This document shows, one piece after another, positions 1-64,000 of a DNA stretch of 64,000 nt; position 1 is the first letter of the stretch; every line of letters starts with the position of its first letter. This DNA comes from Alphaproteobacteria bacterium (GTDB lineage Bacteria; Pseudomonadota; Alphaproteobacteria; JAAXGF01). Position numbers and translations under genes: made by a program. The notes beneath the pieces were generated by a model. The model was not told the origin of the DNA, ran no database searches, and saw nothing but the letters and a program-made list of their open reading frames with translations. The DNA lies in contig CAUVXB020000002.1 of the NCBI GenBank assembly GCA_963555825.3, forward strand, positions 2,336,001-2,400,000. The letters are read 5' to 3'.

Positions 1-707
1 GCCGCGAAGAGAGAGGTCGTGCCGTGGCGCTTGTAGTCGTGGCTGCGCCGCTCCGCCTGCCCGGGGCGCATCGGCAAGAGGGGCTGGGAACGGTCCAGGG
101 CCTGGATCTGGCTCTTTTCGTCGACACAGAGAACCAGGGCACGATCCGGCGGCGCCAAATACAGACCGACGATGTCGCGGACCTTCTCCACGAAGAAGGG
201 ATCGCTCGACAGCTTGAAGGTCTCCGAGCGATGCGGCTGCAAGCCGAAGGCCCGCCAGATGCGATGAATGGTCGAGGGCGCGTGGCCGCTCGCCCGCGCC
301 ATCGAGCGAAGGCTCCAATGGGTCGCGTCCGGCGGCGTCTCTTCCAGCGTCAGCCGGACCGCTTCCGCGATGGCGTCATCGCCGATTTGACGCGGCGCGC
401 CGGGGCGGGGTTCGTCGTACAGACCGTCGAGGCCCTCCGCCGCATAGCGGCGACGCCACTTGCCCACGGTGTCCGCGCTCGCCTCGAGACGAACGGCGAT
501 CTCCTTGTTCTCCAACCCTTCCGCCGCCGCCAAGACGATCCGAGCCCGCCGCGCAAGCCCCTGCGACGTCTTGCGACGACGAGACAGCGCCTCCAATTCG
601 GCGCGCTCGTCATCGCTCAAAGAGATCGTCACCGCCACTCTCGCCATCAATCGCGCCTCCTAAAAACAAATAGAGACATAATCATATCAATTTATCGATC
701 AGGACAC
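1..707 (-). mobile_element. IS630-family element (partial, runs off window start); transposase N-terminal part at 1..647
   Basis: Reverse complement of the element at 26096..27274; end GGACAC followed by TA(G) at 708-710. Confidence 0.92.
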
Positions 708-1703
708 TAGCCATTTAACACCGTTTTTTCTCTGGTTCTGGTCGGGGCATGCATCGAAAACCTGCCCCGGTTGCAACTCGGAACCGGAGAAAAGACCATG
801 TGGAATCTTTCCCTAAACCAGTCTCGTGTCGACCGCCTAAAACCACAAAACTCTACCTACGACATCCGCGATACCGACCTTAAAGGTTTCGGGATCAGGA
901 TCCTGCCCTCGGGCAAGAAAAGCTACTTCCTTCAAACGCAGTACGAAGGCCGGCGCCGCTGGACGAAGATCAGCGATGCCGACGCCATGTCCGAGGCCGA
1001 GGCCCGGTCGCAAGCGCGATCGTTGTTGGCAGCCATCAGGAAAGGACAGGACAGTGTCCCCGATCTACCGGCGGATATCGCTTTCGAGGCAGTCGCCGAT
1101 GAGGTGTTTGCGTATTACCGGAGGCACTGGAAACCGCGGACGCTCGCCGTCAACCTGAACTACTATGAGAACAATATTCTGCCGTGGTTCAAGGGGCGGC
1201 AATGCCTCGGGTTTGGCCGATCGCCGGTATTACGCGGCCTGAGGTGCTGGAATGGTTCGAGTCGCTTCACGCGAAGCCGGCCTCGGCGAACCGATCTCTA
1301 CCGGCGCTGTCGGTCATCCTGCGGCAGGCCGAGGAGTACGGATACAGGCCAGAGGACAGCAACCCTTGCAAAGACATCAAGCGCTACCGCCGCCGCGCTC
1401 GGGAACGCTTCCTGTCGCCAGATGAAATCCGTCGCGTCGCTGAAGTTCTGAATCGGTATGACGTGACGCGCCCGGCCCAGGCAGCTGTTATCCGATTGTT
1501 GTTACTGACGGGGTGTCGCAAGGGCGAACTTTTTACCCTCAAATGGCGGGATTACCGGGAAGGCAAACTCTTCCTTCGGGATAGCTGAGAACGGCAGAGC
1601 AATAATCCCCCACTGAAGCGGCCGGTCGATCCGGCTGCGGCGGACCAAAATGGGACCGCGTATAGCCTTCTGTCAGGGTTGCTCTGACTGGAAGGCGGGG
1701 GGG

Positions 1704-3203
1704 ATGTATCGGGTGGAGTTGTACGCACGGGTTCGGCGGGCGTGTCATGTCGAGGGGATGAGCACCCGCGAGGCCTCGCGGGTGTTTGGTGTAGACCGCA
1801 AGACGGTCCGTAAGATGCTGTCGTTCTCGGTGCCGCCAGGGTATCGCCGAAGCGCGCCGCCGAGGCGGCCAAAGCTGGGTCCGTTCACGGGAATCATCGA
1901 TCGGATCTTGGAAGACGATCGGACCAGCCACCGCAAGCAACGGCACACTGCGAAGCGCATCTTCGACCGCCTCCGGGACGAGTACGGTTTCACGGGCGGC
2001 TACACCATCGTGAAGGACTACGTTCGTGAGCAGGGGCTTCGGTCGCGTGAGGTGTTCGTGCCACTCTCCCATTCCCCCGGTCACGCCCAGGCGGACTTCG
2101 GCGAAGCGATGGCGGTGATCGGCGGCGCGTTACGGAAGATCCACTTCCTTGCCTTCGACCTTCCCCACAGTGATGGTTGCTTTGTTGCGGCCTATCCGGC
2201 GGAGACGACCGAAGCATTCTGCGATGGCCACAACGCGGCGTTTGCCTTCTTCGGCGGCGTCCCCCGATCCATCCTGTACGACAACACCAAGCTGGCGGTT
2301 GCCCGGATCCTGGGCGATGGGAAGCGGCAGCGAACGCGCGTCTTCACGGAGCTTCAGTCCCACTATCTGTTCGAGGACAGGTTCGGCCGGCCGGGCAAGG
2401 GCAACGACAAGGGCAAGGTCGAGGGACTGGTCGGCTTCATCCGGCGGAACTTCCTGGTCCCCGTCCCGCGTGCCGAGAGCTTCGCGGCCCTCAACGATGC
2501 TCTCGCCGAACAGTGCCGCCGGCGCCAGGCGGCGCGGCTGCGGGGCCACAAGGAGACCATCGGCGAGCGTCTCGAGCGGGATCGTCAAGTTCTCTTGCCA
2601 TTGCCGCCTGCTCCCTATGATGCCTGCGATAAGCGCCCTGGACGGGCGAGTTCGCTGTCGCTGGTGCGTTACCGCAGCAACGACTATTCCGTGCCCGTGG
2701 CCTACGGCCACCGTGAGGTGCTCATCCGGGGCTACGTCGATGAGGTGGTGATCAGCTGCGGGGCCGAGGTGATCGCCCGGCACCGCCGGTCCTACGACAG
2801 CGAGGACCTGATCTTCGACCCGCTGCATTACCTGCCCTTGATCGAGCAGAAGATCGGCGCCCTCGACCAGGCCGCGCCGTTGGCGGGCTGGGACCTGCCC
2901 GAGGCCTTCATCACTCTGCGGCGGCTCCTCGAAGCTCGTATGGGCAAGGCAGGCAAGCGCGAGTACGTCCAGGTGCTCCGTCTACTGGAGACCTTCCGGC
3001 TCGAGGAGGTCGAGGGTGCGGTCGGCGACGCCCTGCGGCTCGGCGCAATCGGCTTTGATGCGGTGAAGCACCTGGTACTGTGCCGCATCGAGCGGCGGCC
3101 GCCCAGGCTCAACCTCGACGTCTATCCGTATCTGCCGCGCGCCCGGGTCGCGATGACGTCCGCCAAGTCGTACATGAGCCTGCTGTCGGGGCTCGGCGCA
3201 TGA
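1704..3203 (+). CDS. istA: IS21 transposase IstA
   Basis: N-terminal HTH, QADFG, LYDN, KGKVE DDE motifs. Confidence 0.95.
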   Translation: MYRVELYARVRRACHVEGMSTREASRVFGVDRKTVRKMLSFSVPPGYRRSAPPRRPKLGPFTGIIDRILEDDRTSHRKQRHTAKRIFDRLRDEYGFTGGYTIVKDYVREQGLRSREVFVPLSHSPGHAQADFGEAMAVIGGALRKIHFLAFDLPHSDGCFVAAYPAETTEAFCDGHNAAFAFFGGVPRSILYDNTKLAVARILGDGKRQRTRVFTELQSHYLFEDRFGRPGKGNDKGKVEGLVGFIRRNFLVPVPRAESFAALNDALAEQCRRRQAARLRGHKETIGERLERDRQVLLPLPPAPYDACDKRPGRASSLSLVRYRSNDYSVPVAYGHREVLIRGYVDEVVISCGAEVIARHRRSYDSEDLIFDPLHYLPLIEQKIGALDQAAPLAGWDLPEAFITLRRLLEARMGKAGKREYVQVLRLLETFRLEEVEGAVGDALRLGAIGFDAVKHLVLCRIERRPPRLNLDVYPYLPRARVAMTSAKSYMSLLSGLGA

Positions 3204-3964
3204 CCGACACACCGCAAGTGCTGCTCGCCCACCACCTCAAGACGCTGAAGCTGCCGACCTTCCTGCGCGAGTACGACAAGATCGCCCGGCAGTGCGCCTC
3301 GGAAGGCGTCGATCACGTCCGCTACCTGTTGAGACTCGCCGAGCTCGAGCTGATCGACCGCGAGCGCCGCATGGTCGAGCGGCGCATCAAGGCGGCGCGC
3401 TTCCCCGTGGTCAAGAGCCTCGACAGCTTCGACTTCAAGGTCATCCCCTCGCTCAACAAGGCGCTGGTCCTGGAGCTGGCCCGCTGCGAGTACATCGAGC
3501 GCCGCGAGAACCTCATCGCGCTCGGCAACAGTGGGACCGGCAAGACCCACATCGCCCTCGGTCTCGGCCTGGCGGCCTGCCAGAAGGGCCTCTCGGTCGG
3601 CTTCATCACCGCCGCCGCGCTGGTCCACGAACTCATCGAGGCCCGCGATGACAAGCAGCTGCTGAGGTTCCAGAAGAAGCTCGCCACCTACAAGCTTCTG
3701 ATCGTCGACGAACTCGGCTTCGTGCCGCTGTCGAAGACCGGCGCCGAGCTGTTGTTCGAGGTGTTCAGCCAACGCTACGAGCGGGGCTCGACCCTGGTCA
3801 CCACCAATCTGCCCTTCGACGAATGGACCGAGGTGTTCGGCTCCGAGCGCCTCACCGGCGCGCTCCTCGATCGCCTCACCCACCACGTCAACATCCTCGA
3901 GATGAACGGTGACAGCTACAGGCTCAACCAGAGCCGCAGGCGTCAAACCCCGACTGCTAACTGA
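3200..3964 (+). CDS. istB: IS21 helper ATPase IstB
   Basis: GNSGTGKT Walker A, LLIVDELG Walker B, LLDRLTHH; ATGA overlap with istA. Confidence 0.95.
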   Translation: MTDTPQVLLAHHLKTLKLPTFLREYDKIARQCASEGVDHVRYLLRLAELELIDRERRMVERRIKAARFPVVKSLDSFDFKVIPSLNKALVLELARCEYIERRENLIALGNSGTGKTHIALGLGLAACQKGLSVGFITAAALVHELIEARDDKQLLRFQKKLATYKLLIVDELGFVPLSKTGAELLFEVFSQRYERGSTLVTTNLPFDEWTEVFGSERLTGALLDRLTHHVNILEMNGDSYRLNQSRRRQTPTAN

Positions 3965-4518
3965 ACCGACCACCCAGCCCACGCTTGACCCCGTGGGCCC
4001 ACAGGTCCCTCCCGCGCGCGCCGCCGCGTCAGCCTGTTGAGGGCACGCCGCGTCGCGCGCGGGGCCCTCCCGTGGACTACGGGGACAAGCCCGCAGCCGC
4101 CAAGCGGTCCCTTCTTACACCGCCGAGGTGGTCCCTTTTTGCTCCGCCATTGACAGATAGCAAATCGGGGCCGCGCACGGTCTGGCTGTCGTCCGCCGCG
4201 CGGGAGGTGCTGGACCGGTTGCCCAGGAAAAATGCATGGGTCTTTCCCTCGCATTGGGGCAACTTGGAGCATCTGTCGGGAATCGCCGATTTCTGGCGGG
4301 ACGTGTGCACGGAAGCCAGCATACGCGATGTCCGGCCGCACGATCTCAGGCATACTTACGCCAGCATTGCCCTCATGCATGGCGAAACCGTGCTGACCAT
4401 AGGCCGGTTGCTGGGGCACGACCAACCGGGGACCACGCTCAAATACACCAACTTCGCCGATGCGGCAGCCCGAGAGGCGGTCGATGCCGTCTCGTCGGTT
4501 CTGCGGAGGGTTTGAGCC

Positions 4519-4620
4519 ATGGCAAGGAAGATCAAGCTGACCGATACAAGGATCAGCAAGCTCAAAGCCGGGGATGTCGAATACATAGTTTGGGACACCC
4601 GGATTGACGGGTTCGTTGTG
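4519..4620 (+). pseudogene. N-terminal stub of a second arm-domain integrase
   Basis: MARKIKLTDTRISKLKAGDVEYIVWDTRIDGF starts 3 bp after the first integrase stop, then decays into AT-rich DNA. Confidence 0.65.
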
Positions 4621-4829
4621 TGTGATATTATACCATTGATCTAATTGGTATTTTATATGTACTCATTTCTCCCGTAAGCGAAACGAAAGCGAATTCAATC
4701 AAACTCCAGCGCTTGCGGGCGCATCTCTGACGTAGCTCCCGGCGGCCCATCGGGGGCTGCCCTTGCGGTGGACACCGGCAAAGTGCCCGCCGGTGCGTAT
4801 CTCAAGTGCCTCATCGGCAAGCTTGCCGC

Positions 4830-5235
4830 TGATTTCGGCACCATCGAGCACCCACCAGGGGCGAAGACCACTCGCATCCGCGGAGCCCTCCGCGTGCCTC
4901 TCCACGCATCGCCAAGGGGAAGCTTCGGCCATAACAGGATAGCTCAACACCTCGTCACGCAGCACCTCCGAAAGCCGGCGCCTGACGGCCAGGCCCGCAT
5001 AGCGCTGGACGCGACCTTCTCGTTGCTCGAGATCGAGTGGATTGGACGAGATATCCCAATGAACCGCATTCGCGCACCGGGGGTGAAAATCGAGACCCTC
5101 CTGACCAACGGACGTTGTTGCCAAGACATGTGGCCAGAATGGCGTATTGAAACTCCTGCGGACTTCATCGGGGCGGACTGGAGCGGCTTGCGCTTTGCCG
5201 CCCGCCACCTTGACGACGGGCTGGGTCTCGGCGTC
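4830..5235 (-). pseudogene. C-terminal fragment of an SF2 helicase, 5' part removed at the IS3 end
   Basis: FNTPFWPHVLATTSVGQEGLDFH (motif V) and LEQREGRVQRY (motif VI). Confidence 0.8.
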
Positions 5236-6746
5236 TGTCTGACGTCAGCGCCTTTGGGATAAATTGAGGTAATTGCATAACGGAGGATTTCTGGCTCATC
5301 GTAGTGACCGAAGGGAACGAAGATGAGACAGAAATCAATGAGCAAGAACGACCCGGCGGAGAGAACGGTTCGGGATATTCGCCGCAAGACACGCAAGCAG
5401 TATACGGCCGAGGAGAAGATCCGGATCGTGGTGTCGGGCCTGCGCGGCGAGGAGAGCATCGCCGCCTTGTGCCGCCGCGAGGGCATCGCCGAGGGTCTGT
5501 ATTACAGCTGGTCGAAAGAGTTTTTGGAAGCGGGCAAGAAGCGGCTCGCCGGCGACACCGGGCGCCAAGCGACCTCGGGCGAGGTTAAAGGCCTGCGCCA
5601 GGAGATGCGCGACTTGAAGGAGTTGGTCGCCGAACTTTCGCTGGAGAACCGGCTTCTCAAAAAAACATGATCGGGCATGGGGGAGACGAGGAATGAGGTA
5701 TCCCGCATCCGAGAAGCTGGAGATCATCCGCCTGGTCGAGCAGTCCCACCTGGGCGTCGGGTCCACTTTGGACAAGCTGGGCATTCCGAAGACCACCTTT
5801 TATCGCTGGTACGATCGCTTTCTGGCCTTTGGCGACGCCGGTCTTGAGGATCGCAACAGCAGCCCGGGCCGGGTGTGGAACCGGATCCCGGATGATGTCC
5901 GGGGGCAGATCATCGATCTTGCCCTGGAGGAGACGCAACTGTCGCCCCGGGAACTGGCCGTCAGGTTTACGGACACCAGGGGCTACTTTGTCTCGGAAGC
6001 CTCGGTTTACCGGCTTCTCAAGGCCCACGACCTGATCACCAGCCCCGCTTTCGTGGTCATCAAGGCAGCCGATGAGTTCCGCGACAAGACCACGGCGCCG
6101 AACCAGCTGTGGCAGACCGACTTCACCTATCTCAAGGTCATCGGCTGGGGCTGGTTTTACCTGTCGACCATCCTGGACGACTATTCCCGCTACATAATTG
6201 CTTGGAAGCTCTGCACCAACATGACGGCGGACGATGTGACGGCAACACTGAAGTTGGCGCTAGAAGCCTCAGGCTGCAATCGCGCCAATGTCGTCCACAA
6301 GCCGAGGCTGCTCAGCGACAACGGCTCGTCCTATATCTCCGGCGATCTGGCTGAATGGCTCGAGGACCACGGTATGGATCACGTTCGGGGCGCACCGTAT
6401 CACCCGCAAACCCAGGGCAAGATCGAGCGCTGGCATCAAACGCTGAAGAACCGGATCCTGCTTGAAAATTATTATCTACCCGGCGATCTCGAAAACCAGA
6501 TCAGCGCCTTCGTCGATCACTACAACAACCAACGCTACCACGAGAGCATCGGCAACGTAACTCCAGCCGACGCCTACTTTGGACGCCACACCGCCATCAT
6601 CGAAAAGAGAAAAAGGATCAAAAAACTGACCACCCAAAACCGCCGCTTGAACCATCAACGCCAAGCGGCTTAACATCAAACAAAGATGAGCCAGATCCTC
6701 CCTTATGAAACACGCTCAACAGTCCCATTTGTTTTGATGACGGACA
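5236..6746 (+). mobile_element. IS3-family element (type A); orfA 5323..5670, orfB 5693..6673
   Basis: Imperfect TGTC... IRs; A-run slippery site CAAAAAAAC at the orfA end; rve DDE motifs WQTDFT, SDNGSSY, GKIERWH. Confidence 0.9.
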
Positions 6747-7838
6747 GTCGCGCACCTCGGTCCAGGGTGCCTGGTTGCCGGGCCGCAGGAGCCCTCGGAC
6801 CTTCAGCTTGAGCCGAGCCACGCTCTTCCTGGACGGGCTCGCCCCCAGATACCAGTGGCCATCCTTGCGAAAGCGCTGCGAGCCGAAGCTATAGCCCAGG
6901 AAGTCGAAGCTCTCCTTGCGGCCATCGCGGACGCTGGTCTTGGCCTCGTTCAGGGTCAGTCCCAGCCGGGTCATCACCTGCCGCGTCCAAGCCAAGGCCT
7001 CCCTCGCGTGTCCGCGACTGAGGATGACAAGGTCATCGGCATAGTTCACCACCTCGGCGCGGAACCTTGTGCCCTGCCCGGTGATCCGCCAGTACTTCAG
7101 AAAGCGGTTCATGTAGAGCGCGGCGAGCAGCGGCGAAACAATCCCGCCTTGCGGGGTTCCCGGTGTGCTCCCCCGGCCGCCCGTCATGCGCCGCTTGCCA
7201 TCCCCGTCGGTCTCCTCGACCGGTGTCTTGAGCCACAATTTGATCAGGCGCAGGACGTTGCGATCGACGATCCGGCGCGCAACCGATTGCATCAGTTCCG
7301 CATGGGAAATCGTATCGAAGTACTTGGACAAATCCGCGTCAACCACGTCCGTGTAGCCGCGACAGAGAAGCTTGTGGACCGCCTGGACGGCATCGCCCGC
7401 AGAGCGTTTCGGTCGGTAGCCATAGGCACTGGGCTCGAGATCGGCCTCGAAGATCGGTTCGATCACGAGCTTGACGGCGCCTTGCACCACCCGGTCCCGG
7501 ATCGTCGGGATGCCGAGCGGTCGTTCGCCGCCGCCGGGCTTTGGGACCATCGCCCGCCGCACCGGCTCAGGTCTGTACGTCTTGGCGCGAAGGTCGTCCC
7601 TGATCCCGGACAGCCACCCCTCCAGCCCCATCGCCTCGATCTCCTCGAAGCTCTGTCCATCCACCCCCGGCGCGCCCTTGTTGGACCGCGCCAGTCGGTA
7701 GGCATGGAACAGGATGTCTTCGCGGTAGACCTTGTCGTAGAGCAGGTAGAAGCGGAAGTCCGGTTCCGCCTTCGCCTTGAGATAGAGCTTCCTCTGGAGA
7801 GTCCGGATCTTTTCAGGTGTTTGCAGGCGCATCGCCAA
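6747..7838 (-). pseudogene. ltrA: Group II intron reverse transcriptase/maturase, C-terminally truncated
   Basis: GAPGVDG, RPLGIPTIRDRVVQ, DADLSKYFDTI, GTPQGG, YADD, FDFLG motifs. Confidence 0.92.
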
Positions 7839-8322
7839 TCACCCCGCCTCCTCTCCGTCAAAAGCGCACCAGAAGTAAGGGTGCTTCCCTCCGCCGGCAT
7901 TACCCGGCATCAACGGTACTATCACCCTTTCCGATTCCCGCCCGCGCCGCCACCCGAGGTGACGTTGAGGCCGCTACCCTCGCCCGCGACGGGCCTCCCC
8001 CGATTACCCGTATCACCTTCCTTGCGTGCCGTGCCCACTACCCCGGCGGACCGGAACGGGTGCATTCGTCGGTTACTCCCCCGTTCCACGCGGCCTTCCC
8101 CTAATCTCAGGAGGGTCGGCGTCCACATCTTCACTTTCGAGGCCTGCTCAGGCTTCACTCGCGTTCGGCCCGCAAGGTCGCTCAACCGCCCAAGGCGGCC
8201 TTTGTCACAGGGCTTCGGTCCCGCCGGTTACCAGACAAGACCGCCTGTCAGCTACCAGATCAAACCGACAACTGTCTGGGTGGATCCTTCCTCCACTGGT
8301 GTTACGCGCCGTCGGGGCGCAC
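6747..8322 (-). mobile_element. Group II intron (IIC-like), 3' part deleted at the IS3 end
   Basis: 5' end GUGCG at 8322; ~480 nt structured leader before the RT ORF; no domain V/VI left. Confidence 0.88.
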
Positions 8323-8338
8323 TGAGAAGTCCGGGATG

Positions 8339-8927
8339 AACGGGTGCTGGCCTTCTACAACGACCGGGGCACAGCCGAGCAGCACATCAAGAAGGGCAAG
8401 TATGCGCTCAAATGGACGCGGCTCTCCTGCATGCGCTTCGCGGCAAACGCCGCTCGTCTCCGCCTTCACGGACTTGCCTACAATCTGGCGAACTTCCTGC
8501 GGACGCTGGCGACGCCCGAGGAGATCGAGCGCTGGTCGCTCACCAGCCTCCACGAACGGCTGATCAAGACCGGCGCCCGGTTGGTGCGCCATGGCCGCTA
8601 CGCCGCGTTCCAGATGGCCGAGGCCTTGCTGCCACGGGCAGTCTTCGCAGGTCTCCACGACCTGATCATTGGACTGCGCGATCCGCCGGCTGGAGCATTG
8701 TCCGCATGATCGAAACCGCGTCCAGAGCGGCGGCACGCACTGATGGTGACGGGAGAGGTGCGACCGGAACATGGCAACATCATGCTCCTCGCGGGCCCTG
8801 GACGGCGTTGGCGCGCTTTCCGACCCCGGCACGGACTATACAACAGGCTGCACGGGCGAATCTCCGCTTGATAATCGCTTTCGTCAGTGGCACGATCACC
8901 GAAGGGAATGCAAATGGGGAATCCTGG
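8339..8927 (+). pseudogene. IS1380-family remnant (transposase 3' end plus right terminus)
   Basis: FYNDRGTAEQHIK...LAYNLANFLR matches the C-terminus of 15899..17257; end TGGGGAATCCTGG resembles the IS1380 IRs in this window. Confidence 0.85.
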
Positions 8928-9002
8928 CTGACATGACTCACCGCGAATCCGAAACTCGGGCTTGCAAGAAATCAGTCGTTGGACAAAGGGAGGACATACC
9001 TG

Positions 9003-10190
9003 ATGCAAACAACAAAGATGAGACTTCATCGTCGTGATTTTCTGAAGGCTTCGACCGCTGCCTCGACAGCCGCGGCATTCGGAGCATTTGCTCTGGCCGG
9101 GAACGGGGCCGCCATTGCGGCAACACAAGCCACCGATAAAAGCGGGTCAATGATGGTTGCCCAGGCGTCGATGACCGAAGGGGACATCGCCGCTCTTCCG
9201 CGCTTCAAGCTTGATCTTGTCGCCCCGCCTTTCGTTCCAAAGCACGATCAGGTCGCATCCGGCGGGCCGAAGGTGGTCGAAGTCACAATGACCGCTAAAG
9301 AGATGCGTTGGACTGTCGATGACGGAGGCGCCGAAATCTGGGCCAGTACATTCGACGGTTCTATTCCCGGTCCGCTGATCGTCTGCCATCAGGACGACTA
9401 CATCGAGTTGACGCTCAAGAACCCGGCGGAAAACTTGATGGAGCACAATATCGATTTCCACGCATCCACGGGCGCACTGGGCGGTGGAGGGCTGACGCTC
9501 ATCGGTCCCGGTGAGGAGACAGTGTTGCGCTTCAAAGCCACGAAGCCGGGCGTCTTCATCTATCACTGCGCCCCTGGCGGCCAGATGATTCCCTATCACG
9601 TCGTGCATGGGATGAACGGCGCCATCATGGTCCTGCCCCGCGAAGGTCTGACCGACGGGAAAGGCGGTCTGCTCTCTTATGACCGCGCATACTATGTCGG
9701 AGAGCAGGATTTCTATATCCCGAAGGATGAAAACGACGACTGGAAAGTCTACGACGGAATGGCCGAGAACTTCGGCGACGTCTTTCCGATCATGCGCTCT
9801 CTGGTTCCGACCCATCTCGTGTTCAACGGCAAGGTCGGTGCCTTGACAGGCGACGGCGCCATGAAGGCGGCCGTCGGTGAGACCGTGTTGTTCATCCACT
9901 CACAAGCCAACCGTGACTCGCGCCCGCATCTGATCGGTGGTCACGGCGACTATGTTTGGGAAAACGGCTCTTTCGCCGATGCGCCGGCGACCGGTCTCGA
10001 AACCTGGTTTATCCGCGGAGGCTCGGCGGGCGCAGCGATGTACACTTTCCGTCAACCGGGAGTGTACGCTTACCTGAACCACAACCTCATCGAGGCGGTT
10101 GAACTAGGCGCTTTGTCGCATGTCGTCGTCGAGGGTGAGTGGGACGACAACTTGATGAAACAGGTGAAAAAGGCAACTAAAATGCCTTGA
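9003..10190 (+). CDS. nirK: Copper-containing nitrite reductase (NO-forming), Tat-exported
   Basis: RRDFLK Tat motif; [31 protein letters not shown] Cu ligands; GGAGG RBS. Confidence 0.96.
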
Positions 10191-10259
10191 TGCGTGCCTA
10201 TCCGCTTTACGCATACACACACTAGGGGTAGATTGTGTGCGTAAAATGGCGGGTCAAAC

Positions 10260-10286
10260 TCGGATTTCTCACCGGATTTCTCACCG
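10260..10286. repeat. Tandem 12-mer (C/T)CGGATTTCTCA x2 followed by an AT-rich tract
   Basis: Direct reading; same core as the MITE TIR at 34850. Confidence 0.7.
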
Positions 10287-10374
10287 AAGAATAGTGTGGA
10301 GTCTGATTATCTATTGTAAACAAACAGTTATATAAATTTTCGGGAAGCGACAAAAATACAGGGTGTTTTTCCGT

Positions 10375-11322
10375 TCAGGGCCGTTTTTCGTCCGGCGGCG
10401 GGAGGGTTTGCACGGTTTCGGCGAGCCATTGCAAGGCGCCCCGCGTCGCCGTCCAGTTTTCCCTGTTTTGCAACACATAGATGACCGCCTCGTCGGGTGA
10501 GCCCAGCGTGTAGTGGTCGTCCTGATGTTCGGGGATCGGCATGGCGCCGGTCAACAGAGCGGGGACATGGGGATTGCGCTTCCAGGCGGCAGCCAGGGCG
10601 GTGCGGGCATCGGCCTCATCGCCCTTGCGCAAAGCCAGCAGAGTCTTGGCGTAGGCCCATTCGGCGAACACATCATCGTCATAGGCGGCGAGCAGTTCCT
10701 CCAGGGCGCCGTGATCGCCGGTGGCGAGCAGCCAGGACGTCAGGACATGGCGCAGACCCTGATTGTCGTTGGGGTTGAGGCGCAGCATATCCCGGTAATG
10801 GCCGATGGCCGCAGCGCGCTCGCCCGCCGCCCACAGGCATTTGGCGAGACCGGCGCGGGCGCGCATGTAAGGGCGGGTCTCCAGAAGGCCCCAGAAGTGG
10901 CCGGCATCGCGCTCGAAGGCCTGCGGCCCAAGCGCCCGCTCCCCGGCGGCGGCGGCGGCCTCATAATGGCGCCGCGCCTCGACGAGGGTCTTCGCCGCCT
11001 CTTCCGCCAGCATCACATGAGCGTCGGCGCAGAGTTCGGAGATATCCAGCGCCCGTTTGGCCAGTGCGACCCGTTCGCGTTTGGCGCCCGCGTCCCAGGC
11101 TTTGTACATGAGTTCCTGGGCCTGCCAAAGCGCCGCGTCATCACCGTCGCTTCCGTCAAAGCCGGAGGACAGCCCGCCGGCGAGCTTGGCCATCACCCCC
11201 TCCAGAGCCCGACGGTCGGGCAAAGGCGGCGCGGGCTCGGACACAGGCTCGACGGCCGGCTTTTTCCTGGCGGTGGGCGCGGGCTTTCTCTTGTTGTTGC
11301 GGCGCTTCTTGCTGACCGGCAT
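10375..11322 (-). CDS. TPR-like helical repeat protein
   Basis: FWGLLETRPYMRAR and LNPNDNQGLR motifs of a widespread TPR-like family; Ala-rich helical repeats. Confidence 0.75.
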   Translation of the reverse strand: MPVSKKRRNNKRKPAPTARKKPAVEPVSEPAPPLPDRRALEGVMAKLAGGLSSGFDGSDGDDAALWQAQELMYKAWDAGAKRERVALAKRALDISELCADAHVMLAEEAAKTLVEARRHYEAAAAAGERALGPQAFERDAGHFWGLLETRPYMRARAGLAKCLWAAGERAAAIGHYRDMLRLNPNDNQGLRHVLTSWLLATGDHGALEELLAAYDDDVFAEWAYAKTLLALRKGDEADARTALAAAWKRNPHVPALLTGAMPIPEHQDDHYTLGSPDEAVIYVLQNRENWTATRGALQWLAETVQTLPPPDEKRP

Positions 11323-11457
11323 GGAGACCTCGCGTGGCGTTCACAGGAGGGTGCCAGCCTAGCGGAAACCGGGGCTCAACGCTTGTGTTCTTCTTCGATG
11401 CCCCACGCAATACTCTATGATGGATCGCGTGATATCCATGTCTTGAGGGGGAACTTC

Positions 11458-11958
11458 ATGCGCTTTGCGGATTACGGCAAACGGGTGGTGTTCGCCGCCT
11501 TCGACGGCGGCGAGATCACGTCGGACGCCGGTGTCCTGTTACTGCGCGAGCGGCCGCGCCGGATACGCCTGTTCGAACGCATGGCGGGCTGTTTCACCGA
11601 TCACCGGGATCGAGAACGCCTAACCCATACCCTTCCCGCCCTGTTGGCTCAACGGGTTTGCGGGATGGCGCTCGGCTATGAAGACATCATCGACCACGAC
11701 ACGCTCCGTTTCGACCCGGCCCTGAAATTGCTGGCCTCACCGGGAACCGAATATCCCGGGACCCCGGCTCCGCTGGCCGGCAAGTCAACGCTGAGCCGGC
11801 TGGAACAATCCTGGGAAACCGGCAACCGCCGCTATCACCAGATGGTCCCCAATCTCAAGAGCCTCTCCAACCTGTTCGTCGCGCTGTTCCTCGACGCCTG
11901 CGACACGCCGCCCGCGCGCATCACCCTCGATATCGACGCCACCGACGTGGAGACCCAT
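11458..11958 (+). pseudogene. IS1380-family transposase N-terminal remnant
   Basis: FDGGEITSDAGVLLL, GYEDIIDHDTLRFDP, TLDIDAT motifs; breaks at ETH. Confidence 0.85.
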
Positions 11959-12135
11959 CCGGCTCCTACCTCGGGTGCTTGACGGCAAACCGCTGGTCCG
12001 GCCATGGGTGGCGGATGGAGGCGCGTGGCCACAGGATTTCGGTCATGCGCTCCAGTCGCTTCCAACTAAATCGGGCTCGCTGGGACCGGCGGCGTAGCGC
12101 CCGCATCCACCGGCGTTGCAGCCTGCGGAGGAACG
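11956..12135 (-). pseudogene. Remnant of a second group II intron: maturase domain X C-terminus plus the start of domain V
   Basis: WMRALRRRSQRARFSW...IRHPWPDQRFAVKHPR* immediately followed by GAGCCGGAUG. Confidence 0.75.
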
Positions 12136-12678
12136 CACGGATGGACCGGCCTGATGGGCGGCACCAGGACGATATCAGACCGAAGCGGGCACTGGGGGAT
12201 CCATGAGAGCCTGCACCCGAGACCGAGGCCGCCAAATACAGACCGCGAGCGAAAGCCGGAATGAGGGCGGTGGCCGGGGAGCACCGGGTCATGGGACGGG
12301 CTGGCACCCGTTTAAGGAAGCTCTACCTGGGGGGAATGCTTCGGTCACATGAGCCGCCGCCCTGGGACGCCGCATGCGACGCCCGGCTCCATACTGCCAC
12401 GTCCCCGGCAAAACGGTCTATCTTCGGCATCGCCGGGGATAGACCTTGCACGCCAAAGCTCAGCCCCCACCAACTGCCACAAGTGATTCTCACCTTCCGA
12501 GGAGAGACCGAGCTATGAATGAACCTGGCTGGAAAGAGACTCGCGAACGAAAGAGATCCTGTGAGAACGGCAGAGCAATAATCCCCCACTGAAGCGGCCG
12601 GTCGATCCGGCTGCGGCGGACCAAAATGGGACCGCGTATAGCCTTCTGTCAGGGTTGCTCTGACTGGAAGGCGGGGGG

Positions 12679-14178
12679 ATGTATCGGGTGGAGATGTACG
12701 CGCGGGTCCGGCGGGCGTGTCGTGTCGAGGGAATGAGCACCCGCGAGGCCTCGCGGGTGTTCGGGCTGGACCGCAAGACGGTACGCAAGATGCTGTCGTT
12801 CTCGGTGCCGCCAGGGTATCGCCGAAGCGCGCCGCCGAGGCGGCCAAAGCTGGGTCCGTTCACGGGAATCATCGATCGGATCTTGGAAGACGATCGGACC
12901 AGCCACCGCAAGCAACGGCACACGGCGAAGCGGATCTTCGACCGTCTCCGGGACGAGTACGGGTTCACCGGCGGCTACACCATCGTGAAGGACTATGTTC
13001 GTGAGCAGGGGCTTCGGTCGCGTGAGGTGTTCGTGCCACTCTCCCATTCCCCCGGTCACGCCCAGGCGGACTTCGGCGAAGCGATGGCGGTGATCGGCGG
13101 CGCGTTACGGAAGATCCACTTCCTTGCCTTCGACCTTCCCCACAGTGATGGTTGCTTTGTTGCGGCCTATCCGGCGGAGACGACCGAAGCATTCTGCGAT
13201 GGCCACAACGCGGCGTTTGCCTTCTTCGGCGGCGTCCCCCGATCCATCCTGTACGACAACACCAAGCTGGCGGTTGCCCGGATCCTGGGCGATGGGAAGC
13301 GGCAGCGAACGCGCGTCTTCACGGAGCTTCAGTCCCACTATCTGTTCGAGGACAGGTTCGGCCGGCCGGGCAAGGGCAACGACAAGGGCAAGGTCGAGGG
13401 ACTGGTCGGCTTCATCCGGCGGAACTTCCTGGTCCCCGTCCCGCGTGCCGAGAGCTTCGCGGCCCTCAACGATGCTCTCGCCGAACAGTGCCGCCGGCGC
13501 CAGGCGGCGCGGCTGCGGGGCCACAAGGAGACCATCGGCGAGCGTCTCGAGCGGGATCGTCAAGTTCTCTTGCCATTGCCGCCTGCTCCCTATGATGCCT
13601 GCGATAAGCGCCCTGGACGGGCGAGTTCGCTGTCGCTGGTGCGTTACCGCAGCAACGACTATTCCGTGCCCGTGGCCTACGGCCACCGTGAGGTGCTCAT
13701 CCGGGGCTACGTCGATGAGGTGGTGATCAGCTGCGGGGCCGAGGTGATCGCCCGGCACCGCCGGTCCTACGACAGCGAGGACCTGATCTTCGACCCGCTG
13801 CATTACCTGCCCTTGATCGAGCAGAAGATCGGCGCCCTCGACCAGGCCGCGCCATTGGCGGGCTGGGACCTGCCCGAGGCCTTCATCACTCTGCGGCGGC
13901 TCCTCGAAGCTCGTATGGGCAAGGCAGGCAAGCGCGAGTACGTCCAGGTGCTCCGTCTACTGGAGACCTTCCGGCTCGAGGAGGTCGAGGGTGCGGTCGG
14001 CGACGCCCTGCGGCTCGGCGCAATCGGCTTTGATGCGGTGAAGCACCTGGTACTGTGCCGCATCGAGCGGCGGCCGCCCAGGCTCAACCTCGACGTCTAT
14101 CCGTATCTGCCGCGCGCCCGGGTCGCGATGACGTCCGCCAAGTCGTACATGAGCCTGCTGTCGGGGCTCGGCGCATGA
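12679..14178 (+). CDS. istA: IS21 transposase IstA
   Basis: As copy 1. Confidence 0.95.
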   Translation: MYRVEMYARVRRACRVEGMSTREASRVFGLDRKTVRKMLSFSVPPGYRRSAPPRRPKLGPFTGIIDRILEDDRTSHRKQRHTAKRIFDRLRDEYGFTGGYTIVKDYVREQGLRSREVFVPLSHSPGHAQADFGEAMAVIGGALRKIHFLAFDLPHSDGCFVAAYPAETTEAFCDGHNAAFAFFGGVPRSILYDNTKLAVARILGDGKRQRTRVFTELQSHYLFEDRFGRPGKGNDKGKVEGLVGFIRRNFLVPVPRAESFAALNDALAEQCRRRQAARLRGHKETIGERLERDRQVLLPLPPAPYDACDKRPGRASSLSLVRYRSNDYSVPVAYGHREVLIRGYVDEVVISCGAEVIARHRRSYDSEDLIFDPLHYLPLIEQKIGALDQAAPLAGWDLPEAFITLRRLLEARMGKAGKREYVQVLRLLETFRLEEVEGAVGDALRLGAIGFDAVKHLVLCRIERRPPRLNLDVYPYLPRARVAMTSAKSYMSLLSGLGA

Positions 14179-14939
14179 CCGACACACCGCAAGTGCTGCT
14201 CGCCCACCACCTCAAGACGCTGAAGCTGCCGACCTTCCTGCGCGAGTACGACAAGATCGCCCGGCAGTGCGCCTCGGAAGGCGTCGATCACGTCCGCTAC
14301 CTGTTGAGACTCGCCGAGCTCGAGCTGATCGACCGCGAGCGCCGCATGGTCGAGCGGCGCATCAAGGCGGCGCGCTTCCCCGTGGTCAAGAGCCTCGACA
14401 GCTTCGACTTCAAGGTCATCCCCTCGCTCAACAAGGCGCTGGTCCTGGAGCTGGCCCGCTGCGAGTACATCGAGCGCCGCGAGAACCTCATCGCGCTCGG
14501 CAACAGTGGGACCGGCAAGACCCACATCGCCCTCGGTCTCGGCCTGGCGGCCTGCCAGAAGGGCCTCTCGGTCGGCTTCATCACCGCCGCCGCGCTGGTC
14601 CACGAACTCATCGAGGCCCGCGATGACAAGCAGCTGCTGAGGTTCCAGAAGAAGCTCGCCACCTACAAGCTTCTGATCGTCGACGAACTCGGCTTCGTGC
14701 CGCTGTCGAAGACCGGCGCCGAGCTGTTGTTCGAGGTGTTCAGCCAACGCTACGAGCGGGGCTCGACCCTGGTCACCACCAATCTGCCCTTCGACGAATG
14801 GACCGAGGTGTTCGGCTCCGAGCGCCTCACCGGCGCGCTCCTCGATCGCCTCACCCACCACGTCAACATCCTCGAGATGAACGGTGACAGCTACAGGCTC
14901 AACCAGAGCCGCAGGCGTCAAACCCCGACTGCTAACTGA
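14175..14939 (+). CDS. istB: IS21 helper ATPase IstB
   Basis: Identical protein to copy 1. Confidence 0.95.
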   Translation: MTDTPQVLLAHHLKTLKLPTFLREYDKIARQCASEGVDHVRYLLRLAELELIDRERRMVERRIKAARFPVVKSLDSFDFKVIPSLNKALVLELARCEYIERRENLIALGNSGTGKTHIALGLGLAACQKGLSVGFITAAALVHELIEARDDKQLLRFQKKLATYKLLIVDELGFVPLSKTGAELLFEVFSQRYERGSTLVTTNLPFDEWTEVFGSERLTGALLDRLTHHVNILEMNGDSYRLNQSRRRQTPTAN

Positions 14940-15169
14940 ACCGACCACCCAGCCCACGCTTGACCCCGTGGGCCCACAGGTCCCTCCCGCGCGCGCCGCC
15001 GCGTCAGCCTGTTGAGGGCACGCCGCGTCGCGCGCGGGGCCCTCCCGTGGACTACGGGGACAAGCCCGCAGCCGCCAAGCGGTCCCTTCTTACACCGCCG
15101 AGGTGGTCCCTTTTTGCTCCGCCATTGACAGTCGGGCCCGGTCATTGGTTATTTGGTCGTCTCAGCCGT

Positions 15170-15673
15170 TCAGCGTTCGATGACCCCACAGGCGATGCGC
15201 GGCCCCGCGGCGCCGGCCGGGTCGGACTTGTAGTCGTCGGCGCCGGCGTGCATGACGATGGCCGCGCCGTCGGCGTCGAACAGCGCGTCGTCGAGCGCCA
15301 GCCTCTTGTTCAGAACCTCGATTGTCAGCGTGCCGTTAGCATGGACGTGAACGTTCGGCATGTCGCCAGCATGCATGCCGCCCTTGCGGGTGATGCCGTG
15401 CTTCTTGCCCTTCGGGTTGAAGTGCCCGCCGGCCGACTTGAAGGGTGCGTCGCATTTGCCGACGGCGTGGACGTGAAACGCGTGCGCGCCGGGCGCCAGG
15501 TTCCACAAACTGGCCGATAGCAGCACGCCATTCGGCGTCTGCTTCAGGCCGACCAAACCGACGCTCTGGCCGTCGGCGTTCATCAGACTGGCGCTAGCGG
15601 TTTGCGCCTGGGCCGCGCCGGTGGTTAAGAAGATCGCAACCATGGCGGATGCGATCGCGATCGGAAGCCTCAT
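15170..15673 (-). CDS. sodC: Periplasmic Cu/Zn superoxide dismutase
   Basis: Signal peptide; HAFHVH, GGHFNP, HAGD, HAGADD, GPRIACG motifs. Confidence 0.95.
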   Translation of the reverse strand: MRLPIAIASAMVAIFLTTGAAQAQTASASLMNADGQSVGLVGLKQTPNGVLLSASLWNLAPGAHAFHVHAVGKCDAPFKSAGGHFNPKGKKHGITRKGGMHAGDMPNVHVHANGTLTIEVLNKRLALDDALFDADGAAIVMHAGADDYKSDPAGAAGPRIACGVIER

Positions 15674-15699
15674 TGGTCACCTCCCTCGGGGATCATTAA

Positions 15700-17343
15700 T
15701 CCGACATTCCCCAGATGATATCCAAATTCGCGGAAATCGTACCACGGCCCCATCTCCAAGGGAACTCTGTTCCCATTGCAGCCATCCGATGACATGATTT
15801 TGGTAATCGGCCAGCGCGTGGAAGGCCATTTGGTCGTTTCTCTTGCCATCCAGACACACCTCTCGTGTCGCAATCTCCTTGCCGTCGATTCCCTCGGCCT
15901 ACGCCGGAGCGGGTCTTCGTCGTAGATCATCAATCAGGCTCAAGATTTTCTGGAACAAGCTTCTGGTGACTGCAACCTCGGCCAATTGAAATGTGACGTA
16001 CCGGCCATGGCTGACAACTTTCGCACCGATCTTGACCAGCTTCTCCCTCAGCGTCGTCAGCGACCATTGCTCCACGGCATCGGGCAACGCCAGGGTACGC
16101 ATGAAGTTGCCGAGGTTATAGGCGAGTGCATGCAGCTGGAGCCGGACGGCATTGTTGCGTAACGAACGGCATGACAGCCGCGTCCACTTGATGGCGTTCT
16201 TGCCTTCCTTGATCCATTGCTCGGCAGTGCCGCGCTGATTGTAGAACGCAACAACCCGCTCGGCAGGACGGCTCAGGTTGGTGACGATGAAGCCGACGCG
16301 GGGATACAGTTCCCCTGAGTGCCACTCCACCTTGGCGACGACCCGGCGGGGCTTCGTCCAGCTACCGGCCCGATAGCTGAAGTTCGCGTAATACCGACGA
16401 ACTTCCTTCGGCGGCCGACCGACGGGGCGCTTGAGCAGGTGCGCGATGCTGTCGTGCAGCACCTTGTTGGCCGGAAGCCGGATGGCGTACTTGAAGCCTT
16501 CCGCTTCCAGAAACTCATAAACCTCGGGCGAGGCGAAGGCGGCGTCACCACGGAAATAACGCCGGAGTGTCTTGTTCCGGTATCGAGCGACCACCGGGTC
16601 CAACACATCGCGCCATTCATGGGCGCTGTGCACGTTGCCCGGACGCAGGGCGCAACGCTCCAGATCGCCGAACTGGTTGAACACGAACAGCGGGTGATAG
16701 CACGTGCAGCCGAAGTGACCGTTGTAGGCCGTGCCCTCCTGGTCACCGTAGGTCGGGCTGACGGAGCTGTCCATGTCGAGCACGATAATCTTCGGCGGCT
16801 TGCGCTCGTTAACCTGGTCGATCCAGATGCCCAAAAGGTCAGCGAGCGCGGCGAGGTTGTCATTGGTGGCGAGTAACTCCGTCTCGAACCGGCCCATCTG
16901 GCTGGTCGATGCGCCGCCGCGCTCGACAGCCCTGCCGCCGACGATCCACCGCATCGCAGGATCGCGCCCCAGCCGGTCGGCGTCGTTCACGTCCTCGTAC
17001 CCGGCGAGACGACCATAGACGGATTGGCGAAGGAGACCGATGATGCCGTGCCAACCGTTCTTGCCGGTCCGGCTGTCAGCAATAACGTCACCGGCCAGCG
17101 TGGTCAGGCCGAGGGCTTCGTCCAGTTCACGATAGGCGAGCAGACCAGCGTCTGACGTGATCCGCGAACCGTGGAACTCGAACTTCAGTCTTCGGTCGAA
17201 AAACGCCCGCAGAAGCCCCCGATCCGACTCACCCTCCAGGTTCCGCATTCGACCCACCCTCCGTCTGATCTAATCCACTGATTCTTATACAGGAATCAGA
17301 CGGAAACCGCATCAGATGGATCGGTCACTTGGGGAATGCGGGG
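15700..17343 (-). mobile_element. IS1380-family element; transposase 15899..17257
   Basis: IRs with CATTCCCCA core; TTAA duplication (15696-15699, 17344-17347); intact 452-aa DDE ORF. Confidence 0.93.
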
Positions 17344-17584
17344 TTAAGTGTATCAACCATGGCTTTCCGGACCGGAACTGGATACGTCACCGGTATACAC
17401 CCAACCGCCATTCTTCTCTTTCTTTCAGCACTCCGCGACAACTTGCGCGGTCGCGCAACCCTTGAGCTCATTGCTCTTCGAGGTATTGTCAAGTTAATTG
17501 ATTGTAGTTTGTTCTCGCCATTTCTCCATGAGACTAAGTCATAGAAATTGCGTAAAGCAGCAAGCGGCAATTTACGGCGATTTG

Positions 17585-19036
17585 GGGAGATGTCCCGGTC
17601 GATGTTGAAAAGTTGAGGTAGGTGTCGCTCTCCTGGAGCCGTTAGGCTCCGGGTGCTGCAAACCCAAGAGGGAGAACGACACCATGGGAAAGAATATCCG
17701 TAGTTCCAGTAGCCCGAAAGCCCTTGCCACCTCGTTTCCTATGCCGCCGCTGGCAGACGCGATGGACGCAGTCCGTCTCAGCGTGGATCGGTTCTGTCTC
17801 CTGGCCGGGGTCGAGGCCTTGGCCGAGATGATGGAGGAGGACGCCACGACCGTGTGCGGGGCCCGACATCGTCGCCATGGGAACCGTCGGGGTTATCGCT
17901 GGGGCCATACGCAGAGCGAGATCGGCTACCACGGCGGCCGCGTGAAAGTGCAGCGGCCACGGGTTCGCGACCATGCTGGCAAGGAGGTGGGTTTGGAGAG
18001 CTGGCAGGTGCTGCGCGACGGCAACCTGTTGCTCGAGTGGGCGCTCAACCTGATGGTCCTGAACGTGTCGACCCGCAAGTACCACCGCGCGGTCCGTCTG
18101 CCCGAGGGCGACCTGGCGAAAGCGCGTGGCGACGGCACCTCGAAGTCGGCCGTTTCCCGGCGCTTTGTGGCGCTGTCGCGCAAGAAGATGAAGGCCTGGC
18201 TCGCCTCGGACCTCTCGGAGCTCGACCTGCTGGTCATCCAGATCGACGGTCTGCATGTCGGCGACCATGTCTTGGTGGCGGCGATCGGCGTCGATGGCAA
18301 CGGCGACAAGCATGTCCTGGCCGTGGTCGAGGGGGCGACGGAGAACACTGTCGTCGTCCAGGCCTTGCTCGACAATCTCCTCGCCAGGGGGCTCGATCCG
18401 ACGCTGCCCCGGCTGTTCATCGTCGATGGCGCGAAGGCGCTCAGCAAAGCGATCCGCAACACCTTCGGTGTGGCCGCCGCCATCCAGCGCTGCCAGGTCC
18501 ACAAGGGCCGTAACATCATCGAGCGCCTGCCCCTGCATTTGCATGCAAGCGTCAAGAAGGCGCTCCGTCAGGCCTGGGACCAGGACGACGCAGACAAGGC
18601 CGAACGGCTGCTGCGCAACCTGGCCCGGCGTCTGGAGCATGAGGAACCGGGCGTCTCGGGCAGCATCCTGGAGGGGCTGGACGAGATCCTCACCGTCATC
18701 CGCCTCGGCCTGCCGCACGAACTCCGGCGCTCGCTCGCCTGCACCAACATCGTCGAGAACGCGCTCGGCACGGTGCGCCAGGTCACCCGCAACGTCAAAC
18801 GCTGGAGACACGCCGAGATGGCGCTCAGATGGACCGCCGCCGGCCTGCTGGAGGCCCAGAAAACCTTCCGTCGCCTCAAGGCCTATCGTCAGCTGCCCAT
18901 CCTCCGAAATGCTCTCCAGGAACACTTGAGAAAGGCTCAGGCCGACAGTGCCATTGAAACCATCATGAAGGCAGCATAGCATCATCAACCAGCGACGCCT
19001 GCCCCACGAATTTCAACAGAGATAGGGACATCGCCC
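17585..19036 (+). mobile_element. IS256-family element; transposase 17684..18979
   Basis: GGG(A/C)GATGTCCC IRs; IDGL, IVDGAKAL, QRCQVHK, TNIVE motifs; no TSD. Confidence 0.92.
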
Positions 19037-20349
19037 TGTGGTAAACGAGGGCGAGCTTGGCTCGTCCACGTTTTCCCCGGGCCAGGTTTCGCCGGCAGGC
19101 CCGCTGGGACTTGGCCAGCGGTGGACGGTGACGCGCAAGCGTGAGGTTGCCCTGCGGCTTTTGCGTGGCGAGCCGGTGGAACTTTTGTCGCGGCAGTTGG
19201 GCGTGGAGATTTTCCGGCTCGAGCAGTGGCGTGAGAAGGCGATCGCCGGGATCGATGCCTCGCTCAAGGAACGCAAGGGCGATCCGGTGAAGGCGGAACT
19301 GGACATCGCCATGAAGCGGATCGGGGAGTTGATCATGCAGGTGGAACTGCTGGAGGCCAAGACGGAGACGTCCGGCCCTTTGGGGCGGCGGAGGTCGCGG
19401 CGATGAGTGCCGCCACCTCTCCCGGCACGGGTTTGGCCTACGGCCTCCAGCGGGTCTGTGCGGCCTGGGGTTTTGCCCGTTCCTCGTTCTACGCCATGAA
19501 ATCCCGGCAGCAGGCCACCGCTGAGCGCCCACCAGCAAAGCGCCGGGGACCGAAGCCCTCGATCTCGGACGAGGCTCTGCTGGTGGCCATCGAGGCCGAC
19601 CTGGAGGCATCCCCCTGGGAGGGCGAGGGACACCGCAAGGTCTGGGCTCGGCTTCGGGTCTGTCGTGGCATCCGTGTTTCCCGCAAGCGGGGGCTCCGGG
19701 TGATGCGCGAGAACAACCTGCTCTCGCCCCATCGCTGCCGCCGCCGTGGCGGAAATCCCCATGTCGGTGAGATCATCACCCATGCCCCCAACCTCATGTG
19801 GGGCACGGACGGCGTTCGGGTGTTCACGGTGGACGACGGCTGGGGCTGGATATTCACCGCCATCGAGCATTGGAACGCCGAGTGCGTCGGCTGGCATGTG
19901 TGCAAGCGAGGCGACCGCTTCGCCGCCCTTCAGCCGATCTCCATGGGGCTTGCGAGGCTGTATGCCTCGACCTCCGCCGGTGCGGCGCGGGGGCTGGCCT
20001 TGCGGATGGATCACGGCTCCCAGTATCTGTCGGACCACTTCACCAACCAGATCAAGTTCTGGGGCATCCAGCCGTCCTACGCCTTCGTCGAACAGCCCCA
20101 GACCAACGGCGTCGCCGAGAGGTTCAATCGCACGCTCAAGGAACAGATCATCCATGGCCGCATCTACCGCAACATCGCGGAGCTGCGGAACGCCGTCCGC
20201 GGGTTCGTCGAACAGTACAATGCCCAGTGGATCGTGGAGAAGAACGGCTACCTGAGCCCCGCTCAAGCTCGTCAGGCGTGGCACACCGCGATGTCACTCA
20301 GGCCCGCCGCATGAGACAAACTTGTGTCCAAGGAACCGGGTGCGATACA
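19037..20349 (+). mobile_element. IS3-family element (type B), 5'-truncated by IS256; orfB 19403..20314
   Basis: Matches the copies at 27289 and 60730 but lacks the left end. Confidence 0.92.
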
Positions 20350-20589
20350 CCGGCACGAGGCGTTGACATTTCCGCACCAATTTATCGTGTAAAGTGCGTA
20401 GGCGGCCGCCCTTACGAAAATTTTCTCGCATAGGGATTCGTTTGTAGTTCCCAACAGCTGCACGATGTAATTTCTGTCGGCCAGCGCCTTTGTCGGCCCG
20501 CCCGCGAAGACGATGACGGCGCAAAGAATGGCAAAGATCATTGCAGCCGGTCGCCCTTTAAGAACGCCAATTCGCAATCTGGAAGTCAT
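20350..20589 (-). pseudogene. Putative secreted protein, 3'-truncated by IS3
   Basis: Hydrophobic signal with ALA cleavage motif; frame runs into the IS end. Confidence 0.45.
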
Positions 20590-20634
20590 TCGTTCCTCCT
20601 GTCGAAAATCCCGATTTCGTTGAAGTCCATCGCC

Positions 20635-21057
20635 CTAGCCGTCGTAAAACAGCATGAACCCAACCGCCGCCGTGATCTCGCTGATCGCCTTGCCCAGCGC
20701 GTCACCTTGCAGCTCTTCCCCAAAATCAACCGTAATGAACGCATTGGGACTCGATTTGCCTTCGAACCCGCCAAACCCTTCGATCGGCTCGCCGAATGTC
20801 GCAACTTCTTCGAAATTCGTATTGAGAAACAGGGCAACGGCTATTGCTTGGCGCTGCGTAAATCCACGCCAACTCGCGAAATTCTTTGTCGCCAGCTTGT
20901 GGCTCACCTCTGCGCCGATGATCGGGCCCGCGTCTTTGCTCGGGATCGCTTCGAATATCACCCGACAGTCGGGTTCCCCCGCCTGGGCGCCGGAGACGGA
21001 GAGCCACAGAAACGCGCATATGAGCGCCGCGCCGAAATGTCGAGCGAAGTGGGTCAT
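20635..21057 (-). CDS. Hypothetical secreted protein (possibly truncated)
   Basis: AAGGAAGGA RBS; signal peptide ending AQA. Confidence 0.55.
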   Translation of the reverse strand: MTHFARHFGAALICAFLWLSVSGAQAGEPDCRVIFEAIPSKDAGPIIGAEVSHKLATKNFASWRGFTQRQAIAVALFLNTNFEEVATFGEPIEGFGGFEGKSSPNAFITVDFGEELQGDALGKAISEITAAVGFMLFYDG

Positions 21058-21457
21058 TGCATGGGATCCTTCCTTGGTCGGCGACGTCGAGGCGAAGGGC
21101 GGTCTTGCCACTCGCCACGCCCACGACGGACGTCGATCGCGGGATCACGTCCCGGATCGCCGGTGTCGTCCACGATCCGCTCCGCCAATCAGATAACCGA
21201 TCGCCTCAGGTACGTCAGAATCGCATTCGACCAGACCGGTCCGGTTGATCCTACGTCTCGCCCATCGCGATTCCGGTTCACACCGGTGTCGCATGTCCAA
21301 TGTCAGTCTGGGCGCCTCGATGCACATCCGTACGACCGTCAATCCGGGCGATAGCTACGTTATGTGGGCTAGTTACTCGACAAATCGTTCGCACTTAACA
21401 ACATTACCATCAGCATTTCTCAATTGTGTTCGATGATTCGGTTGTCCTGCTTTAATC

Positions 21458-22209
21458 CTTGCCTATCCGGTTATCACCCACACCCACTATATGTAGTGTG
21501 CACCCATTTTCCTGAGTAAAGCTCGGTGCAGGTCGAAGCGGAGATATCTCCGGCGATGCCGAGCAGGGACTCGGACGGCATTGTAGCGGCTTTTAGGCGA
21601 CACTTTAGCGTGGTGGAAATCCTAATCATTGAGTCGGATTTGGCAAAACGCCACGTTGCATAAAGGACCGTCACTTCATTGAAATTTATCTGAAATCGGA
21701 GGTGAACGACAATGGAATATTCCAGGAAATCAGAGCTTCATTGAATTGTAGGATTCGAGTGCCGGATTATTCACAAATAGCTCTGTGAACTGGTTTTCAA
21801 GTTCGCTCAATACGTCATATGGAGTAAACGGATTGAGGATCACGTTCTTGCGTGTCGCTTCGTCTTCGCTGCGACTCAAAACGCGCAGGAGACTAACAGG
21901 CGCGGACGGGTTCTTCGCAACGATTCGTGCCAGCGCGTCGCTTTCTTCGACTAGTGCCGTCAATCGCTCAGACGATGTCGTTTCATCAGCAGCTTCCCGT
22001 CTGGCCGTGGGTTTCTTCGTTTTTCCCTTGGTCGCCACCGTTCCGTCCCCCGATGTTAAGTACGTGACGTGAATTAAACTCCGGTTCGGTTTTCAGAACA
22101 ATCAAGAATTAGCCGGATCGCCTCCTCAATGCGCCTGCGCCGGCCCTTGCCTGCAGTCCAAGGAGACACACTACATATAGTGGGTGTGGGTGATAACCGG
22201 ATAGGCAAG
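21458..22209. mobile_element. Non-autonomous mobile cassette (IS1595-like ends) with passenger gene
   Basis: Perfect 43-bp TIRs (21458-21500, 22167-22209); 8-bp TSD CTTTAATC; no transposase. Confidence 0.9.
21730..22038 (-). CDS. Small protein with leucine-rich-repeat-variant (LRV/HEAT-like) repeats; cassette cargo
   Basis: VAKNPSAPVSLLRVLS and VILNPFTPYDVLSEL repeats; GGGGGA RBS. Confidence 0.7.
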   Translation of the reverse strand: MATKGKTKKPTARREAADETTSSERLTALVEESDALARIVAKNPSAPVSLLRVLSRSEDEATRKNVILNPFTPYDVLSELENQFTELFVNNPALESYNSMKL

Positions 22210-22642
22210 CTTTAATCTTTCTAATGATTTCTTTTACGGCATCTTTGTACTTCTTTTCCCAACCTTAATATATATTGCCCCTTTTAAAACTCTCGAGTTT
22301 GTTGATCGTAGTTTTGAAGGCGCCGTTGACTTGCGTCCGCTTGGCGACACAGTTCTGCCATGCCGCCTTGCGCAGAGCGTTGGCATCGACCCCTGCGGAT
22401 TGTTGACAAGCGTTCGCGTTGCACGCGGTCGCTAAATGAAGACCCGCGTTCCCGTCGACGCATGCCGTGTGTCCCGCGTCATAGGGAATCAGGGAACAGC
22501 CTTGTTGCTTGGAAGCCGCCAGAACATCCGATTTGTCGAGCGCTAGCGCATGGCCGTGCCCGAGAAAAATCCACGCTGTCGCCATCACCGCGACCACGCC
22601 AAGTTTGACTCCGATTGTGATCTTCATTGTGTCCCTCCTTAA

Positions 22643-24112
22643 CAGCCCGTTGAAAAAGGCGTCATTGACCGGGTTTCACGCCACGGCGAAGCATATCGCG
22701 GCGAAGGCGGTTTAGCCATCCTCCGAGACGATGAGGACGATCTGAACGACCAGGACGGCTCCAGCGGGCGTAACAAGCACGAACAAGGCGCCAATTCCGC
22801 CCGCCACGGCCTCCTTCGGGGTGCCGGCGCCGATGAGTTGGCGCATCAGCAACGATAGGTTGTGGCCGGCGACGTGAAGCAGGTATCGCTTGTGCACGTT
22901 CTCGCGGCCCCGAAGCCAGGTCCGGCGCATACCGCCGCGATCGAGGTTGTGGGCAAAGGAGCGCTCGACGATCTCGGCGCGCAGCTTGAAGGCTTCCCTG
23001 GCCACCCCCGATAACAGCCGGGTCCGGTTGTTGGTGACCGCCCGGCGAGCCGCATCATCTCCGTGCCAGCGCGCAAAACCCTTCTGCTTGGGCTCGGAGA
23101 TCCGGCTCTTCCAGGGGCCGTCGTCGAGCGCCTTCAAGACCAACCGTGAGTGGTAGCCCTTATCGGTCACACATTCGGCCGGATCTTCGGCCGTCGGCGC
23201 CACATCCACCGCCTCGAGGTTTGCCTCGGCCGCCGCCAGGGTCTTGGGAAGCGTTGTCGTATCGCCCTCGTCGGCCGGGTGCAGCTCCGCCGCCACCACC
23301 GCGCCGGTGTCCAGATCCACCGCGTGCTCGGGCTTGTAGGCCAGGTGCGTGGTGCCGTCCTTCATCTTGGCGATCTTGGCCTCGGGGTCGCTCCTGGAAA
23401 CCCAGTCCTGGTTCGAGAGCTTCTTGCCCTTGCGCTTGCGGTCCAGACGCGCCAGGTCCTCAGCCGTGGGTGTCTCGATACCGCTCTCCTGGGCCAAGCG
23501 CTCCAGCATCCCCCGGTAACCCTCGCCCGTGTCCCTCCGCACGATGTTGCGCAGCGCCGCGTTGGCCTCCATGGTCGAGGCATCCACCCCGATGCGCTCG
23601 CCCTTCACCAGACCCGCCTCGGCGATCAGCGCCAGGACCCAGTCAAACACCGCCGTGTGGACTTCATGGGGCAGGCGCGCGCGGGTCCGTGACAGCCAGG
23701 AATGGTCCGGCACCCGTTCCCGCCTCTCCAACAGCAGGAACTCCCGTAGCGACAGGGAATCCGAGCACCGCCACTCCAGCCCACGCTCAGAGTCGATACC
23801 CTCGAAGTAGCCCACCAGGTGCATACGGAAGTAGCGCCCGGGTGGCACCGAAGGCGCCCCCATCCTGGCCGCGTAATAGGGCTGGCAGACCGCCTCGGCG
23901 AAGCCGTCGAAGCCGCCCTCGATCAGTACCAACTGCAGGCGGTCGTAAAATACATGACCTGGCGAGCGCGGCATCTCCGACCAGCTCACCATCAAGTCCC
24001 CCTGACGATCCTTCTGCTGTCCCATCGCCATCAGCGAACCCCCCTTCAGGCCAGGACACCAGAGAATCAGACCATGCCGACTTCGTCCAGGGAAGACTTC
24101 GTCAACGGGCTG
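22643..24112 (-). mobile_element. IS1182-family element; transposase 22712..24031
   Basis: CAGCCCGTTGA IRs, TTAA duplication; PDHSWLSRTR, VDAST, DKGY, VERSFA motifs. Confidence 0.88.
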
Positions 24113-24283
24113 TTAAGGGGTCGTCACGCGTTCGTCACCCGTGATGCTCGGTGTGGCGCCTTGTGAAACCAACGCCAAACGGGCGCGAGGCTCGAACCTG
24201 CCGGGCCGCATGCTTGGCTGGCGGGAGCCACCCCGCTTCAACCGGGCCCGGCTCGGCATTTTCTCTCGTCACGCCTCTGACTC

Positions 24284-24853
24284 TCAGCCGCTAGCGCGGA
24301 CAGAAACATAGTATGACTTGTCTTCCAACGACCCGAACGATCCAAACGTCTGGTCAATCGCCTTCGCCACTTTCTCATCACGATACGCCACAACCGTCTC
24401 GCTCCGATCAACGGATACGGGCCATGTTTCGGCACTCGAATCCGTTTCTTCAACAGCGAGTATCGCAAGTGAGATCTGCAATTCGCCATTCTTTGCGAAA
24501 GAGATGCACAGACTATTCAGCGATTGGAGGTGCGGTAATTCTGCGAGCAGTCCCTCTACCCCGGCAGTTCGATTGCCCGTCGATGTTTTGCGAAAGGCAG
24601 ACGAGATGCATAGATTCGCGAGGCCGCCCGAGATATTCATCCTGTAAATACTCGACCTGGCCGTTGTCCGATTAGCGAGGGATTGCATGGGGATCATACC
24701 CACACATGTATTCCACCAAGCCGGTTGAAGCACTTTTTCGGTACTTCCTGCGATCTTTTCGGACACCGCCGCGCATATGCTTTCGGCTATGTTTGGCCGT
24801 TCAGTCCTAGTCGCAGCAAATACACCAGCACAAGTCCTGGTAAAAAGGCTCAT
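24284..24853 (-). pseudogene. Hypothetical low-GC gene, probably decayed
   Basis: Open frame lying directly downstream of the 28709..29588 gene once the IS block is removed; no recognisable motif. Confidence 0.35.
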
Positions 24854-24913
24854 AGTTAGCGACCTTAGTCAGTTCCGTAATTTTCCGAGTGACTTGAGCC
24901 GAATGCCTGTCTA

Positions 24914-26093
24914 GTGTCCTGATCGATAAATTGATATGATTATGTCTCTATTTGTTTTTAGGAGGCGCGATTGATGGCGAGAGTGGCGGTGACGATCTCT
25001 TTGAGCGATGACGAGCGCGCCGAATTGGAGGCGCTGTCTCGTCGTCGCAAGACGTCGCAGGGGCTTGCGCGGCGGGCTCGGATCGTCTTGGCGGCGGCGG
25101 AAGGGTTGGAGAACAAGGAGATCGCCGTTCGTCTCGAGGCGAGCGCGGACACCGTGGGCAAGTGGCGTCGCCGCTATGCGGCGGAGGGCCTCGACGGTCT
25201 GTACGACGAACCCCGCCCCGGCGCGCCGCGTCAAATCGGCGATGACGCCATCGCGGAAGCGGTCCGGCTGACGCTGGAAGAGACGCCGCCGGACGCGACC
25301 CATTGGAGCCTTCGCTCGATGGCGCGGGCGAGCGGCCACGCGCCCTCGACCATTCATCGCATCTGGCGGGCCTTCGGCTTGCAGCCGCATCGCTCGGAGA
25401 CCTTCAAGCTGTCGAGCGATCCCTTCTTCGTGGAGAAGGTCCGCGACATCGTCGGTCTGTATTTGGCGCCGCCGGATCGTGCCCTGGTTCTCTGTGTCGA
25501 CGAAAAGAGCCAGATCCAGGCCCTGGACCGTTCCCAGCCCCTCTTGCCGATGCGCCCCGGGCAGGCGGAGCGGCGCAGCCACGACTACAAGCGCCACGGC
25601 ACGACCTCTCTCTTCGCGGCCCTCGACATCGCCACGGGAGAGATCATCGGCAAATGTTTCCCGCGCCATCGGGCCCGAGAGTTCCGCAAATTCCTCGACC
25701 TCGTCGAGGCGACACGTCCCTGCTGATCTCGACATCCACATCGTCATGGACAACTACGGGACCCACAAGACCAAGGCGATCCGCGACTGGTTCGCCAAAC
25801 GGCCGCGCTGGCAGGCCCATTTCACACCCACCAGCGCCTCCTGGCTGAACCAGGTCGAGCGCTGGTTCGGGCTGCTGACCGACAAGCAGATCAGGCGCGG
25901 CGTCCATCGCTCCACCAAGGAGTTGGAGCGCACCATCCTCGACTACATCGACACGACAAACCAGAACCCCAAACCCTTCAAATGGACCAAATCCGCCGAT
26001 GACATCCTCGGCGCCATCCAGCGCTTCTGCCTCCGAACAATCGAAATCGCTGAACAGCAGGCGAAAATCATGCGAACTTCGGAATCGGGACAC
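24914..26093 (+). mobile_element. IS630-family element, first of a tandem pair; transposase frameshifted near 25712
   Basis: TA-flanked; one extra base (GCGACACGT vs GCGAACGT) relative to the neighbouring copy. Confidence 0.93.
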
Positions 26094-26095
26094 TA

Positions 26096-27274
26096 GTGTC
26101 CTGATCGATAAATTGATATGATTATGTCTCTATTTGTTTTTAGGAGGCGCGATTGATGGCGAGAGTGGCGGTGACGATCTCTTTGAGCGATGACGAGCGC
26201 GCCGAATTGGAGGCGCTGTCTCGTCGTCGCAAGACGTCGCAGGGGCTTGCGCGGCGGGCTCGGATCGTCTTGGCGGCGGCGGAAGGGTTGGAGAACAAGG
26301 AGATCGCCGTTCGTCTCGAGGCGAGCGCGGACACCGTGGGCAAGTGGCGTCGCCGCTATGCGGCGGAGGGCCTCGACGGTCTGTACGACGAACCCCGCCC
26401 CGGCGCGCCGCGTCAAATCGGCGATGACGCCATCGCGGAAGCGGTCCGGCTGACGCTGGAAGAGACGCCGCCGGACGCGACCCATTGGAGCCTTCGCTCG
26501 ATGGCGCGGGCGAGCGGCCACGCGCCCTCGACCATTCATCGCATCTGGCGGGCCTTCGGCTTGCAGCCGCATCGCTCGGAGACCTTCAAGCTGTCGAGCG
26601 ATCCCTTCTTCGTGGAGAAGGTCCGCGACATCGTCGGTCTGTATTTGGCGCCGCCGGATCGTGCCCTGGTTCTCTGTGTCGACGAAAAGAGCCAGATCCA
26701 GGCCCTGGACCGTTCCCAGCCCCTCTTGCCGATGCGCCCCGGGCAGGCGGAGCGGCGCAGCCACGACTACAAGCGCCACGGCACGACCTCTCTCTTCGCG
26801 GCCCTCGACATCGCCACGGGAGAGATCATCGGCAAATGTTTCCCGCGCCATCGGGCCCGAGAGTTCCGCAAATTCCTCGACCTCGTCGAGGCGAACGTCC
26901 CTGCTGATCTCGACATCCACATCGTCATGGACAACTACGGGACCCACAAGACCAAGGCGATCCGCGACTGGTTCGCCAAACGGCCGCGCTGGCAGGCCCA
27001 TTTCACACCCACCAGCGCCTCCTGGCTGAACCAGGTCGAGCGCTGGTTCGGGCTGCTGACCGACAAGCAGATCAGGCGCGGCGTCCATCGCTCCACCAAG
27101 GAGTTGGAGCGCACCATCCTCGACTACATCGACACGACAAACCAGAACCCCAAACCCTTCAAATGGACCAAATCCGCCGATGACATCCTCGGCGCCATCC
27201 AGCGCTTCTGCCTCCGAACAATCGAAATCGCTGAACAGCAGGCGAAAATCATGCGAACTTCGGAATCGGGACAC
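26096..27274 (+). mobile_element. IS630-family element, second of the tandem pair; intact transposase 26153..27277
   Basis: [26 protein letters not shown]; shares the TA at 26094-26095. Confidence 0.95.
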
Positions 27275-27288
27275 TAGTTGGCTGTAGG

Positions 27289-28708
27289 TGTATCGCACCC
27301 GGTTCCTTGGACACAAGTTTGTCTCATGCGGCGGGCCTGAGTGACATCGCGGTGTGCCACGCCTGACGAGCTTGAGCGGGGCTCAGGTAGCCGTTCTTCT
27401 CCACGATCCACTGGGCATTGTACTGTTCGACGAACCCGCGGACGGCGTTCCGCAGCTCCGCGATGTTGCGGTAGATGCGGCCATGGATGATCTGTTCCTT
27501 GAGCGTGCGATTGAACCTCTCGGCGACGCCGTTGGTCTGGGGCTGTTCGACGAAGGCGTAGGACGGCTGGATGCCCCAGAACTTGATCTGGTTGGTGAAG
27601 TGGTCCGACAGATACTGGGAGCCGTGATCCATCCGCAAGGCCAGCCCCCGCGCCGCACCGGCGGAGGTCGAGGCATACAGCCTCGCAAGCCCCATGGAGA
27701 TCGGCTGAAGGGCGGCGAAGCGGTCGCCTCGCTTGCACACATGCCAGCCGACGCACTCGGCGTTCCAATGCTCGATGGCGGTGAATATCCAGCCCCAGCC
27801 GTCGTCCACCGTGAACACCCGAACGCCGTCCGTGCCCCACATGAGGTTGGGGGCATGGGTGATGATCTCACCGACATGGGGATTTCCGCCACGGCGGCGG
27901 CAGCGATGGGGCGAGAGCAGGTTGTTCTCGCGCATCACCCGGAGCCCCCGCTTGCGGGAAACACGGATGCCACGACAGACCCGAAGCCGAGCCCAGACCT
28001 TGCGGTGTCCCTCGCCCTCCCAGGGGGATGCCTCCAGGTCGGCCTCGATGGCCACCAGCAGAGCCTCGTCCGAGATCGAGGGCTTCGGTCCCCGGCGCTT
28101 TGCTGGTGGGCGCTCAGCGGTGGCCTGCTGCCGGGATTTCATGGCGTAGAACGAGGAACGGGCAAAACCCCAGGCCGCACAGACCCGCTGGAGGCCGTAG
28201 GCCAAACCCGTGCCGGGAGAGGTGGCGGCACTCATCGCCGCGACCTCCGCCGCCCCAAAGGGCCGGACGTCTCCGTCTTGGCCTCCAGCAGTTCCACCTG
28301 CATGATCAACTCCCCGATCCGCTTCATGGCGATGTCCAGTTCCGCCTTCACCGGATCGCCCTTGCGTTCCTTGAGCGAGGCATCGATCCCGGCGATCGCC
28401 TTCTCACGCCACTGCTCGAGCCGGAAAATCTCCACGCCCAACTGCCGCGACAAAAGTTCCACCGGCTCGCCACGCAAAAGCCGCAGGGCAACCTCACGCT
28501 TGCGCGTCACCGTCCACCGCTGGCCAAGTCCCAGCGGGCCTGCCGGCGAAACCTGGCCCGGGGAAAACGTGGACGAGCCAAGCTCGCCCTCGTTTACCAC
28601 AGGCCCATCAACAGCAACTTTGTTCTCAAAATTGTCGGTCATGTTCCGGTCCTCCTTGGACACTTCGATTAAGCCAATTCTGTGTCCAAGGAAATCGGGT
28701 CCGACTCA
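27289..28708 (-). mobile_element. IS3-family element (type B), complete; orfA 28232..28663, orfB 27324..28235
   Basis: TG...CA IRs sharing TTCCTTGGACAC; WGTD, DHGSQY, AERFNRTLK motifs. Confidence 0.93.
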
Positions 28709-29588
28709 TAGTTGACTGTAGGTGTAATGTCCTTTTGGGGTGTGCTGGGAGCACTGAAGAAATTCTTTGCCTTCTTGGACTGTTCGGTTGATTTTTTGTT
28801 TATCAGACTTTGGAAGCTCTCATAGTCATGGCCGCCCTCGCGAATGCGTGAAGTCTGGACCAGGCAGGTGCTCTCGACATATGACATGCTGACGCTTACG
28901 GATTTGACGTCTACGCAAACACCCTTCAACTCCATGAAGTGCTCAGAGAACTCAATCTGCCGCAAGACGATGGCTCCATAGTCAAAGTCCCTCCTAGTGC
29001 ATTTTCCTTGATGTAACTTTGATAGCTACAGTTCAACGCCTTGTAGCTTTCAGAAGTCATTTGCGCGATGAAGACAACATCCCGTACTGAATTGAGAAAG
29101 GAGGTGAAGTCCACTAGAAGTGAAGCCCCGTCGGTAATGATGGCGCTGGCAACGAGACTAAGGAATTCGCCAGAAATGCTGACGCCACTGATGTTGTTGT
29201 TATAGTTCTTCCTTACGTTTTTGCCTATCGCCAAATCCGGGATTCTTCCCAGGACATGTTGCCATGTCTTAATGTCTAGTTTCTGGCTGGATACCATAGG
29301 ATAGTGCGTGTCCATATAGGCAAACACCAACCCGCCTATCGCCAAGAGGTTGTTTGCATTCTCATTCATGATCCCACTGAATGCGGGGTCCTGTGGTTTC
29401 TGACCAATTAGGTGGAACTGGACCGTTCCCTGGTCGCTAGCGTAGGACTCCGGCGTCGGTGCCGTGGCATCCCTAGCAGCAAAGACAAGCGGAGTGGAAT
29501 GGAACAAATCCTGGGCGCTCGAGTACATTTGCGTTGATTGCTGCTTGCTCGCTGCTTCTGCTGCCTGACCTTTGAGTAGGTTTGACAT
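28709..29588 (-). pseudogene. Low-GC ~290-aa protein, frameshifted near 28990; possible Evf/Cyt-fold-like factor
   Basis: Two overlapping ORFs (237 aa and 98 aa) join by a 1-bp shift; family assignment by eye only. Confidence 0.55.
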
Positions 29589-29673
29589 GGTCACTCTCTC
29601 CCTTTGGTTGTCCGATGAGATCGGCGGTCGAATTTGCACGCGCTTGCGCGCGGATGAGGAGAATCTCCCTTAA

Positions 29674-29870
29674 CCGGGATTTCCCAGATGGCTAACCCGC
29701 GCTTGATCGAACCGAAGCCCGTCGGCGCGCCTTTGGGAAACAGGCCGGGACGCGACGCTCATCGAGCACCGGATCGCGACCGCGACGATTATCATATTCG
29801 GCTCAATGTTCTTCGGGACGTGTGGAAGCATGATCGGCCGGAACTGGGTCTGTGCGGGATATCGCAAAAC
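29674..29870. mobile_element. Probable IS1380-type terminal remnant
   Basis: TTAA followed by CCGGGATTTCCCAGATG resembles the IS1380 end at 15700; inner boundary uncertain. Confidence 0.45.
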
Positions 29871-30266
29871 ATTCGAACTCTACCCCCCGTTGTTGTATGT
29901 GAATATTGTTTTAGTCGAGTTGCTATTTTTGACGTTCTTCCTACACACGCAGAAACCGTAAACCCGGTTTGTTTCGGTGGCTCCTACCACGTGGTAGTAT
30001 TGGATTAAATCTTTTATAGTAACAGTGGCTGGAGTCGGGCGGAGGGTTTTAAAGCGATCAAAGGTTGTCTGGCAATAGAAATATGGATGGGTGGGGTACG
30101 AGCAATTTTGAATTGTTCGGTTGATGATTTCGCGTTATAGTTCATTGCCTCGACGCCGCCGCATTGCCCGGCAGCCCGTTGCGCGCGGGCCTGTCGTCTG
30201 TGCCGCTTACCCCATGGGTCCAAGGCGAGGCAACGCCTGGATTAAGCCGATGGAGACGAAACAATC

Positions 30267-30893
30267 GTGTCAAACCCTAGCCGTGAACTTCTGCTTGCAG
30301 AGGCGCTGGATCTCTTGTCCATCGCGATCTTTATCATTGGCCCCGACTACGGAGTGGCATGGTTGAACCAGCGCGGGAAGTCGCTCGTCGAGTCGCGGGA
30401 TGGAATGTCGCTGACCAACAAACGGCTGCGGGGAGATACCACGACGCAGTCTCGGGAAATCGATGAGGTCTTGGATCGCACGACGCTTCGGCAGCTCCTA
30501 CCGAGCCCGGACCGTTTGGTCTTGGCGCGCTCGATCACCCGAAGGTCTGGGGAGCGGCCCTTGCAGCTCGTCGCAACGGCCGTGCCCGATGCCAATTCTG
30601 GTAAGGCTTCCAACGACCGATTCGCGATTCTGCTTGTCGGTGAATACGACTCCCATCGGCTTGCCCGACCCGAACTGCTCGGGGTGCTGTTCGACCTGAC
30701 GCCGACCGAGGCCCGGGTCGCCGCCGAGGTCGCCAATGGGCAGTCTCTCGACGACGTGGCGCGCGAATTGAGACTCGGCATCGGCACGGTGAGGTGGCAC
30801 GTGAAACGGATCATGTCGCGCACGGATACGCGCCGGCAAGCGGAGCTCGTTCGCATGATCCTGCTGAGTCCCGTTGGCATATTGGCGGCCTGA
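30267..30893 (+). CDS. LuxR-type HTH regulator with PAS-like region (start uncertain)
   Basis: FDLTPTEARVA...GTVRWHVKRIMSRTDTRRQAELV. Confidence 0.8.
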   Translation: MSNPSRELLLAEALDLLSIAIFIIGPDYGVAWLNQRGKSLVESRDGMSLTNKRLRGDTTTQSREIDEVLDRTTLRQLLPSPDRLVLARSITRRSGERPLQLVATAVPDANSGKASNDRFAILLVGEYDSHRLARPELLGVLFDLTPTEARVAAEVANGQSLDDVARELRLGIGTVRWHVKRIMSRTDTRRQAELVRMILLSPVGILAA

Positions 30894-30968
30894 CGAACGT
30901 TCCGCGAGATGGACGCCTCGACGGCCCGACGCGGCATGGGAAAGCCGCCCGCAGGCGCGCCTCCGCGG

Positions 30969-31772
30969 TCACTCGCCGGTGAAGTTCGGCTCGCGTTTCT
31001 CGAAGAAGGCGTTGGTGCCCTCGAGGTTGTCGCGCGTCATCGCGGTCTGGACGAGCGCCTCGGTCTCGAAGTCGAGCGCCGCCTCGAGCGAGGATTCGAG
31101 CGCCCTGTCGATCATCACCTTGTGGAGCTGGACGGCGACCGGCGCGCGGCTCGCGATGCGCCGAGCCAGTGCCTCGGCGGCCTGGCGTTCCTCGCCCGCC
31201 GGCACGACGCGGTTGACCAGGCCGATGCGGTGGGCCTCCTCGGCGCCGATGAACTCGCCCGTGTAGGCCAGCTCACGGGCGCGCGCGAGGCCGACCTTGC
31301 GTGGCATGAAGAAGGTGCCGCCGTTGGTGATGGTCACCCCGATGTTGACCTCGGGGAAGCCGAACTGCGCGTCGGCGGCCGCGACCACCAGGTCGCAGGC
31401 GAAGACCACCTCGCAGCCCGCCCCGACCGCGTAGCCCTGGACCGCGGCGATCACCGGAAAGCGCGCGCGGCGGATCAGCCGGGTCGAGTTCTGCAGGCTC
31501 TTCTGCCACTCGCGCAGCTGGCTGGCCGTCAGCTTGCCGGCGACCATGTCCTCGTTGTGCTCGCGGATCTCGCCGACGTCGTGGCCGGCGAGAAACGAAC
31601 GGCCCTCGCCCGCCAGCACCAGGCAGCGCACCTCGCGGTCCTTGTCAAGCTCGGCCAGCAATTCGTCCATCTTGGTCCAGCTCTCGATGGTCATGGCGTT
31701 GAGCCGGTTGGGCCGGTTGAAGATCAGCCAGGCGACGTGGCCGTCCTTGCGGACGATGATGCGGTCGGTCAT
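30969..31772 (-). CDS. Enoyl-CoA hydratase/isomerase family protein
   Basis: NRPNRLNA, FLAGHD, AVGAGCE, FGFPEVNIG, F.EKREPNF. Confidence 0.92.
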   Translation of the reverse strand: MTDRIIVRKDGHVAWLIFNRPNRLNAMTIESWTKMDELLAELDKDREVRCLVLAGEGRSFLAGHDVGEIREHNEDMVAGKLTASQLREWQKSLQNSTRLIRRARFPVIAAVQGYAVGAGCEVVFACDLVVAAADAQFGFPEVNIGVTITNGGTFFMPRKVGLARARELAYTGEFIGAEEAHRIGLVNRVVPAGEERQAAEALARRIASRAPVAVQLHKVMIDRALESSLEAALDFETEALVQTAMTRDNLEGTNAFFEKREPNFTGE

Positions 31773-31844
31773 CGGGGCTCTCCCTCACTCTTAGTTTCCG
31801 TGCGCCGTCACTTTGTAACGGCGAACTGCGTTCAATTGCCACGC

Positions 31845-31927
31845 AGGCCAATCTTGATCCCACAAGGCCAATCTTGATCCCACAAGGCCAATCTTGATCC
31901 CACAAGGCCAATCTTGATCCCACAAGG
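31845..31927. repeat. Perfect tandem repeat, 20 bp x4 (AGGCCAATCTTGATCCCACA)
   Basis: Direct reading; no spacers. Confidence 0.95.
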
Positions 31928-32027
31928 ACTGGCCGAACGGTCGGCGGCCCCCCTCTTGTCCCAATTAGACTGGCGCGGGCTTGCGACATCCGAACGATAG
32001 TACTCGTTCGGATGTCGCGCTCGTCGG

Positions 32028-33653
32028 TTACTTCTCGAGCTTGACGCCGGCGGCGACGCGGTCCCAGGTTGTCGGCGTCAGGCCGCGTTCGCGCAGCTCG
32101 AACTTCTTGATTTTGCCGGTCGGCGTCTTGGGCATCGCCTCGATGATATCGATGTAGCGCGGCACCATGAAATACGCCATGCGCGGCTCGATGAAGCGGG
32201 TCAGCGCGACCGGGTCGATGGTCATGCCGGGCTTCGGCACGATGACCGCCATGACTTCTTGCTCGGTGTGCTCGGACGCGACCGGGATGACCGCGCATTC
32301 CAAGACCGCGTCATGGGCGGCTATCTCGGCCTCGACTTCCATCGACGAGACGTTTTCGCCGCGCCGCCTGATCGCGTCCGTGACGCGGTCGACGAAGTAG
32401 AGGTTGCCGGCCTCGTCGTACATCAGCATGTCGCCCGAATGGAGCCACTGGTTGCGCCACGCTGCGACCGTCGCCCGCGGATCGTTCCAGTAGCCGGCCA
32501 TCAGGATCCAGGGTTCACGGGCGCGCACCACCGCCTCGCCGGGCACGCCGGGCGGCTGCAGCTCGTCGTTCGCATCGACGATGCGCACCTCGTAGCGGTC
32601 GTCGGCCGGCCGGCCGCAGGTCCGATTGTTGGCGAGGTCGAAGCCCGAGCGCGTCGGCACGTTGATCTCGGTCGAGCCCCAGGTGGTCCCGACGAGGCAG
32701 CCGAAGCGCTGCTTGAAGTCCTCGACCTCGGGCAAAAGCGGCACGATCAGGGCTCGCTCCAGCGGGTTGTCGGCGTCGTCGTCGGCCGGCGGCTGGCGAT
32801 ACAGGATGCTCGCCATCGCGCCCAACAGGAACGTGCAGGTCACGCCGTGGCGGCGCACGTCGACCCAGAATTCGCTGGCGCTGAACGGCTTGGGCAGGAC
32901 GACGGTCATCTCGGCGATGCAGCTGGCGTAGACGACCGCCCATTGCCCGGCGATGTGGAACAGCGGCAGGGGCGCGTAGTAGACGTCGTCGGCGCCGAGC
33001 TCCAAGAGCTCGACGCAGCTCAGGGCATATTCGTAGGCGTGGGTGTGGCTGATCATCACGCCCTTCGACGGCCCGGTCGTGCCCGAGGTGTACATCACCG
33101 CCATCAGGTCGCGATAGCGCGGGCCGCCCTCGGGCGGCGCGCCCTCGGGCGGCGGGCCGTCGCGCGCGACGTCCGCGAAATCGAGGGTCTCGAACCGCCC
33201 GGCGGGCTCGGCGTCGCCGTCGCCATGAAGAATCAGGCGCTTCAGGCCGATCAGCGCGCCGGCGACCGCGTCGATGCGGTCGAGGAACTGGCGCCCGACG
33301 ATCATCATGCTCGCCGAGGAATCGTTGATCACATGGGCCAGCACGCCGCCGCGCAAATGCGTGTTGACCGGCACCTCGACGGCGCCGAGCTTGGCCAGCG
33401 CGCACCAGGTCAAAACCAGCGCGACCGTGTCGGGCAGCATGTACAAGACGGTGTCGCCGGGCCGCACGCCGATGTCGACGAAGCCCGCCGCCAGCCGATC
33501 GGACTCGGCGTCGATCTCGCGGTAGCTGTAGGCGCGGTCCGGGGCGACGATCCACGGCTTGCCGCCGCAGCGTTCGACGCGCCGGGCGAGCACTTGGCGC
33601 AGCGTCTGCCCGGCGCGCGGTTCGTCCAGTCTCAACGGTGCCTCGGCCTTCAT
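32028..33653 (-). CDS. ATP-dependent acyl-CoA ligase (CaiC-like)
   Basis: YTSGTTGPSKG, WGSTE, HSGD, RRRGENVSS, PKTPTGK. Confidence 0.92.
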   Translation of the reverse strand: MKAEAPLRLDEPRAGQTLRQVLARRVERCGGKPWIVAPDRAYSYREIDAESDRLAAGFVDIGVRPGDTVLYMLPDTVALVLTWCALAKLGAVEVPVNTHLRGGVLAHVINDSSASMMIVGRQFLDRIDAVAGALIGLKRLILHGDGDAEPAGRFETLDFADVARDGPPPEGAPPEGGPRYRDLMAVMYTSGTTGPSKGVMISHTHAYEYALSCVELLELGADDVYYAPLPLFHIAGQWAVVYASCIAEMTVVLPKPFSASEFWVDVRRHGVTCTFLLGAMASILYRQPPADDDADNPLERALIVPLLPEVEDFKQRFGCLVGTTWGSTEINVPTRSGFDLANNRTCGRPADDRYEVRIVDANDELQPPGVPGEAVVRAREPWILMAGYWNDPRATVAAWRNQWLHSGDMLMYDEAGNLYFVDRVTDAIRRRGENVSSMEVEAEIAAHDAVLECAVIPVASEHTEQEVMAVIVPKPGMTIDPVALTRFIEPRMAYFMVPRYIDIIEAMPKTPTGKIKKFELRERGLTPTTWDRVAAGVKLEK

Positions 33654-33768
33654 CGCGCCGAGTGTAGCAACAGCGCGCCGGGTCCGTCGATTGACAGTCT
33701 CCCGAACCGACACCTAAAGTCGTCGCTCCAGTACAAGACCGAATAGGCACGGCGGCCACAGCCACGAC

Positions 33769-34428
33769 ATGAGCGTCACCCGAGAACGGCTGCTCGACGG
33801 CACTTACGAGCGCATGGCGGTCGAGGCGGGGATCGCCCAAGTCCGCCCCAAGGCCGAGCGCACTGCGATGCGGCGCGCCTTTCTCCGTGACCATCGGCCG
33901 GGCGATGACCTCTGGGTGTTCGCGTACGGCTCGCTGACCTGGAACCCGGCCTTCCACTTCGCCGAGCGGCGGCGCGGCCGCATCCACGGCTACCACCGCT
34001 CGTTCTGCCTGTGGAGCCACGTCGGTCGCGGCAGCCACGACAACCCCGGCCTGATGCTCGGCCTCGACCGTGGCGGCGCCTGCGCTGGCGCGCTCTACCG
34101 CATCGCCGCCGACGACGTCGAGCACGAGAGCGCGCTGCTCTGGGCGCGCGAGATGATGATGCCGGTCTACCGGGCGCGCTGGCTCGCGGCGCGAACCGAG
34201 GCCGGTCCGGTCCGCGCCGTCGGCTTCGTCGTCGACCGGTCCTGCGCGCAATACGCCGGGCGTTTGCCGACCGAGCGGCTGGTCGCGGCGATGGCGACCG
34301 CGTCGGGCTCCCTCGGCAGCAGCTTCGACTATCTGCGCGCCCTGACCGACGAGCTTGACACGATGGGCATCCGCGACCGCGCGCTCGGCGACCTGCGCGC
34401 CCGCGTCGAAGCGAAGCTGGCGGACTAG
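33769..34428 (+). CDS. chaC: Glutathione-specific gamma-glutamylcyclotransferase
   Basis: WVFAYGSLTWNP, PGLMLGLDRGG, LWAREM. Confidence 0.9.
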   Translation: MSVTRERLLDGTYERMAVEAGIAQVRPKAERTAMRRAFLRDHRPGDDLWVFAYGSLTWNPAFHFAERRRGRIHGYHRSFCLWSHVGRGSHDNPGLMLGLDRGGACAGALYRIAADDVEHESALLWAREMMMPVYRARWLAARTEAGPVRAVGFVVDRSCAQYAGRLPTERLVAAMATASGSLGSSFDYLRALTDELDTMGIRDRALGDLRARVEAKLAD

Positions 34429-34486
34429 CGTCTGGCGCGCCGAAGGGCTAAAAACGCCGCTTGTCTTTCGGAAAGGGGCAACGGCA

Positions 34487-35662
34487 ATGGCGGAGCACAC
34501 GTCGACCTTCGGGTCATCGGCGTATGGCGGCGGCGGCTGGTCGGAGCGGATCCGGGCGCATCGCGAAGAGATCGGCGATCTGTGGACCGATTGCGGCATC
34601 GACAACGAATGGTCGCGCCTGCGCGCCGTCCTGCTGCACCGGCCGGGCGACGAGTTGGCGGCGTCGGCCGACGAGCATGACGCGATGGCCGAGGCGTTCC
34701 GCGCCAACGGCGTCACCGTGCATTACGTCGAACCCGATGGCCCGCCCTCGCCGAACCAGATGTTCTGCGCCGATCTGATGTTCATGACGCCCGAGGGCGT
34801 GATCGTCGCGCGCCCCGCGTCGACCGTGCGCGCCGGCGAGGAGCGTTAGCCCGGATTTCTCACCATGGACAGGCGCGTCATCGCGCCGCGCGGTCGCTGA
34901 TCCGCCAGGAGAAGGCCGCCGAGCGTGGCCTGGGCCACGGTCAAGGCCTTCGACGCCGCGGGCGGCCCGCCCGGCGCGACCCGAAGGGCGGCGGATCTCG
35001 GACGACAGGCGGCGTCAAAGCGTTTGCCCGATGCGACAGCATCGCGCCGCACGCTTTTCCTAGCCTGTCGTCCGATATCCGCCGTGCCGCACCTGTCCAT
35101 GGTGAGAATTCCGGGCTAGGTGGCGCGCCGCATCGCCGAGCGGGGCATGCCGATCCTGCGCACGCTGCGCGGGCGCGCCACCTTCGAGGGCGCGGATGCC
35201 ATGTGGCTCGACGCCGAGACGGTCATCATCGGACGCGGCCTGCGCACCAATTCCGAGGCGATCGACCAGATCACCGGGCTGCTCGCCGAGATGGGCGTCG
35301 CCACCATCGCCGTCGACATGCCGTTCGGCACGATGCATCTGATGGGCATGCTGCGCGTCGCCGATAAGGACCTGGCGATCGCCTGGCCGCGCCGCACGCC
35401 GCACGCCGCGGTGCTCGCGCTGCGCGAGCGCGGCTACCGGGTCGCCTTCCTGCCCGAGACCGACGACGACGCCATGAACCGGGCGCTCAACACCGTCACG
35501 CTGGGGCTGCGCAAGATCTTGGTCAACGCCGGCTACGACGTCATCCAGGCGTTCTACGAAGGGCTCAGCATCGAGTGTGTCACGGTGCACGCGCGCGAAC
35601 TCGTCAAGGCGGCCGGCGGCTTCGGCTGCCTGGCCGGCGTGCTGCACCGCGACCCGGTCTAG
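34487..35662 (+). pseudogene. Amidinotransferase/dimethylargininase-family gene interrupted by a MITE at an in-frame TAG
   Basis: LLHRPG, NQMFCAD, RAGEER, FEGAD, MHLMG, GGFGCL motifs across the two halves. Confidence 0.88.
34850..35115. mobile_element. 266-bp MITE with 24-bp TIRs
   Basis: CCCGGA(T/A)TTCTCACCATGGACAGG at both ends; TTAG/CTAG flanks; internal hairpins such as CGTGGCCTGGGCCACG. Confidence 0.88.
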
Positions 35663-35695
35663 GCCCGCCGGCACCCTTTCACACTCCCTAGCATC

Positions 35696-35768
35696 AATGG
35701 GGTCAGACACCATTATTGGAATCATAAGTCATTCATAATAACATCTATTAATGGTGTCTGACCCCATT
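35696..35768. repeat. REP-like doublet: perfect 20-bp inverted repeat around an AT-rich spacer
   Basis: AATGGGGTCAGACACCATTA ... TAATGGTGTCTGACCCCATT between convergent genes. Confidence 0.85.
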
Positions 35769-35830
35769 ATTAAGAAGCGCCAATATTGGAGGACGGGAGC
35801 CATTATTCGGGAGATCGGGGCGCGGGCTGT

Positions 35831-36802
35831 CTAGTCGATCTCGCCGAGGGCGCGCAGCACCTTGAGCTGCAGGGCGTGCACCGCGTGCTCGGAGATGTAG
35901 CTGTGCTCGTCGTCGACGATGAAGCGCCCCTGGCGGTAGCCACGGCTGCGCAGGCCCTTCTGGACGTTTTCGACGAGCGGAAAGTCCTCGCGGCGCACGA
36001 CATCGACGAAGTCGATGACCTCCTGTTCCTGTTCGGTCGGTGCATCGCCCTCGAGGTACCACTCGATCGTCTGCACGGTGCGTTCCGGTGCCACCGGCCG
36101 GTTGTGGAACACGGTCAGCTTGCCGCCCGGGTAGAACTCGAACGACATCGTCGGGAAGACGCACCAGCCGCCGAACTCGTCGCCGCGCGGACTCGCGCCG
36201 GGCTCATGGCTATAACACTGCTTGTCGCCCTGGTCGCCGCAATTGTGGTGGTGATAGGCGTCGTGCACCTCGATGCGGTAATTGGTCATGTCGAGCGCCT
36301 GGCGCGACAGGCTCGGATGGCCGATCGGGCAGTGGTAGCACTCGGAATAGTTCTCCATCACGGTCTTCCAGTTGGCGGCGACCTGATAGGTCTTGCGGTA
36401 GGCGAGCTTCAGCGCCTCGGGCGCGGCGCAGAACGAGCGGAACTCCTGCTCCATGCCGCCGGTCTGCTGGCACATCGGCACCGCGTCCGCATCGAAATTG
36501 AAGAAGATGAAGCCGAGGAACGCCTCGGTCCGCACCGGCCGTTGGCTACCGCCGGCGTCCTCGACACCGATCAGATCACCGTCATCACCGCGCGTGATGA
36601 CGACGCCGCGATCGCCGATTTCGCGGACCAGCGCGTCATCCGGTCCGCCGAGCTGGCAGACGTGCCCGGCGTAGAGCCACGAGCGATACATGATGGCATC
36701 GAGCTCGCGGGCGTAGATCGCGGGATCGTGGTAGTAGCGGCCGGGCAGCGTATAGGCGTGCGCCGTATCGCGGTCGATCCTCGCAAGTGCATCTTGGACC
36801 AT
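35831..36802 (-). CDS. Ring-hydroxylating oxygenase alpha-subunit homologue lacking the Rieske cluster motif
   Basis: TLPGRYY, ANWKTVMENYSECYHC..GHP, EDFPLVENVQKGL present; CxH...CxxH absent. Confidence 0.85.
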   Translation of the reverse strand: MVQDALARIDRDTAHAYTLPGRYYHDPAIYARELDAIMYRSWLYAGHVCQLGGPDDALVREIGDRGVVITRGDDGDLIGVEDAGGSQRPVRTEAFLGFIFFNFDADAVPMCQQTGGMEQEFRSFCAAPEALKLAYRKTYQVAANWKTVMENYSECYHCPIGHPSLSRQALDMTNYRIEVHDAYHHHNCGDQGDKQCYSHEPGASPRGDEFGGWCVFPTMSFEFYPGGKLTVFHNRPVAPERTVQTIEWYLEGDAPTEQEQEVIDFVDVVRREDFPLVENVQKGLRSRGYRQGRFIVDDEHSYISEHAVHALQLKVLRALGEID

Positions 36803-36857
36803 GACAGCCCCTCCCTCTCGGGCGTCGATAGCAACAGAATAACCCATTTTCGACGCG

Positions 36858-37688
36858 CTAACCATCGCGCGGCGGGCCCGGTGGGACCGGCCCGCTGGGC
36901 GCCAGCGCGCCATCGGCGTCGTGCATCTCCTCGCCTGCGAGCGACGGGCAGAACACGCTCAACAGGTGGAGCTCGGTGACCGCGTGCATGCTGTGCCTGT
37001 CTTCGGGCCCGACGCAGTACATGGTGCCGGGCTCGAGCGGCCAGCGCTCACCGGTCGTCAGGTCCGACACGTCGCCGTGGCCGTCGAGGATGTAGTTGGC
37101 TTCCCAATGGTGCTTGTACCAAAGCTCGTTGCGATTGCCGGCGGCCAGGATGACGTCGCAGATCGTGACGCCGATGCCGTCCTCGGCGAGCAGCATGCGC
37201 ACGGTGCGCGCCGAGCCGCCGGCGACGATCTTCTCGCGGCCCGCCGCGCGCAGCTCGGCGACGCTCTTGACGAACATCCGCGCGCGGCCTTTGGGGACCG
37301 GGCCGGTCGGCGGGTACGAACCGTCCGCGTCGTGGCGCTCGTCACCCGTGATCGACGGGCTGAAGACGCTGACGATATGAAGCGTGTCGGTCACCGTGAC
37401 ACGGTGGCGATCGGTCGGCCCGACGGTGTAGAGCGAGCCGGGCCCGAGCGGCCAGCGCTCGCCCGTGGTCAGGTCCTCGACCGTACCGGCGCCCGAGACG
37501 ATGTAGTTGGGCTCCCAGTGGTTCTTGTACCAGAGCGTCACCTCGGCGCCCGCCTCGATGCCGACGTCGTGCAACGAGAACCCGAGACCGTCGGCCGCGG
37601 TAAGCAGCCGCGCGCTGCGTGCGTGGCCGTCGAGCAGCCTCAGCTCCCGGCCCTCTCGCCTGAGTTCATCGAGCGTCCTCACGAACAT
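36858..37688 (-). CDS. ectC: Tandem double-domain ectoine-synthase-like cupin
   Basis: Two repeats of WYK(N/H)HWE.NYI..G.G.V.DLTTGERWPL.PG..Y.VGP.DRH...SVF.P. Confidence 0.85.
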   Translation of the reverse strand: MFVRTLDELRREGRELRLLDGHARSARLLTAADGLGFSLHDVGIEAGAEVTLWYKNHWEPNYIVSGAGTVEDLTTGERWPLGPGSLYTVGPTDRHRVTVTDTLHIVSVFSPSITGDERHDADGSYPPTGPVPKGRARMFVKSVAELRAAGREKIVAGGSARTVRMLLAEDGIGVTICDVILAAGNRNELWYKHHWEANYILDGHGDVSDLTTGERWPLEPGTMYCVGPEDRHSMHAVTELHLLSVFCPSLAGEEMHDADGALAPSGPVPPGPPRDG

Positions 37689-39031
37689 CGTTCACCGGCC
37701 GTGAATGCCGCCTCCATCTCGCGGCGAAAGACGACGGTGTCGTCCGCCTCGTCGATCTCGACGTCGGTCCAGCGTAGCACGTCACCCGCAGCAATCGCGT
37801 TGTTCAGCGTGACGCCGTGGGCGAGGCCGAGCGGCAGCGCGCCCTGGCTTATCGAATCGGCGGCCGGCATCAGGCGGCCGTAGACCGTGTAGCCGCCTTC
37901 GCCGTCGAGCGTCTCGCCGATCGCGAGGTCGCGTTTCGCCGTTGCCGCGACGTCGGCGTTGAAGCCGCGCGCACAGCCGATCGGCTCGTTGTACAAGGCC
38001 GCGGTGGCGACGCTGACGCCGAGCTCGAGGCCGATCAGGTGATAGGGCTTGTACATCGCAGCGAATTCACCCGAGTCGTCGGTCGCCAGGCCGTATTCGG
38101 CGAAGCAGCGGCGCACGTAGTCGTCGGGCGCGGCGAAGGTCACGTAGACGCCCCAACGCAGATCGTGGGCGATGGCACCGCCGTCGCGCTCGAGGCAGGA
38201 GACGACCTCGACCGTGCCGCGATGGTCGAGCGTGCCGCCGGCCTCGGCCGGCCGACAGACATTGGCCAGATCGTCGGCGCTCGACGGCGGAAAGCGCAGG
38301 CCGCCGGCCTGCGGAGCGAGATCGCAGGCGTTGGCCACCGCGGCCATCTCGATCGCCGACTTGGTGCCGTCGAGGAAGGAATTGAACATTTGCGGGTTCA
38401 TGCCGCCGGCGGCGGCCTGTTCCGCGCTCAGGCCGTAATACCCCCACACCGTCTCGGGTGTCGAGGCGTGGTATTCGGGCAGATATTTGGTGCCCTTGCC
38501 GGCGCAGACCACCTCGAAGCCGGTGGCGCGCGCCCAATCGACCATCTCGGCGATCAACGCGGGTTGGTCGCCGTAGGCCATGGTGTAGACGACGCCGGCT
38601 TGCTCGGCGCGGCGCGCCAGCAGCGGCCCGGCGAGCACGTCGCCCTCGACGGTCACCATGACGACGTCGACGCCGTGGCGGAAGGCGGCCAGCGCGTGGC
38701 GGATGCCGGCCGCCGGACTGCCGGTCGATTCGACCAGCACGTCGAGGCCGTCGGCGGCGATCAGCGTCTCGGCGTCGTCGGTGATGTGCGCGGCGCCGGT
38801 CGTGAGCGCGACGTCGAGGTCGGGCGCGGCATAGGCCATCTCGGGCCAGCCAGCGCGGCGGCAGGCGTCGCGCGCGCGCTCGGGCGCGATATCGGCGATG
38901 CCGAGCACGCGCAGGCCCGGCGTGCGCCGCGCCTGGGCCAGGAACATGGTGGCGAACTTGCCGGCGCCGACGACGCCGACGCGTAGCGGCCGCCCCGCTT
39001 CCTCGCGCTTGCCGAGTTGGTCGTACAGCAT
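37679..39031 (-). CDS. NAD(P)-dependent oxidoreductase, homoserine-dehydrogenase-like with C-terminal SAF domain
   Basis: GAGKFA Rossmann motif, AYGDQP, FLDGTKSAIEM, AKRDL..GETLDGEGGY. Confidence 0.88.
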   Translation of the reverse strand: MLYDQLGKREEAGRPLRVGVVGAGKFATMFLAQARRTPGLRVLGIADIAPERARDACRRAGWPEMAYAAPDLDVALTTGAAHITDDAETLIAADGLDVLVESTGSPAAGIRHALAAFRHGVDVVMVTVEGDVLAGPLLARRAEQAGVVYTMAYGDQPALIAEMVDWARATGFEVVCAGKGTKYLPEYHASTPETVWGYYGLSAEQAAAGGMNPQMFNSFLDGTKSAIEMAAVANACDLAPQAGGLRFPPSSADDLANVCRPAEAGGTLDHRGTVEVVSCLERDGGAIAHDLRWGVYVTFAAPDDYVRRCFAEYGLATDDSGEFAAMYKPYHLIGLELGVSVATAALYNEPIGCARGFNADVAATAKRDLAIGETLDGEGGYTVYGRLMPAADSISQGALPLGLAHGVTLNNAIAAGDVLRWTDVEIDEADDTVVFRREMEAAFTAGERCS

Positions 39032-39035
39032 GTGC

Positions 39036-40250
39036 CTAGACCACGACCAGGTTGCGCGGCAGCGTCGACAGCACTTCGAGGCCCGTGTCGGTCATCAGGA
39101 AGGTCTCGATATAGGCCGCGCCCGAGCCGCCCGGCCAGTCTTCCCAGACGTCGAACTGGTTCTCCAGGTTGAACACCATGCCCGGCTCGAGCGGCCGGTC
39201 GTCGGGCGCATCGGGCGTCGGGTGGGTGCGCTGTACGCCGACCCAATCGGGCGGCGCCGCGATGCCCAGCGTATAGCCGCCGTTGTACCACATGGTGGGT
39301 CTGAGGCCGGTCGCGTCGACGTAGTCGTCGGCCACCTGGTGCACCTTGAACATGGTGTCGCCCGGCCCGATGGCCGCGACGATGGCGTCGATGCAGCCGG
39401 CCGAGGCGTCCATCAGCGTGACCCAGCGCGGGTCCGGCTCGCCCAGCGAGAAGGTCCGGTTGAGGTTGACGTGATAGCGGTGCAGCGCGGCGCAGAAGTC
39501 GATGAACACGAGCTCGCCCTGGCGCACCTGGCGGAGCGTCGGCGCGCTGTGGTGGGTGCCGGCGCGCGGTCCCGAGCCGATCATCGTGCGGATGCCCGGA
39601 TAGCCGCCGCCGGCCGCCATCAGCGAGCCCATGATGACGCCCTCGAGCGCGGTCTCGGTGACGCCGGGGCGGATCGCGTCGCGCGCCGCGGCCATCGCTG
39701 CATCGGCCATGGCGGCGGCGCGGCGCACCACCTCGATCTCGAGCGGCGACTTGATCAGGCGAACTTCCTCGACCAGGAACGAGGCGTCGACGACCGCCAT
39801 GGCGGCGCCTTCGAGCGCACCGCGCAGGGCATCCATCACATCGGCGTGGGGCGCATGGCCCCAGCGCTGCAACGCGACCCGCTTGTCGGCCAGGCCGCGG
39901 CCGGCGAGCTCGCTGGCGATCAGCGCGATGCATTGGTCGACGCCGACGCGCTCGAACCAGACGATCTCGCCGATCTCCGGCGTCGTCGAGACGATCGTCG
40001 TGTGGCTGACGCTGTCGAAGAACACCGTCGCGTCGGCATCGGCGCGGACCAGCACCCCGGTCAGGCTGCGCAGGTGATACCAGATCATGTCGTAGCCGGT
40101 CAGATAGGTCAGGTCGGCCGGCAGAGTGACGAAGATGGCGTCGATGTCGGCGGCGGCCAGCGCACGACGCAGCTTGGCGCGCCGCGTAGCGTATTCCTCG
40201 GCCGGGAAGGCCTGGGGCCAATCGATCTGGTCCCGCAGATACTGCTGCAT
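39036..40250 (-). CDS. M24-family hydrolase, ectoine hydrolase DoeA/EutD-like
   Basis: YLTGYD, RLIKSPLEI, RYH, GYTLG..PPDW, LEPGMVF. Confidence 0.82.
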   Translation of the reverse strand: MQQYLRDQIDWPQAFPAEEYATRRAKLRRALAAADIDAIFVTLPADLTYLTGYDMIWYHLRSLTGVLVRADADATVFFDSVSHTTIVSTTPEIGEIVWFERVGVDQCIALIASELAGRGLADKRVALQRWGHAPHADVMDALRGALEGAAMAVVDASFLVEEVRLIKSPLEIEVVRRAAAMADAAMAAARDAIRPGVTETALEGVIMGSLMAAGGGYPGIRTMIGSGPRAGTHHSAPTLRQVRQGELVFIDFCAALHRYHVNLNRTFSLGEPDPRWVTLMDASAGCIDAIVAAIGPGDTMFKVHQVADDYVDATGLRPTMWYNGGYTLGIAAPPDWVGVQRTHPTPDAPDDRPLEPGMVFNLENQFDVWEDWPGGSGAAYIETFLMTDTGLEVLSTLPRNLVVV

Positions 40251-40262
40251 TGTGTCTCCCCC

Positions 40263-41048
40263 CTACTGGTCCGCCCCCGCCGTCAGGCAATCGTCGGCCA
40301 GGCATTCGATCGGCGTGAAGTCGCGGTGGGCGATCCACTCGGGCCGCTTGAAGCGGCGGATGTGGTTGTCGACATGGCACAGGCTGATGTAGACGATGAC
40401 CCGGTCCCACGGCGACATGTTGCTGCCCGAGCCGTGCACGATATTGCCGTGGAAGAACAGCGCCGAGCCCGGCGCGCCCTTGGCCGCGATCATGCCGTTC
40501 CGTTCGACCAGCGCGCCGATCGTTGCGTCGTCGATCGTCCACAGCGGATAGCTCGTCGTCGCGGTGTCGTGGCCGGCCTCGAGACAGCCGCCCTTGTGCG
40601 AGCCCGGAATGAACAGCAGCGGCGCGTTGAACTCGTTGATTTCGCTCAGGAACACAGCGACGTTCATCGCCCTTGGCTCGGGCATCAGATCGTCGCGCGA
40701 CCAAGTGCCGTAGTCCTGGTGCCACTGCCAGACGTCGCCGTTGAACGCCGCCTTGCCGTTGATCTTGAACTGATGCACGTAGACGTCGCCGCCGAGCAAC
40801 CGCATGATCGGCGCGACCAATCGGGGATGGCGTGACAGCTTGCCATAGACGTCGTTGTAGGTATGCGCCGCGAAGTTGGTGCGCACCACGCCGCCGCGCT
40901 GCTCGCGCACGTTCTCCTTGCGCTCAACGGCGAACAGCGCCGGCACCTCGCCGAGCAGCACCGCGACCTCGGCTGCATCGAACAGATCGGGCATAAACAG
41001 ATAGCCGTCGGTCTCGAACCGCGCGACCTGATCGTCGGAAAGCTGCAT
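40263..41048 (-). CDS. Fe(II)/2-oxoglutarate dioxygenase, PhyH/EctD-like
   Basis: HQFKINGK, WQWHQDYGTW..DDLMP, IPGSHK, HGSGSNMSP. Confidence 0.88.
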   Translation of the reverse strand: MQLSDDQVARFETDGYLFMPDLFDAAEVAVLLGEVPALFAVERKENVREQRGGVVRTNFAAHTYNDVYGKLSRHPRLVAPIMRLLGGDVYVHQFKINGKAAFNGDVWQWHQDYGTWSRDDLMPEPRAMNVAVFLSEINEFNAPLLFIPGSHKGGCLEAGHDTATTSYPLWTIDDATIGALVERNGMIAAKGAPGSALFFHGNIVHGSGSNMSPWDRVIVYISLCHVDNHIRRFKRPEWIAHRDFTPIECLADDCLTAGADQ

Positions 41049-41125
41049 GACATGCCCCTCGCCGCGTTTCTACCGCGCCAGTCTAACCGAACGCGCCCGC
41101 ACCTACCAACCGGCGCGGGCGGTCA

Positions 41126-41338
41126 TCACAGGTCTTCGGGCGTGAGACCGGTGTGGCGGGCGATGCGCGCAAGCATCTTGGGGCCGATCTCTTCACGGTC
41201 GTGAAAGGCGAATACGTAGTTCGGCCAGCCTTCGCGCTCGAGCACTCGATGATATCCGCTCTGCCGCTTGGTTGTCCAACCGACACGCGCGAGCGCGGCG
41301 AGGACACGCCGGGCGCGTGTCGACCGCCACTGGCTCAT
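41126..41338 (-). CDS. hicA: HicA-family toxin
   Basis: GW...RQSGYH...HDREEIGPKMLARIARHTGL. Confidence 0.85.
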   Translation of the reverse strand: MSQWRSTRARRVLAALARVGWTTKRQSGYHRVLEREGWPNYVFAFHDREEIGPKMLARIARHTGLTPEDL

Positions 41339-41535
41339 GCAGCGACGAAGAGCTCGCCAAGCGCGGGAATTGTTTCGCCGTGTTCGAGCCGGTCGGCAAG
41401 GACGCGCAGGGCGAGCGCCTCGACCTTAGCCTGCGCCTCCTGCTGCGTGGCGCCGTAGGCCATCACGCCGGAGAGCTCAGAGATTTCGGCGACCCACCGG
41501 CCATCCGCCTCCTGCTCGAATTCGATCCGCAGCAC
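41335..41535 (-). CDS. hicB: Short HicB-family antitoxin
   Basis: EADGRWVAEI.EL.GVMAYGATQQEA; 4-bp overlap with hicA. Confidence 0.85.
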   Translation of the reverse strand: MLRIEFEQEADGRWVAEISELSGVMAYGATQQEAQAKVEALALRVLADRLEHGETIPALGELFVAA

Positions 41536-41636
41536 GTCGGTACCTCTGCGTGTCGTGTAAACCTACGTTTCGCCGACGATCGGTCGGCTTTGCACGGCCA
41601 GTGTAACACGCGGACGCATCCACGGCATCGGTCCTC

Positions 41637-42221
41637 TCAGGGGCGGATGTCGATCGGGGCGCCGTCGGCGACGGCGTACCACAGCTCGCGCATGTCGGCG
41701 GGGGCGAGGCCGATGCAGCCCGCCGTCCAGACGCGCCGGTCGGGCGCGACCTTCGACCAGGGCAGCCCGCCGTAAAGCGCGTGCAGCATGATGCCGCCGC
41801 CCGGATCGACGCCTTCGCGGGCGGCGCGATCGCGGTCGCGGGCGTTGGGATAGGAGACGTGGATCGCGGCGCCGACGCGCTCGCTCAGCCGCCGCCAGTC
41901 GAGCCGGTAGCGCCCCTCGGGCGTCCGGCCGTCGCCCTCGCGGCGCTTGTGGCCGTTGGGGTCGAAGCCGAGCGAGACCGGGTAGCGCTCGACCACCGTG
42001 TCGTCGTGGTAGAGCAGCAGCTCGCGACGCGCCTTGAGGACGACGACGCGGTCGGCCTCGAGCCGCGCGACCGGCGCGAGCATCAGCCCGCCCCATAGCG
42101 CGTGCGTCTCGTGGAGGCGCCAGGCGATGGGCAGCGCGGCGACCAGCGCCGCGAGGCTCAGCAGGATCAATGCGGAGCGGCCCAGCCCAACGCCACGCAA
42201 ACTGCGGCCATACGCTCTCAT
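41637..42221 (-). CDS. L,D-transpeptidase family (YkuD) protein
   Basis: KRREGDGRTPEGRY, SYPN, IMLH...WTAGCI. Confidence 0.88.
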   Translation of the reverse strand: MRAYGRSLRGVGLGRSALILLSLAALVAALPIAWRLHETHALWGGLMLAPVARLEADRVVVLKARRELLLYHDDTVVERYPVSLGFDPNGHKRREGDGRTPEGRYRLDWRRLSERVGAAIHVSYPNARDRDRAAREGVDPGGGIMLHALYGGLPWSKVAPDRRVWTAGCIGLAPADMRELWYAVADGAPIDIRP

Positions 42222-42287
42222 GGCCGCGACGCTAGCGCCCGATTGGGGCAGTAATGTGGTCGGTTCGTGACGCTTTCGGACCGACGG

Positions 42288-42914
42288 TCAGCCGTCTTCG
42301 CGCGCGGCCATGATGCGCGCGACGTCGTGGCCTAGCGGGTCGTCGCGCGCCTCGAGCGCGGCGATCACGCCGGCGCGGTCGGCCGGTTGCTTGTCCTGGC
42401 TCATCTTGAACTTGCCCTCGAGGCGCGTGATCTCGATCTCGAAGGCGACGATGCCGGAGAGCTGCATGTCGCGGAAATCGCCGGGGATGTCGTCGACGCG
42501 CCAGGGCTCGGGCATGACCGCCTCCTGCACCGCCACCAGGTGCTCGATGATCGCCAGCTTGGCGGCGGCGTCGTCGACGATCGCGGGCGTGCCATAGGCG
42601 TGGACGACGGCGTAGTTCCAGGTCGGCACCAGCGGCGTGGTCGCGTACCAGCGCGGCGAGACATAGGCGTGCGGGCCCTGGAATATCGCCAGCGACTCAG
42701 GTCCGTCCCCGAAGCTGCGCCACTGCTTGTTGGCCCGCGACACATGGCCGAGCAGCGTGCCGTTGGCGCCGCGCCCGGGCTCGATCAGCAGCGGCAGGTG
42801 GGTCGCCACCGGCGCGTCGCCCGCCATGGTGACCAGCGTCGCGAAGTCATAGCGGCGCATCAGCGCGTAAAGCATCGCGCGATCGTCCTCGACGAAATGG
42901 GCGGGTCGGTACAT
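42288..42914 (-). CDS. PaiB-like FMN-binding protein
   Basis: ATHLP, GPHAYVSPRWY, VPTWNY, KFKMSQ. Confidence 0.9.
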   Translation of the reverse strand: MYRPAHFVEDDRAMLYALMRRYDFATLVTMAGDAPVATHLPLLIEPGRGANGTLLGHVSRANKQWRSFGDGPESLAIFQGPHAYVSPRWYATTPLVPTWNYAVVHAYGTPAIVDDAAAKLAIIEHLVAVQEAVMPEPWRVDDIPGDFRDMQLSGIVAFEIEITRLEGKFKMSQDKQPADRAGVIAALEARDDPLGHDVARIMAAREDG

Positions 42915-42940
42915 GGCCGGTCCTTTCAGGAACGAGGATC

Positions 42941-42973
42941 AAAAAAACGGCCGCCACGACGGGGCGGCGGCCG
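42941..42973 (-). terminator. Rho-independent terminator of the sdh operon
   Basis: CGGCCGCC...GGCGGCCG stem followed by T7 on the minus strand. Confidence 0.75.
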
Positions 42974-42995
42974 ATCGACGCGTCGTGCAACCCCG

Positions 42996-43778
42996 TCACA
43001 TGCGGCGCTCGACCATCGCCTTCTTGATTTCGCCGATCGCCTTCGCCGGGTTGAGGTTCTTGGGGCAAGTCTTGGTGCAGTTCATGATCGTGTGGCAGCG
43101 ATAGAGCCGGAACGGATCCTCGAGGTCGTCGAGGCGCTCGCCGGTCTGCTCGTCGCGGCTGTCGACGATCCAACGGTAGGCCTGCAGCAGGATCGCCGGC
43201 CCCAGATAGCGCTGGTCGTTCCACCAATAGCTCGGGCAGCTCGTCGAGCAGCAGGCGCACAGGATGCACTCATAGAGCCCGTCGAGCTTGGCGCGGTCCT
43301 CTTTCGACTGCAGCCTTTCGCGGTCGGGCGGCGGCGGCGTGCGGGTCTGCATCCACGGCTTGATCGAGGCGTACTGGGCGTAGAAGTTGGTCAGATCCGG
43401 CACCAGATCCTTGACCACCGGCAGGTGCGGCAGCGGGTAGACCTTGACGTCGCCCTTCACCTCGTCGATCGGCTTGGTGCAGGCCAGCGTGTTGGTGCCG
43501 TCGATGTTCATCGCGCAGGAACCGCAGATGCCCTCGCGGCACGAGCGCCGGAAGGTCAGCGTCGGGTCGACCTCGTTCTTGATCTTGATCAGCGCGTCCA
43601 AGACCATCGGACCGCATTGGTCGTCGTCGATCTCGTAGGTGTCGACGCGCGGGTTCTCGCCGTCCTCGGGTTCCCAACGGTAGACCTTGTAGCGCTTGAC
43701 GTTGGCCGCCTCGCCGGCCGCCTCGTGCGTCTTGCCGGGTCCGATCCTGGAATTGGCCGGCAGCATGAACTCAACCAT
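42996..43778 (-). CDS. sdhB: Succinate dehydrogenase iron-sulfur subunit
   Basis: [36 protein letters not shown]. Confidence 0.98.
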
Positions 43779-43820
43779 GTTCTCTTCCCTCGCAATCGCC
43801 CGGCGCGTGCCGGCCGGCCC

Positions 43821-45611
43821 TCAATAGACCCGCGCCTTGGGCGGGAACGTCTCGACGTCGTCGCTCAAGGTATAGAGATGCACCGGCCGGTAGTCGATGG
43901 TGGTCTCGCCGTCGTCGCCGAGCCAGGCGAGCGTGTGCTTCATCCAGTCGACGTCGTCGCGGTCCGGGTAGTCCTCGCGCGCGTGGCCGCCGCGGCTCTC
44001 GGTGCGGTTGTGCGCCGATTCGATGGTCACCAGCGCCTGGCGCATCAGGTTGTCGAGCTCCCAGGTCTCGACCAGGTCAGAGTTCCAGATCATCGAGCGG
44101 TCGGTGACGCCGACATGCGCCATTGTCTTCCAGATCGCGGCCAGCTTCTCGACGCCTTCGCCGAGGATCTCGCCCGAGCGGAACACCGCGCAATAGCTCT
44201 GCATCGCGCGCTGCATGTCGAGCCGGATCTGGGCGGTCGGCAGGTCGCCGTCGGCGTGGCGCAACGTGTCGAAGCGCGTCAGCACCGCATCGGCGGCATC
44301 GCCGGGTAGCTGTTTGTGCTTCTGTCCGGGTTTGACCAGCTCGGCGGCGCGCAACGCCGCGGCGCGGCCGAAGACGACGATGTCCAAGAGCGAGTTCGAA
44401 CCCAGCCGGTTGGCGCCGTGGACCGAGACGCAGGCCGCCTCGCCGATCGCCATCAGGCCGGGCACCACCGCGTCCGGGTCGCCGTCGCGCAACGTCACGA
44501 CCTCGCCGTGGTAGTTGGTCGGGATGCCGCCCATGTTGTAGTGCACCGTCGGCAGCACCGGGATCGGCGCCTCGGTGACGTCGACGCCGGCAAAGATCTT
44601 GGCGGTCTCCGAGATGCCCGGCAGCCGCTCGGCCAAGAGATCGGCGCCGAGATGCTCGAGGTGCAGGTGGATGTGGTCGGCCTCTGGGCCGACGCCGCGT
44701 CCCTCGCGAATCTCGATGGTCATCGCCCGGCTGACGACGTCGCGCGAAGCGAGGTCCTTGGCGGTCGGCGCATAGCGCTCCATGAAGCGCTCGCCCTCGG
44801 AATTGGTCAGATAGCCGCCCTCGCCGCGCGAGCCCTCGGTGATCAGGCAGCCCGAGCCGTAGATGCCGGTCGGGTGGAACTGGACGAACTCCATGTCCTG
44901 CAGCGGCAGGCCGGCGCGCAGCACCATGGCGTTGCCGTCGCCCGTGCAGGTATGCGCCGAGGTGCAGGAGAAGAAGGTCCGGCCGTAGCCGCCGGTCGCC
45001 AGCACGACGATATGGGCGCGGAACAGGTGAATCGTGCCGTCGTCGAGGTTCCACGCCATGACGCCGCGGCAGACGCCCTCGTCGTCCATGATCAAGTCGA
45101 GCGCAAAATACTCGATGAAGAACTCGGCGTCGTGCTTGAGCGACTGCTGATAGAGCGTGTGCAGGATGGCGTGGCCGGTGCGGTCGGCGGCGGCGCAGGT
45201 GCGCATCGCCTGACCCTCGCCGTAACGCGTGCTCATGCCGCCGAAGGCGCGCTGGTAGATGCGGCCGTCCGCGGTGCGCGAGAAGGGCACGCCGAAATGC
45301 TCGAGCTCGATGACCGCGGGCATCGCCTCGCGGCACATGTATTCGATGGCGTCCTGATCGCCCAGCCAGTCGGAGCCCTTGACCGTGTCGTACATGTGCC
45401 AGCGCCAGTCGTCTTCGCCCATGTTGCCGAGTGCTGCGCTCATGCCGCCCTGGGCGGCGACGGTGTGGCTGCGCGTCGGGAACACCTTGGTGATGCAGGC
45501 GGTCGACAGGCCGGCAACGGCCATGCCCATGGTCGCGCGCAGGCCGGCGCCGCCGGCGCCGACGATGACGACGTCGTAGCTGTGCTCGACGATTGGATAG
45601 GCGTCGCTCAT
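43821..45611 (-). CDS. sdhA: Succinate dehydrogenase flavoprotein subunit
   Basis: [33 protein letters not shown]. Confidence 0.98.
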
Positions 45612-45619
45612 GGCCCTGG

Positions 45620-46000
45620 CTAGCCTCCGAACGCGAGCTTGAGCACGGCGAAGATCGCGGCCATGCCGAGCGCGAAGCTGCCGAGCGCGAGCGAGACCAG
45701 CAGAAGGGTCTTGGCGCCCTCGTGGTGAACGTAATCCTCGATTACCACCTGCATGCCGAGCTTCATATGATAGAAGCCGGCAACGATGAACAAGAGCAGG
45801 GTGACGGCGACCAGCGGGTTGCCCATCAGCTTGACGGCGCGCGCGTGGTCGGCGCCGACGAAGGCGAAGACGAAGACGACGAACAGGAAGCTCAAGGGGA
45901 TCAGGGCGACGGCGGTCAGGCGCTGCGCCCACCAGTGGCCGGTGCCCTCCTTGGCGCTGCCCAGACCGGCGACGCGGCCGAGTGGGGTCTTGAGGCTCAT
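45620..46000 (-). CDS. sdhD: Succinate dehydrogenase hydrophobic anchor
   Basis: [25 protein letters not shown]. Confidence 0.96.
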
Positions 46001-46001
46001 G

Positions 46002-46391
46002 TCAGCCCGCCACCGCCAGGCCGACGATCCAAGCCGACGCCGTCAGCACCGCCGTGGCGGCGAGAACGGTCCAGCCCGAGCGGTAGACGGTCTCGATCTC
46101 GTAGCCCAGGCCGACGTCCCAGAACAGGTGCCGGATGCCGTTACAGAGGTGATAGAAGAGCGACACCGAGAAGCCGAACAGCACCAGATAGCCGAACCAC
46201 GAGCCATAGATCGATCGCGTGAACTGATAGGCGTCGGGCCCCATCGCGGCGGCGATCAGCCACCAAGTCAGGAACAGCGTGCCGACCGCGAGGCCGACGC
46301 CGGTGAACCGGTGAGTGATCGAGAGGACCATGGTGAGCTGCGGCTTGTAGATCTCCAGGTGCGGTGAAAGAGGACGCTCCCCCTGAGCCAT
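46002..46391 (-). CDS. sdhC: Succinate dehydrogenase cytochrome b556 subunit
   Basis: RPLSPHL.IY, SITHR.TG, NGIRHLFWD. Confidence 0.96.
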   Translation of the reverse strand: MAQGERPLSPHLEIYKPQLTMVLSITHRFTGVGLAVGTLFLTWWLIAAAMGPDAYQFTRSIYGSWFGYLVLFGFSVSLFYHLCNGIRHLFWDVGLGYEIETVYRSGWTVLAATAVLTASAWIVGLAVAG

Positions 46392-46656
46392 GTTTTTCGC
46401 CCTTTGAACTACGCCACGCGCCCCACGCCGCGCGCTGCGGTCATAGTAGACGCTTGACCTTGCAAGTCAATCGCGCCCACGGCGCGGCGCGCGTCGAACG
46501 ACGATCGGTATACAGGACGGCACAAAATTCGACGCCTGTGCAAAACCCCGTTAACCTGCGTGTGGCCTAACCGGAACCCACCGGGCGCGCGCCCGTATTC
46601 GGTGACGATCGACGCGTTCACGCCAATGCGACGGCGGCCGGCCGAACTCTCGAGAA

Positions 46657-48310
46657 GGGTGCGAGTCTCGCATGGCAGTGATGTCTGCGGCTTGGTTCGT
46701 TGAGTTCAGGCAGCGATTGCCATGGCTGCTGCACGTGGACTGATGTTGTCGTTGGCCGGTGTGTCGGTTGCGCTGATCAGGGCCTTCCATGCCCGCTCGA
46801 AGCGGCCGGATTTGATCAGGGCGCGGAAGGTCAGAACAGCCTGTCCGCCGACGATCCGCCAGCGCATGCCGGAGCGCTTCATGCGCTGTGTCACCAGGGT
46901 CTTGTTGGCAGCTTCGACCACGCCTGAGCCGATGGCGATGCCCTCTTCCTTCAGGGCGTGGTAGCGCATGCGATGGCGATGCTTGCGGAAGAAGGCGAGT
47001 TCCCGCTCGGTCTCGGCCCGGTCCGGCGCAGCGGCGGCATCGCGAAGGTGGCGCAGCGCCCGGATCACCTTGGCGACGCCACGGGGATCGTGACGGAGGA
47101 TCTCGCGGTACTTCTCGAACCAGCCGGGCGCCACGGCATGGTCGGACGCGGTTTGCAGATGTTCGCAAGCATGCCAGAAGTCGATCACCTCGGTTTCGGG
47201 CGACAGGGTCTCCAGGAAGGTCCAGTTGTCGGCGGCGCCATCGGCGATAGCGACGATCCCGATCTCGGGGCGTGCTCGCCTGATGTGTGCGACTTCGCTT
47301 GCAAGCTGCGCCTTCAGCGTGAGCTTGCCGCTCTCCGGCATGCGGCCGAGATAGAGGGTCTTCAGGCGCTTGCCCTCGGCGTCGTGGAAGGAGACCGTGC
47401 CGCAGGCAGCCTCGCGCCAGGAGGCCTTGGCGCGACCGTCCTCGCCGGGTCTCAGCGGCACCATGACGCCGTCGAGGGAGACCGAGGCGGTGGTCGCGTC
47501 CTGCGGTATGCCCTCGGCCTCACGGATGCTGCCCAGCGTCTCCGGGCCGAGGCTCTCCCAGCATTCGTGCATGCTCAGGGTCAGGCGCTGCAGGGTGCTC
47601 ACCGACGGCGTCATGGCGCCGGTCTTCGCAAAGAACGCCGCCGCTTCCCGGGCCGTGCAGTGACCCATCATCAGCAGACCGAGCTCGGCCGCCGGCCGCG
47701 TCAGGTAATCGTCGACGAGGCCCAGGCTCTCGTCGACCGGCACCGGCGATGCCCCGCTCGCGCCGCTGCGGTAACGCGCTCGCCGGTAGGTCACCGGACC
47801 GAGCGAGGTCATGATCGTCTTCGGCGTCACCGCGACCCGGAACCAGCTCTGCCCGTCCCGCTCGATCCGGGAAGCGCCATCGTCCCGGTTCTCGATGACG
47901 GCGCCCATGACATCGCGAGCGAACTCGTTCGTGGCCTCACGCACCCGCAACTCGACCTCCTCGGGCGCCTCGGGGCGCGGCTCGGAACGAAGCTCCTCGC
48001 GACACAGTGCGAGCACCCGGGCGGCCGCCTCGACGACCCGAGGAGGCAGGCCGGAAAGATCGATGGACGAAGGCGCCGGAGGCGGGGATACTGCCATGGG
48101 AATGCTCCCGATGTTGGGTTTCGAGACACGGCATCGTACCGCTTCTGGCGGTGCGGAGCGTTCCCACCTTCCCCTGCTCGACCCTGCCGTCGTGACAAAA
48201 TCCTGCCTTGGAGCGGCCCATTGTCACGAATAGCCGATTTCGGCCGTTCGTCTCGACACAAAAAACGCACTAAATCAATGACTTAGATTTTCCATACCAG
48301 ACCCACACCC
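46657..48310 (-). mobile_element. ISKra4-like element; transposase 46706..48097
   Basis: GGGTG(C/T)G(A/G)GTCT IRs; 8-bp TSD CTCGAGAA; SLDG, ADGA, DFWHACEHL, GSGVVEAA motifs. Confidence 0.9.
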
Positions 48311-48458
48311 CTCGAGAAGGTTCGACGTCGATCGAGGAGGATGGTCTCTGGTAAAGAAACGTCACACGGCCGCGAGAACGCAAATTGGTCCCCATGGTCG
48401 GATAGGCGGCAACCGCCGACACGCGCCGCCTGGCAGTACGGCGACGCGGCATTCCGGG

Positions 48459-49106
48459 ATGCGTTGTATCGGCGTGGTGGCCCGCCTCTTCCTGCTGCTG
48501 GCCGTTGTCGCGACCTGGAGCGGCGCTGGCGGCGTCACCGACGCCTCGGCGCAGACCGGCGCGGCGTCGCTGTTCATTCGCCAGTTCGGCGACGAGGCGG
48601 TCACGACGCTTCAGTCGACGGGGCTCTCGCTCGAGGAGCGCGAGGCCCGCTTCCAAAGGATACTGCGCAACGGCTTCGACTTGCCCTTCATCGGCCGCTT
48701 CGTGCTCGGCCGCTATTGGAAGCAAATCAATGCCGAGCAGCAGAGCGACTACCTGATCCTGTTCAGCGAGTACGTTGTGCAGATTTACTCGGCGCGGCTC
48801 GGCGGCTACGCGGGCGAAACGCTCGCCGTCGTCGCCGAGCGCCCCGCCGGCAGCAAGGACGTCGTCGTGATGACGCGCATCGACCGACCGAGCGGGCCAC
48901 CGATCATGGCCGACTGGCGCGTGCGCATCGCCAACAACCAGCTGCGCATCATCGACGTCTCGGTCGAGGGCGTCAGCTTGGTGGTGACCCAGCGTTCGGA
49001 ATTCGCGTCGGTCATCCAGCGCAACGGCGTCGAGGGCCTGATCGAGGTGCTGCGCGCGCGTACCACCAAGCTGCCGATTTCGGCGGCGAAAACCGCGACA
49101 CGGTGA
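48459..49106 (+). CDS. mlaC: MlaC/Ttg2D family phospholipid-binding periplasmic protein
   Basis: FDLPFIGRFVLGRYW, IIDVSVEGVSL..TQRSEF. Confidence 0.88.
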   Translation: MRCIGVVARLFLLLAVVATWSGAGGVTDASAQTGAASLFIRQFGDEAVTTLQSTGLSLEEREARFQRILRNGFDLPFIGRFVLGRYWKQINAEQQSDYLILFSEYVVQIYSARLGGYAGETLAVVAERPAGSKDVVVMTRIDRPSGPPIMADWRVRIANNQLRIIDVSVEGVSLVVTQRSEFASVIQRNGVEGLIEVLRARTTKLPISAAKTATR

Positions 49107-49193
49107 GTCGCGGACGCCGGCTCCGGGTTCAGCGCGCCACGTCTCGGCCCATCGCTCGGGACTTGGCCGAGCCGCCCGCCAAATAGCAACCCG

Positions 49194-49691
49194 TTAGCGC
49201 AGCTTCCCGCCGAGCGTTTTCTCGTAGGCGATTTCGTAGGCGCGATAGCCGAGATGCTCGTAGACGGCGCGGGCATCGGCGTTCGCGGCGAGCGAGATGA
49301 GACGGACGCGCGCGAAACCGAGCCCGGCGAGATAGGCCTCGGCGGCGGCGATCAGGGCGCCGCCGACGCCCTGGCCGCGCTCGGCCGCGGCGACGAAGAC
49401 ATCGGCGATGTAGCCGTGCGGCCGGGTCTCGGCGTGGATCATTTCGTCGGCGTCGTGATCGGCCCAGCAGCAGACGAAGCCGACCGGGGCGCCGGTGTGC
49501 TCGGCGACCAGGATCGCGCCCCGCTTGGCCGCCACCTCGCGCTCGAGGATGGCCAGATAATCGGCGGCGATCTCGGCGCCGGGTCGGCGGTTCGGGTGCA
49601 GCGTCGTCTCGAAATCCTGGAACGCCGTTATCATGGCGATCAACGCGGCGCGGTCGGCGGCTGTCGCCTGTCTTATCGACGGATCGGACAT
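49194..49691 (-). CDS. GNAT family N-acetyltransferase
   Basis: V...ERGQGVG, N..ARAVYEHLGY. Confidence 0.88.
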   Translation of the reverse strand: MSDPSIRQATAADRAALIAMITAFQDFETTLHPNRRPGAEIAADYLAILEREVAAKRGAILVAEHTGAPVGFVCCWADHDADEMIHAETRPHGYIADVFVAAAERGQGVGGALIAAAEAYLAGLGFARVRLISLAANADARAVYEHLGYRAYEIAYEKTLGGKLR

Positions 49692-49703
49692 CCCGGCCGC
49701 CGA

Positions 49704-50759
49704 TTATGTCCGGCGCGGCATCAGCACCGTGTAGTCGAGGTCGAGGACGACGGCGCCGTGGTAGTCGCCGTCGGTCGACCGGCCGGGGAAGTCGGCGCAG
49801 GCGTGGTCCTTGGTCGCTACCGTGCGCAGACGCAGCGCGCCGAGGTCGTCGCGGTCGGGCAGCGCCTCGCTCTCCAACACCTCGGACCAGGCATACAGCG
49901 TGTCGCCGGCATAGGCCGGCGCGACGTGACGTCCGCCGTTGATGGCGGCGATACGCAGGCCGCCCGCGAGGCCGTTAAACGACAGCGCGCGGGCGATGCT
50001 GATGACGTGGCCGCCGTAAATCAGGCGGCGCCCGAAGCGGGTGTCCTTGGCGGCGTGGGCGTCGAAGTGGACGCGCGCGGTGTTCTGATAGAGCCGCGTC
50101 GCCATCATGTGCTCGGCCTCTTCGAGCGTCATGCCGTCGACGTGGTCGATGCGCTCGCCGGCCATGTAGTCGTCCCAAAGATGCGCCGAGCCAGCCAGCC
50201 CGGTGTCGTAGCCGGCAGCATCGAGACCGCGCGGCACCATGATCTCGTCGACCGCCACGCGGGCCGGCAGCTCGGGCACTTGCGGCTCGGGCGCCGGCGA
50301 CGCCGGGTCGCGCTTGTTGACCATCACCCAGCGGATGTAATCGAGCACCGCCTCGCCGTCCTGGTTGCGTCCGGTCGAGCGCACATAGACGGTGCCCGTC
50401 TTGCCGTTCGAGTTCTCCTTGACGCCGATCACCGCGCTGGTCGTCACCAGCGTGTCGCCGGGATAGACCGGGCTGAGAAATCGGCAATCGGCGTAGCCCA
50501 GGTTGGCGACGGCGTTGAGCGAGACGTCGGCGACCGTCCTGCCGAAGACGATGTTGAACACCAGCAGGTCGTCGAGCGGCGCGCGCGGCAGGCCGAGCGA
50601 CTGGGCGAAGCGATCCGAGCTGTGCAGCGCGAAGCGCGCGCCGGTGAGCGCGATGTAGAGCGCGACATCGCCCTCGGTGACCGTGCGCGGCGTCGCGTGG
50701 CGCAGCGTCTGGCCGACCTCGAAGTCCTCGAAGAAATTGCCGAGAGCCGTCTTGCTCAT
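49704..50759 (-). CDS. mch: Double MaoC dehydratase, mesaconyl-CoA hydratase-like
   Basis: GNFFEDF..GQ...HATPRT, DVSLNAVANLGYA, YQNTARVHF, YGGHVIS. Confidence 0.88.
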   Translation of the reverse strand: MSKTALGNFFEDFEVGQTLRHATPRTVTEGDVALYIALTGARFALHSSDRFAQSLGLPRAPLDDLLVFNIVFGRTVADVSLNAVANLGYADCRFLSPVYPGDTLVTTSAVIGVKENSNGKTGTVYVRSTGRNQDGEAVLDYIRWVMVNKRDPASPAPEPQVPELPARVAVDEIMVPRGLDAAGYDTGLAGSAHLWDDYMAGERIDHVDGMTLEEAEHMMATRLYQNTARVHFDAHAAKDTRFGRRLIYGGHVISIARALSFNGLAGGLRIAAINGGRHVAPAYAGDTLYAWSEVLESEALPDRDDLGALRLRTVATKDHACADFPGRSTDGDYHGAVVLDLDYTVLMPRRT

Positions 50760-51643
50760 GACGCGGCGGCAGCCTCCATCTCGGCGATCGCCTCGGCCTG
50801 CGCGACCTGGCGGCGCGCCGCCTCGACGTGCAGGTTCTCGATCAGCCGGCCGTCGACCAGCACGATGCCCCTGCCCTCGGCCTCGGCCTCGGCGTGGGCG
50901 CCGATGATCTTGCGCGACCAGGCGATCTCGTCGTCGGACGGCGCGAAGGCCTGATTCGCCGCGGCGATCGTCTTCGGGTGGATCAGCGTCTTGCCGTCGA
51001 AGCCGAGCTCGACGCCCTGGCGGCAGGAATAGACGAAGCCCTCGTCGTCGGCGAGGTCGAGATGGACGCCGTCGAGAATCGCGACGCCGTGGGCCCGCGC
51101 GGCCAGCAGACACAGCTCGAGGCTGGTCAGCATCGGCAGTCGCTCGCGCGTATGCGCCGCGTGCAGGTCCTTGGCGAGGTCCGAGGTGCCCATCACCAGG
51201 CAGGCGACGCGCGCATCCGCGCCGGCGACCTCGTCGGCGCGCAGCATGCCCTTCGGCGTCTCCATCATGCACCAAATATCGAGCGTGTCTGGCGCGCCCG
51301 CCGCGCTCAGCGCGGCGATCGCATCGGCGACCATTCGGGCGCTCTCGACCTTGGGCAGCAGCACCGCGTCGGCGCCGCTGGTCGCCGCGGCGGCGAGGTC
51401 GTCGGGGCCCCACGGCGAGTCCAACCCGTTGGTCCGGATGACCAGCTCGCGGCGGCCGTAGCCGCCGGCCGCGACCGCCTCGCAGACCCGTGCGCGCGCC
51501 AGCTCCTTGGCGTCGGGCGCGACGGCGTCCTCAAGGTCGAGGATCAACCCATCGGCGGGCAGGCTGCGGCCCTTCTCGAGCGCCCGGGCGTTCGAGCCCG
51601 GCATGTACAAGACGCTGCGGCGCGGACGAGACGTTCGCGACAT
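50756..51643 (-). CDS. CitE-family malyl-CoA lyase/thioesterase (Mcl2-like)
   Basis: RRSVLYMPGS, DLEDAVAP, GFDGKTLIHP, LIENLH; next to mch. Confidence 0.88.
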   Translation of the reverse strand: MSRTSRPRRSVLYMPGSNARALEKGRSLPADGLILDLEDAVAPDAKELARARVCEAVAAGGYGRRELVIRTNGLDSPWGPDDLAAAATSGADAVLLPKVESARMVADAIAALSAAGAPDTLDIWCMMETPKGMLRADEVAGADARVACLVMGTSDLAKDLHAAHTRERLPMLTSLELCLLAARAHGVAILDGVHLDLADDEGFVYSCRQGVELGFDGKTLIHPKTIAAANQAFAPSDDEIAWSRKIIGAHAEAEAEGRGIVLVDGRLIENLHVEAARRQVAQAEAIAEMEAAAAS

Positions 51644-51720
51644 CGGTTGCCCCCCCCCCATCGGCGTTCAAGGCGCGCTAACCTACAGGCCCCGCCTGGC
51701 GCGCGCAAACGGCTTGGCGG

Positions 51721-52044
51721 CTAGAGCGCCAGATGGACACGCAGGACCTGGTCGAGCGCCGCGATGTCGGCGGCGGGCACCGACCCAATGGCCCGGCCCA
51801 AGAGGCGTGATTTGGCGACCGTCCTGACTCGGTCGCCGAGCGCCTTCGACGTGACGCCATCGACGGTGACGATCACCTGCGACGGGCTGACGCGGCTGAC
51901 GTTGGTGGTCAACGGGACGACGGTGATCGAGCGCAGCGCGCGGTTCACCGCGTCGCTGGAGACGATGATGGCGGGCCGGGTCTTGCGTTTCTCGACGCCC
52001 TCGGTCGGGTCTAGGCGAACCCAGAAGACCTCGCCGCGCCTCAC
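51721..52044 (-). CDS. PemK/MazF family toxin
   Basis: RRGEVFWVRLDP..G.E.RKTRPAIIVS, VVPLTT. Confidence 0.9.
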   Translation of the reverse strand: MRRGEVFWVRLDPTEGVEKRKTRPAIIVSSDAVNRALRSITVVPLTTNVSRVSPSQVIVTVDGVTSKALGDRVRTVAKSRLLGRAIGSVPAADIAALDQVLRVHLAL

Positions 52045-52340
52045 CGCTCGGCAGTGCCCATCTTGTCGTACCAGGCGTCGGGCCAGCGCGCCTCGCCGGG
52101 CTCCGGCTCGAGCGCCAGTTCGCCCGCCAGCCAGTCATCGAGCTCGGCGGCCTCGGCGCCACCCTCGGCGCCGTCGAGCCACGCGGCGTAGGCTTGGTAT
52201 GCGCCCTCGAGATCGTCGGGCAGACGAAGGTGTGGCGTCACGTGCCGCTCGATGAACGCGGCGATGCGACCCGGTCCGACCTGCTGATGCAGCGCGGCAT
52301 AGACCTCGGTGCTTACGGTGATGGTCAACTTCTTGGTCAT
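52041..52340 (-). CDS. Putative antitoxin
   Basis: KKLTITV RHH-like start, acidic C-terminus, 4-bp overlap with the toxin. Confidence 0.75.
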   Translation of the reverse strand: MTKKLTITVSTEVYAALHQQVGPGRIAAFIERHVTPHLRLPDDLEGAYQAYAAWLDGAEGGAEAAELDDWLAGELALEPEPGEARWPDAWYDKMGTAER

Positions 52341-52591
52341 GTTATACGTATGATACGTATAACTCTGCCGATATTCAAGAGGCCGGTCGTCCGAAAACGG
52401 TCATCGTTCTGGTGCGGCCATTGAGTCCGGGTGTAGCCGACATTCACGGAGATGCCCGGCAAGACTCGGAACGACCGCGTTGGCCCCTTATGGGACGTTC
52501 ATGATCGAAGGCTCGAACGTCGGATTTCGAATCGCAAAGCGGCCATCCAAATACAGGGAGTAGTGAAGCTGCTGAGTGCAAGGGGCGTACA

Positions 52592-54199
52592 CTACGTCTG
52601 TTTTCCTGATAACCAGCTTCGGTCCCCCGGGACAGTCTCTGATGCCTCTGCGTCAATAGGTATGATCACCCATGGCTGAGCGCTGCGAACGAATACGTGA
52701 TGCGTCGGACGGAGCCAGCTCGTATCATCCAATGTACCTGGCTTCAGACTTATACCAACGGCACTAATTATTGACCTGAAATCGCCCAATCTCTCATTCC
52801 GATGGACATGATCGTCTCGGGCTGGTCGATTAGTTTGTTCCAGGCTTGGCAACCGGCCTCGATGATGGCGTCGTAATCTTCGAAGACGCGGTTAGAGAGC
52901 CAATTCTGGCGGAGGTATTGCCAGATGTTCTCGACCGGGTTCAGCTCGGGCGAGCGCGATGGCAGCAGGATGATGGTGAGGTTCTTGGGGACCTTGAGCT
53001 GGTCGGTGCTGTGCCACCCGGCGCGGTCCATCAGGACGACGCCATGGGCCTTGGCGGCGACGTTGCAGCTGATCTCGTCGAGATGCATCTGCATGGCGGC
53101 TGTGTTGGCGAAGGGGAGCATGAGAGCGGCACCCTTGGCTCCCATGGGACAGATTGCGCCAAAGAGGTAGGCGTTCGTGTAGCGCTGATCGGCGGGCAGG
53201 CGTGGCCTTGTTCCCTTCTTCGCCCAAATGCGCACACGCCCGTTCTTCTGTCCCAGCCTGGCCTCGTCTTGGAACCAGATCTCGACCCGCTTGGTCTTGG
53301 GCAGACCGGCTAGGTGGGCAGCGAGCGTGCGGGGGAAGTTTTTTTGAACGCCTCGATCACCCGCTGGTCCTGCTTGGGGTGCTGCGGCCGGGCGCTGATG
53401 TGGGAGAAGGACAGCGCGACGAGAAGGTCGGAGATCGCCCGCTCGCTATAGATCACGCCAAAGCGTTCTTCGATCACCCGTTTCAGGCCAACCCGCCGCC
53501 AGCGAACCACACCGTCAATCTCTGGATCGGGGCCCGTTTCGACGATCACCGACAGTTCGCCCATCTGCTCGTCGGTCAAGAGCCGGGGGCGGCCCGCACC
53601 GGGACGGTTCTTCAAGCCGTCTGCCCCTTCATCGTTGAAGCGGTGCGCCCAGTCTCTCAGCGTCTGGCGATCCATGCCGCCGACCTTAGCGGCTTCCGCT
53701 CGGCTCATGCCGTCGTAAACCGCCGCCAAGGCCAAAAGCCGGCGAACTTGGCGGGGATCGCGACTGTGCTTGGCCAAACACCGGAGCTCAATGCTGTCGT
53801 AGTCGTCCCGAAGAGCAATGCATACTGACATGGCGAATCTCCTTCGCCAGCCTTGAATCACATCCAGCCCAAAAAGGGAATCCCTTGCGAGTCAGAATTT
53901 TGCGCCGTTGGTATTATCTGGTCAGGGCTTCTGTCAGCTTTATGGTGAATTCGAGTGCCGCAATCCGAGCAGAATGAGTTTATGAACGTCTGACCGCTAT
54001 CTGCCCTTCGGTCGAAACTTTTTAGCTCGCCTTTGGTCAGGTGAAAATGTTCAGCAGGTACCCGCATCGCCATCGCAAAGGCGCTCCCCGACTGAGTTTG
54101 GCAGATTGTGCAGTGACAGGCATAGACCACCGCCGCCTCGCTAGTTACTCGGTAACGGACGGCCCCGCATTGGCAGCCGCCGTCGAAAGGGGGGTGCAT
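52592..54199 (-). pseudogene. GFA/CENP-V family gene split by IS630
   Basis: GGCQCGAVRY, CHCTICQ, FCSDCGT; rejoins in frame as PDQI|SLKPGTLDD. Confidence 0.9.
52753..53913 (-). mobile_element. IS630-family element (type B); frameshift transposase 52768..53831
   Basis: TACCAACGGC IRs; TTA duplication; A-run slippery site near 53340; QDEARL, DRAGWH, PELNPVENIW. Confidence 0.92.
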
Positions 54200-54364
54200 T
54201 CTCTTTCTCCGTCTTCTGGCAAGTACAACACACCAGTACATAGCTTACTTTGGCACGACTGGTTGGGGACAATGGCGATCTCGGTCTGCTGTCGCGCGCA
54301 ACGCAGACATGATCCGCTGAAAAGCCGACGTTCTGGGTGTCGTTTCGACTGAATTTCAAACTGA

Positions 54365-55539
54365 TACCAGTGAGCGCCTGAATTGACTCTCGGGATATTC
54401 ATTGATGGCGGATGATGGCGGATTGTGATTCTATGGTCTCCCACCAGATGTGGGGGATGTCATGGGATCAGCACTCAAGATACGGGATGATTTGACGCCT
54501 TTGGAGCTTCGGCGCTGGGCTCGCGTGGAATCGTACGGTCGAGCGGCGGCGCGGGCCTATGGGATCGCGAATGCTTTGGAGGAGATGCCCCGGGCTGATG
54601 CCGCGCGGCTTGCGGGGATGGATCGCCAAACGCTTCGCGACGCGGTTGTTCGTTACAATGCAAAGGGATTGGAGGGGCTTCACGACCGTCCAAAGGGCTA
54701 CTCGCCGCGGCGGCTGACGGCAGACGAGGAAGCGGCGCTGGCGGCGGTCATCATCGCCGGGCCGGAGCCTGAGCGCGACGGGGTTTGCGCCTGGACCCGG
54801 GCCGATCTGTGCCGCTGGCTGGAGGAGCGCTTCGCCAAGACCTACCACCCCTCGAGCATGACCCGGGTTCTACGGCGGATGGGATTTTCCCGCCAGAAGG
54901 CGCGCCCGAGCCACCCGCGAAGGGACGCCGAAGCGCAGGAGCGCTTCAAAAAAGGGGGCTTCGCGACATCCTGAAGGCGACCGCCGCGGCGCATCCCGAC
55001 AAGCGCCTACAGCTGTGGTTTCAGGATGAAGCGCGCGTCGGCAACAAGGGCCGGGTGTGTCACCGGTGGTGGCGCAGGGGCGAGCGTGCCCCCGGGACGC
55101 GTCAAATCGGCTACCAGTGGGCCTACATCTTCTCCGCCGTGCGCCCGGACACCGGCGACGACGTCACCCTGGTGATGCCGAGCGTCAACGCCAAGGTCAT
55201 GGACCTGTTTCTCGCACACTTCGCCGATACCCTGGACCAGGATGCGCACGCCGTCATGATGTGCGACGGCGCCGGTTGGCACGACGAGCGCGCCCTCACC
55301 GTCCCCGACAACGTCACCTTGGCGCTGTTGCCGCCTTACAGTCCCGAACTCAACCCCGTCGAGCGGGTTTGGCTCTACCTACGCGAACGCTTCCTATCGC
55401 TCCGCGTCCTCGACGACACCGAGGCCATCATCGACGCCTGTTGCCAAGCATGGATCGACCTCATCGCAGAACCGGATCGTATGCGAACCCTCTGCGCCTA
55501 TCCATGGATCATGAAGGTGATTTCATAGGCTCACCGGTA
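54365..55539 (+). mobile_element. IS630-family element (type C); frameshift transposase 54462..55528
   Basis: TACC(A/G)GTGAGC IRs; TGA duplication; AAAAAAGGGGG slip site; FQDEARV, DGAGWH, SPELNPVE. Confidence 0.92.
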
Positions 55540-55724
55540 TGAGACGCTACCGTCGTTTTCCGCGTTCTAGAACATTATTCGATCGATAGGAAACGGTGGG
55601 TTTACTTCAGCCCGCGACCGCGGGCCGCCGACCGTTCGGCCAGTCCTTGTGGGATAAAGATTGGCATGCGCGGCGATTGAGCGCAGGTCATCTTTGCGTG
55701 AGCCAAAGATGACCGTACATAGAA

Positions 55725-57020
55725 TTACCCGTCGAGGAAGGCGAACTTGAGGATGAACAGTACGGCGAGCACGATGACTGCCCACCCCGCGTCATTCCAG
55801 CGCCCGGTCAGGATCTTGATGCCGGCGTAGGCGACGAAGCCGAAGCCGATGCCGGTCGAGATCGAAAACGTCAGCGGCATCGAGATTGCCGTGATCACGG
55901 CGGGCACGTATTCGGTGACGTCGTCCCAGTCGACCTCGGCGATGCCGCGCATCATCAGGCAGGCGACGAAGACCAGCGCCGGCGCCGTGGCGTAAGCGGG
56001 AATGGTGCCGGCGAGCGGCGCGAAGAACAGGCACAGCAGGAACAGCACTGCGACCGCGACCGCGGTCAACCCGGTGCGCCCACCGGCCTTCACGCCAGCG
56101 ACGCTCTCGATGTAGCTGGTCGTCGTCGAGGTGCCCATCGCGGCGCCCGCGACGGTGGCGACCGAGTCCGACATCAGCGCCTTGCCCAGCCTCGGCAGTT
56201 TGCCCTGTTCGTCGAGCATGCCGCCCTGATGGGCGACGCCGATCAGCGTGCCCGCGGTGTCGAACAGGTCGACGAACAGGAAGGCGAAGATCACCGAGAT
56301 CAGCGCCCCGTCCAGCGCGCCGGCGAGGTCCATGGCGAACAGCGTCGGCATCAGGCTCGGCGGCATCGAGAACACGCCCGTCGCCTCCGACAGCCCGGTC
56401 GCGATGGCGACCAGCGTGGCGAGCAGGATCGCGATCGTGATGGCGCCCGGCACGCGGCGCGCATCGAGCGCGACCATCACCAGGAAGCCGACGATGGCGA
56501 CCAGCACGGTCGCCTGGGTCAGATCGCCGAGCGTCACCAGCGTCGCCGGGTGGTCGACCACGATGCCGGCGTTCTTCAGCCCGATGATGCCGAGGAACAT
56601 GCCGATGCCGGCGGCGATCGACAGCTTGAGACTGCGCGGGATGGCGTTGATGATCCATTCGCGCACCTTGAGGACGCTCAGGATAAAGAACAGCACGCCG
56701 GCGATGAACACCGCGCCGAGCGCGGTCTGCCAGCTATGGCCGAGCGTCAGCACCACGGTATAGGCGAAGAAGGCGTTGAGCCCCATGCCGGGCGCCAGCG
56801 CGATCGGGTAGTTGGCCCACAGCCCCATGATCGCCGAGCCGATCGCGGCGGCGAGACAGGTCGCGACGAACACCGCGCCCTGGTCCATCCCGGCGGCGGC
56901 CAGGATGCTCGGGTTGACGAAGGCGATGTAGGCCATGGTGAGGAACGTCGTCACGCCGGCGATCAGCTCGGTGCTGACGTTGGTCGAGTTTTCGGACAGC
57001 TTGAAGAGGTTCTCGAGCAT
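55725..57020 (-). CDS. NCS2/AzgA-family purine permease
   Basis: TTFLTMAYI, APGMGLNAFF, DLFDTAGTL, YIES.AG..GGRTG. Confidence 0.93.
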   Translation of the reverse strand: MLENLFKLSENSTNVSTELIAGVTTFLTMAYIAFVNPSILAAAGMDQGAVFVATCLAAAIGSAIMGLWANYPIALAPGMGLNAFFAYTVVLTLGHSWQTALGAVFIAGVLFFILSVLKVREWIINAIPRSLKLSIAAGIGMFLGIIGLKNAGIVVDHPATLVTLGDLTQATVLVAIVGFLVMVALDARRVPGAITIAILLATLVAIATGLSEATGVFSMPPSLMPTLFAMDLAGALDGALISVIFAFLFVDLFDTAGTLIGVAHQGGMLDEQGKLPRLGKALMSDSVATVAGAAMGTSTTTSYIESVAGVKAGGRTGLTAVAVAVLFLLCLFFAPLAGTIPAYATAPALVFVACLMMRGIAEVDWDDVTEYVPAVITAISMPLTFSISTGIGFGFVAYAGIKILTGRWNDAGWAVIVLAVLFILKFAFLDG

Positions 57021-57266
57021 CGGGCCACCCCCTTGTTCGCGGCGCCGTCTCCGCCCCCTCGCGGGCAACGCCTGTCGGTTAGTGCCTGCCGCCCGGACGC
57101 GGACGAAGCCTACGCGATTGCCAAGCGCGATGCCACACCGACGTGGCGAGGGTGGGCGCGACGCGGGGTCTCGCTACCTGGCCCCTGGAAGCGAAAGGGG
57201 CGCGGGGGAAGGGTCATAACCCTTCCCTTGTACCCATCCTGGTCGCGGGGTGGCCTGATCCGTTTG

Positions 57267-57629
57267 CTAAACCAAATCGCCGACCGTGACGTCGAGGGCG
57301 TTGGCGAGCGCGCGCAAGGTGCGGCCGGTCGGCTCGCGCTGGCCGCGCTCGATGCGCGACACGTCGGCCTGGTCGAGGCCGGCTTTCTCGGCGAGCTCGG
57401 ATTGGGTCATACCGCGATAGCCGCGCCAGACCTTGACCGGGTTTTCGCCGGCGATCAGGCGCTCGGCGATATCGCCGGGCACTAGGGCCTCGCGCATGGC
57501 GCGGGCATTGCGCACGGCGGCGGCGTCGGCGGCGTCCTCGGCGGCAGCGAGCAGGCGCTCATACTCCTTGATGTCGAGGACGGCGTGGGTGCGTCGGCCG
57601 TTCTTTTCGATGTATTGAACCGTGCTCAT
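57267..57629 (-). CDS. XRE-HTH antitoxin (HigA-like)
   Basis: GENPVKVWR.YRGMTQSELA...VSRIERG. Confidence 0.85.
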   Translation of the reverse strand: MSTVQYIEKNGRRTHAVLDIKEYERLLAAAEDAADAAAVRNARAMREALVPGDIAERLIAGENPVKVWRGYRGMTQSELAEKAGLDQADVSRIERGQREPTGRTLRALANALDVTVGDLV

Positions 57630-57886
57630 CGGTATGCCTTTCCACGGGGTTTGAAGTCAACGACGATCACCACGCGCGCGGCGCGATCGATCGTATACAG
57701 CAGCCGCCAGTCTCCGAAGCGATACCGGAACGTGTCCTTCTCGCCCTTGAGCGGCGCGGCCTGCGGGCGCTTGGCGAAGGGGTCTGCGGCGATCTCGGCG
57801 ACGATGGCCATGACGCGCGCTTTGAGCGTGGCGGGCTGGCGCTTGAGGGCGTTGATGGCAGCTCTTGTATATGTCGTTTCATACAT
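57626..57886 (-). CDS. RelE/ParE family toxin
   Basis: LKG...FRYRFGDWRLLY, PRGKAYR; 4-bp overlap with the antitoxin. Confidence 0.87.
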   Translation of the reverse strand: MYETTYTRAAINALKRQPATLKARVMAIVAEIAADPFAKRPQAAPLKGEKDTFRYRFGDWRLLYTIDRAARVVIVVDFKPRGKAYR

Positions 57887-58209
57887 AACTGCAATAGGGA
57901 TTATACCACATTTGTCACCAAAACGAGATATGCGTTTCCGTGCACCCTGTTCAAATGTTTGAGCGCATAGGCATTGGACTCGGAGGCGAGTAGCCCGATG
58001 GCCACGGTTGCGGAGACGATCGAATGCGCTGACATCGGCTACTGCCCGAGCCGTCGATACCCGTGGCTCTTCCCCTGGCCTTGACGCCGCCTGGGCGGCG
58101 TTGGCGGCGGGGAAGGACACATCGACGGCTGGGGCATCCGCCATCGAACCCGCGCACCCCCTCCCGGTGGCGCCGAGGGCGCGAGGGGTTCGGGCGACTG
58201 GCTCCGCGC

Positions 58210-58440
58210 TTATTCCGAGGCGCGGCGCAGGTGTCTCCTGACCTCGATCAGGACCGTCAGGGGGGCGCCGACGAGGACGGCAACGGCGATGAGCAAGACC
58301 AGCGCGGCGGGCGCCAGCGCATCGAGTCGCATGACCAGCACGCCCACGCCTAGAATAAGCACGACGGCGGCCGTGAGCGGCCAGGAGTCGCCGACGACCA
58401 AATCATAGATAAACTTCAGAGGGGCAGTGAGCCATCTCAT
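58210..58440 (-). CDS. Small membrane protein
   Basis: FIYDLVVGD motif plus two hydrophobic helices; ATGA coupling to the upstream gene. Confidence 0.65.
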   Translation of the reverse strand: MRWLTAPLKFIYDLVVGDSWPLTAAVVLILGVGVLVMRLDALAPAALVLLIAVAVLVGAPLTVLIEVRRHLRRASE

Positions 58441-59237
58441 GACGCGGCCGCCGGGCTGGGCGCGAGGCGCTTCAGAATCGCCACCGTGGCGCGCGTGACG
58501 ACGAGCCAGGCGAGCAGGATCGCCGGCAGGGCCCAGGTGCCGCCCGGCCACGCCAGGCTCTCGCCGCCGGCGCCGAAGAACCCCAACCCCTCGACGACCC
58601 AGAACAGGCCGAAGCTCGAGAGCAACAGGCCGACGGCGTATTTCATCGTGTTCTCGGGCACCATCGCCAGCGGGCGCCGGATGACGATGCCGCTGACGAC
58701 GACGACCAGCGCGCCGAGCACGGCGCCGAGCGTCGCGCTCAACATGGCGTCGGGGACGCCGCGGTGGGCCGCCCCAAGCCCGAAGGTGATGACGATGAAG
58801 ACGACCTCGATGCCTTCCAGCAACACGCCCTTGAAGGCGACGACGAAACCGAAGGCGTCGAGCCCGAAGAATTGACCGCTGCCGGCGGCGCGGGCCGCCG
58901 CCACTTCGTCGGCGAAGATCAGGTCCTCGTCATGGAGCGCCTTCAAGCCGGCCGAGCGCAGCATCGCTTTTCTGAGCCACTGCAGGCCGAAGACGAGCAG
59001 CAGGGCGCCGACGATGAATTGCAGGAAGGCCGCGTTCACATAATCACGCAGCGCGACGCCGGCGATCGCGACGAGCAGCGCCAGCACGACGACCGCGGCC
59101 GCGGTGCCCGCCAGCGCCGAACGCCAGCCCCGGCTCATGCCCATGGCGAGCACGATGGTGAAGGCCTCGACCACCTCGACGGCGGAGGCGATGAAGACGG
59201 CCACGATCAGGCCGATGGCGTCTGGCGTGAACGACAT
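58437..59237 (-). CDS. COG4280/TMEM165-GDT1-like membrane protein
   Basis: AVEVVEAFTIVLA and LLEGIEVVFIV acidic motifs in transmembrane helices. Confidence 0.8.
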   Translation of the reverse strand: MSFTPDAIGLIVAVFIASAVEVVEAFTIVLAMGMSRGWRSALAGTAAAVVVLALLVAIAGVALRDYVNAAFLQFIVGALLLVFGLQWLRKAMLRSAGLKALHDEDLIFADEVAAARAAGSGQFFGLDAFGFVVAFKGVLLEGIEVVFIVITFGLGAAHRGVPDAMLSATLGAVLGALVVVVSGIVIRRPLAMVPENTMKYAVGLLLSSFGLFWVVEGLGFFGAGGESLAWPGGTWALPAILLAWLVVTRATVAILKRLAPSPAAAS

Positions 59238-59527
59238 GCCGCCCCCTTCGGCCGACAAACCCCGGAAAACCGCCGAATCGGTCGAGACTGTACCACATGG
59301 CCGCCGAGGCGGCTGTTTATCGCCCGCAGGGGGACTGTCTCAGTTTGAGCTTTTGTGCGCGGATCGCGCTGAGCCAACGCTCATTTCGGCTGTTTGGGGC
59401 AAAGCGGACGTGTATCGGGAATGGCGTCCACTTCCGGAGATAGCCGTTAAGAGACGTTTGAGGCTTCTGGATACATTTGGCGGATACCGCGTAAGGGTGA
59501 TCCGCGGGATAGTGACGGGTCAAACAA

Positions 59528-60421
59528 TCAGACGAGCTTTTGCAAAGCTGCAATGTGGTCGACGCGCATACCACAGCAACCCCCAATGACCTGAACACCA
59601 CGCTCAAGCCAGGCTTTTGAAAGAGATGCATAGTCTTGGGGGGAAATCGTCTCATCGAATATGCATTTGCCGCCAACCCAACGGGCTGAATGGGCGTAGA
59701 CGCCGATGGACCCCGACCATCGATCATGCAAAACATCGAGACAAGCATCGATATGCTCGACTTCGGTATGCATTATACTGACAAGCGGAACGTTCTTGTC
59801 CTTGATCGCGTCCAGCGCGTCGATCAAAGGTTCACCGTTCCTAAGGCCCATGGTTTTGGAACTATCGGGCTCGCAGGTCAAACCAACCCAAACAGGCAAT
59901 CCGCTGGTTTGTGCTGCATCAAGCGTGACCAGCATACGGTCTATATCAATCATCATTTCCAGCATCAGCAGGTCGGCGCCCGCTTTGACCATAATCGCGG
60001 CCTGTTCTTCAATGCTGCCGCGCAAATTGTCGAGCGAAGGATGATCTCCGGCCCACGACCAATACGAAATTCCCCCTGCCACCAGCACGTCCGGTTTTTG
60101 TAAATTCTCACGGGCCTCGGTTGCCAGCTCGATTCCTCGCCGATTGAGTTCTTCAAACTGATCTTCGACAGCGGCATCGCGCAGGGCATGTCTTGATGTG
60201 GCAAAGGTGTTTGAAATAACAATCTCGGCGCCTTCGCGGATGTAGTCTTCATGGACCGAACGCAAGACATCTGGATGGCTCAAAGCACCGCCACCGTTCC
60301 AGGCGTTGTTTAATTGCGGTACGCCACGCCTCTCGATTTCCGTCCCGGTCGCACCATCCATCAGTACGCGTTCGCCGTTGTGGACACGCGCCATCAGTCT
60401 TTCATAGCGGTTCACGTTCAA
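59528..60421 (-). CDS. Homocysteine S-methyltransferase family protein
   Basis: MDGATGTE, HEDYIREGA, IGGCCG Zn motif; lower GC than neighbours. Confidence 0.9.
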   Translation of the reverse strand: MNVNRYERLMARVHNGERVLMDGATGTEIERRGVPQLNNAWNGGGALSHPDVLRSVHEDYIREGAEIVISNTFATSRHALRDAAVEDQFEELNRRGIELATEARENLQKPDVLVAGGISYWSWAGDHPSLDNLRGSIEEQAAIMVKAGADLLMLEMMIDIDRMLVTLDAAQTSGLPVWVGLTCEPDSSKTMGLRNGEPLIDALDAIKDKNVPLVSIMHTEVEHIDACLDVLHDRWSGSIGVYAHSARWVGGKCIFDETISPQDYASLSKAWLERGVQVIGGCCGMRVDHIAALQKLV

Positions 60422-60729
60422 TTTCCCCGTCGTCGACCGTCATGGGAAAGGAACTATAGCCAACATCACTAACTTCTGAAATGGATCAGGAGCAGAAGTT
60501 TCGACAACCCTCGTCGACGCCCGATGACGGACGTGGAACGGGCATGACCTGCTCAAAAGCGGGCGTTCAGGGCTTTGGTCCGGCTCGTGGGTTCGCGCGC
60601 CGATCCATCCTGCGCTAAGCTGCCGCGCAGAAACGTTTCGGGCGCGAGCCGCGTTCGTACGATCCGGTCGTGGTTCGCCTACGGCGATACTGGCAAGCCC
60701 CGCCGCGGCGGCCGCCCTAGTGGTATCCG

Positions 60730-62149
60730 TGTATCGCACCCGGTTCCTTGGACACAAGTTTGTCTCATGCGGCGGGCCTGAGTGACATCGCGGTGTGCCA
60801 CGCCTGACGAGCTTGAGCGGGGCTCAGGTAGCCGTTCTTCTCCACGATCCACTGGGCATTGTACTGTTCGACGAACCCGCGGACGGCGTTCCGCAGCTCC
60901 GCGATGTTGCGGTAGATGCGGCCATGGATGATCTGTTCCTTGAGCGTGCGATTGAACCTCTCGGCGACGCCGTTGGTCTGGGGCTGTTCGACGAAGGCGT
61001 AGGACGGCTGGATGCCCCAGAACTTGATCTGGTTGGTGAAGTGGTCCGACAGATACTGGGAGCCGTGATCCATCCGCAAGGCCAGCCCCCGCGCCGCACC
61101 GGCGGAGGTCGAGGCATACAGCCTCGCAAGCCCCATGGAGATCGGCTGAAGGGCGGCGAAGCGGTCGCCTCGCTTGCACACATGCCAGCCGACGCACTCG
61201 GCGTTCCAATGCTCGATGGCGGTGAATATCCAGCCCCAGCCGTCGTCCACCGTGAACACCCGAACGCCGTCCGTGCCCCACATGAGGTTGGGGGCATGGG
61301 TGATGATCTCACCGACATGGGGATTTCCGCCACGGCGGCGGCAGCGATGGGGCGAGAGCAGGTTGTTCTCGCGCATCACCCGGAGCCCCCGCTTGCGGGA
61401 AACACGGATGCCACGACAGACCCGAAGCCGAGCCCAGACCTTGCGGTGTCCCTCGCCCTCCCAGGGGGATGCCTCCAGGTCGGCCTCGATGGCCACCAGC
61501 AGAGCCTCGTCCGAGATCGAGGGCTTCGGTCCCCGGCGCTTTGCTGGTGGGCGCTCAGCGGTGGCCTGCTGCCGGGATTTCATGGCGTAGAACGAGGAAC
61601 GGGCAAAACCCCAGGCCGCACAGACCCGCTGGAGGCCGTAGGCCAAACCCGTGCCGGGAGAGGTGGCGGCACTCATCGCCGCGACCTCCGCCGCCCCAAA
61701 GGGCCGGACGTCTCCGTCTTGGCCTCCAGCAGTTCCACCTGCATGATCAACTCCCCGATCCGCTTCATGGCGATGTCCAGTTCCGCCTTCACCGGATCGC
61801 CCTTGCGTTCCTTGAGCGAGGCATCGATCCCGGCGATCGCCTTCTCACGCCACTGCTCGAGCCGGAAAATCTCCACGCCCAACTGCCGCGACAAAAGTTC
61901 CACCGGCTCGCCACGCAAAAGCCGCAGGGCAACCTCACGCTTGCGCGTCACCGTCCACCGCTGGCCAAGTCCCAGCGGGCCTGCCGGCGAAACCTGGCCC
62001 GGGGAAAACGTGGACGAGCCAAGCTCGCCCTCGTTTACCACAGGCCCATCAACAGCAACTTTGTTCTCAAAATTGTCGGTCATGTTCCGGTCCTCCTTGG
62101 ACACTTCGATTAAGCCAATTCTGTGTCCAAGGAAATCGGGTCCGACTCA
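60730..62149 (-). mobile_element. IS3-family element (type B), complete; orfA 61673..62104, orfB 60765..61676
   Basis: Matches 27289..28708. Confidence 0.93.
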
Positions 62150-62183
62150 CAATTCTGTGTCCAAGGAAATCGGGTCCGACTCA
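62116..62183. repeat. 34-bp tandem duplication of the IS3 left end
   Basis: CAATTCTGTGTCCAAGGAAATCGGGTCCGACTCA x2. Confidence 0.95.
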
Positions 62184-63360
62184 ATCAGATTACCGGACTC
62201 AGCAACAATAATGACGTATCGACGTGGTGCGACGCTTCCTCGTATGGCAATGATGCAGAAGCTGAAGGTGAACCAACCTATCAAACCGATCGGGGAGCAG
62301 ATCAGTTCAACGGTATGCCAGTGGTCCTCTTTAAAATCTCCGATTACGATCACATGATCGTAGACGATGCTGATTCTTTGGATATCACGACGGTCATGAC
62401 CTTGATGATTGCAGCCGATTACAAGAGTTCGTCACATTTTTGGACCGGTTTTTCAGCAAAGCGACCAATGATAGATGGGATGCCGGATTTGGATTCGGCA
62501 GAGACAGCAATACCGAAAAATGGTTCGCATGGGTGGACAATTTCAAGCTACCCAGCATACGTGCAACTCTAAGTTATAAAGACGATCATATCATAACGAT
62601 GCGGTACGATCAGGTGACGCTTGAATCTTGGTATGAAGAGACATCGCAAGGTAGCCATGGTTATACGAGCGCGTTGGATCCGAATGGTCACGGTATAGAC
62701 ATCGGCAAACCGGAAAAGGGTTTTTACTACCTAAATGGGAGATTAGCCGAAATTGTGTTGTATGATGAGGCACTTAACGCCGCTCAGCGGATAATTGCAT
62801 CGAACTACATGGCGGCGAAATATGCCATCGCTTTGTCGGCAAATGATTTTTATGACGAAGACGATGCCGGCAATGGCGACTACGATTTAGATGTGGCGGG
62901 GATCGGACAGGCGGCGGACGGCAGCAATCACACGAATGCCCGCGGTACTGGTATCTGGCGGGTGAGCGGCGCCACGGAATTGGGCGACGGTGAATATCTC
63001 TTTTGGGGGCGCGACAACGGTTCTGAAGGTGCGACTGCGACGGGTGTGCCTGCAACTGTTGAAGAAATGCTCAGTAGAGGATGGAGGATGAGCGAGACTG
63101 GCGACGTTGGAAAAGTATCCATCTCGGTTCACCTGACATCATCTGTAACGGCATCCGATTTACGCTTGATTATCGATGACGACGACGATGGTGATTTCTC
63201 TGATGAAACGGTAGAAAGCGGCTTGATTGATGGTGCCACATCCATTGGCGATAATGAATATCAATTCGCCGGTGTGACCAAAATTGGTGATAACAAGCGT
63301 TTCACTTTGGGAACCATCAATAAAACGCAAACACCTCTGTCCAATTGAGATCACATTCAC
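62184..63360 (+). pseudogene. Fragment of a LamG/concanavalin-like surface protein, frameshifted and 5'-truncated by IS3
   Basis: VSTWCDASSYGNDA...FNGMPVVLF, YLNGRLAEIVLYDEAL...NYMAAKYAI; low GC. Confidence 0.75.
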
Positions 63361-63518
63361 GACGCCTTGTAATGCGTTCGGACGGCGTTGCCACGGTGTT
63401 TTGCATGGCCATTGGGACAATATTGGTAACGTCGATGGACAGTGCGACCTGGGGGTCTTGCTGTGACGTGAACGCGTTCGCGGGCGGCTTGGGCTGCGCC
63501 GACAGTGGAGGCTGAGCG

Positions 63519-64000
63519 ATGGCCGACCCGGTAGTCGAGTTCTACGACCGCTTAAGCCTCGAGTATCGTCACAACATGGGGTGGGACTGGGAGGCGGGGG
63601 TGCGCCGGGAAGGCGCATCGCTCGACCGTTTCCTCGCGAACTCGGTGGGGCGTCAGGGTCCCTATTCTGTGCTTGACTGCACCTGCGGAATCGGCACCCA
63701 GGCAATCGGCCTGGCGCTTCACGGCCACCAAGTCCACGCCACGGACTTGAGCCCGGTGGCGGTCGACTGCGCCCGGCGGGAGGCCACCGACTTCGGCGTA
63801 TCGATGAATTTCGGTGTCGCCGACTTTCGCAAGCTGAGCGCCGCCATCTCCGATACCTTCGACGTCGTCCTTTCGTGCGACAACTCGATCGCCCACTGTC
63901 TCGACGACGACAATCTCGCCGCCGCCTTGGCCAGTATGAAGACCAGGCTCAAGCCCGGCGGCCTGCTGCTCTTGAGCATCAGGGACTATGACGCGCTGGT
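63519..64000 (+). CDS. Class I SAM-dependent methyltransferase (partial), glycine/sarcosine N-methyltransferase-like
   Basis: VLDCTCGIGT motif I, FDVVLSCDNSIAH, LKPGG; runs off the window end. Confidence 0.88.
   Translation, partial: MADPVVEFYDRLSLEYRHNMGWDWEAGVRREGASLDRFLANSVGRQGPYSVLDCTCGIGTQAIGLALHGHQVHATDLSPVAVDCARREATDFGVSMNFGVADFRKLSAAISDTFDVVLSCDNSIAHCLDDDNLAAALASMKTRLKPGGLLLLSIRDYDAL

What the first reader, a model, noticed from the sequence alone, without database searches (positions are those of the whole stretch)
8095..8340. Group II intron inserted inside a transposon terminal inverted repeat, with a matching EBS1
Seen: on the minus strand the 5' exon reads CCCGGACTTCTCA|GUGCG. 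These 13 nt match the first 13 nt of the MITE TIR at 34850 (CCCGGATTTCTCA) at 12 of 13 positions and do not fit the IS1380 coding frame next to them. A stem-loop in the intron (GCCGACCCUC-CUGAGAUUA-GGGGAAGGC, ~8093-8120) exposes UGAGA, exactly complementary to the exon end TCTCA. Known: IIC introns use a short EBS1 plus a DNA structure (terminators, attC sites). Inference: this lineage homes to IS/MITE ends and could be moved in trans as an intron-in-MITE composite.
Basis: partly seen in the sequence, partly recalled or inferred. Interest (0 to 1): 0.75.

Follow-up and report, generated by a model that had tools for sequence, protein, structure and literature searches.

The report
Dead intron in a transposon end
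A broken, truncated group II intron sits 13 bases inside the terminal inverted repeat of a small transposon, and its relatives in many bacteria sit at the same spot, so this intron family makes its living by homing into transposon ends, a habit already described once for a different intron (RmInt2).

Summary
On the minus strand an intron starts GTGCG at 8322. The 13 nt before it (8335-8323) equal the tip of a MITE inverted repeat. This 13-mer occurs 16 times in the genome: 15 are MITE tips and the 16th is this exon (0.25 expected).

Over 47 distinct exon contexts it pairs with exon -1 to -5 in 96-100% of cases. There are 22 different EBS1 words, and 0 of 2000 shuffles reach the observed pairing.

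Of 54 homologous junctions, 28 are repeat-tip-like: usually YTAR, then 12-15 nt beginning CC, then the intron. Hosts are MITEs and full IS1380- or IS5-type elements. Empty and occupied MITE copies coexist in one genome.

The window copy is dead. It is cut at 6747 beside an IS3-family element, and the genome holds no domain V/VI.

It is not IIC. I found no EBS2, and no evidence for movement as a MITE-intron composite.

There is a published precedent: RmInt2 in the ISRm17 inverted repeats (PMC4615759). That is another intron class, with 36-39% protein identity to this one. I rate this a new variant of a known kind.

The parts
8323..8335 (-). 13-nt tip of an IS5/IS1380-type terminal inverted repeat, serving as the 5' exon. 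IBS1 is the last 5 nt (TCTCA, 8327-8323).
   Evidence: sequence; the exact 13-mer occurs 16 times in the genome, 15 of them at MITE tips; 12 of 13 match to the MITE at 34850.
6747..8322 (-). Truncated group II intron: the 5' 1576 nt, covering domains I-III and most of the RT part of domain IV. Domain X end, domain V and domain VI are missing.
   Evidence: Rfam RF02003, 92.2 bits; 99% identity to L013 intron positions 1-1572 and 97% to L076 positions 1-1600, with no 3' part anywhere in the genome; 5' end shared with more than 50 homologues.
8159..8298 (-). Rfam group-II-D1D4-4 match inside domain I.
   Evidence: 92.2 bits against a gathering score of 49, E = 4.6e-19.
8092..8120 (-). EBS1 hairpin. 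EBS1 is intron 214-220, window 8109-8103 (UGAGAUU).
   Evidence: RNAalifold hairpin; pairing 1.00, 1.00, 0.96, 0.96, 0.98 with exon -1 to -5; shuffle control.
6747..7832 (-). Truncated intron-encoded reverse transcriptase ORF. The ATG is at 7832, with an in-frame TTG at 7838. It is cut after about 362 of about 440 residues.
   Evidence: RVT_1, E = 2.8e-33; the full-length relative is 439 aa with RVT_1 and GIIM and no endonuclease domain; annotated ltrA genes start 6 nt after the match start.
5236..6746 (+). IS3-family insertion sequence that abuts the truncated intron (orfA 5323-5670, orfB 5693-6673). Ends are TG...CA, flanked by GTC on both sides.
   Evidence: HTH_Tnp_1 and rve. IS3 family at 188 bits against a cut-off of 160; ends read by eye.
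8336..8709 (+). C-terminal fragment of a divergent IS1380-family transposase gene, antisense to the intron. It lies outside the element that owned the 13-nt repeat tip.
   Evidence: DDE_Tnp_1_4, E = 6.1e-30, profile positions 318-428 of 435. IS1380 model; homology starts at residue 5.
34850..35115 (+). Intact 266-bp MITE of the same repeat family. It is flanked by TTAG and CTAG. Its two unoccupied repeat tips are potential homing sites.
   Evidence: 136 repeat hits in the genome, mostly in pairs 266 or about 533 bp apart.

Best explanation
A MITE or IS whose inverted repeat begins CCCGGAnTTCTCA once lay next to, or landed in, an old IS1380 copy. An endonuclease-less, IIB-like group II intron then retrohomed into that repeat, 13 nt from its tip. 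It read the last 5 nt (TCTCA) with its EBS1 loop (UGAGA).

Later the intron was truncated. An IS3-family element now abuts the break. The 3' 350 nt of the intron and the rest of the host element are gone, so this copy can neither splice nor move.

Shown: the identity of the 13 nt as a repeat tip; the EBS1-IBS1 pairing; the same insertion geometry in many relatives; clean empty and occupied sites in another genome; and the truncation.

Inferred: that the insertion happened by retrohoming at a replication fork, as for other endonuclease-less introns; that positions -8 to -17 (YTAR plus CCCG) are read by the intron protein or not at all, since no EBS2 was found; and that splitting the repeat disables that end of the host transposon.
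For: (1) The 13-mer is a MITE tip in 15 of its 15 other occurrences in the genome, with 0.25 expected.

(2) IS1380 homology stops at the 13 nt.

(3) EBS1 covaries with the exon. Over 47 distinct exon contexts and 22 EBS1 words, a mean of 6.28 of 7 positions pair. The shuffled mean is 3.59 (sd 0.23, maximum 4.34), and 0 of 2000 shuffles reach the observed value. Per-position pairing for -1 to -5 is 1.00, 1.00, 0.96, 0.96, 0.98.

(4) Closest relatives:
- L076 (97-98.6% identical) sits between CTAG+CCCGGATTTCTCA and the rest of a roughly 210-bp MITE that ends TGAGAAATCCGGG+CTAG.
- L013 (99%) follows CTAG+CCTGGAAATTCTTA.

(5) Junction counts. 28 of 54 junctions in the tree set are repeat-tip-like. 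In a second set of 16 junctions backed by at least 5 EBS1 pairs, 4 more are YTAR+CC and 2 are CC-like, reaching down to 57% protein identity (L087).

(6) Host elements:
- A full IS1380-family element in L014 (553 bits) and a split IS1380-family transposase ORF in L034.
- An annotated IS5-family transposase beside the R. leguminosarum copy.
- MITEs in L042, L043, L046, L047, L054 and L076.

(7) In genome G013, 26 of 30 MITE copies examined are empty (CTAGCCCGCATTTCTCA directly followed by CCGCC...). The other 4 carry the intron exactly between those two words.

(8) Both repeats of the element are used (L042 against L047).

(9) The intron protein has RVT_1 and GIIM only.

(10) The truncation is shown.
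Against: - The flank outside the 13 nt is TCAT, not the usual YTAR. No target duplication or element remainder survives here, so the host element in this window is inferred from 13 nt only.
- 26 of 54 homologous junctions are not repeat-tip-like, so repeat homing is not universal in the family.
- Only 5 of 7 EBS1 positions pair in this clade.
- No EBS2 or EBS3 partner could be identified, so most of the target recognition is unexplained.
- Junctions were obtained for only part of the 80 loci fetched, and those 80 were the best of 556 relatives.
- No mobility or splicing data exist for any member.
Confidence: 0.85

Rival explanations
1. The intron did not home here. A MITE that already carried the intron was moved to this site as a DNA composite by the transposase, which is the reader's 'moved in trans' idea.
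For: The intron and the repeat tip are joined exactly as in MITE-borne copies elsewhere. L042 and L043 are two identical MITE+intron units at different sites, each flanked by CTAG.
Against: - The insertion leaves only 13 nt of a 24-nt repeat at the tip, which should impair transposase binding (inference).
- Six near-identical introns in one genome (L045, L046, L048, L049, L050, L055) have six different 3' exons.
- The same intron variant occupies left and right repeats in G013.
- Empty MITEs identical to the occupied ones exist, so identical units are equally explained by homing.
- The flank here is TCAT, not YTAR.
Confidence: 0.07
2. Chance or ectopic event: the intron retrotransposed into the IS1380 gene at a site that merely resembles the repeat.
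For: Endonuclease-less introns do insert ectopically with short IBS1 matches (general knowledge). The reading frame stays open through the 12 nt. The window-level motif count is not significant.
Against: - A 13 of 13 match to a word that is otherwise found only at MITE tips.
- None of 58 IS1380 copies has this sequence at the aligned position.
- Close relatives sit in true repeats.
Confidence: 0.03
3. IIC-like, structure-guided targeting: the intron recognises a DNA hairpin (for example a MITE folded on its repeats in single-stranded DNA) plus a short EBS1, rather than sequence.
For: No EBS2 pairing is detectable. In the non-repeat sub-lineages the insertion point lies in the loop of short palindromes, for example ATGTC...TGGCA|C...GACAT.
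Against: - Repeat-tip sites have no local hairpin.
- Full-length IS elements of 1.6 kb and sites without any downstream element (L013, L050) are also used.
- The ribozyme matches Rfam D1D4-4, and domain V of relatives has AGC. The rule that IIC has CGC is recalled, not tested.
Confidence: 0.05

Closest known systems
RmInt2 of Sinorhizobium meliloti GR4, which homes into the inverted repeats of ISRm17 (Martinez-Rodriguez et al. 2014, PMC4615759; passages read)
   Same: - It is an endonuclease-less group II intron inserted inside IS terminal inverted repeats, giving two sites per element on opposite strands.
- In pRmeGR4c the copy L131 reads CTAG + 12 nt | GTGTG. That is almost the same geometry as CTAG + 13 nt | GTGCG here.
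- Head-to-tail tandem copies are reported for RmInt2 and are seen here in L033.
   Different: - The intron class differs: 36-39% protein identity, and Rfam D1D4-2 against D1D4-4.
- RmInt2 has an experimentally defined EBS2 (GAACU pairing with -14 to -10). None is detectable here.
- The targets here include MITEs and IS1380- and IS5-type elements in several phyla, not one IS in one strain.
RmInt1 in ISRm2011-2 (class D / IIB3)
   Same: It is an endonuclease-less intron that lives in a multicopy IS.
   Different: It targets the transposase gene, not the repeat. It uses EBS1, EBS2 and EBS3. Its protein is distantly related.
Group IIC introns (terminator or attC targeting)
   Same: They have a short EBS1, no EBS2 and no endonuclease domain, and they target multicopy non-coding motifs.
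   Different: There is no upstream hairpin at repeat-tip sites. The ribozyme here is larger and IIB-like: 484 nt precede the ORF. Domain V of relatives carries AGC.
Class F group II introns (for example Ni.ha.I1 and So.us.I2; Toro and Martinez-Abarca 2013, PMC3552965, passages read)
   Same: - The protein is RT/maturase only, and the class is described as having IIB-like RNA.
- The protein here is 70% identical to an intron on N. hamburgensis X14 plasmid 1.
- Many relatives are in Bryobacterales.
   Different: Class membership was not tested here, because no reference class F sequences were at hand. The passages I read say nothing about target sites.

Membership tests
Bacterial ORF-containing group II intron | 5' GUGYG and a domain I-IV ribozyme fold | tested here: met
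   GTGCG lies at 8322-8318. RF02003 scores 92.2 bits. RNAalifold folds the first 484 nt.
Bacterial ORF-containing group II intron | Intron-encoded RT/maturase in domain IV | tested here: met
   RVT_1 has E = 2.8e-33 on the truncated ORF. The full relative scores 370 bits on TIGR04416 against a cut-off of 300.
Bacterial ORF-containing group II intron | Domains V and VI and a 3' splice site | tested here: not met
   They are absent from the window and from the whole genome. They are present in relatives: RF00029 reached threshold in 4 of 5 loci scanned, and L076 did not reach it. This is a truncated relic of a member.
Bacterial ORF-containing group II intron | EBS1-IBS1 pairing with the 5' exon | tested here: met
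Group IIC (class C) | Insertion just downstream of a terminator or attC hairpin | tested here: not met
   The 5' flanks of repeat-tip sites are YTAR + CCCG followed by unrelated sequence.
Group IIC (class C) | No EBS2-IBS2 pairing | tested here: met
   The best 4-5 bp block upstream of -6 pairs in at most 72% of 46 contexts. The loops inspected do not covary.
Group IIC (class C) | Small IIC ribozyme with a CGC triad in domain V (rule recalled) | tested here: not met
   Domain V of L013, L034 and L042 begins (A/G)AGCCGG. 484 nt precede the ORF.
Class D (RmInt1/RmInt2) | Close protein and ribozyme relationship | tested here: not met
   Protein identity is 36-39%. The Rfam match is D1D4-2 against D1D4-4.
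Class F | Placement in a tree with named class F proteins | not tested
   There is only an indirect lead.
IS5/IS1380-type terminal inverted repeat (identity of the 13 nt) | Sequence equals the element tip | tested here: met
IS5/IS1380-type terminal inverted repeat (identity of the 13 nt) | YTAR flank or target duplication, and a partner repeat | tested here: not met
   The flank is TCAT, and the inner part of the element is lost.

The most novel reading that the evidence does not exclude
A whole endonuclease-less intron family (Rfam D1D4-4, probably class F) is a dedicated hyperparasite of DDE transposon ends in at least five phyla. It finds the tip of IS5- and IS1380-type inverted repeats and their MITEs with EBS1 alone. 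EBS1 co-evolves with the repeat variant, with no EBS2. By splitting the repeat it disables that transposon end. Derived branches have switched to other multicopy palindromic repeats.
Probability: 0.45. Interest if true: 0.6.

Novelty: new variant of a known kind. Interest (0 to 1): 0.45.

Why it matters
Homing of a group II intron into IS inverted repeats has been shown for one intron in one strain (RmInt2/ISRm17). This work suggests the habit is old and widespread in a different intron class, that it extends to MITEs, and that it works with EBS1 only.

Three questions become testable:
- How an intron lacking both EBS2 and an endonuclease reads about 17 nt of target.
- Whether intron insertion kills the host transposon, which would be a parasite-on-parasite interaction.
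- How EBS1 tracks repeat variants.

It also has a practical use. A 13-nt orphan repeat tip next to GTGCG is a marker for annotating such relics. The copy in this window has no function left.

Tried and rejected
- EBS2 search. I tried mutual information of exon -8 to -16 against all intron columns, 6-mer complement scans, helix-block scans and inspection of the 128-134 loop. None gave a consistent partner.
- EBS3 search. Covariation of +1 to +3 found no partner. Position +1 is a pyrimidine in 34 of 35 cases, which an invariant G could explain.
- Closer IS1380 relatives, to fix the breakpoint. None turned up in 13 genomes of the family. The best plasmid relative is 70% identical and aligns from residue 5.
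- The remainder of the intron or of the IS1380 gene elsewhere in the window or genome. None was found.
- Class assignment from the literature. Simon et al. 2008 (PMC2525955) is not held, and supplements are closed, so the class F label remains a lead.
- Prior descriptions in print. Searches found only RmInt2/ISRm17 for homing into inverted repeats, and nothing on group II introns in MITE repeats. Subscription journals are not covered.
- The other end of the IS5-type element in L136 could not be defined cleanly.
- A strand bias relative to replication was not tested.

Full report
WHAT IS IN THE WINDOW

On the minus strand a group II intron begins with GTGCG at 8322. Rfam places group-II-D1D4-4 at 8298-8159 (92.2 bits against a gathering score of 49). 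An RT ORF follows (RVT_1, E = 2.8e-33). Its ATG is at 7832.

The intron is 99% identical to positions 1-1572 of a full-length relative (L013) and 97% identical to positions 1-1600 of another (L076). It ends at 6747. No further piece exists in the window or in the 6.04-Mb genome, apart from an unrelated 126-nt fragment on the other part of contig 2. Domain X end, domain V and domain VI are therefore missing, and the copy is dead.

An IS3-family element occupies 5236-6746 and abuts the break. It is flanked by GTC on both sides. However, the sequence beyond it is not intron, so the truncation may predate that insertion.

Upstream of the intron, on the plus strand, lies the C-terminal 127 residues of an IS1380-family transposase (8326-8709; DDE_Tnp_1_4 profile 318-428 of 435).

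THE 13 NT

The exon word CCCGGACTTCTCA matches the two repeats of the 266-bp MITE at 34850-35115 in 12 of 13 positions each. Within the window this is not significant by itself: 5 matches at up to 2 mismatches against 1.81 expected, and 6 of 100 shuffles do as well.

In the whole genome the exact word occurs 16 times against 0.25 expected. Fifteen are tips of this MITE family, followed by C[C/T]ATGGA.... The sixteenth is the intron's exon. The MITE family gives 136 repeat hits at up to 5 mismatches, mostly in pairs 266 or about 533 bp apart and nearly always preceded by CTAG, TTAG or CTAA.

The IS1380 reading frame stays open through 12 of the 13 nt (EVRD after a TGA), but homology ends there. 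58 IS1380 copies of this genome read ..TNLSRP[A/T][E/K]RVVAFYN where this one reads *EVRDERVLAFYN. The nearest outside relative (70% identity) also aligns only from residue 5. The 13 nt point inward toward the intron. The IS1380 fragment therefore lies outside the element that owned the repeat. The flank TCAT is not the usual YTAR, and nothing of the element's interior survives.

EBS1

I fetched 80 loci encoding related proteins (55-98% identity), the best of 556 confirmed relatives. I located 5' junctions wherever a blastn alignment of the first 484 intron nt began at position 1.

In a MAFFT alignment the loop of the hairpin at intron 203-231 (window 8120-8092) covaries with the last exon bases. 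Over 47 distinct exon contexts, exon -1 to -5 pair with intron 214-218 in 100, 100, 96, 96 and 98% of cases. Positions -6 and -7 pair in 62 and 81%.

There are 22 different EBS1 heptamers. On average 6.28 of 7 positions pair. The shuffled mean is 3.59 (sd 0.23, maximum 4.34), and 0 of 2000 shuffles reach the observed value. Two contexts pair poorly: L066, where the alignment has a gap, and L084.

In the window's own clade only 5 positions pair (UGAGA with UCUCA). RNAalifold on 44 sequences draws the hairpin with a 12-nt loop.

NO EBS2 FOUND

Four approaches gave no consistent partner for exon -8 to -16:
- Mutual information against all intron columns.
- Complement scans.
- Helix-block scans, where the best block paired in 72% of contexts.
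- Inspection of candidate loops.

The first 3'-exon base is a pyrimidine in 34 of 35 contexts, and no covarying EBS3 was found. How the distal target is read is therefore unknown. By analogy with RmInt1 and RmInt2, where the protein reads distal 5'-exon bases (PMC4615759, passages read), I infer protein contacts.

WHERE THE RELATIVES SIT

- L076 (97-98.6% identical) lies between CTAG+CCCGGATTTCTCA and the rest of a roughly 210-bp MITE that ends with the inverted tip plus CTAG.
- L013 (99%) follows CTAG+CCTGGAAATTCTTA but has no element downstream.
- In two Bryobacterales genomes, ten copies follow YTAR+CCCGC[A/T]TTTCTCA. Several are inside 177-190-bp MITEs with YTAR on both sides. L042 and L043 use one repeat and L047 and L054 use the other.
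- L014 is in the left repeat of a complete IS1380-family element (transposase 553 bits; inverted tip 1598 nt downstream). L034 likewise precedes a split IS1380-family transposase ORF.
- In cultured strains, a Rhizobium leguminosarum plasmid copy follows TTAG+CCCGCATATCTCA and is followed by an annotated IS5-family transposase gene. A Polymorphobacter plasmid copy is bracketed by CTAG+tip and inverted tip+CTAG about 1.6 kb apart.
- In this genome the MITE's likely parent is a 1732-bp element at C1:2279588-2281319. It encodes a DUF772 + DDE_Tnp_1 transposase, IS5/IS1182-like and below NCBIfam cut-offs. The resident IS1380 copies have similar tips (CCCGCATTTCCCA).

Counts. Of 54 junctions in the tree set:
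- 21 are YTAR + CC...
- 5 are CC-like without YTAR. The window is one of these.
- 2 are YTAR with another tip.
- 26 are something else.

Four of these are YTAR+CC (L024, L025, L071 and L087, the last at 57% protein identity). Two are CC-like. About ten loci gave no junction.

On a quick maximum-likelihood tree, repeat-tip targets are spread over most clades. The 'other' targets concentrate in a derived clade of 15. The tree is unrooted and many forks are weak.

HOMING OR COMPOSITE TRANSPOSITION

In genome G013 at least 40 MITE copies are 96-100% identical. Of the 30 fetched, 26 are empty: the tip is directly followed by the inner repeat. The other 4 carry the intron exactly between the two, with no duplication or loss.

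The same intron variant occupies left and right repeats. In the other Bryobacterales genome, six near-identical introns have six different 3' exons. This is what retrohoming predicts. A DNA composite would keep its 3' exon. The composite idea is not excluded for single cases (L042 and L043 are identical units), but nothing requires it.

WHAT IT IS NOT, AND WHAT IS KNOWN

The full-length protein (439 aa) has RVT_1 and GIIM and no endonuclease domain. The ribozyme is not IIC-like in size, and domain V of relatives carries AGC (the IIC rule is recalled).

A published precedent exists. RmInt2 of S. meliloti GR4 lies in the inverted repeats of ISRm17, and the authors note that this doubles the sites and guarantees one on the lagging strand (PMC4615759; passages read). 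I found those copies on pRmeGR4c. L131 reads CTAG + 12 nt | GTGTG. However, RmInt1 and RmInt2 proteins are only 36-39% identical to this lineage, and their ribozyme matches Rfam D1D4-2.

The lineage here is probably class F. It is 70% identical to a Nitrobacter hamburgensis plasmid intron, and Ni.ha.I1 and So.us.I2 are listed as class F in PMC3552965 (passages read). I did not test this.

Literature searches found no report of group II introns in MITE repeats, and none of this habit outside RmInt2. The 2008 paper that defined class F is not held, and supplements were closed.

VERDICT

The IIC analogy and the composite idea are not supported. The window copy is a relic.

The phenomenon is a new variant of a known kind: the same trick as RmInt2, but in another intron class, on MITEs and two IS families, across several phyla, and apparently without EBS2.

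Noticed in passing
L033:57-4632 (Bradyrhizobium genosp. P chromosome): Three head-to-tail intron copies follow each other directly (57-1982, 1983-3908, 3909 onward). The 3' end of one abuts the GTGCG of the next. PMC4615759 reports head-to-tail products for RmInt2.
   Followed up: no
L027, L029, L035, L052, L057; L028, L031, L037: The non-repeat sub-lineages sit in the loop of short palindromes, for example ATGTC..TGGCA|C..GACAT and CGACG..TGACC|C..CGTCG. These look like REP-type repeats, so the family seems to favour multicopy repeats in general.
   Followed up: partly
window 10259-10283 (+): A tandem 12-nt duplication (CGGATTTCTCAC twice) resembles the repeat tip. It lies just downstream of the ORF at 8979-10190 and may be a repeat-tip remnant.
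   Followed up: no
window 34850-35115: The intact MITE appears to lie inside coding sequence. The flanks on both sides read like one interrupted gene, and the left flank ends in TTAG, which creates a stop.
   Followed up: no
whole genome G000: The genome is very rich in mobile DNA: 65 tblastn hits to the IS1380 C-terminus, including a 34-copy family, and 136 hits to the MITE repeat at up to 5 mismatches (mostly paired 266 or about 533 bp apart). Left and right flanks of two IS1380 copies (C1:308178 and C1:424847) look exchanged, which suggests recombination between copies.
   Followed up: no
L076:3001-4397; L013:3001-4182: The two closest relatives of the window's intron are also decaying. The L076 protein is frameshifted and carries a 29-nt internal duplication. 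The L013 ORF stops early at 393 aa.
   Followed up: partly
G000:C2:3467051-3467176 (L002): A 126-nt fragment 84% identical to intron positions 372-497 is a second, older intron relic.
   Followed up: no
window 5236-6746: The IS3-family element is flanked by GTC on both sides, like a 3-bp target duplication. Yet the sequence beyond it does not continue the intron. Either the intron was already truncated at that exact point or the match is chance.
   Followed up: no
window 15902-16696 (-): This is another IS1380 copy, 81% identical at protein level to the main family. It is unrelated to the fragment at 8336-8709.
   Followed up: no
L131 (S. meliloti GR4 pRmeGR4c): The ISRm17 tip next to RmInt2 (GCCCGTCCATAG) resembles the reverse complement of the inner part of this genome's MITE repeat (CCTGTCCATGG) in 9 of 11 positions. 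This may be chance.
   Followed up: no

What the first reader, a model, noticed from the sequence alone, without database searches (positions are those of the whole stretch)
35831..41048. Candidate undescribed ectoine-like (cyclic amidine) conversion operon without ectAB
Seen: five tightly linked co-oriented genes encoding an EctD-like 2OG dioxygenase, an M24 hydrolase with the DoeA/EutD-type PPDW motif, a SAF-domain oxidoreductase, a double EctC and an oxygenase alpha homologue. Known: biosynthesis needs ectABC, catabolism uses doeABCD/eutABCDE, and the EctD signature is FxWHSDFETWHxEDG(M/L)P. Here the dioxygenase has WQWHQDYGTWSRDDLMP, and ectA, ectB, doeB and doeD are absent from the window. 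Inference: ring-closing, ring-opening, hydroxylating and redox enzymes act together on an ectoine analogue (for example ADPC, homoectoine or a proline/pipecolate-type osmolyte), possibly scavenged from a host or the environment.
Basis: partly seen in the sequence, partly recalled or inferred. Interest (0 to 1): 0.78.

Follow-up and report, generated by a model that had tools for sequence, protein, structure and literature searches.

The report
Mosaic operon around a fused orphan EctC
Five tightly packed enzyme genes, including a doubled ectoine-synthase-like protein, are real, but they look like a lineage-specific patchwork of older two-gene modules rather than a conserved pathway for an ectoine-like compound.

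Summary
The five co-oriented genes and both quoted motifs are present. Three corrections apply. The "EctD-like" dioxygenase is closer to free proline and leucine hydroxylases (H11, GriE) than to EctD. The oxygenase alpha homologue starts at 36790 and has lost the roughly 48 residues that carry the Rieske cluster ligands. The genome has DoeB and a better DoeA candidate on the other replicon.

Among 78 tandem-EctC loci of other species, none has the DRL oxidoreductase, and orthologous PhyH or M24 genes are missing. DRL orthologs lie beside sdhB in relatives without M24, EctC or the oxygenase, and M24 orthologs lie in unrelated contexts.

Two sub-modules do recur. PhyH-DRL is adjacent in 3 of 13 genomes. 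Tandem EctC has a Rieske-type oxygenase within 3 kb in 15 of 78 loci, against none in the 766 kb further out. The EctC halves keep the iron ligands but lack 3 of the 6 substrate-binding residues of true EctC.

Verdict: a real, probably expressed mosaic cluster for an unknown nitrogen-containing solute. An ectoine analogue is not shown. Interest is moderate.

The parts
40263..41048 (-). Fe(II)/2-oxoglutarate dioxygenase of the PhyH family, 261 aa. Closest solved relatives are the free-proline trans-3/4-hydroxylase H11 and the leucine 5-hydroxylase GriE; EctD is more distant.
   Evidence: PF05721 E 9.6e-31. TIGR02408 EctD scores 177.6 bits against a cut-off of 336.5. PDB matches: 7e01/7dzz E 4e-67, GriE 5nch E 6e-56, EctD 4mhr E 9e-38. 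Entry titles come (model pLDDT 77, Z 26-27 for GriE and H11, 24.6 for EctD). An ortholog lies next to DRL in 3 of 13 relatives.
39036..40250 (-). M24 'pita-bread' hydrolase with a creatinase/prolidase N-domain, 404 aa. DoeA-like but far below the DoeA cut-offs. It is one of 18 M24/DoeA-like matches in this genome.
   Evidence: PF00557 E 1e-34 and PF01321 E 5.8e-13. NF038259 scores 148 bits against 575, and TIGR02993 scores 114 against 613. DoeA 6twj E 2.7e-27 with PPDW aligned. It ranks seventh of 18 own-genome TIGR02993 matches. Orthologs of 45% identity or more occur in 4 of 400 class genomes, all in other contexts.
37679..39031 (-). DRL-family (DXR-like) NAD(P) oxidoreductase with a C-terminal SAF domain, 450 aa.
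   Evidence: PF21135 E 2.5e-60, SAF E 7e-7, Rossmann domains. Brucella DRL structures 3upl/3upy E 3e-53. The genome also has canonical DXR. Strong orthologs occur in 13 of 40 relatives, beside sdhB in 7 loci.
36858..37688 (-). Fused tandem EctC-type cupin, 276 aa, made of two EctC domains that are 55% identical to each other. It is an orphan EctC, because the genome has no ectA or ectB.
   Evidence: PF06339 matched twice, 236.5 bits. Halves are 55% identical. Both halves keep Glu57, Tyr84 and His92 but have Ala for Trp21, His or Cys for Asn38 and Val for Thr40 (PMC6344544 passages). 113 of the 120 best homologs are 272-285 aa.
35831..36790 (-). GbcA/CntA-like ring-hydroxylating oxygenase alpha subunit, 319 aa, that has lost the roughly 48-residue segment holding the Rieske [2Fe-2S] ligands. 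The catalytic-domain iron ligands are kept.
   Evidence: PF00848 only, no PF00355. Alignments A1 and A3 show an in-frame gap where Rieske-bearing homologs have CxH...CxxH; H153, H158 and D269 are invariant. Start at 36790 behind GGGAGGGG. The same deletion is seen in clusters that are 85-87% identical (P0241-P0243, 56 member sequences).
35696..35768 (.). 25-nt inverted repeat (92% complementary, 23-nt loop) in the AT-rich spacer between the convergent oxygenase gene and the DDAH-like gene. Possibly a two-way terminator or a repeat element.
   Evidence: Inverted repeat I5 and the sequence itself. Six full-length matches in the genome. Function not tested.
41049..41636 (-). 588-nt intergenic region upstream of the first gene, the likely promoter region of the block.
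   Evidence: One sigma-70-like match at 41278-41249, but 0.7 are expected by chance, so this is position only and not evidence. RNA-library contigs run across 40810-41300.

Best explanation
The block is a lineage-specific, operon-like mosaic. It is not a conserved five-step pathway, and it is neither canonical ectoine synthesis nor canonical ectoine breakdown.

It joins three parts.

1. An older pair. A free-amino-acid-type Fe/2OG hydroxylase (like proline hydroxylase H11 or leucine hydroxylase GriE) sits with a DRL-family NAD(P) dehydrogenase. In relatives this pair lies downstream of sdhCDAB and is followed by an aldehyde or alcohol dehydrogenase. The inferred chemistry is C-H to alcohol to carbonyl on a free amino or imino acid.

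2. A fused tandem orphan EctC cupin followed by a GbcA/CntA-like oxygenase alpha subunit. This pairing recurs at superfamily level in several lineages. The inferred chemistry is metal-dependent ring closure or opening on a substrate other than N-gamma-acetyl-DABA, coupled to oxidative chemistry such as demethylation.

3. A DoeA-like M24 hydrolase paralogue inserted between PhyH and DRL. The inferred chemistry is amide or amidine hydrolysis.

Together they most likely convert one or more imported, possibly host-derived, nitrogen-containing solutes.

Shown: gene families, synteny, residue patterns and the loss of the Rieske ligands. Inferred: every substrate and every reaction step.
For: - Families and sub-threshold scores.
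- PhyH is closest to H11 and GriE.
- PhyH-DRL is adjacent in G006, G013 and G015, which belong to three families. DRL is followed by an aldehyde dehydrogenase in G006 and G015 and by a zinc alcohol dehydrogenase in G013.
- In 7 of 14 DRL loci sdhB is within 3 kb, as in the window.
- None of the 14 DRL loci has M24 or EctC.
- DRL is found in none of the 78 tandem-EctC loci.
- Rieske-type alpha genes lie within 3 kb of tandem EctC in 15 of 78 loci, and within 300 nt in 10. There are none in the outer 766 kb of the same loci.
- Seven species share the order PhyH, then Rieske oxygenase, then EctC, with a convergent TauD.
- The EctC halves keep the iron ligands but not Trp21, Asn38 or Thr40.
- Better DoeA and DoeB candidates lie elsewhere in the genome.
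- The whole stretch is held nearly unchanged by 14 runs of 5 studies.
- RNA-library contigs from 2 studies match four of the genes and bridge the DRL/EctC and PhyH/M24 junctions. This is a weak hint only, because DNA can be present in such libraries.
Against: - The tight spacing (12 nt, 4 nt, a 10-nt overlap, 67 nt) would also fit one dedicated pathway.
- In two same-family genomes tandem EctC lies near M24 hydrolases, deacylases and PhyH-type genes (G005: 2 M24, 2 CE4 deacetylases, 2 PhyH, 1 FMO; G001: M24, M20, an ABC transporter). A hydrolase, oxygenase and EctC theme could therefore be one functional unit.
- Insertion versus loss is judged by parsimony only. The relatives are smaller, fragmented metagenome genomes that may have lost genes.
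- The neighbour census used HMMs seeded from the inner zones. The loci are also related to each other: 7 of the 15 Rieske cases are one clade.
- No substrate was tested.
Confidence: 0.5

Rival explanations
1. One reading: the five enzymes form one dedicated pathway that hydroxylates, opens, oxidises and re-closes an ectoine-like cyclic amidine or a proline/pipecolate-type osmolyte taken from the host or the environment.
For: - Operon-like packing.
- RNA-library contigs bridge two of the gene junctions.
- PPDW is shared with DoeA.
- EctC-type, PhyH-type and M24 genes recur together at superfamily level in G005 and G001.
- The order PhyH, Rieske oxygenase, EctC is shared by 7 species.
- Runs labelled sponge metagenome hold the stretch.
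Against: - No ortholog-level co-conservation was found.
- DRL never accompanies tandem EctC: 0 of 78 loci.
- The recurring PhyH and Rieske partners elsewhere are at most 25% identical to the window's genes, except one at 39%.
- PhyH groups with proline and leucine hydroxylases.
- Three of the 6 ADABA-binding residues are missing in both EctC halves.
- The oxygenase has no Rieske centre.
- No transporter or regulator lies in the block.
Confidence: 0.22
2. Chance neighbours in a genome rich in insertion elements and undergoing rearrangement. The genes serve unrelated pathways, and the Rieske-less oxygenase is a decaying remnant.
For: - Each gene has different neighbours in other genomes.
- Transposases lie at 24971-28235 and 46706-48097.
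- A 272-nt MITE has broken the next gene downstream.
- The genome holds 18 M24 matches and at least 6 oxygenase alpha matches, so paralogues are common.
- The Rieske ligands are lost.
Against: - The gaps between genes are a few bases, with one overlap.
- The Rieske-less form is kept without stops or frameshifts in clusters that are 85-87% identical (56 member sequences).
- The catalytic iron ligands stay invariant.
- RNA-library contigs of all four runs laid match it.
- Rieske-type genes are strongly enriched next to tandem EctC.
Confidence: 0.18
3. Canonical ectoine or hydroxyectoine turnover with diverged enzymes: EctD hydroxylates, DoeA opens the ring and EctC closes it again.
For: The best-scoring NCBIfam names are EctD, DoeA and EctC. 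Automatic source names say 'ectoine hydroxylase' and 'ectoine synthase'.
Against: - All scores are far below the curated cut-offs.
- Only 8 of the 15 fixed positions of the EctD signature are met (against passages of PMC5924519).
- There is no ectA, and no ectB above its cut-off.
- DoeB and the best DoeA candidate lie on the other replicon.
- The EctC substrate residues are changed.
Confidence: 0.05

Closest known systems
Solitary (orphan) EctC-type proteins (Czech et al. 2018, PMC5924519; Czech et al. 2019, PMC6344544; passages read)
   Same: An EctC-fold cupin encoded outside any ectABC cluster, in a genome without ectA or ectB. The iron ligands Glu57, Tyr84 and His92 are conserved. The function is unknown, and those papers call it an open question.
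   Different: Here two EctC domains are fused in one 276-aa chain, and this form is widespread (113 of the 120 best homologs are 272-285 aa). Trp21, which the 2019 paper reports as conserved even in orphans, is absent from both halves, and Asn38 and Thr40 are replaced. My two text searches found no description of a fused form.
Ectoine hydroxylase EctD
   Same: Same PhyH-type fold (Z 24.6). The His-x-Asp plus distal His iron triad is present (H110, D112, H205 invariant in alignment A2).
   Different: It scores 177.6 bits against a cut-off of 336.5. It meets the 17-residue signature at only 8 of 15 fixed positions. By sequence it is clearly closer to proline trans-3/4-hydroxylase H11 (E 4e-67) and GriE (E 6e-56) than to EctD (E 9e-38).
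Free amino-acid hydroxylases H11 (L-proline trans-3/4-hydroxylase, PDB 7dzz and others) and GriE (L-leucine 5-hydroxylase, PDB 5nch)
   Same: They are the best solved relatives over the full length. The sizes are similar at about 261-268 aa. In griselimycin biosynthesis GriE is followed by a dehydrogenase (recalled, not checked here), which resembles the PhyH-DRL pairing.
   Different: Substrate not tested. The partner here is a DRL-family dehydrogenase, not a zinc alcohol dehydrogenase. The family is very large and strongly conserved (7999 of 8000 scored candidates match, many at 65-70% identity), which suggests a common metabolic role rather than antibiotic biosynthesis.
Ectoine hydrolase DoeA/EutD (M24; PDB 6twj, 6twk)
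   Same: The best solved relative of the M24 protein. The PPDW motif aligns. The two-domain creatinase-like architecture is the same.
   Different: It scores 114 and 148 bits against cut-offs of 613 and 575. There is no adjacent DoeB. Six other M24 genes in the genome score higher for DoeA.
DRL (DXR-like, type II DXP reductoisomerase) of Brucella abortus (PDB 3upl, 3upy)
   Same: Same family and length, aligned over residues 5-423. It has PF21135 plus the SAF domain.
   Different: The genome has canonical DXR, so a role in the MEP pathway is not needed. Its conserved neighbours are a PhyH hydroxylase, aldehyde or alcohol dehydrogenases, or D-glutamate-cyclase-like genes.
GbcA/CntA/Stc2-type Rieske oxygenase alpha subunits (glycine betaine, carnitine and proline betaine oxygenases)
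   Same: The catalytic domain and its iron ligands are present. The best NCBIfam match is GbcA. Homologs are named choline or carnitine monooxygenase by their sources.
   Different: The Rieske [2Fe-2S] ligand segment is deleted in frame. The protein therefore cannot receive electrons the usual way.

Membership tests
Bona fide ectoine synthase EctC | Matches the EctC family model | tested here: met
   PF06339 at 236.5 bits with two stretches; NF009806 at 243.7 bits against a cut-off of 128.
Bona fide ectoine synthase EctC | Iron ligands Glu57, Tyr84, His92 (P. lautus numbering) | tested here: met
   Present in both halves in the HMMER alignments to 5onn. The residue list comes from PMC6344544 passages.
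Bona fide ectoine synthase EctC | N-gamma-ADABA-binding residues Trp21, Arg25, Asn38, Thr40, Tyr52, Glu57 | tested here: not met
   Arg25, Tyr52 and Glu57 are kept. Trp21 is Ala in both halves, Asn38 is His in half 1 and Cys in half 2, and Thr40 is Val in both. The Trp21 position lies just outside the printed alignment and was read by register.
Bona fide ectoine synthase EctC | Encoded with ectA and ectB | tested here: not met
   TIGR02406 gives no match in the 99.3%-complete genome. The best TIGR02407 match is 168.8 bits against a cut-off of 552.
Ectoine hydroxylase EctD | Score at or above the TIGR02408 cut-off | tested here: not met
   177.6 bits against 336.5.
Ectoine hydroxylase EctD | 17-residue signature F-x-W-H-S-D-F-E-T-W-H-x-E-D-G-M/L-P | tested here: not met
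   WQWHQDYGTWSRDDLMP matches 8 of the 15 fixed positions (sequence; signature from PMC5924519 passages).
Ectoine hydrolase DoeA/EutD | Score at or above the TIGR02993 or NF038259 cut-off | tested here: not met
   114 bits against 613, and 148 bits against 575.
Ectoine hydrolase DoeA/EutD | Partner deacetylase DoeB/EutE encoded alongside | tested here: not met
   The only DoeB-level match lies on the other replicon at C1:428684.
DRL / type II DXR | DRL catalytic domain and overall architecture | tested here: met
   PF21135 E 2.5e-60; 3upl/3upy E 3e-53 over residues 5-423.
DRL / type II DXR | Acts as the cell's DXP reductoisomerase | not testable with these tools
   Canonical DXR is present, so that role is not required. 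Activity is unknown.
Rieske non-haem iron oxygenase alpha subunit | Rieske [2Fe-2S] domain with CxH...CxxH | tested here: not met
   No PF00355 match. An in-frame gap covers the ligand segment in A1 and A3.
Rieske non-haem iron oxygenase alpha subunit | Catalytic domain with the mononuclear iron ligands | tested here: met
   PF00848 E 4e-31. H153, H158 and D269 are invariant in A3. That these are the iron ligands is recalled from the family's literature.
Free amino-acid hydroxylases of the GriE/H11 group | Closest full-length similarity to characterised members | tested here: met
   E 4e-67 for H11 and 6e-56 for GriE, against 9e-38 for EctD. Z is 26-27 over 245-249 residues.
Free amino-acid hydroxylases of the GriE/H11 group | Hydroxylates a free L-amino or imino acid | not testable with these tools
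   This needs an enzyme assay.

The most novel reading that the evidence does not exclude
Fused tandem EctC cupins, which are widespread in Alphaproteobacteria, Gammaproteobacteria, Binatia, Methylomirabilota and others, may be the signature enzyme of an undescribed family of pathways. Those pathways would pair a ring-closing or ring-opening cupin with interchangeable oxygenases (Rieske, PhyH, TauD, FMO, ABM) and amidohydrolases to process nitrogen-containing solutes such as methylated or cyclic amino-acid derivatives. In this probably sponge-associated bacterium, the pathway would have merged with a proline-hydroxylase/DRL module. It would also use a new kind of oxygenase alpha subunit that works without its own Rieske centre, either as a partner of a Rieske-bearing paralogue or as a non-redox enzyme.
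Probability: 0.2. Interest if true: 0.7.

Novelty: new variant of a known kind. Interest (0 to 1): 0.45.

Why it matters
The function of orphan EctC-type proteins is an acknowledged open question in the ectoine field (PMC5924519 and PMC6344544, passages read).

This work shows three things:
- A fused two-domain form is common.
- Its substrate pocket differs from that of true EctC.
- Its most consistent neighbours are oxygenases, above all Rieske-type ones.

That gives concrete candidates for biochemical tests. It also warns that automatic names such as "ectoine synthase" and "ectoine hydroxylase" on these genes do not indicate ectoine metabolism.

The recurrent, apparently maintained loss of the Rieske centre in oxygenase alpha subunits is a separate oddity worth following up.

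The five-gene "ectoine-analogue operon" itself should not be taken as a conserved system.

Tried and rejected
1. DRL as the cell's only DXR, which would make it a housekeeping bystander of the MEP pathway. Rejected, because PF02670 DXR is present at C1:1006100.

2. Earlier scan notes.

3. A text search for the PDB codes 7DZZ, 7E01, 7DT0 and 8H7T gave only irrelevant papers. The entry titles came from the fold search instead.

4. Promoter and terminator scan. One promoter-like site was found against 0.7 expected, and 6 terminator-like sites against 2.9 expected, two of them inside genes. This is no evidence either way.

5. M24 enrichment near tandem EctC. There are 3 loci within 3 kb against 2 further out, which is too few to interpret.

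6. RNA-library contigs. In the four runs laid, no contig lay on about 38505-40187 (most of M24 and the 5' part of DRL) or on 36822-37008.

I could therefore not fetch the contigs of the closest relatives: P0004 and P0129, which both list a 64,013-nt contig, and P0243, which lists a 992,129-nt contig. Genus-level conservation of the order remains untested.

8. Text searches found nothing on oxygenase alpha subunits without a Rieske domain (all 17 papers listed of the 19 that matched concern cytochrome bc1 or b6f) and nothing on fused or bicupin EctC. These were phrase searches of an open-access library only.

9. Loss of the M24 metal ligands (Asn where peptidases have the second Asp) was seen by eye only. 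It was not tested with an annotated alignment and is not used as evidence.

Full report
**1. What is in the sequence**

Between 35831 and 41048 there are five minus-strand open reading frames with coding-like third-position GC of 0.85-0.92.

| Gene | Coordinates | Pfam result |
|---|---|---|
| PhyH-type dioxygenase | 40263-41048 | PF05721 |
| M24 hydrolase | 39036-40250 | PF00557 with a creatinase-type N-domain |
| DRL-family oxidoreductase | 37679-39031 | PF21135 with a SAF domain |
| Tandem EctC | 36858-37688 | two full EctC domains |
| Oxygenase alpha homologue | 35831-36913 | ring-hydroxylating alpha catalytic domain only |

PPDW aligns with the PPDW of the solved ectoine hydrolase DoeA.
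- The genes are separated by 12 nt, 4 nt and a 10-nt overlap.
- The last gene most likely starts at ATG 36790, behind a GGGAGGGG ribosome-binding site. That leaves 67 nt after the EctC stop.
- Upstream lie a YkuD transpeptidase, a PaiB-like gene and sdhBADC.
- Downstream, on the other strand, lie a ChaC-like gene and a DDAH/amidinotransferase-like gene.
- The block contains no transporter or regulator.

**2. What each gene is**

*The dioxygenase.*
- It scores 177.6 bits on the EctD model against a cut-off of 336.5.
- It meets the EctD signature at 8 of 15 fixed positions (signature from passages of PMC5924519).
- Its best solved relatives are entries 7e01, 7dzz and 7dt0 (E 4e-67), then GriE leucine hydroxylase (E 6e-56). 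EctD follows at E 9e-38.
- A model built from a 25-sequence alignment (pLDDT 77) gave the entry titles. The first group is the "trans-3/4-proline-hydroxylase H11".
- It is therefore a member of the free-amino-acid hydroxylase group, with EctD as a more distant cousin.
- The family is very large. 7999 of 8000 scored candidates match, many at 65-70% identity, and sources name them variously "ectoine hydroxylase" or "proline hydroxylase".

*The M24 protein.*
- DoeA is its nearest solved relative (E 2.7e-27).
- It scores only 114 and 148 bits against DoeA cut-offs of 613 and 575.
- It ranks seventh among 18 DoeA-model matches in its own genome.

*The oxidoreductase.*
- It aligns over nearly its whole length with the Brucella DXR-like enzyme (E 3e-53).
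- The genome also has a canonical DXR.

*The tandem EctC.*
- Its two halves are 55% identical.
- Both halves keep the three iron ligands of P. lautus EctC.
- Both lack three of the six residues that bind N-gamma-acetyl-DABA. Trp21 is Ala in both, Asn38 is His in one half and Cys in the other, and Thr40 is Val in both (residue list from passages of PMC6344544).

*The oxygenase homologue.*
- In alignments with eight and sixteen relatives it has an in-frame gap of about 48 residues. The gap falls exactly where Rieske-bearing homologs carry CxH...CxxH.
- The catalytic-domain residues H153, H158 and D269 stay invariant.

**3. The rest of the genome**

The assembly is 6.04 Mb in two contigs and 99.3% complete.

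- ectA gives no match.
- The best ectB match is 169 bits against a cut-off of 552.
- A DoeB that just passes its cut-off lies at C1:428684, next to another M24 gene.
- The best DoeA candidate lies at C1:171561, at 540 bits against 613.
- Two more single-domain EctC genes lie on C1. Neither is beside ectA or ectB.

If the organism degrades ectoine at all, better candidates exist elsewhere in the genome.

**4.

*Anchored on tandem EctC.* A scan of species-representative genomes returned 78 distinct loci, most with 10 kb on each side.

| Window protein | Loci matched at tblastn E <= 1e-3, of 78 |
|---|---|
| PhyH | 2 (21-24% identity) |
| M24 | 5 (24-30% identity) |
| DRL | 0 |
| Oxygenase | 3 (one adjacent, 39-40% identity) |

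Clustering of all neighbours found no family present in more than 13 of the 78 loci.

*Anchored on DRL.*
- Strong orthologs (57-80% identity) occur in 13 of 40 relatives. Eight of these are among the 12 same-family genomes.
- I fetched 14 loci. sdhB is within 3 kb in 7 of them. The PhyH ortholog is next to DRL in 3 (G006, G013 and G015, which belong to three families).
- None has M24 or EctC. One has a distant, Rieske-bearing oxygenase 2 kb away, behind a LysR gene and a permease.
- In G006 and G015 the gene after DRL is an aldehyde dehydrogenase. In G013 it is a zinc alcohol dehydrogenase. In G021 and G023 a D-glutamate-cyclase-like gene precedes DRL.

*Anchored on M24.*
- Only 4 of 400 class genomes have a homolog at 45% identity or more.
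- Their neighbours differ from each other and from the window.

The five genes are therefore not co-conserved as orthologs. By parsimony, PhyH-DRL beside sdh is the older arrangement, and M24 and EctC-oxygenase are additions in this lineage. Loss in the smaller, fragmented relatives cannot be excluded.

**5. What does recur**

I built local profile HMMs from the neighbour clusters and from alignments A2 and A3. I then counted hits within 3 kb of tandem EctC (415 kb in all) against hits further out in the same loci (766 kb).

| Family | Loci with a hit within 3 kb, of 78 | Loci with a hit further out |
|---|---|---|
| Ring-hydroxylating alpha | 15 (10 within 300 nt) | 0 |
| TauD | 8 | 0 |
| PhyH | 10 | 7 |
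| ABM | 6 | 1 |
| FMO | 4 | 3 |
| M24 | 3 | 2 |

- Seven species (L008-L012, L079, L084) share the order PhyH, then Rieske oxygenase, then tandem EctC, with a convergent TauD.
- Other Rieske cases include gammaproteobacterial and Entotheonella genomes.
- These partner genes are only remote relatives of the window's, at 25% identity or less, except the L053 oxygenase at 39%.
- Within the window's family:
  - G005 has tandem EctC among two M24 genes, two CE4 deacetylases, two PhyH genes and an FMO.
  - G012 has it back to back with a PhyH gene.
  - G001 has it, frameshifted, near a split M24, an M20 amidohydrolase and an ABC transporter.

Caveats: the HMM seeds came from the inner zones, the loci are related to each other, and these superfamilies are common in such genomes. 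The Rieske enrichment is large enough to survive these caveats. The others are suggestive only.

**6. The Rieske-less oxygenase**

- Among the 120 best homologs, 113 carry both the Rieske and catalytic domains. Seven carry the catalytic domain only.
- Three of those seven are clusters 85-87% identical to the window protein, with 56 member sequences and the same gap boundaries.
- Further Rieske-less forms are an own-genome paralogue (C2:985272) and one in G012, which lies 1.3 kb from a complete Rieske oxygenase.
- Each Rieske-less group is closer to Rieske-bearing proteins than to the other Rieske-less groups. For example, the window protein is 69% identical to P0244 and 55% identical to P0270. 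This points to repeated loss.
- The open frame and the iron ligands are kept at 13-15% divergence, which argues against a fresh pseudogene.
- I found no paper on such subunits by phrase search.

**7. Population and expression**

- The 5.6-kb stretch is held at 92-99% of its sampled words by 14 runs of 5 studies. Some of these are labelled sponge metagenome.
- Contigs from four RNA libraries of two studies match the oxygenase gene, the EctC gene, parts of DRL, and PhyH. Single contigs bridge the DRL/EctC junction (37289-37739 and 37494-37742) and the PhyH/M24 junction (40186-40382).
- Such libraries can contain DNA, and contigs cannot show a single transcript. This is a weak hint of expression.

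**8. Verdict**

The block is non-canonical and may well process a host-derived nitrogen compound. However, it is not a conserved five-gene system, nothing ties it to a cyclic amidine, and DRL belongs with PhyH rather than with EctC.
- The best reading (confidence about 0.5) is a mosaic of a PhyH-DRL amino-acid oxidation pair, an EctC-oxygenase pair and an inserted M24 paralogue.
- The parts that are new relative to the papers I could read are the fused tandem form of orphan EctC, with its altered pocket and oxygenase neighbours, and the Rieske-less alpha subunits.
- No supplementary files of the cited papers were consulted. The EctC alignments of 582 proteins in the supplements of PMC5924519 and PMC6344544 might already contain fused forms.

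Noticed in passing
window 34502-35656 (+), insertion at 34847-35118: The DDAH/amidinotransferase-like gene convergent with the block is split by a 272-nt element with 39-nt terminal inverted repeats, which looks like a MITE. An intact ortholog in G001 aligns on both sides of the insertion, in the same frame. The genome holds 35 full-length copies at 85-100% identity.
   Followed up: yes
own genome C2:985272-986195 (L171), G012:C80 (L168/L204), and proteins P0241-P0243, P0270, P0278, P0281, P0286: Oxygenase alpha subunits with an in-frame loss of the Rieske ligand segment occur in several groups. Each group is closer to Rieske-bearing proteins than to the other Rieske-less groups, which suggests repeated loss. 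In G012 one lies 1.3 kb from a complete Rieske oxygenase and a LysR gene.
   Followed up: partly
L008-L012, L079, L084 (about positions 7700-11750 of each locus): Seven species share a conserved arrangement: PhyH-type dioxygenase, Rieske oxygenase and tandem EctC on one strand, with one or two convergent TauD-family dioxygenases. GFA (formaldehyde-activating), SDR and ABC-transporter genes lie nearby. This hints at oxidative demethylation chemistry.
   Followed up: partly
own genome C1:419857-437600 (L005, L200): A second island on the other replicon holds a solitary single-domain EctC, an M24 gene divergent from a DoeB that passes its cut-off, a luciferase-like monooxygenase and a GbcA-like Rieske oxygenase.
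   Followed up: partly
own genome, whole: The DoeA model finds 18 M24/creatinase-like matches, and the window oxygenase finds 6 alpha-subunit matches in the own genome (the window gene and 5 paralogues). This is a marked expansion of families used for breaking down nitrogen-containing osmolytes.
   Followed up: no
L103 (G006), L113 (G015), L112 (G013), L111 (G021), L109 (G023): DRL-family oxidoreductase orthologs have recurring partners. PhyH and DRL are followed by an aldehyde dehydrogenase in two families and by a zinc alcohol dehydrogenase in one. A D-glutamate-cyclase-like gene precedes DRL in two. This may be a small, uncharacterised amino-acid oxidation module.
   Followed up: partly
L076 (G001) 6176-7335 and 9336-10165: In this same-family metagenome genome, both the tandem EctC and a neighbouring M24 gene are split into two frames each. 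This could be real decay or assembly error.
   Followed up: no
window 24971-28235 and 46706-48097: Several transposase genes (DDE_3 twice, an rve integrase and a UPF0236 family member) flank the wider region. The same DDE_Tnp_1_4 fragment lies near both solitary EctC genes on C1.
   Followed up: no
window 35696-35768: A 25-nt inverted repeat in an AT-rich spacer lies between the two convergent genes. It has 6 full-length matches in the genome.
   Followed up: partly
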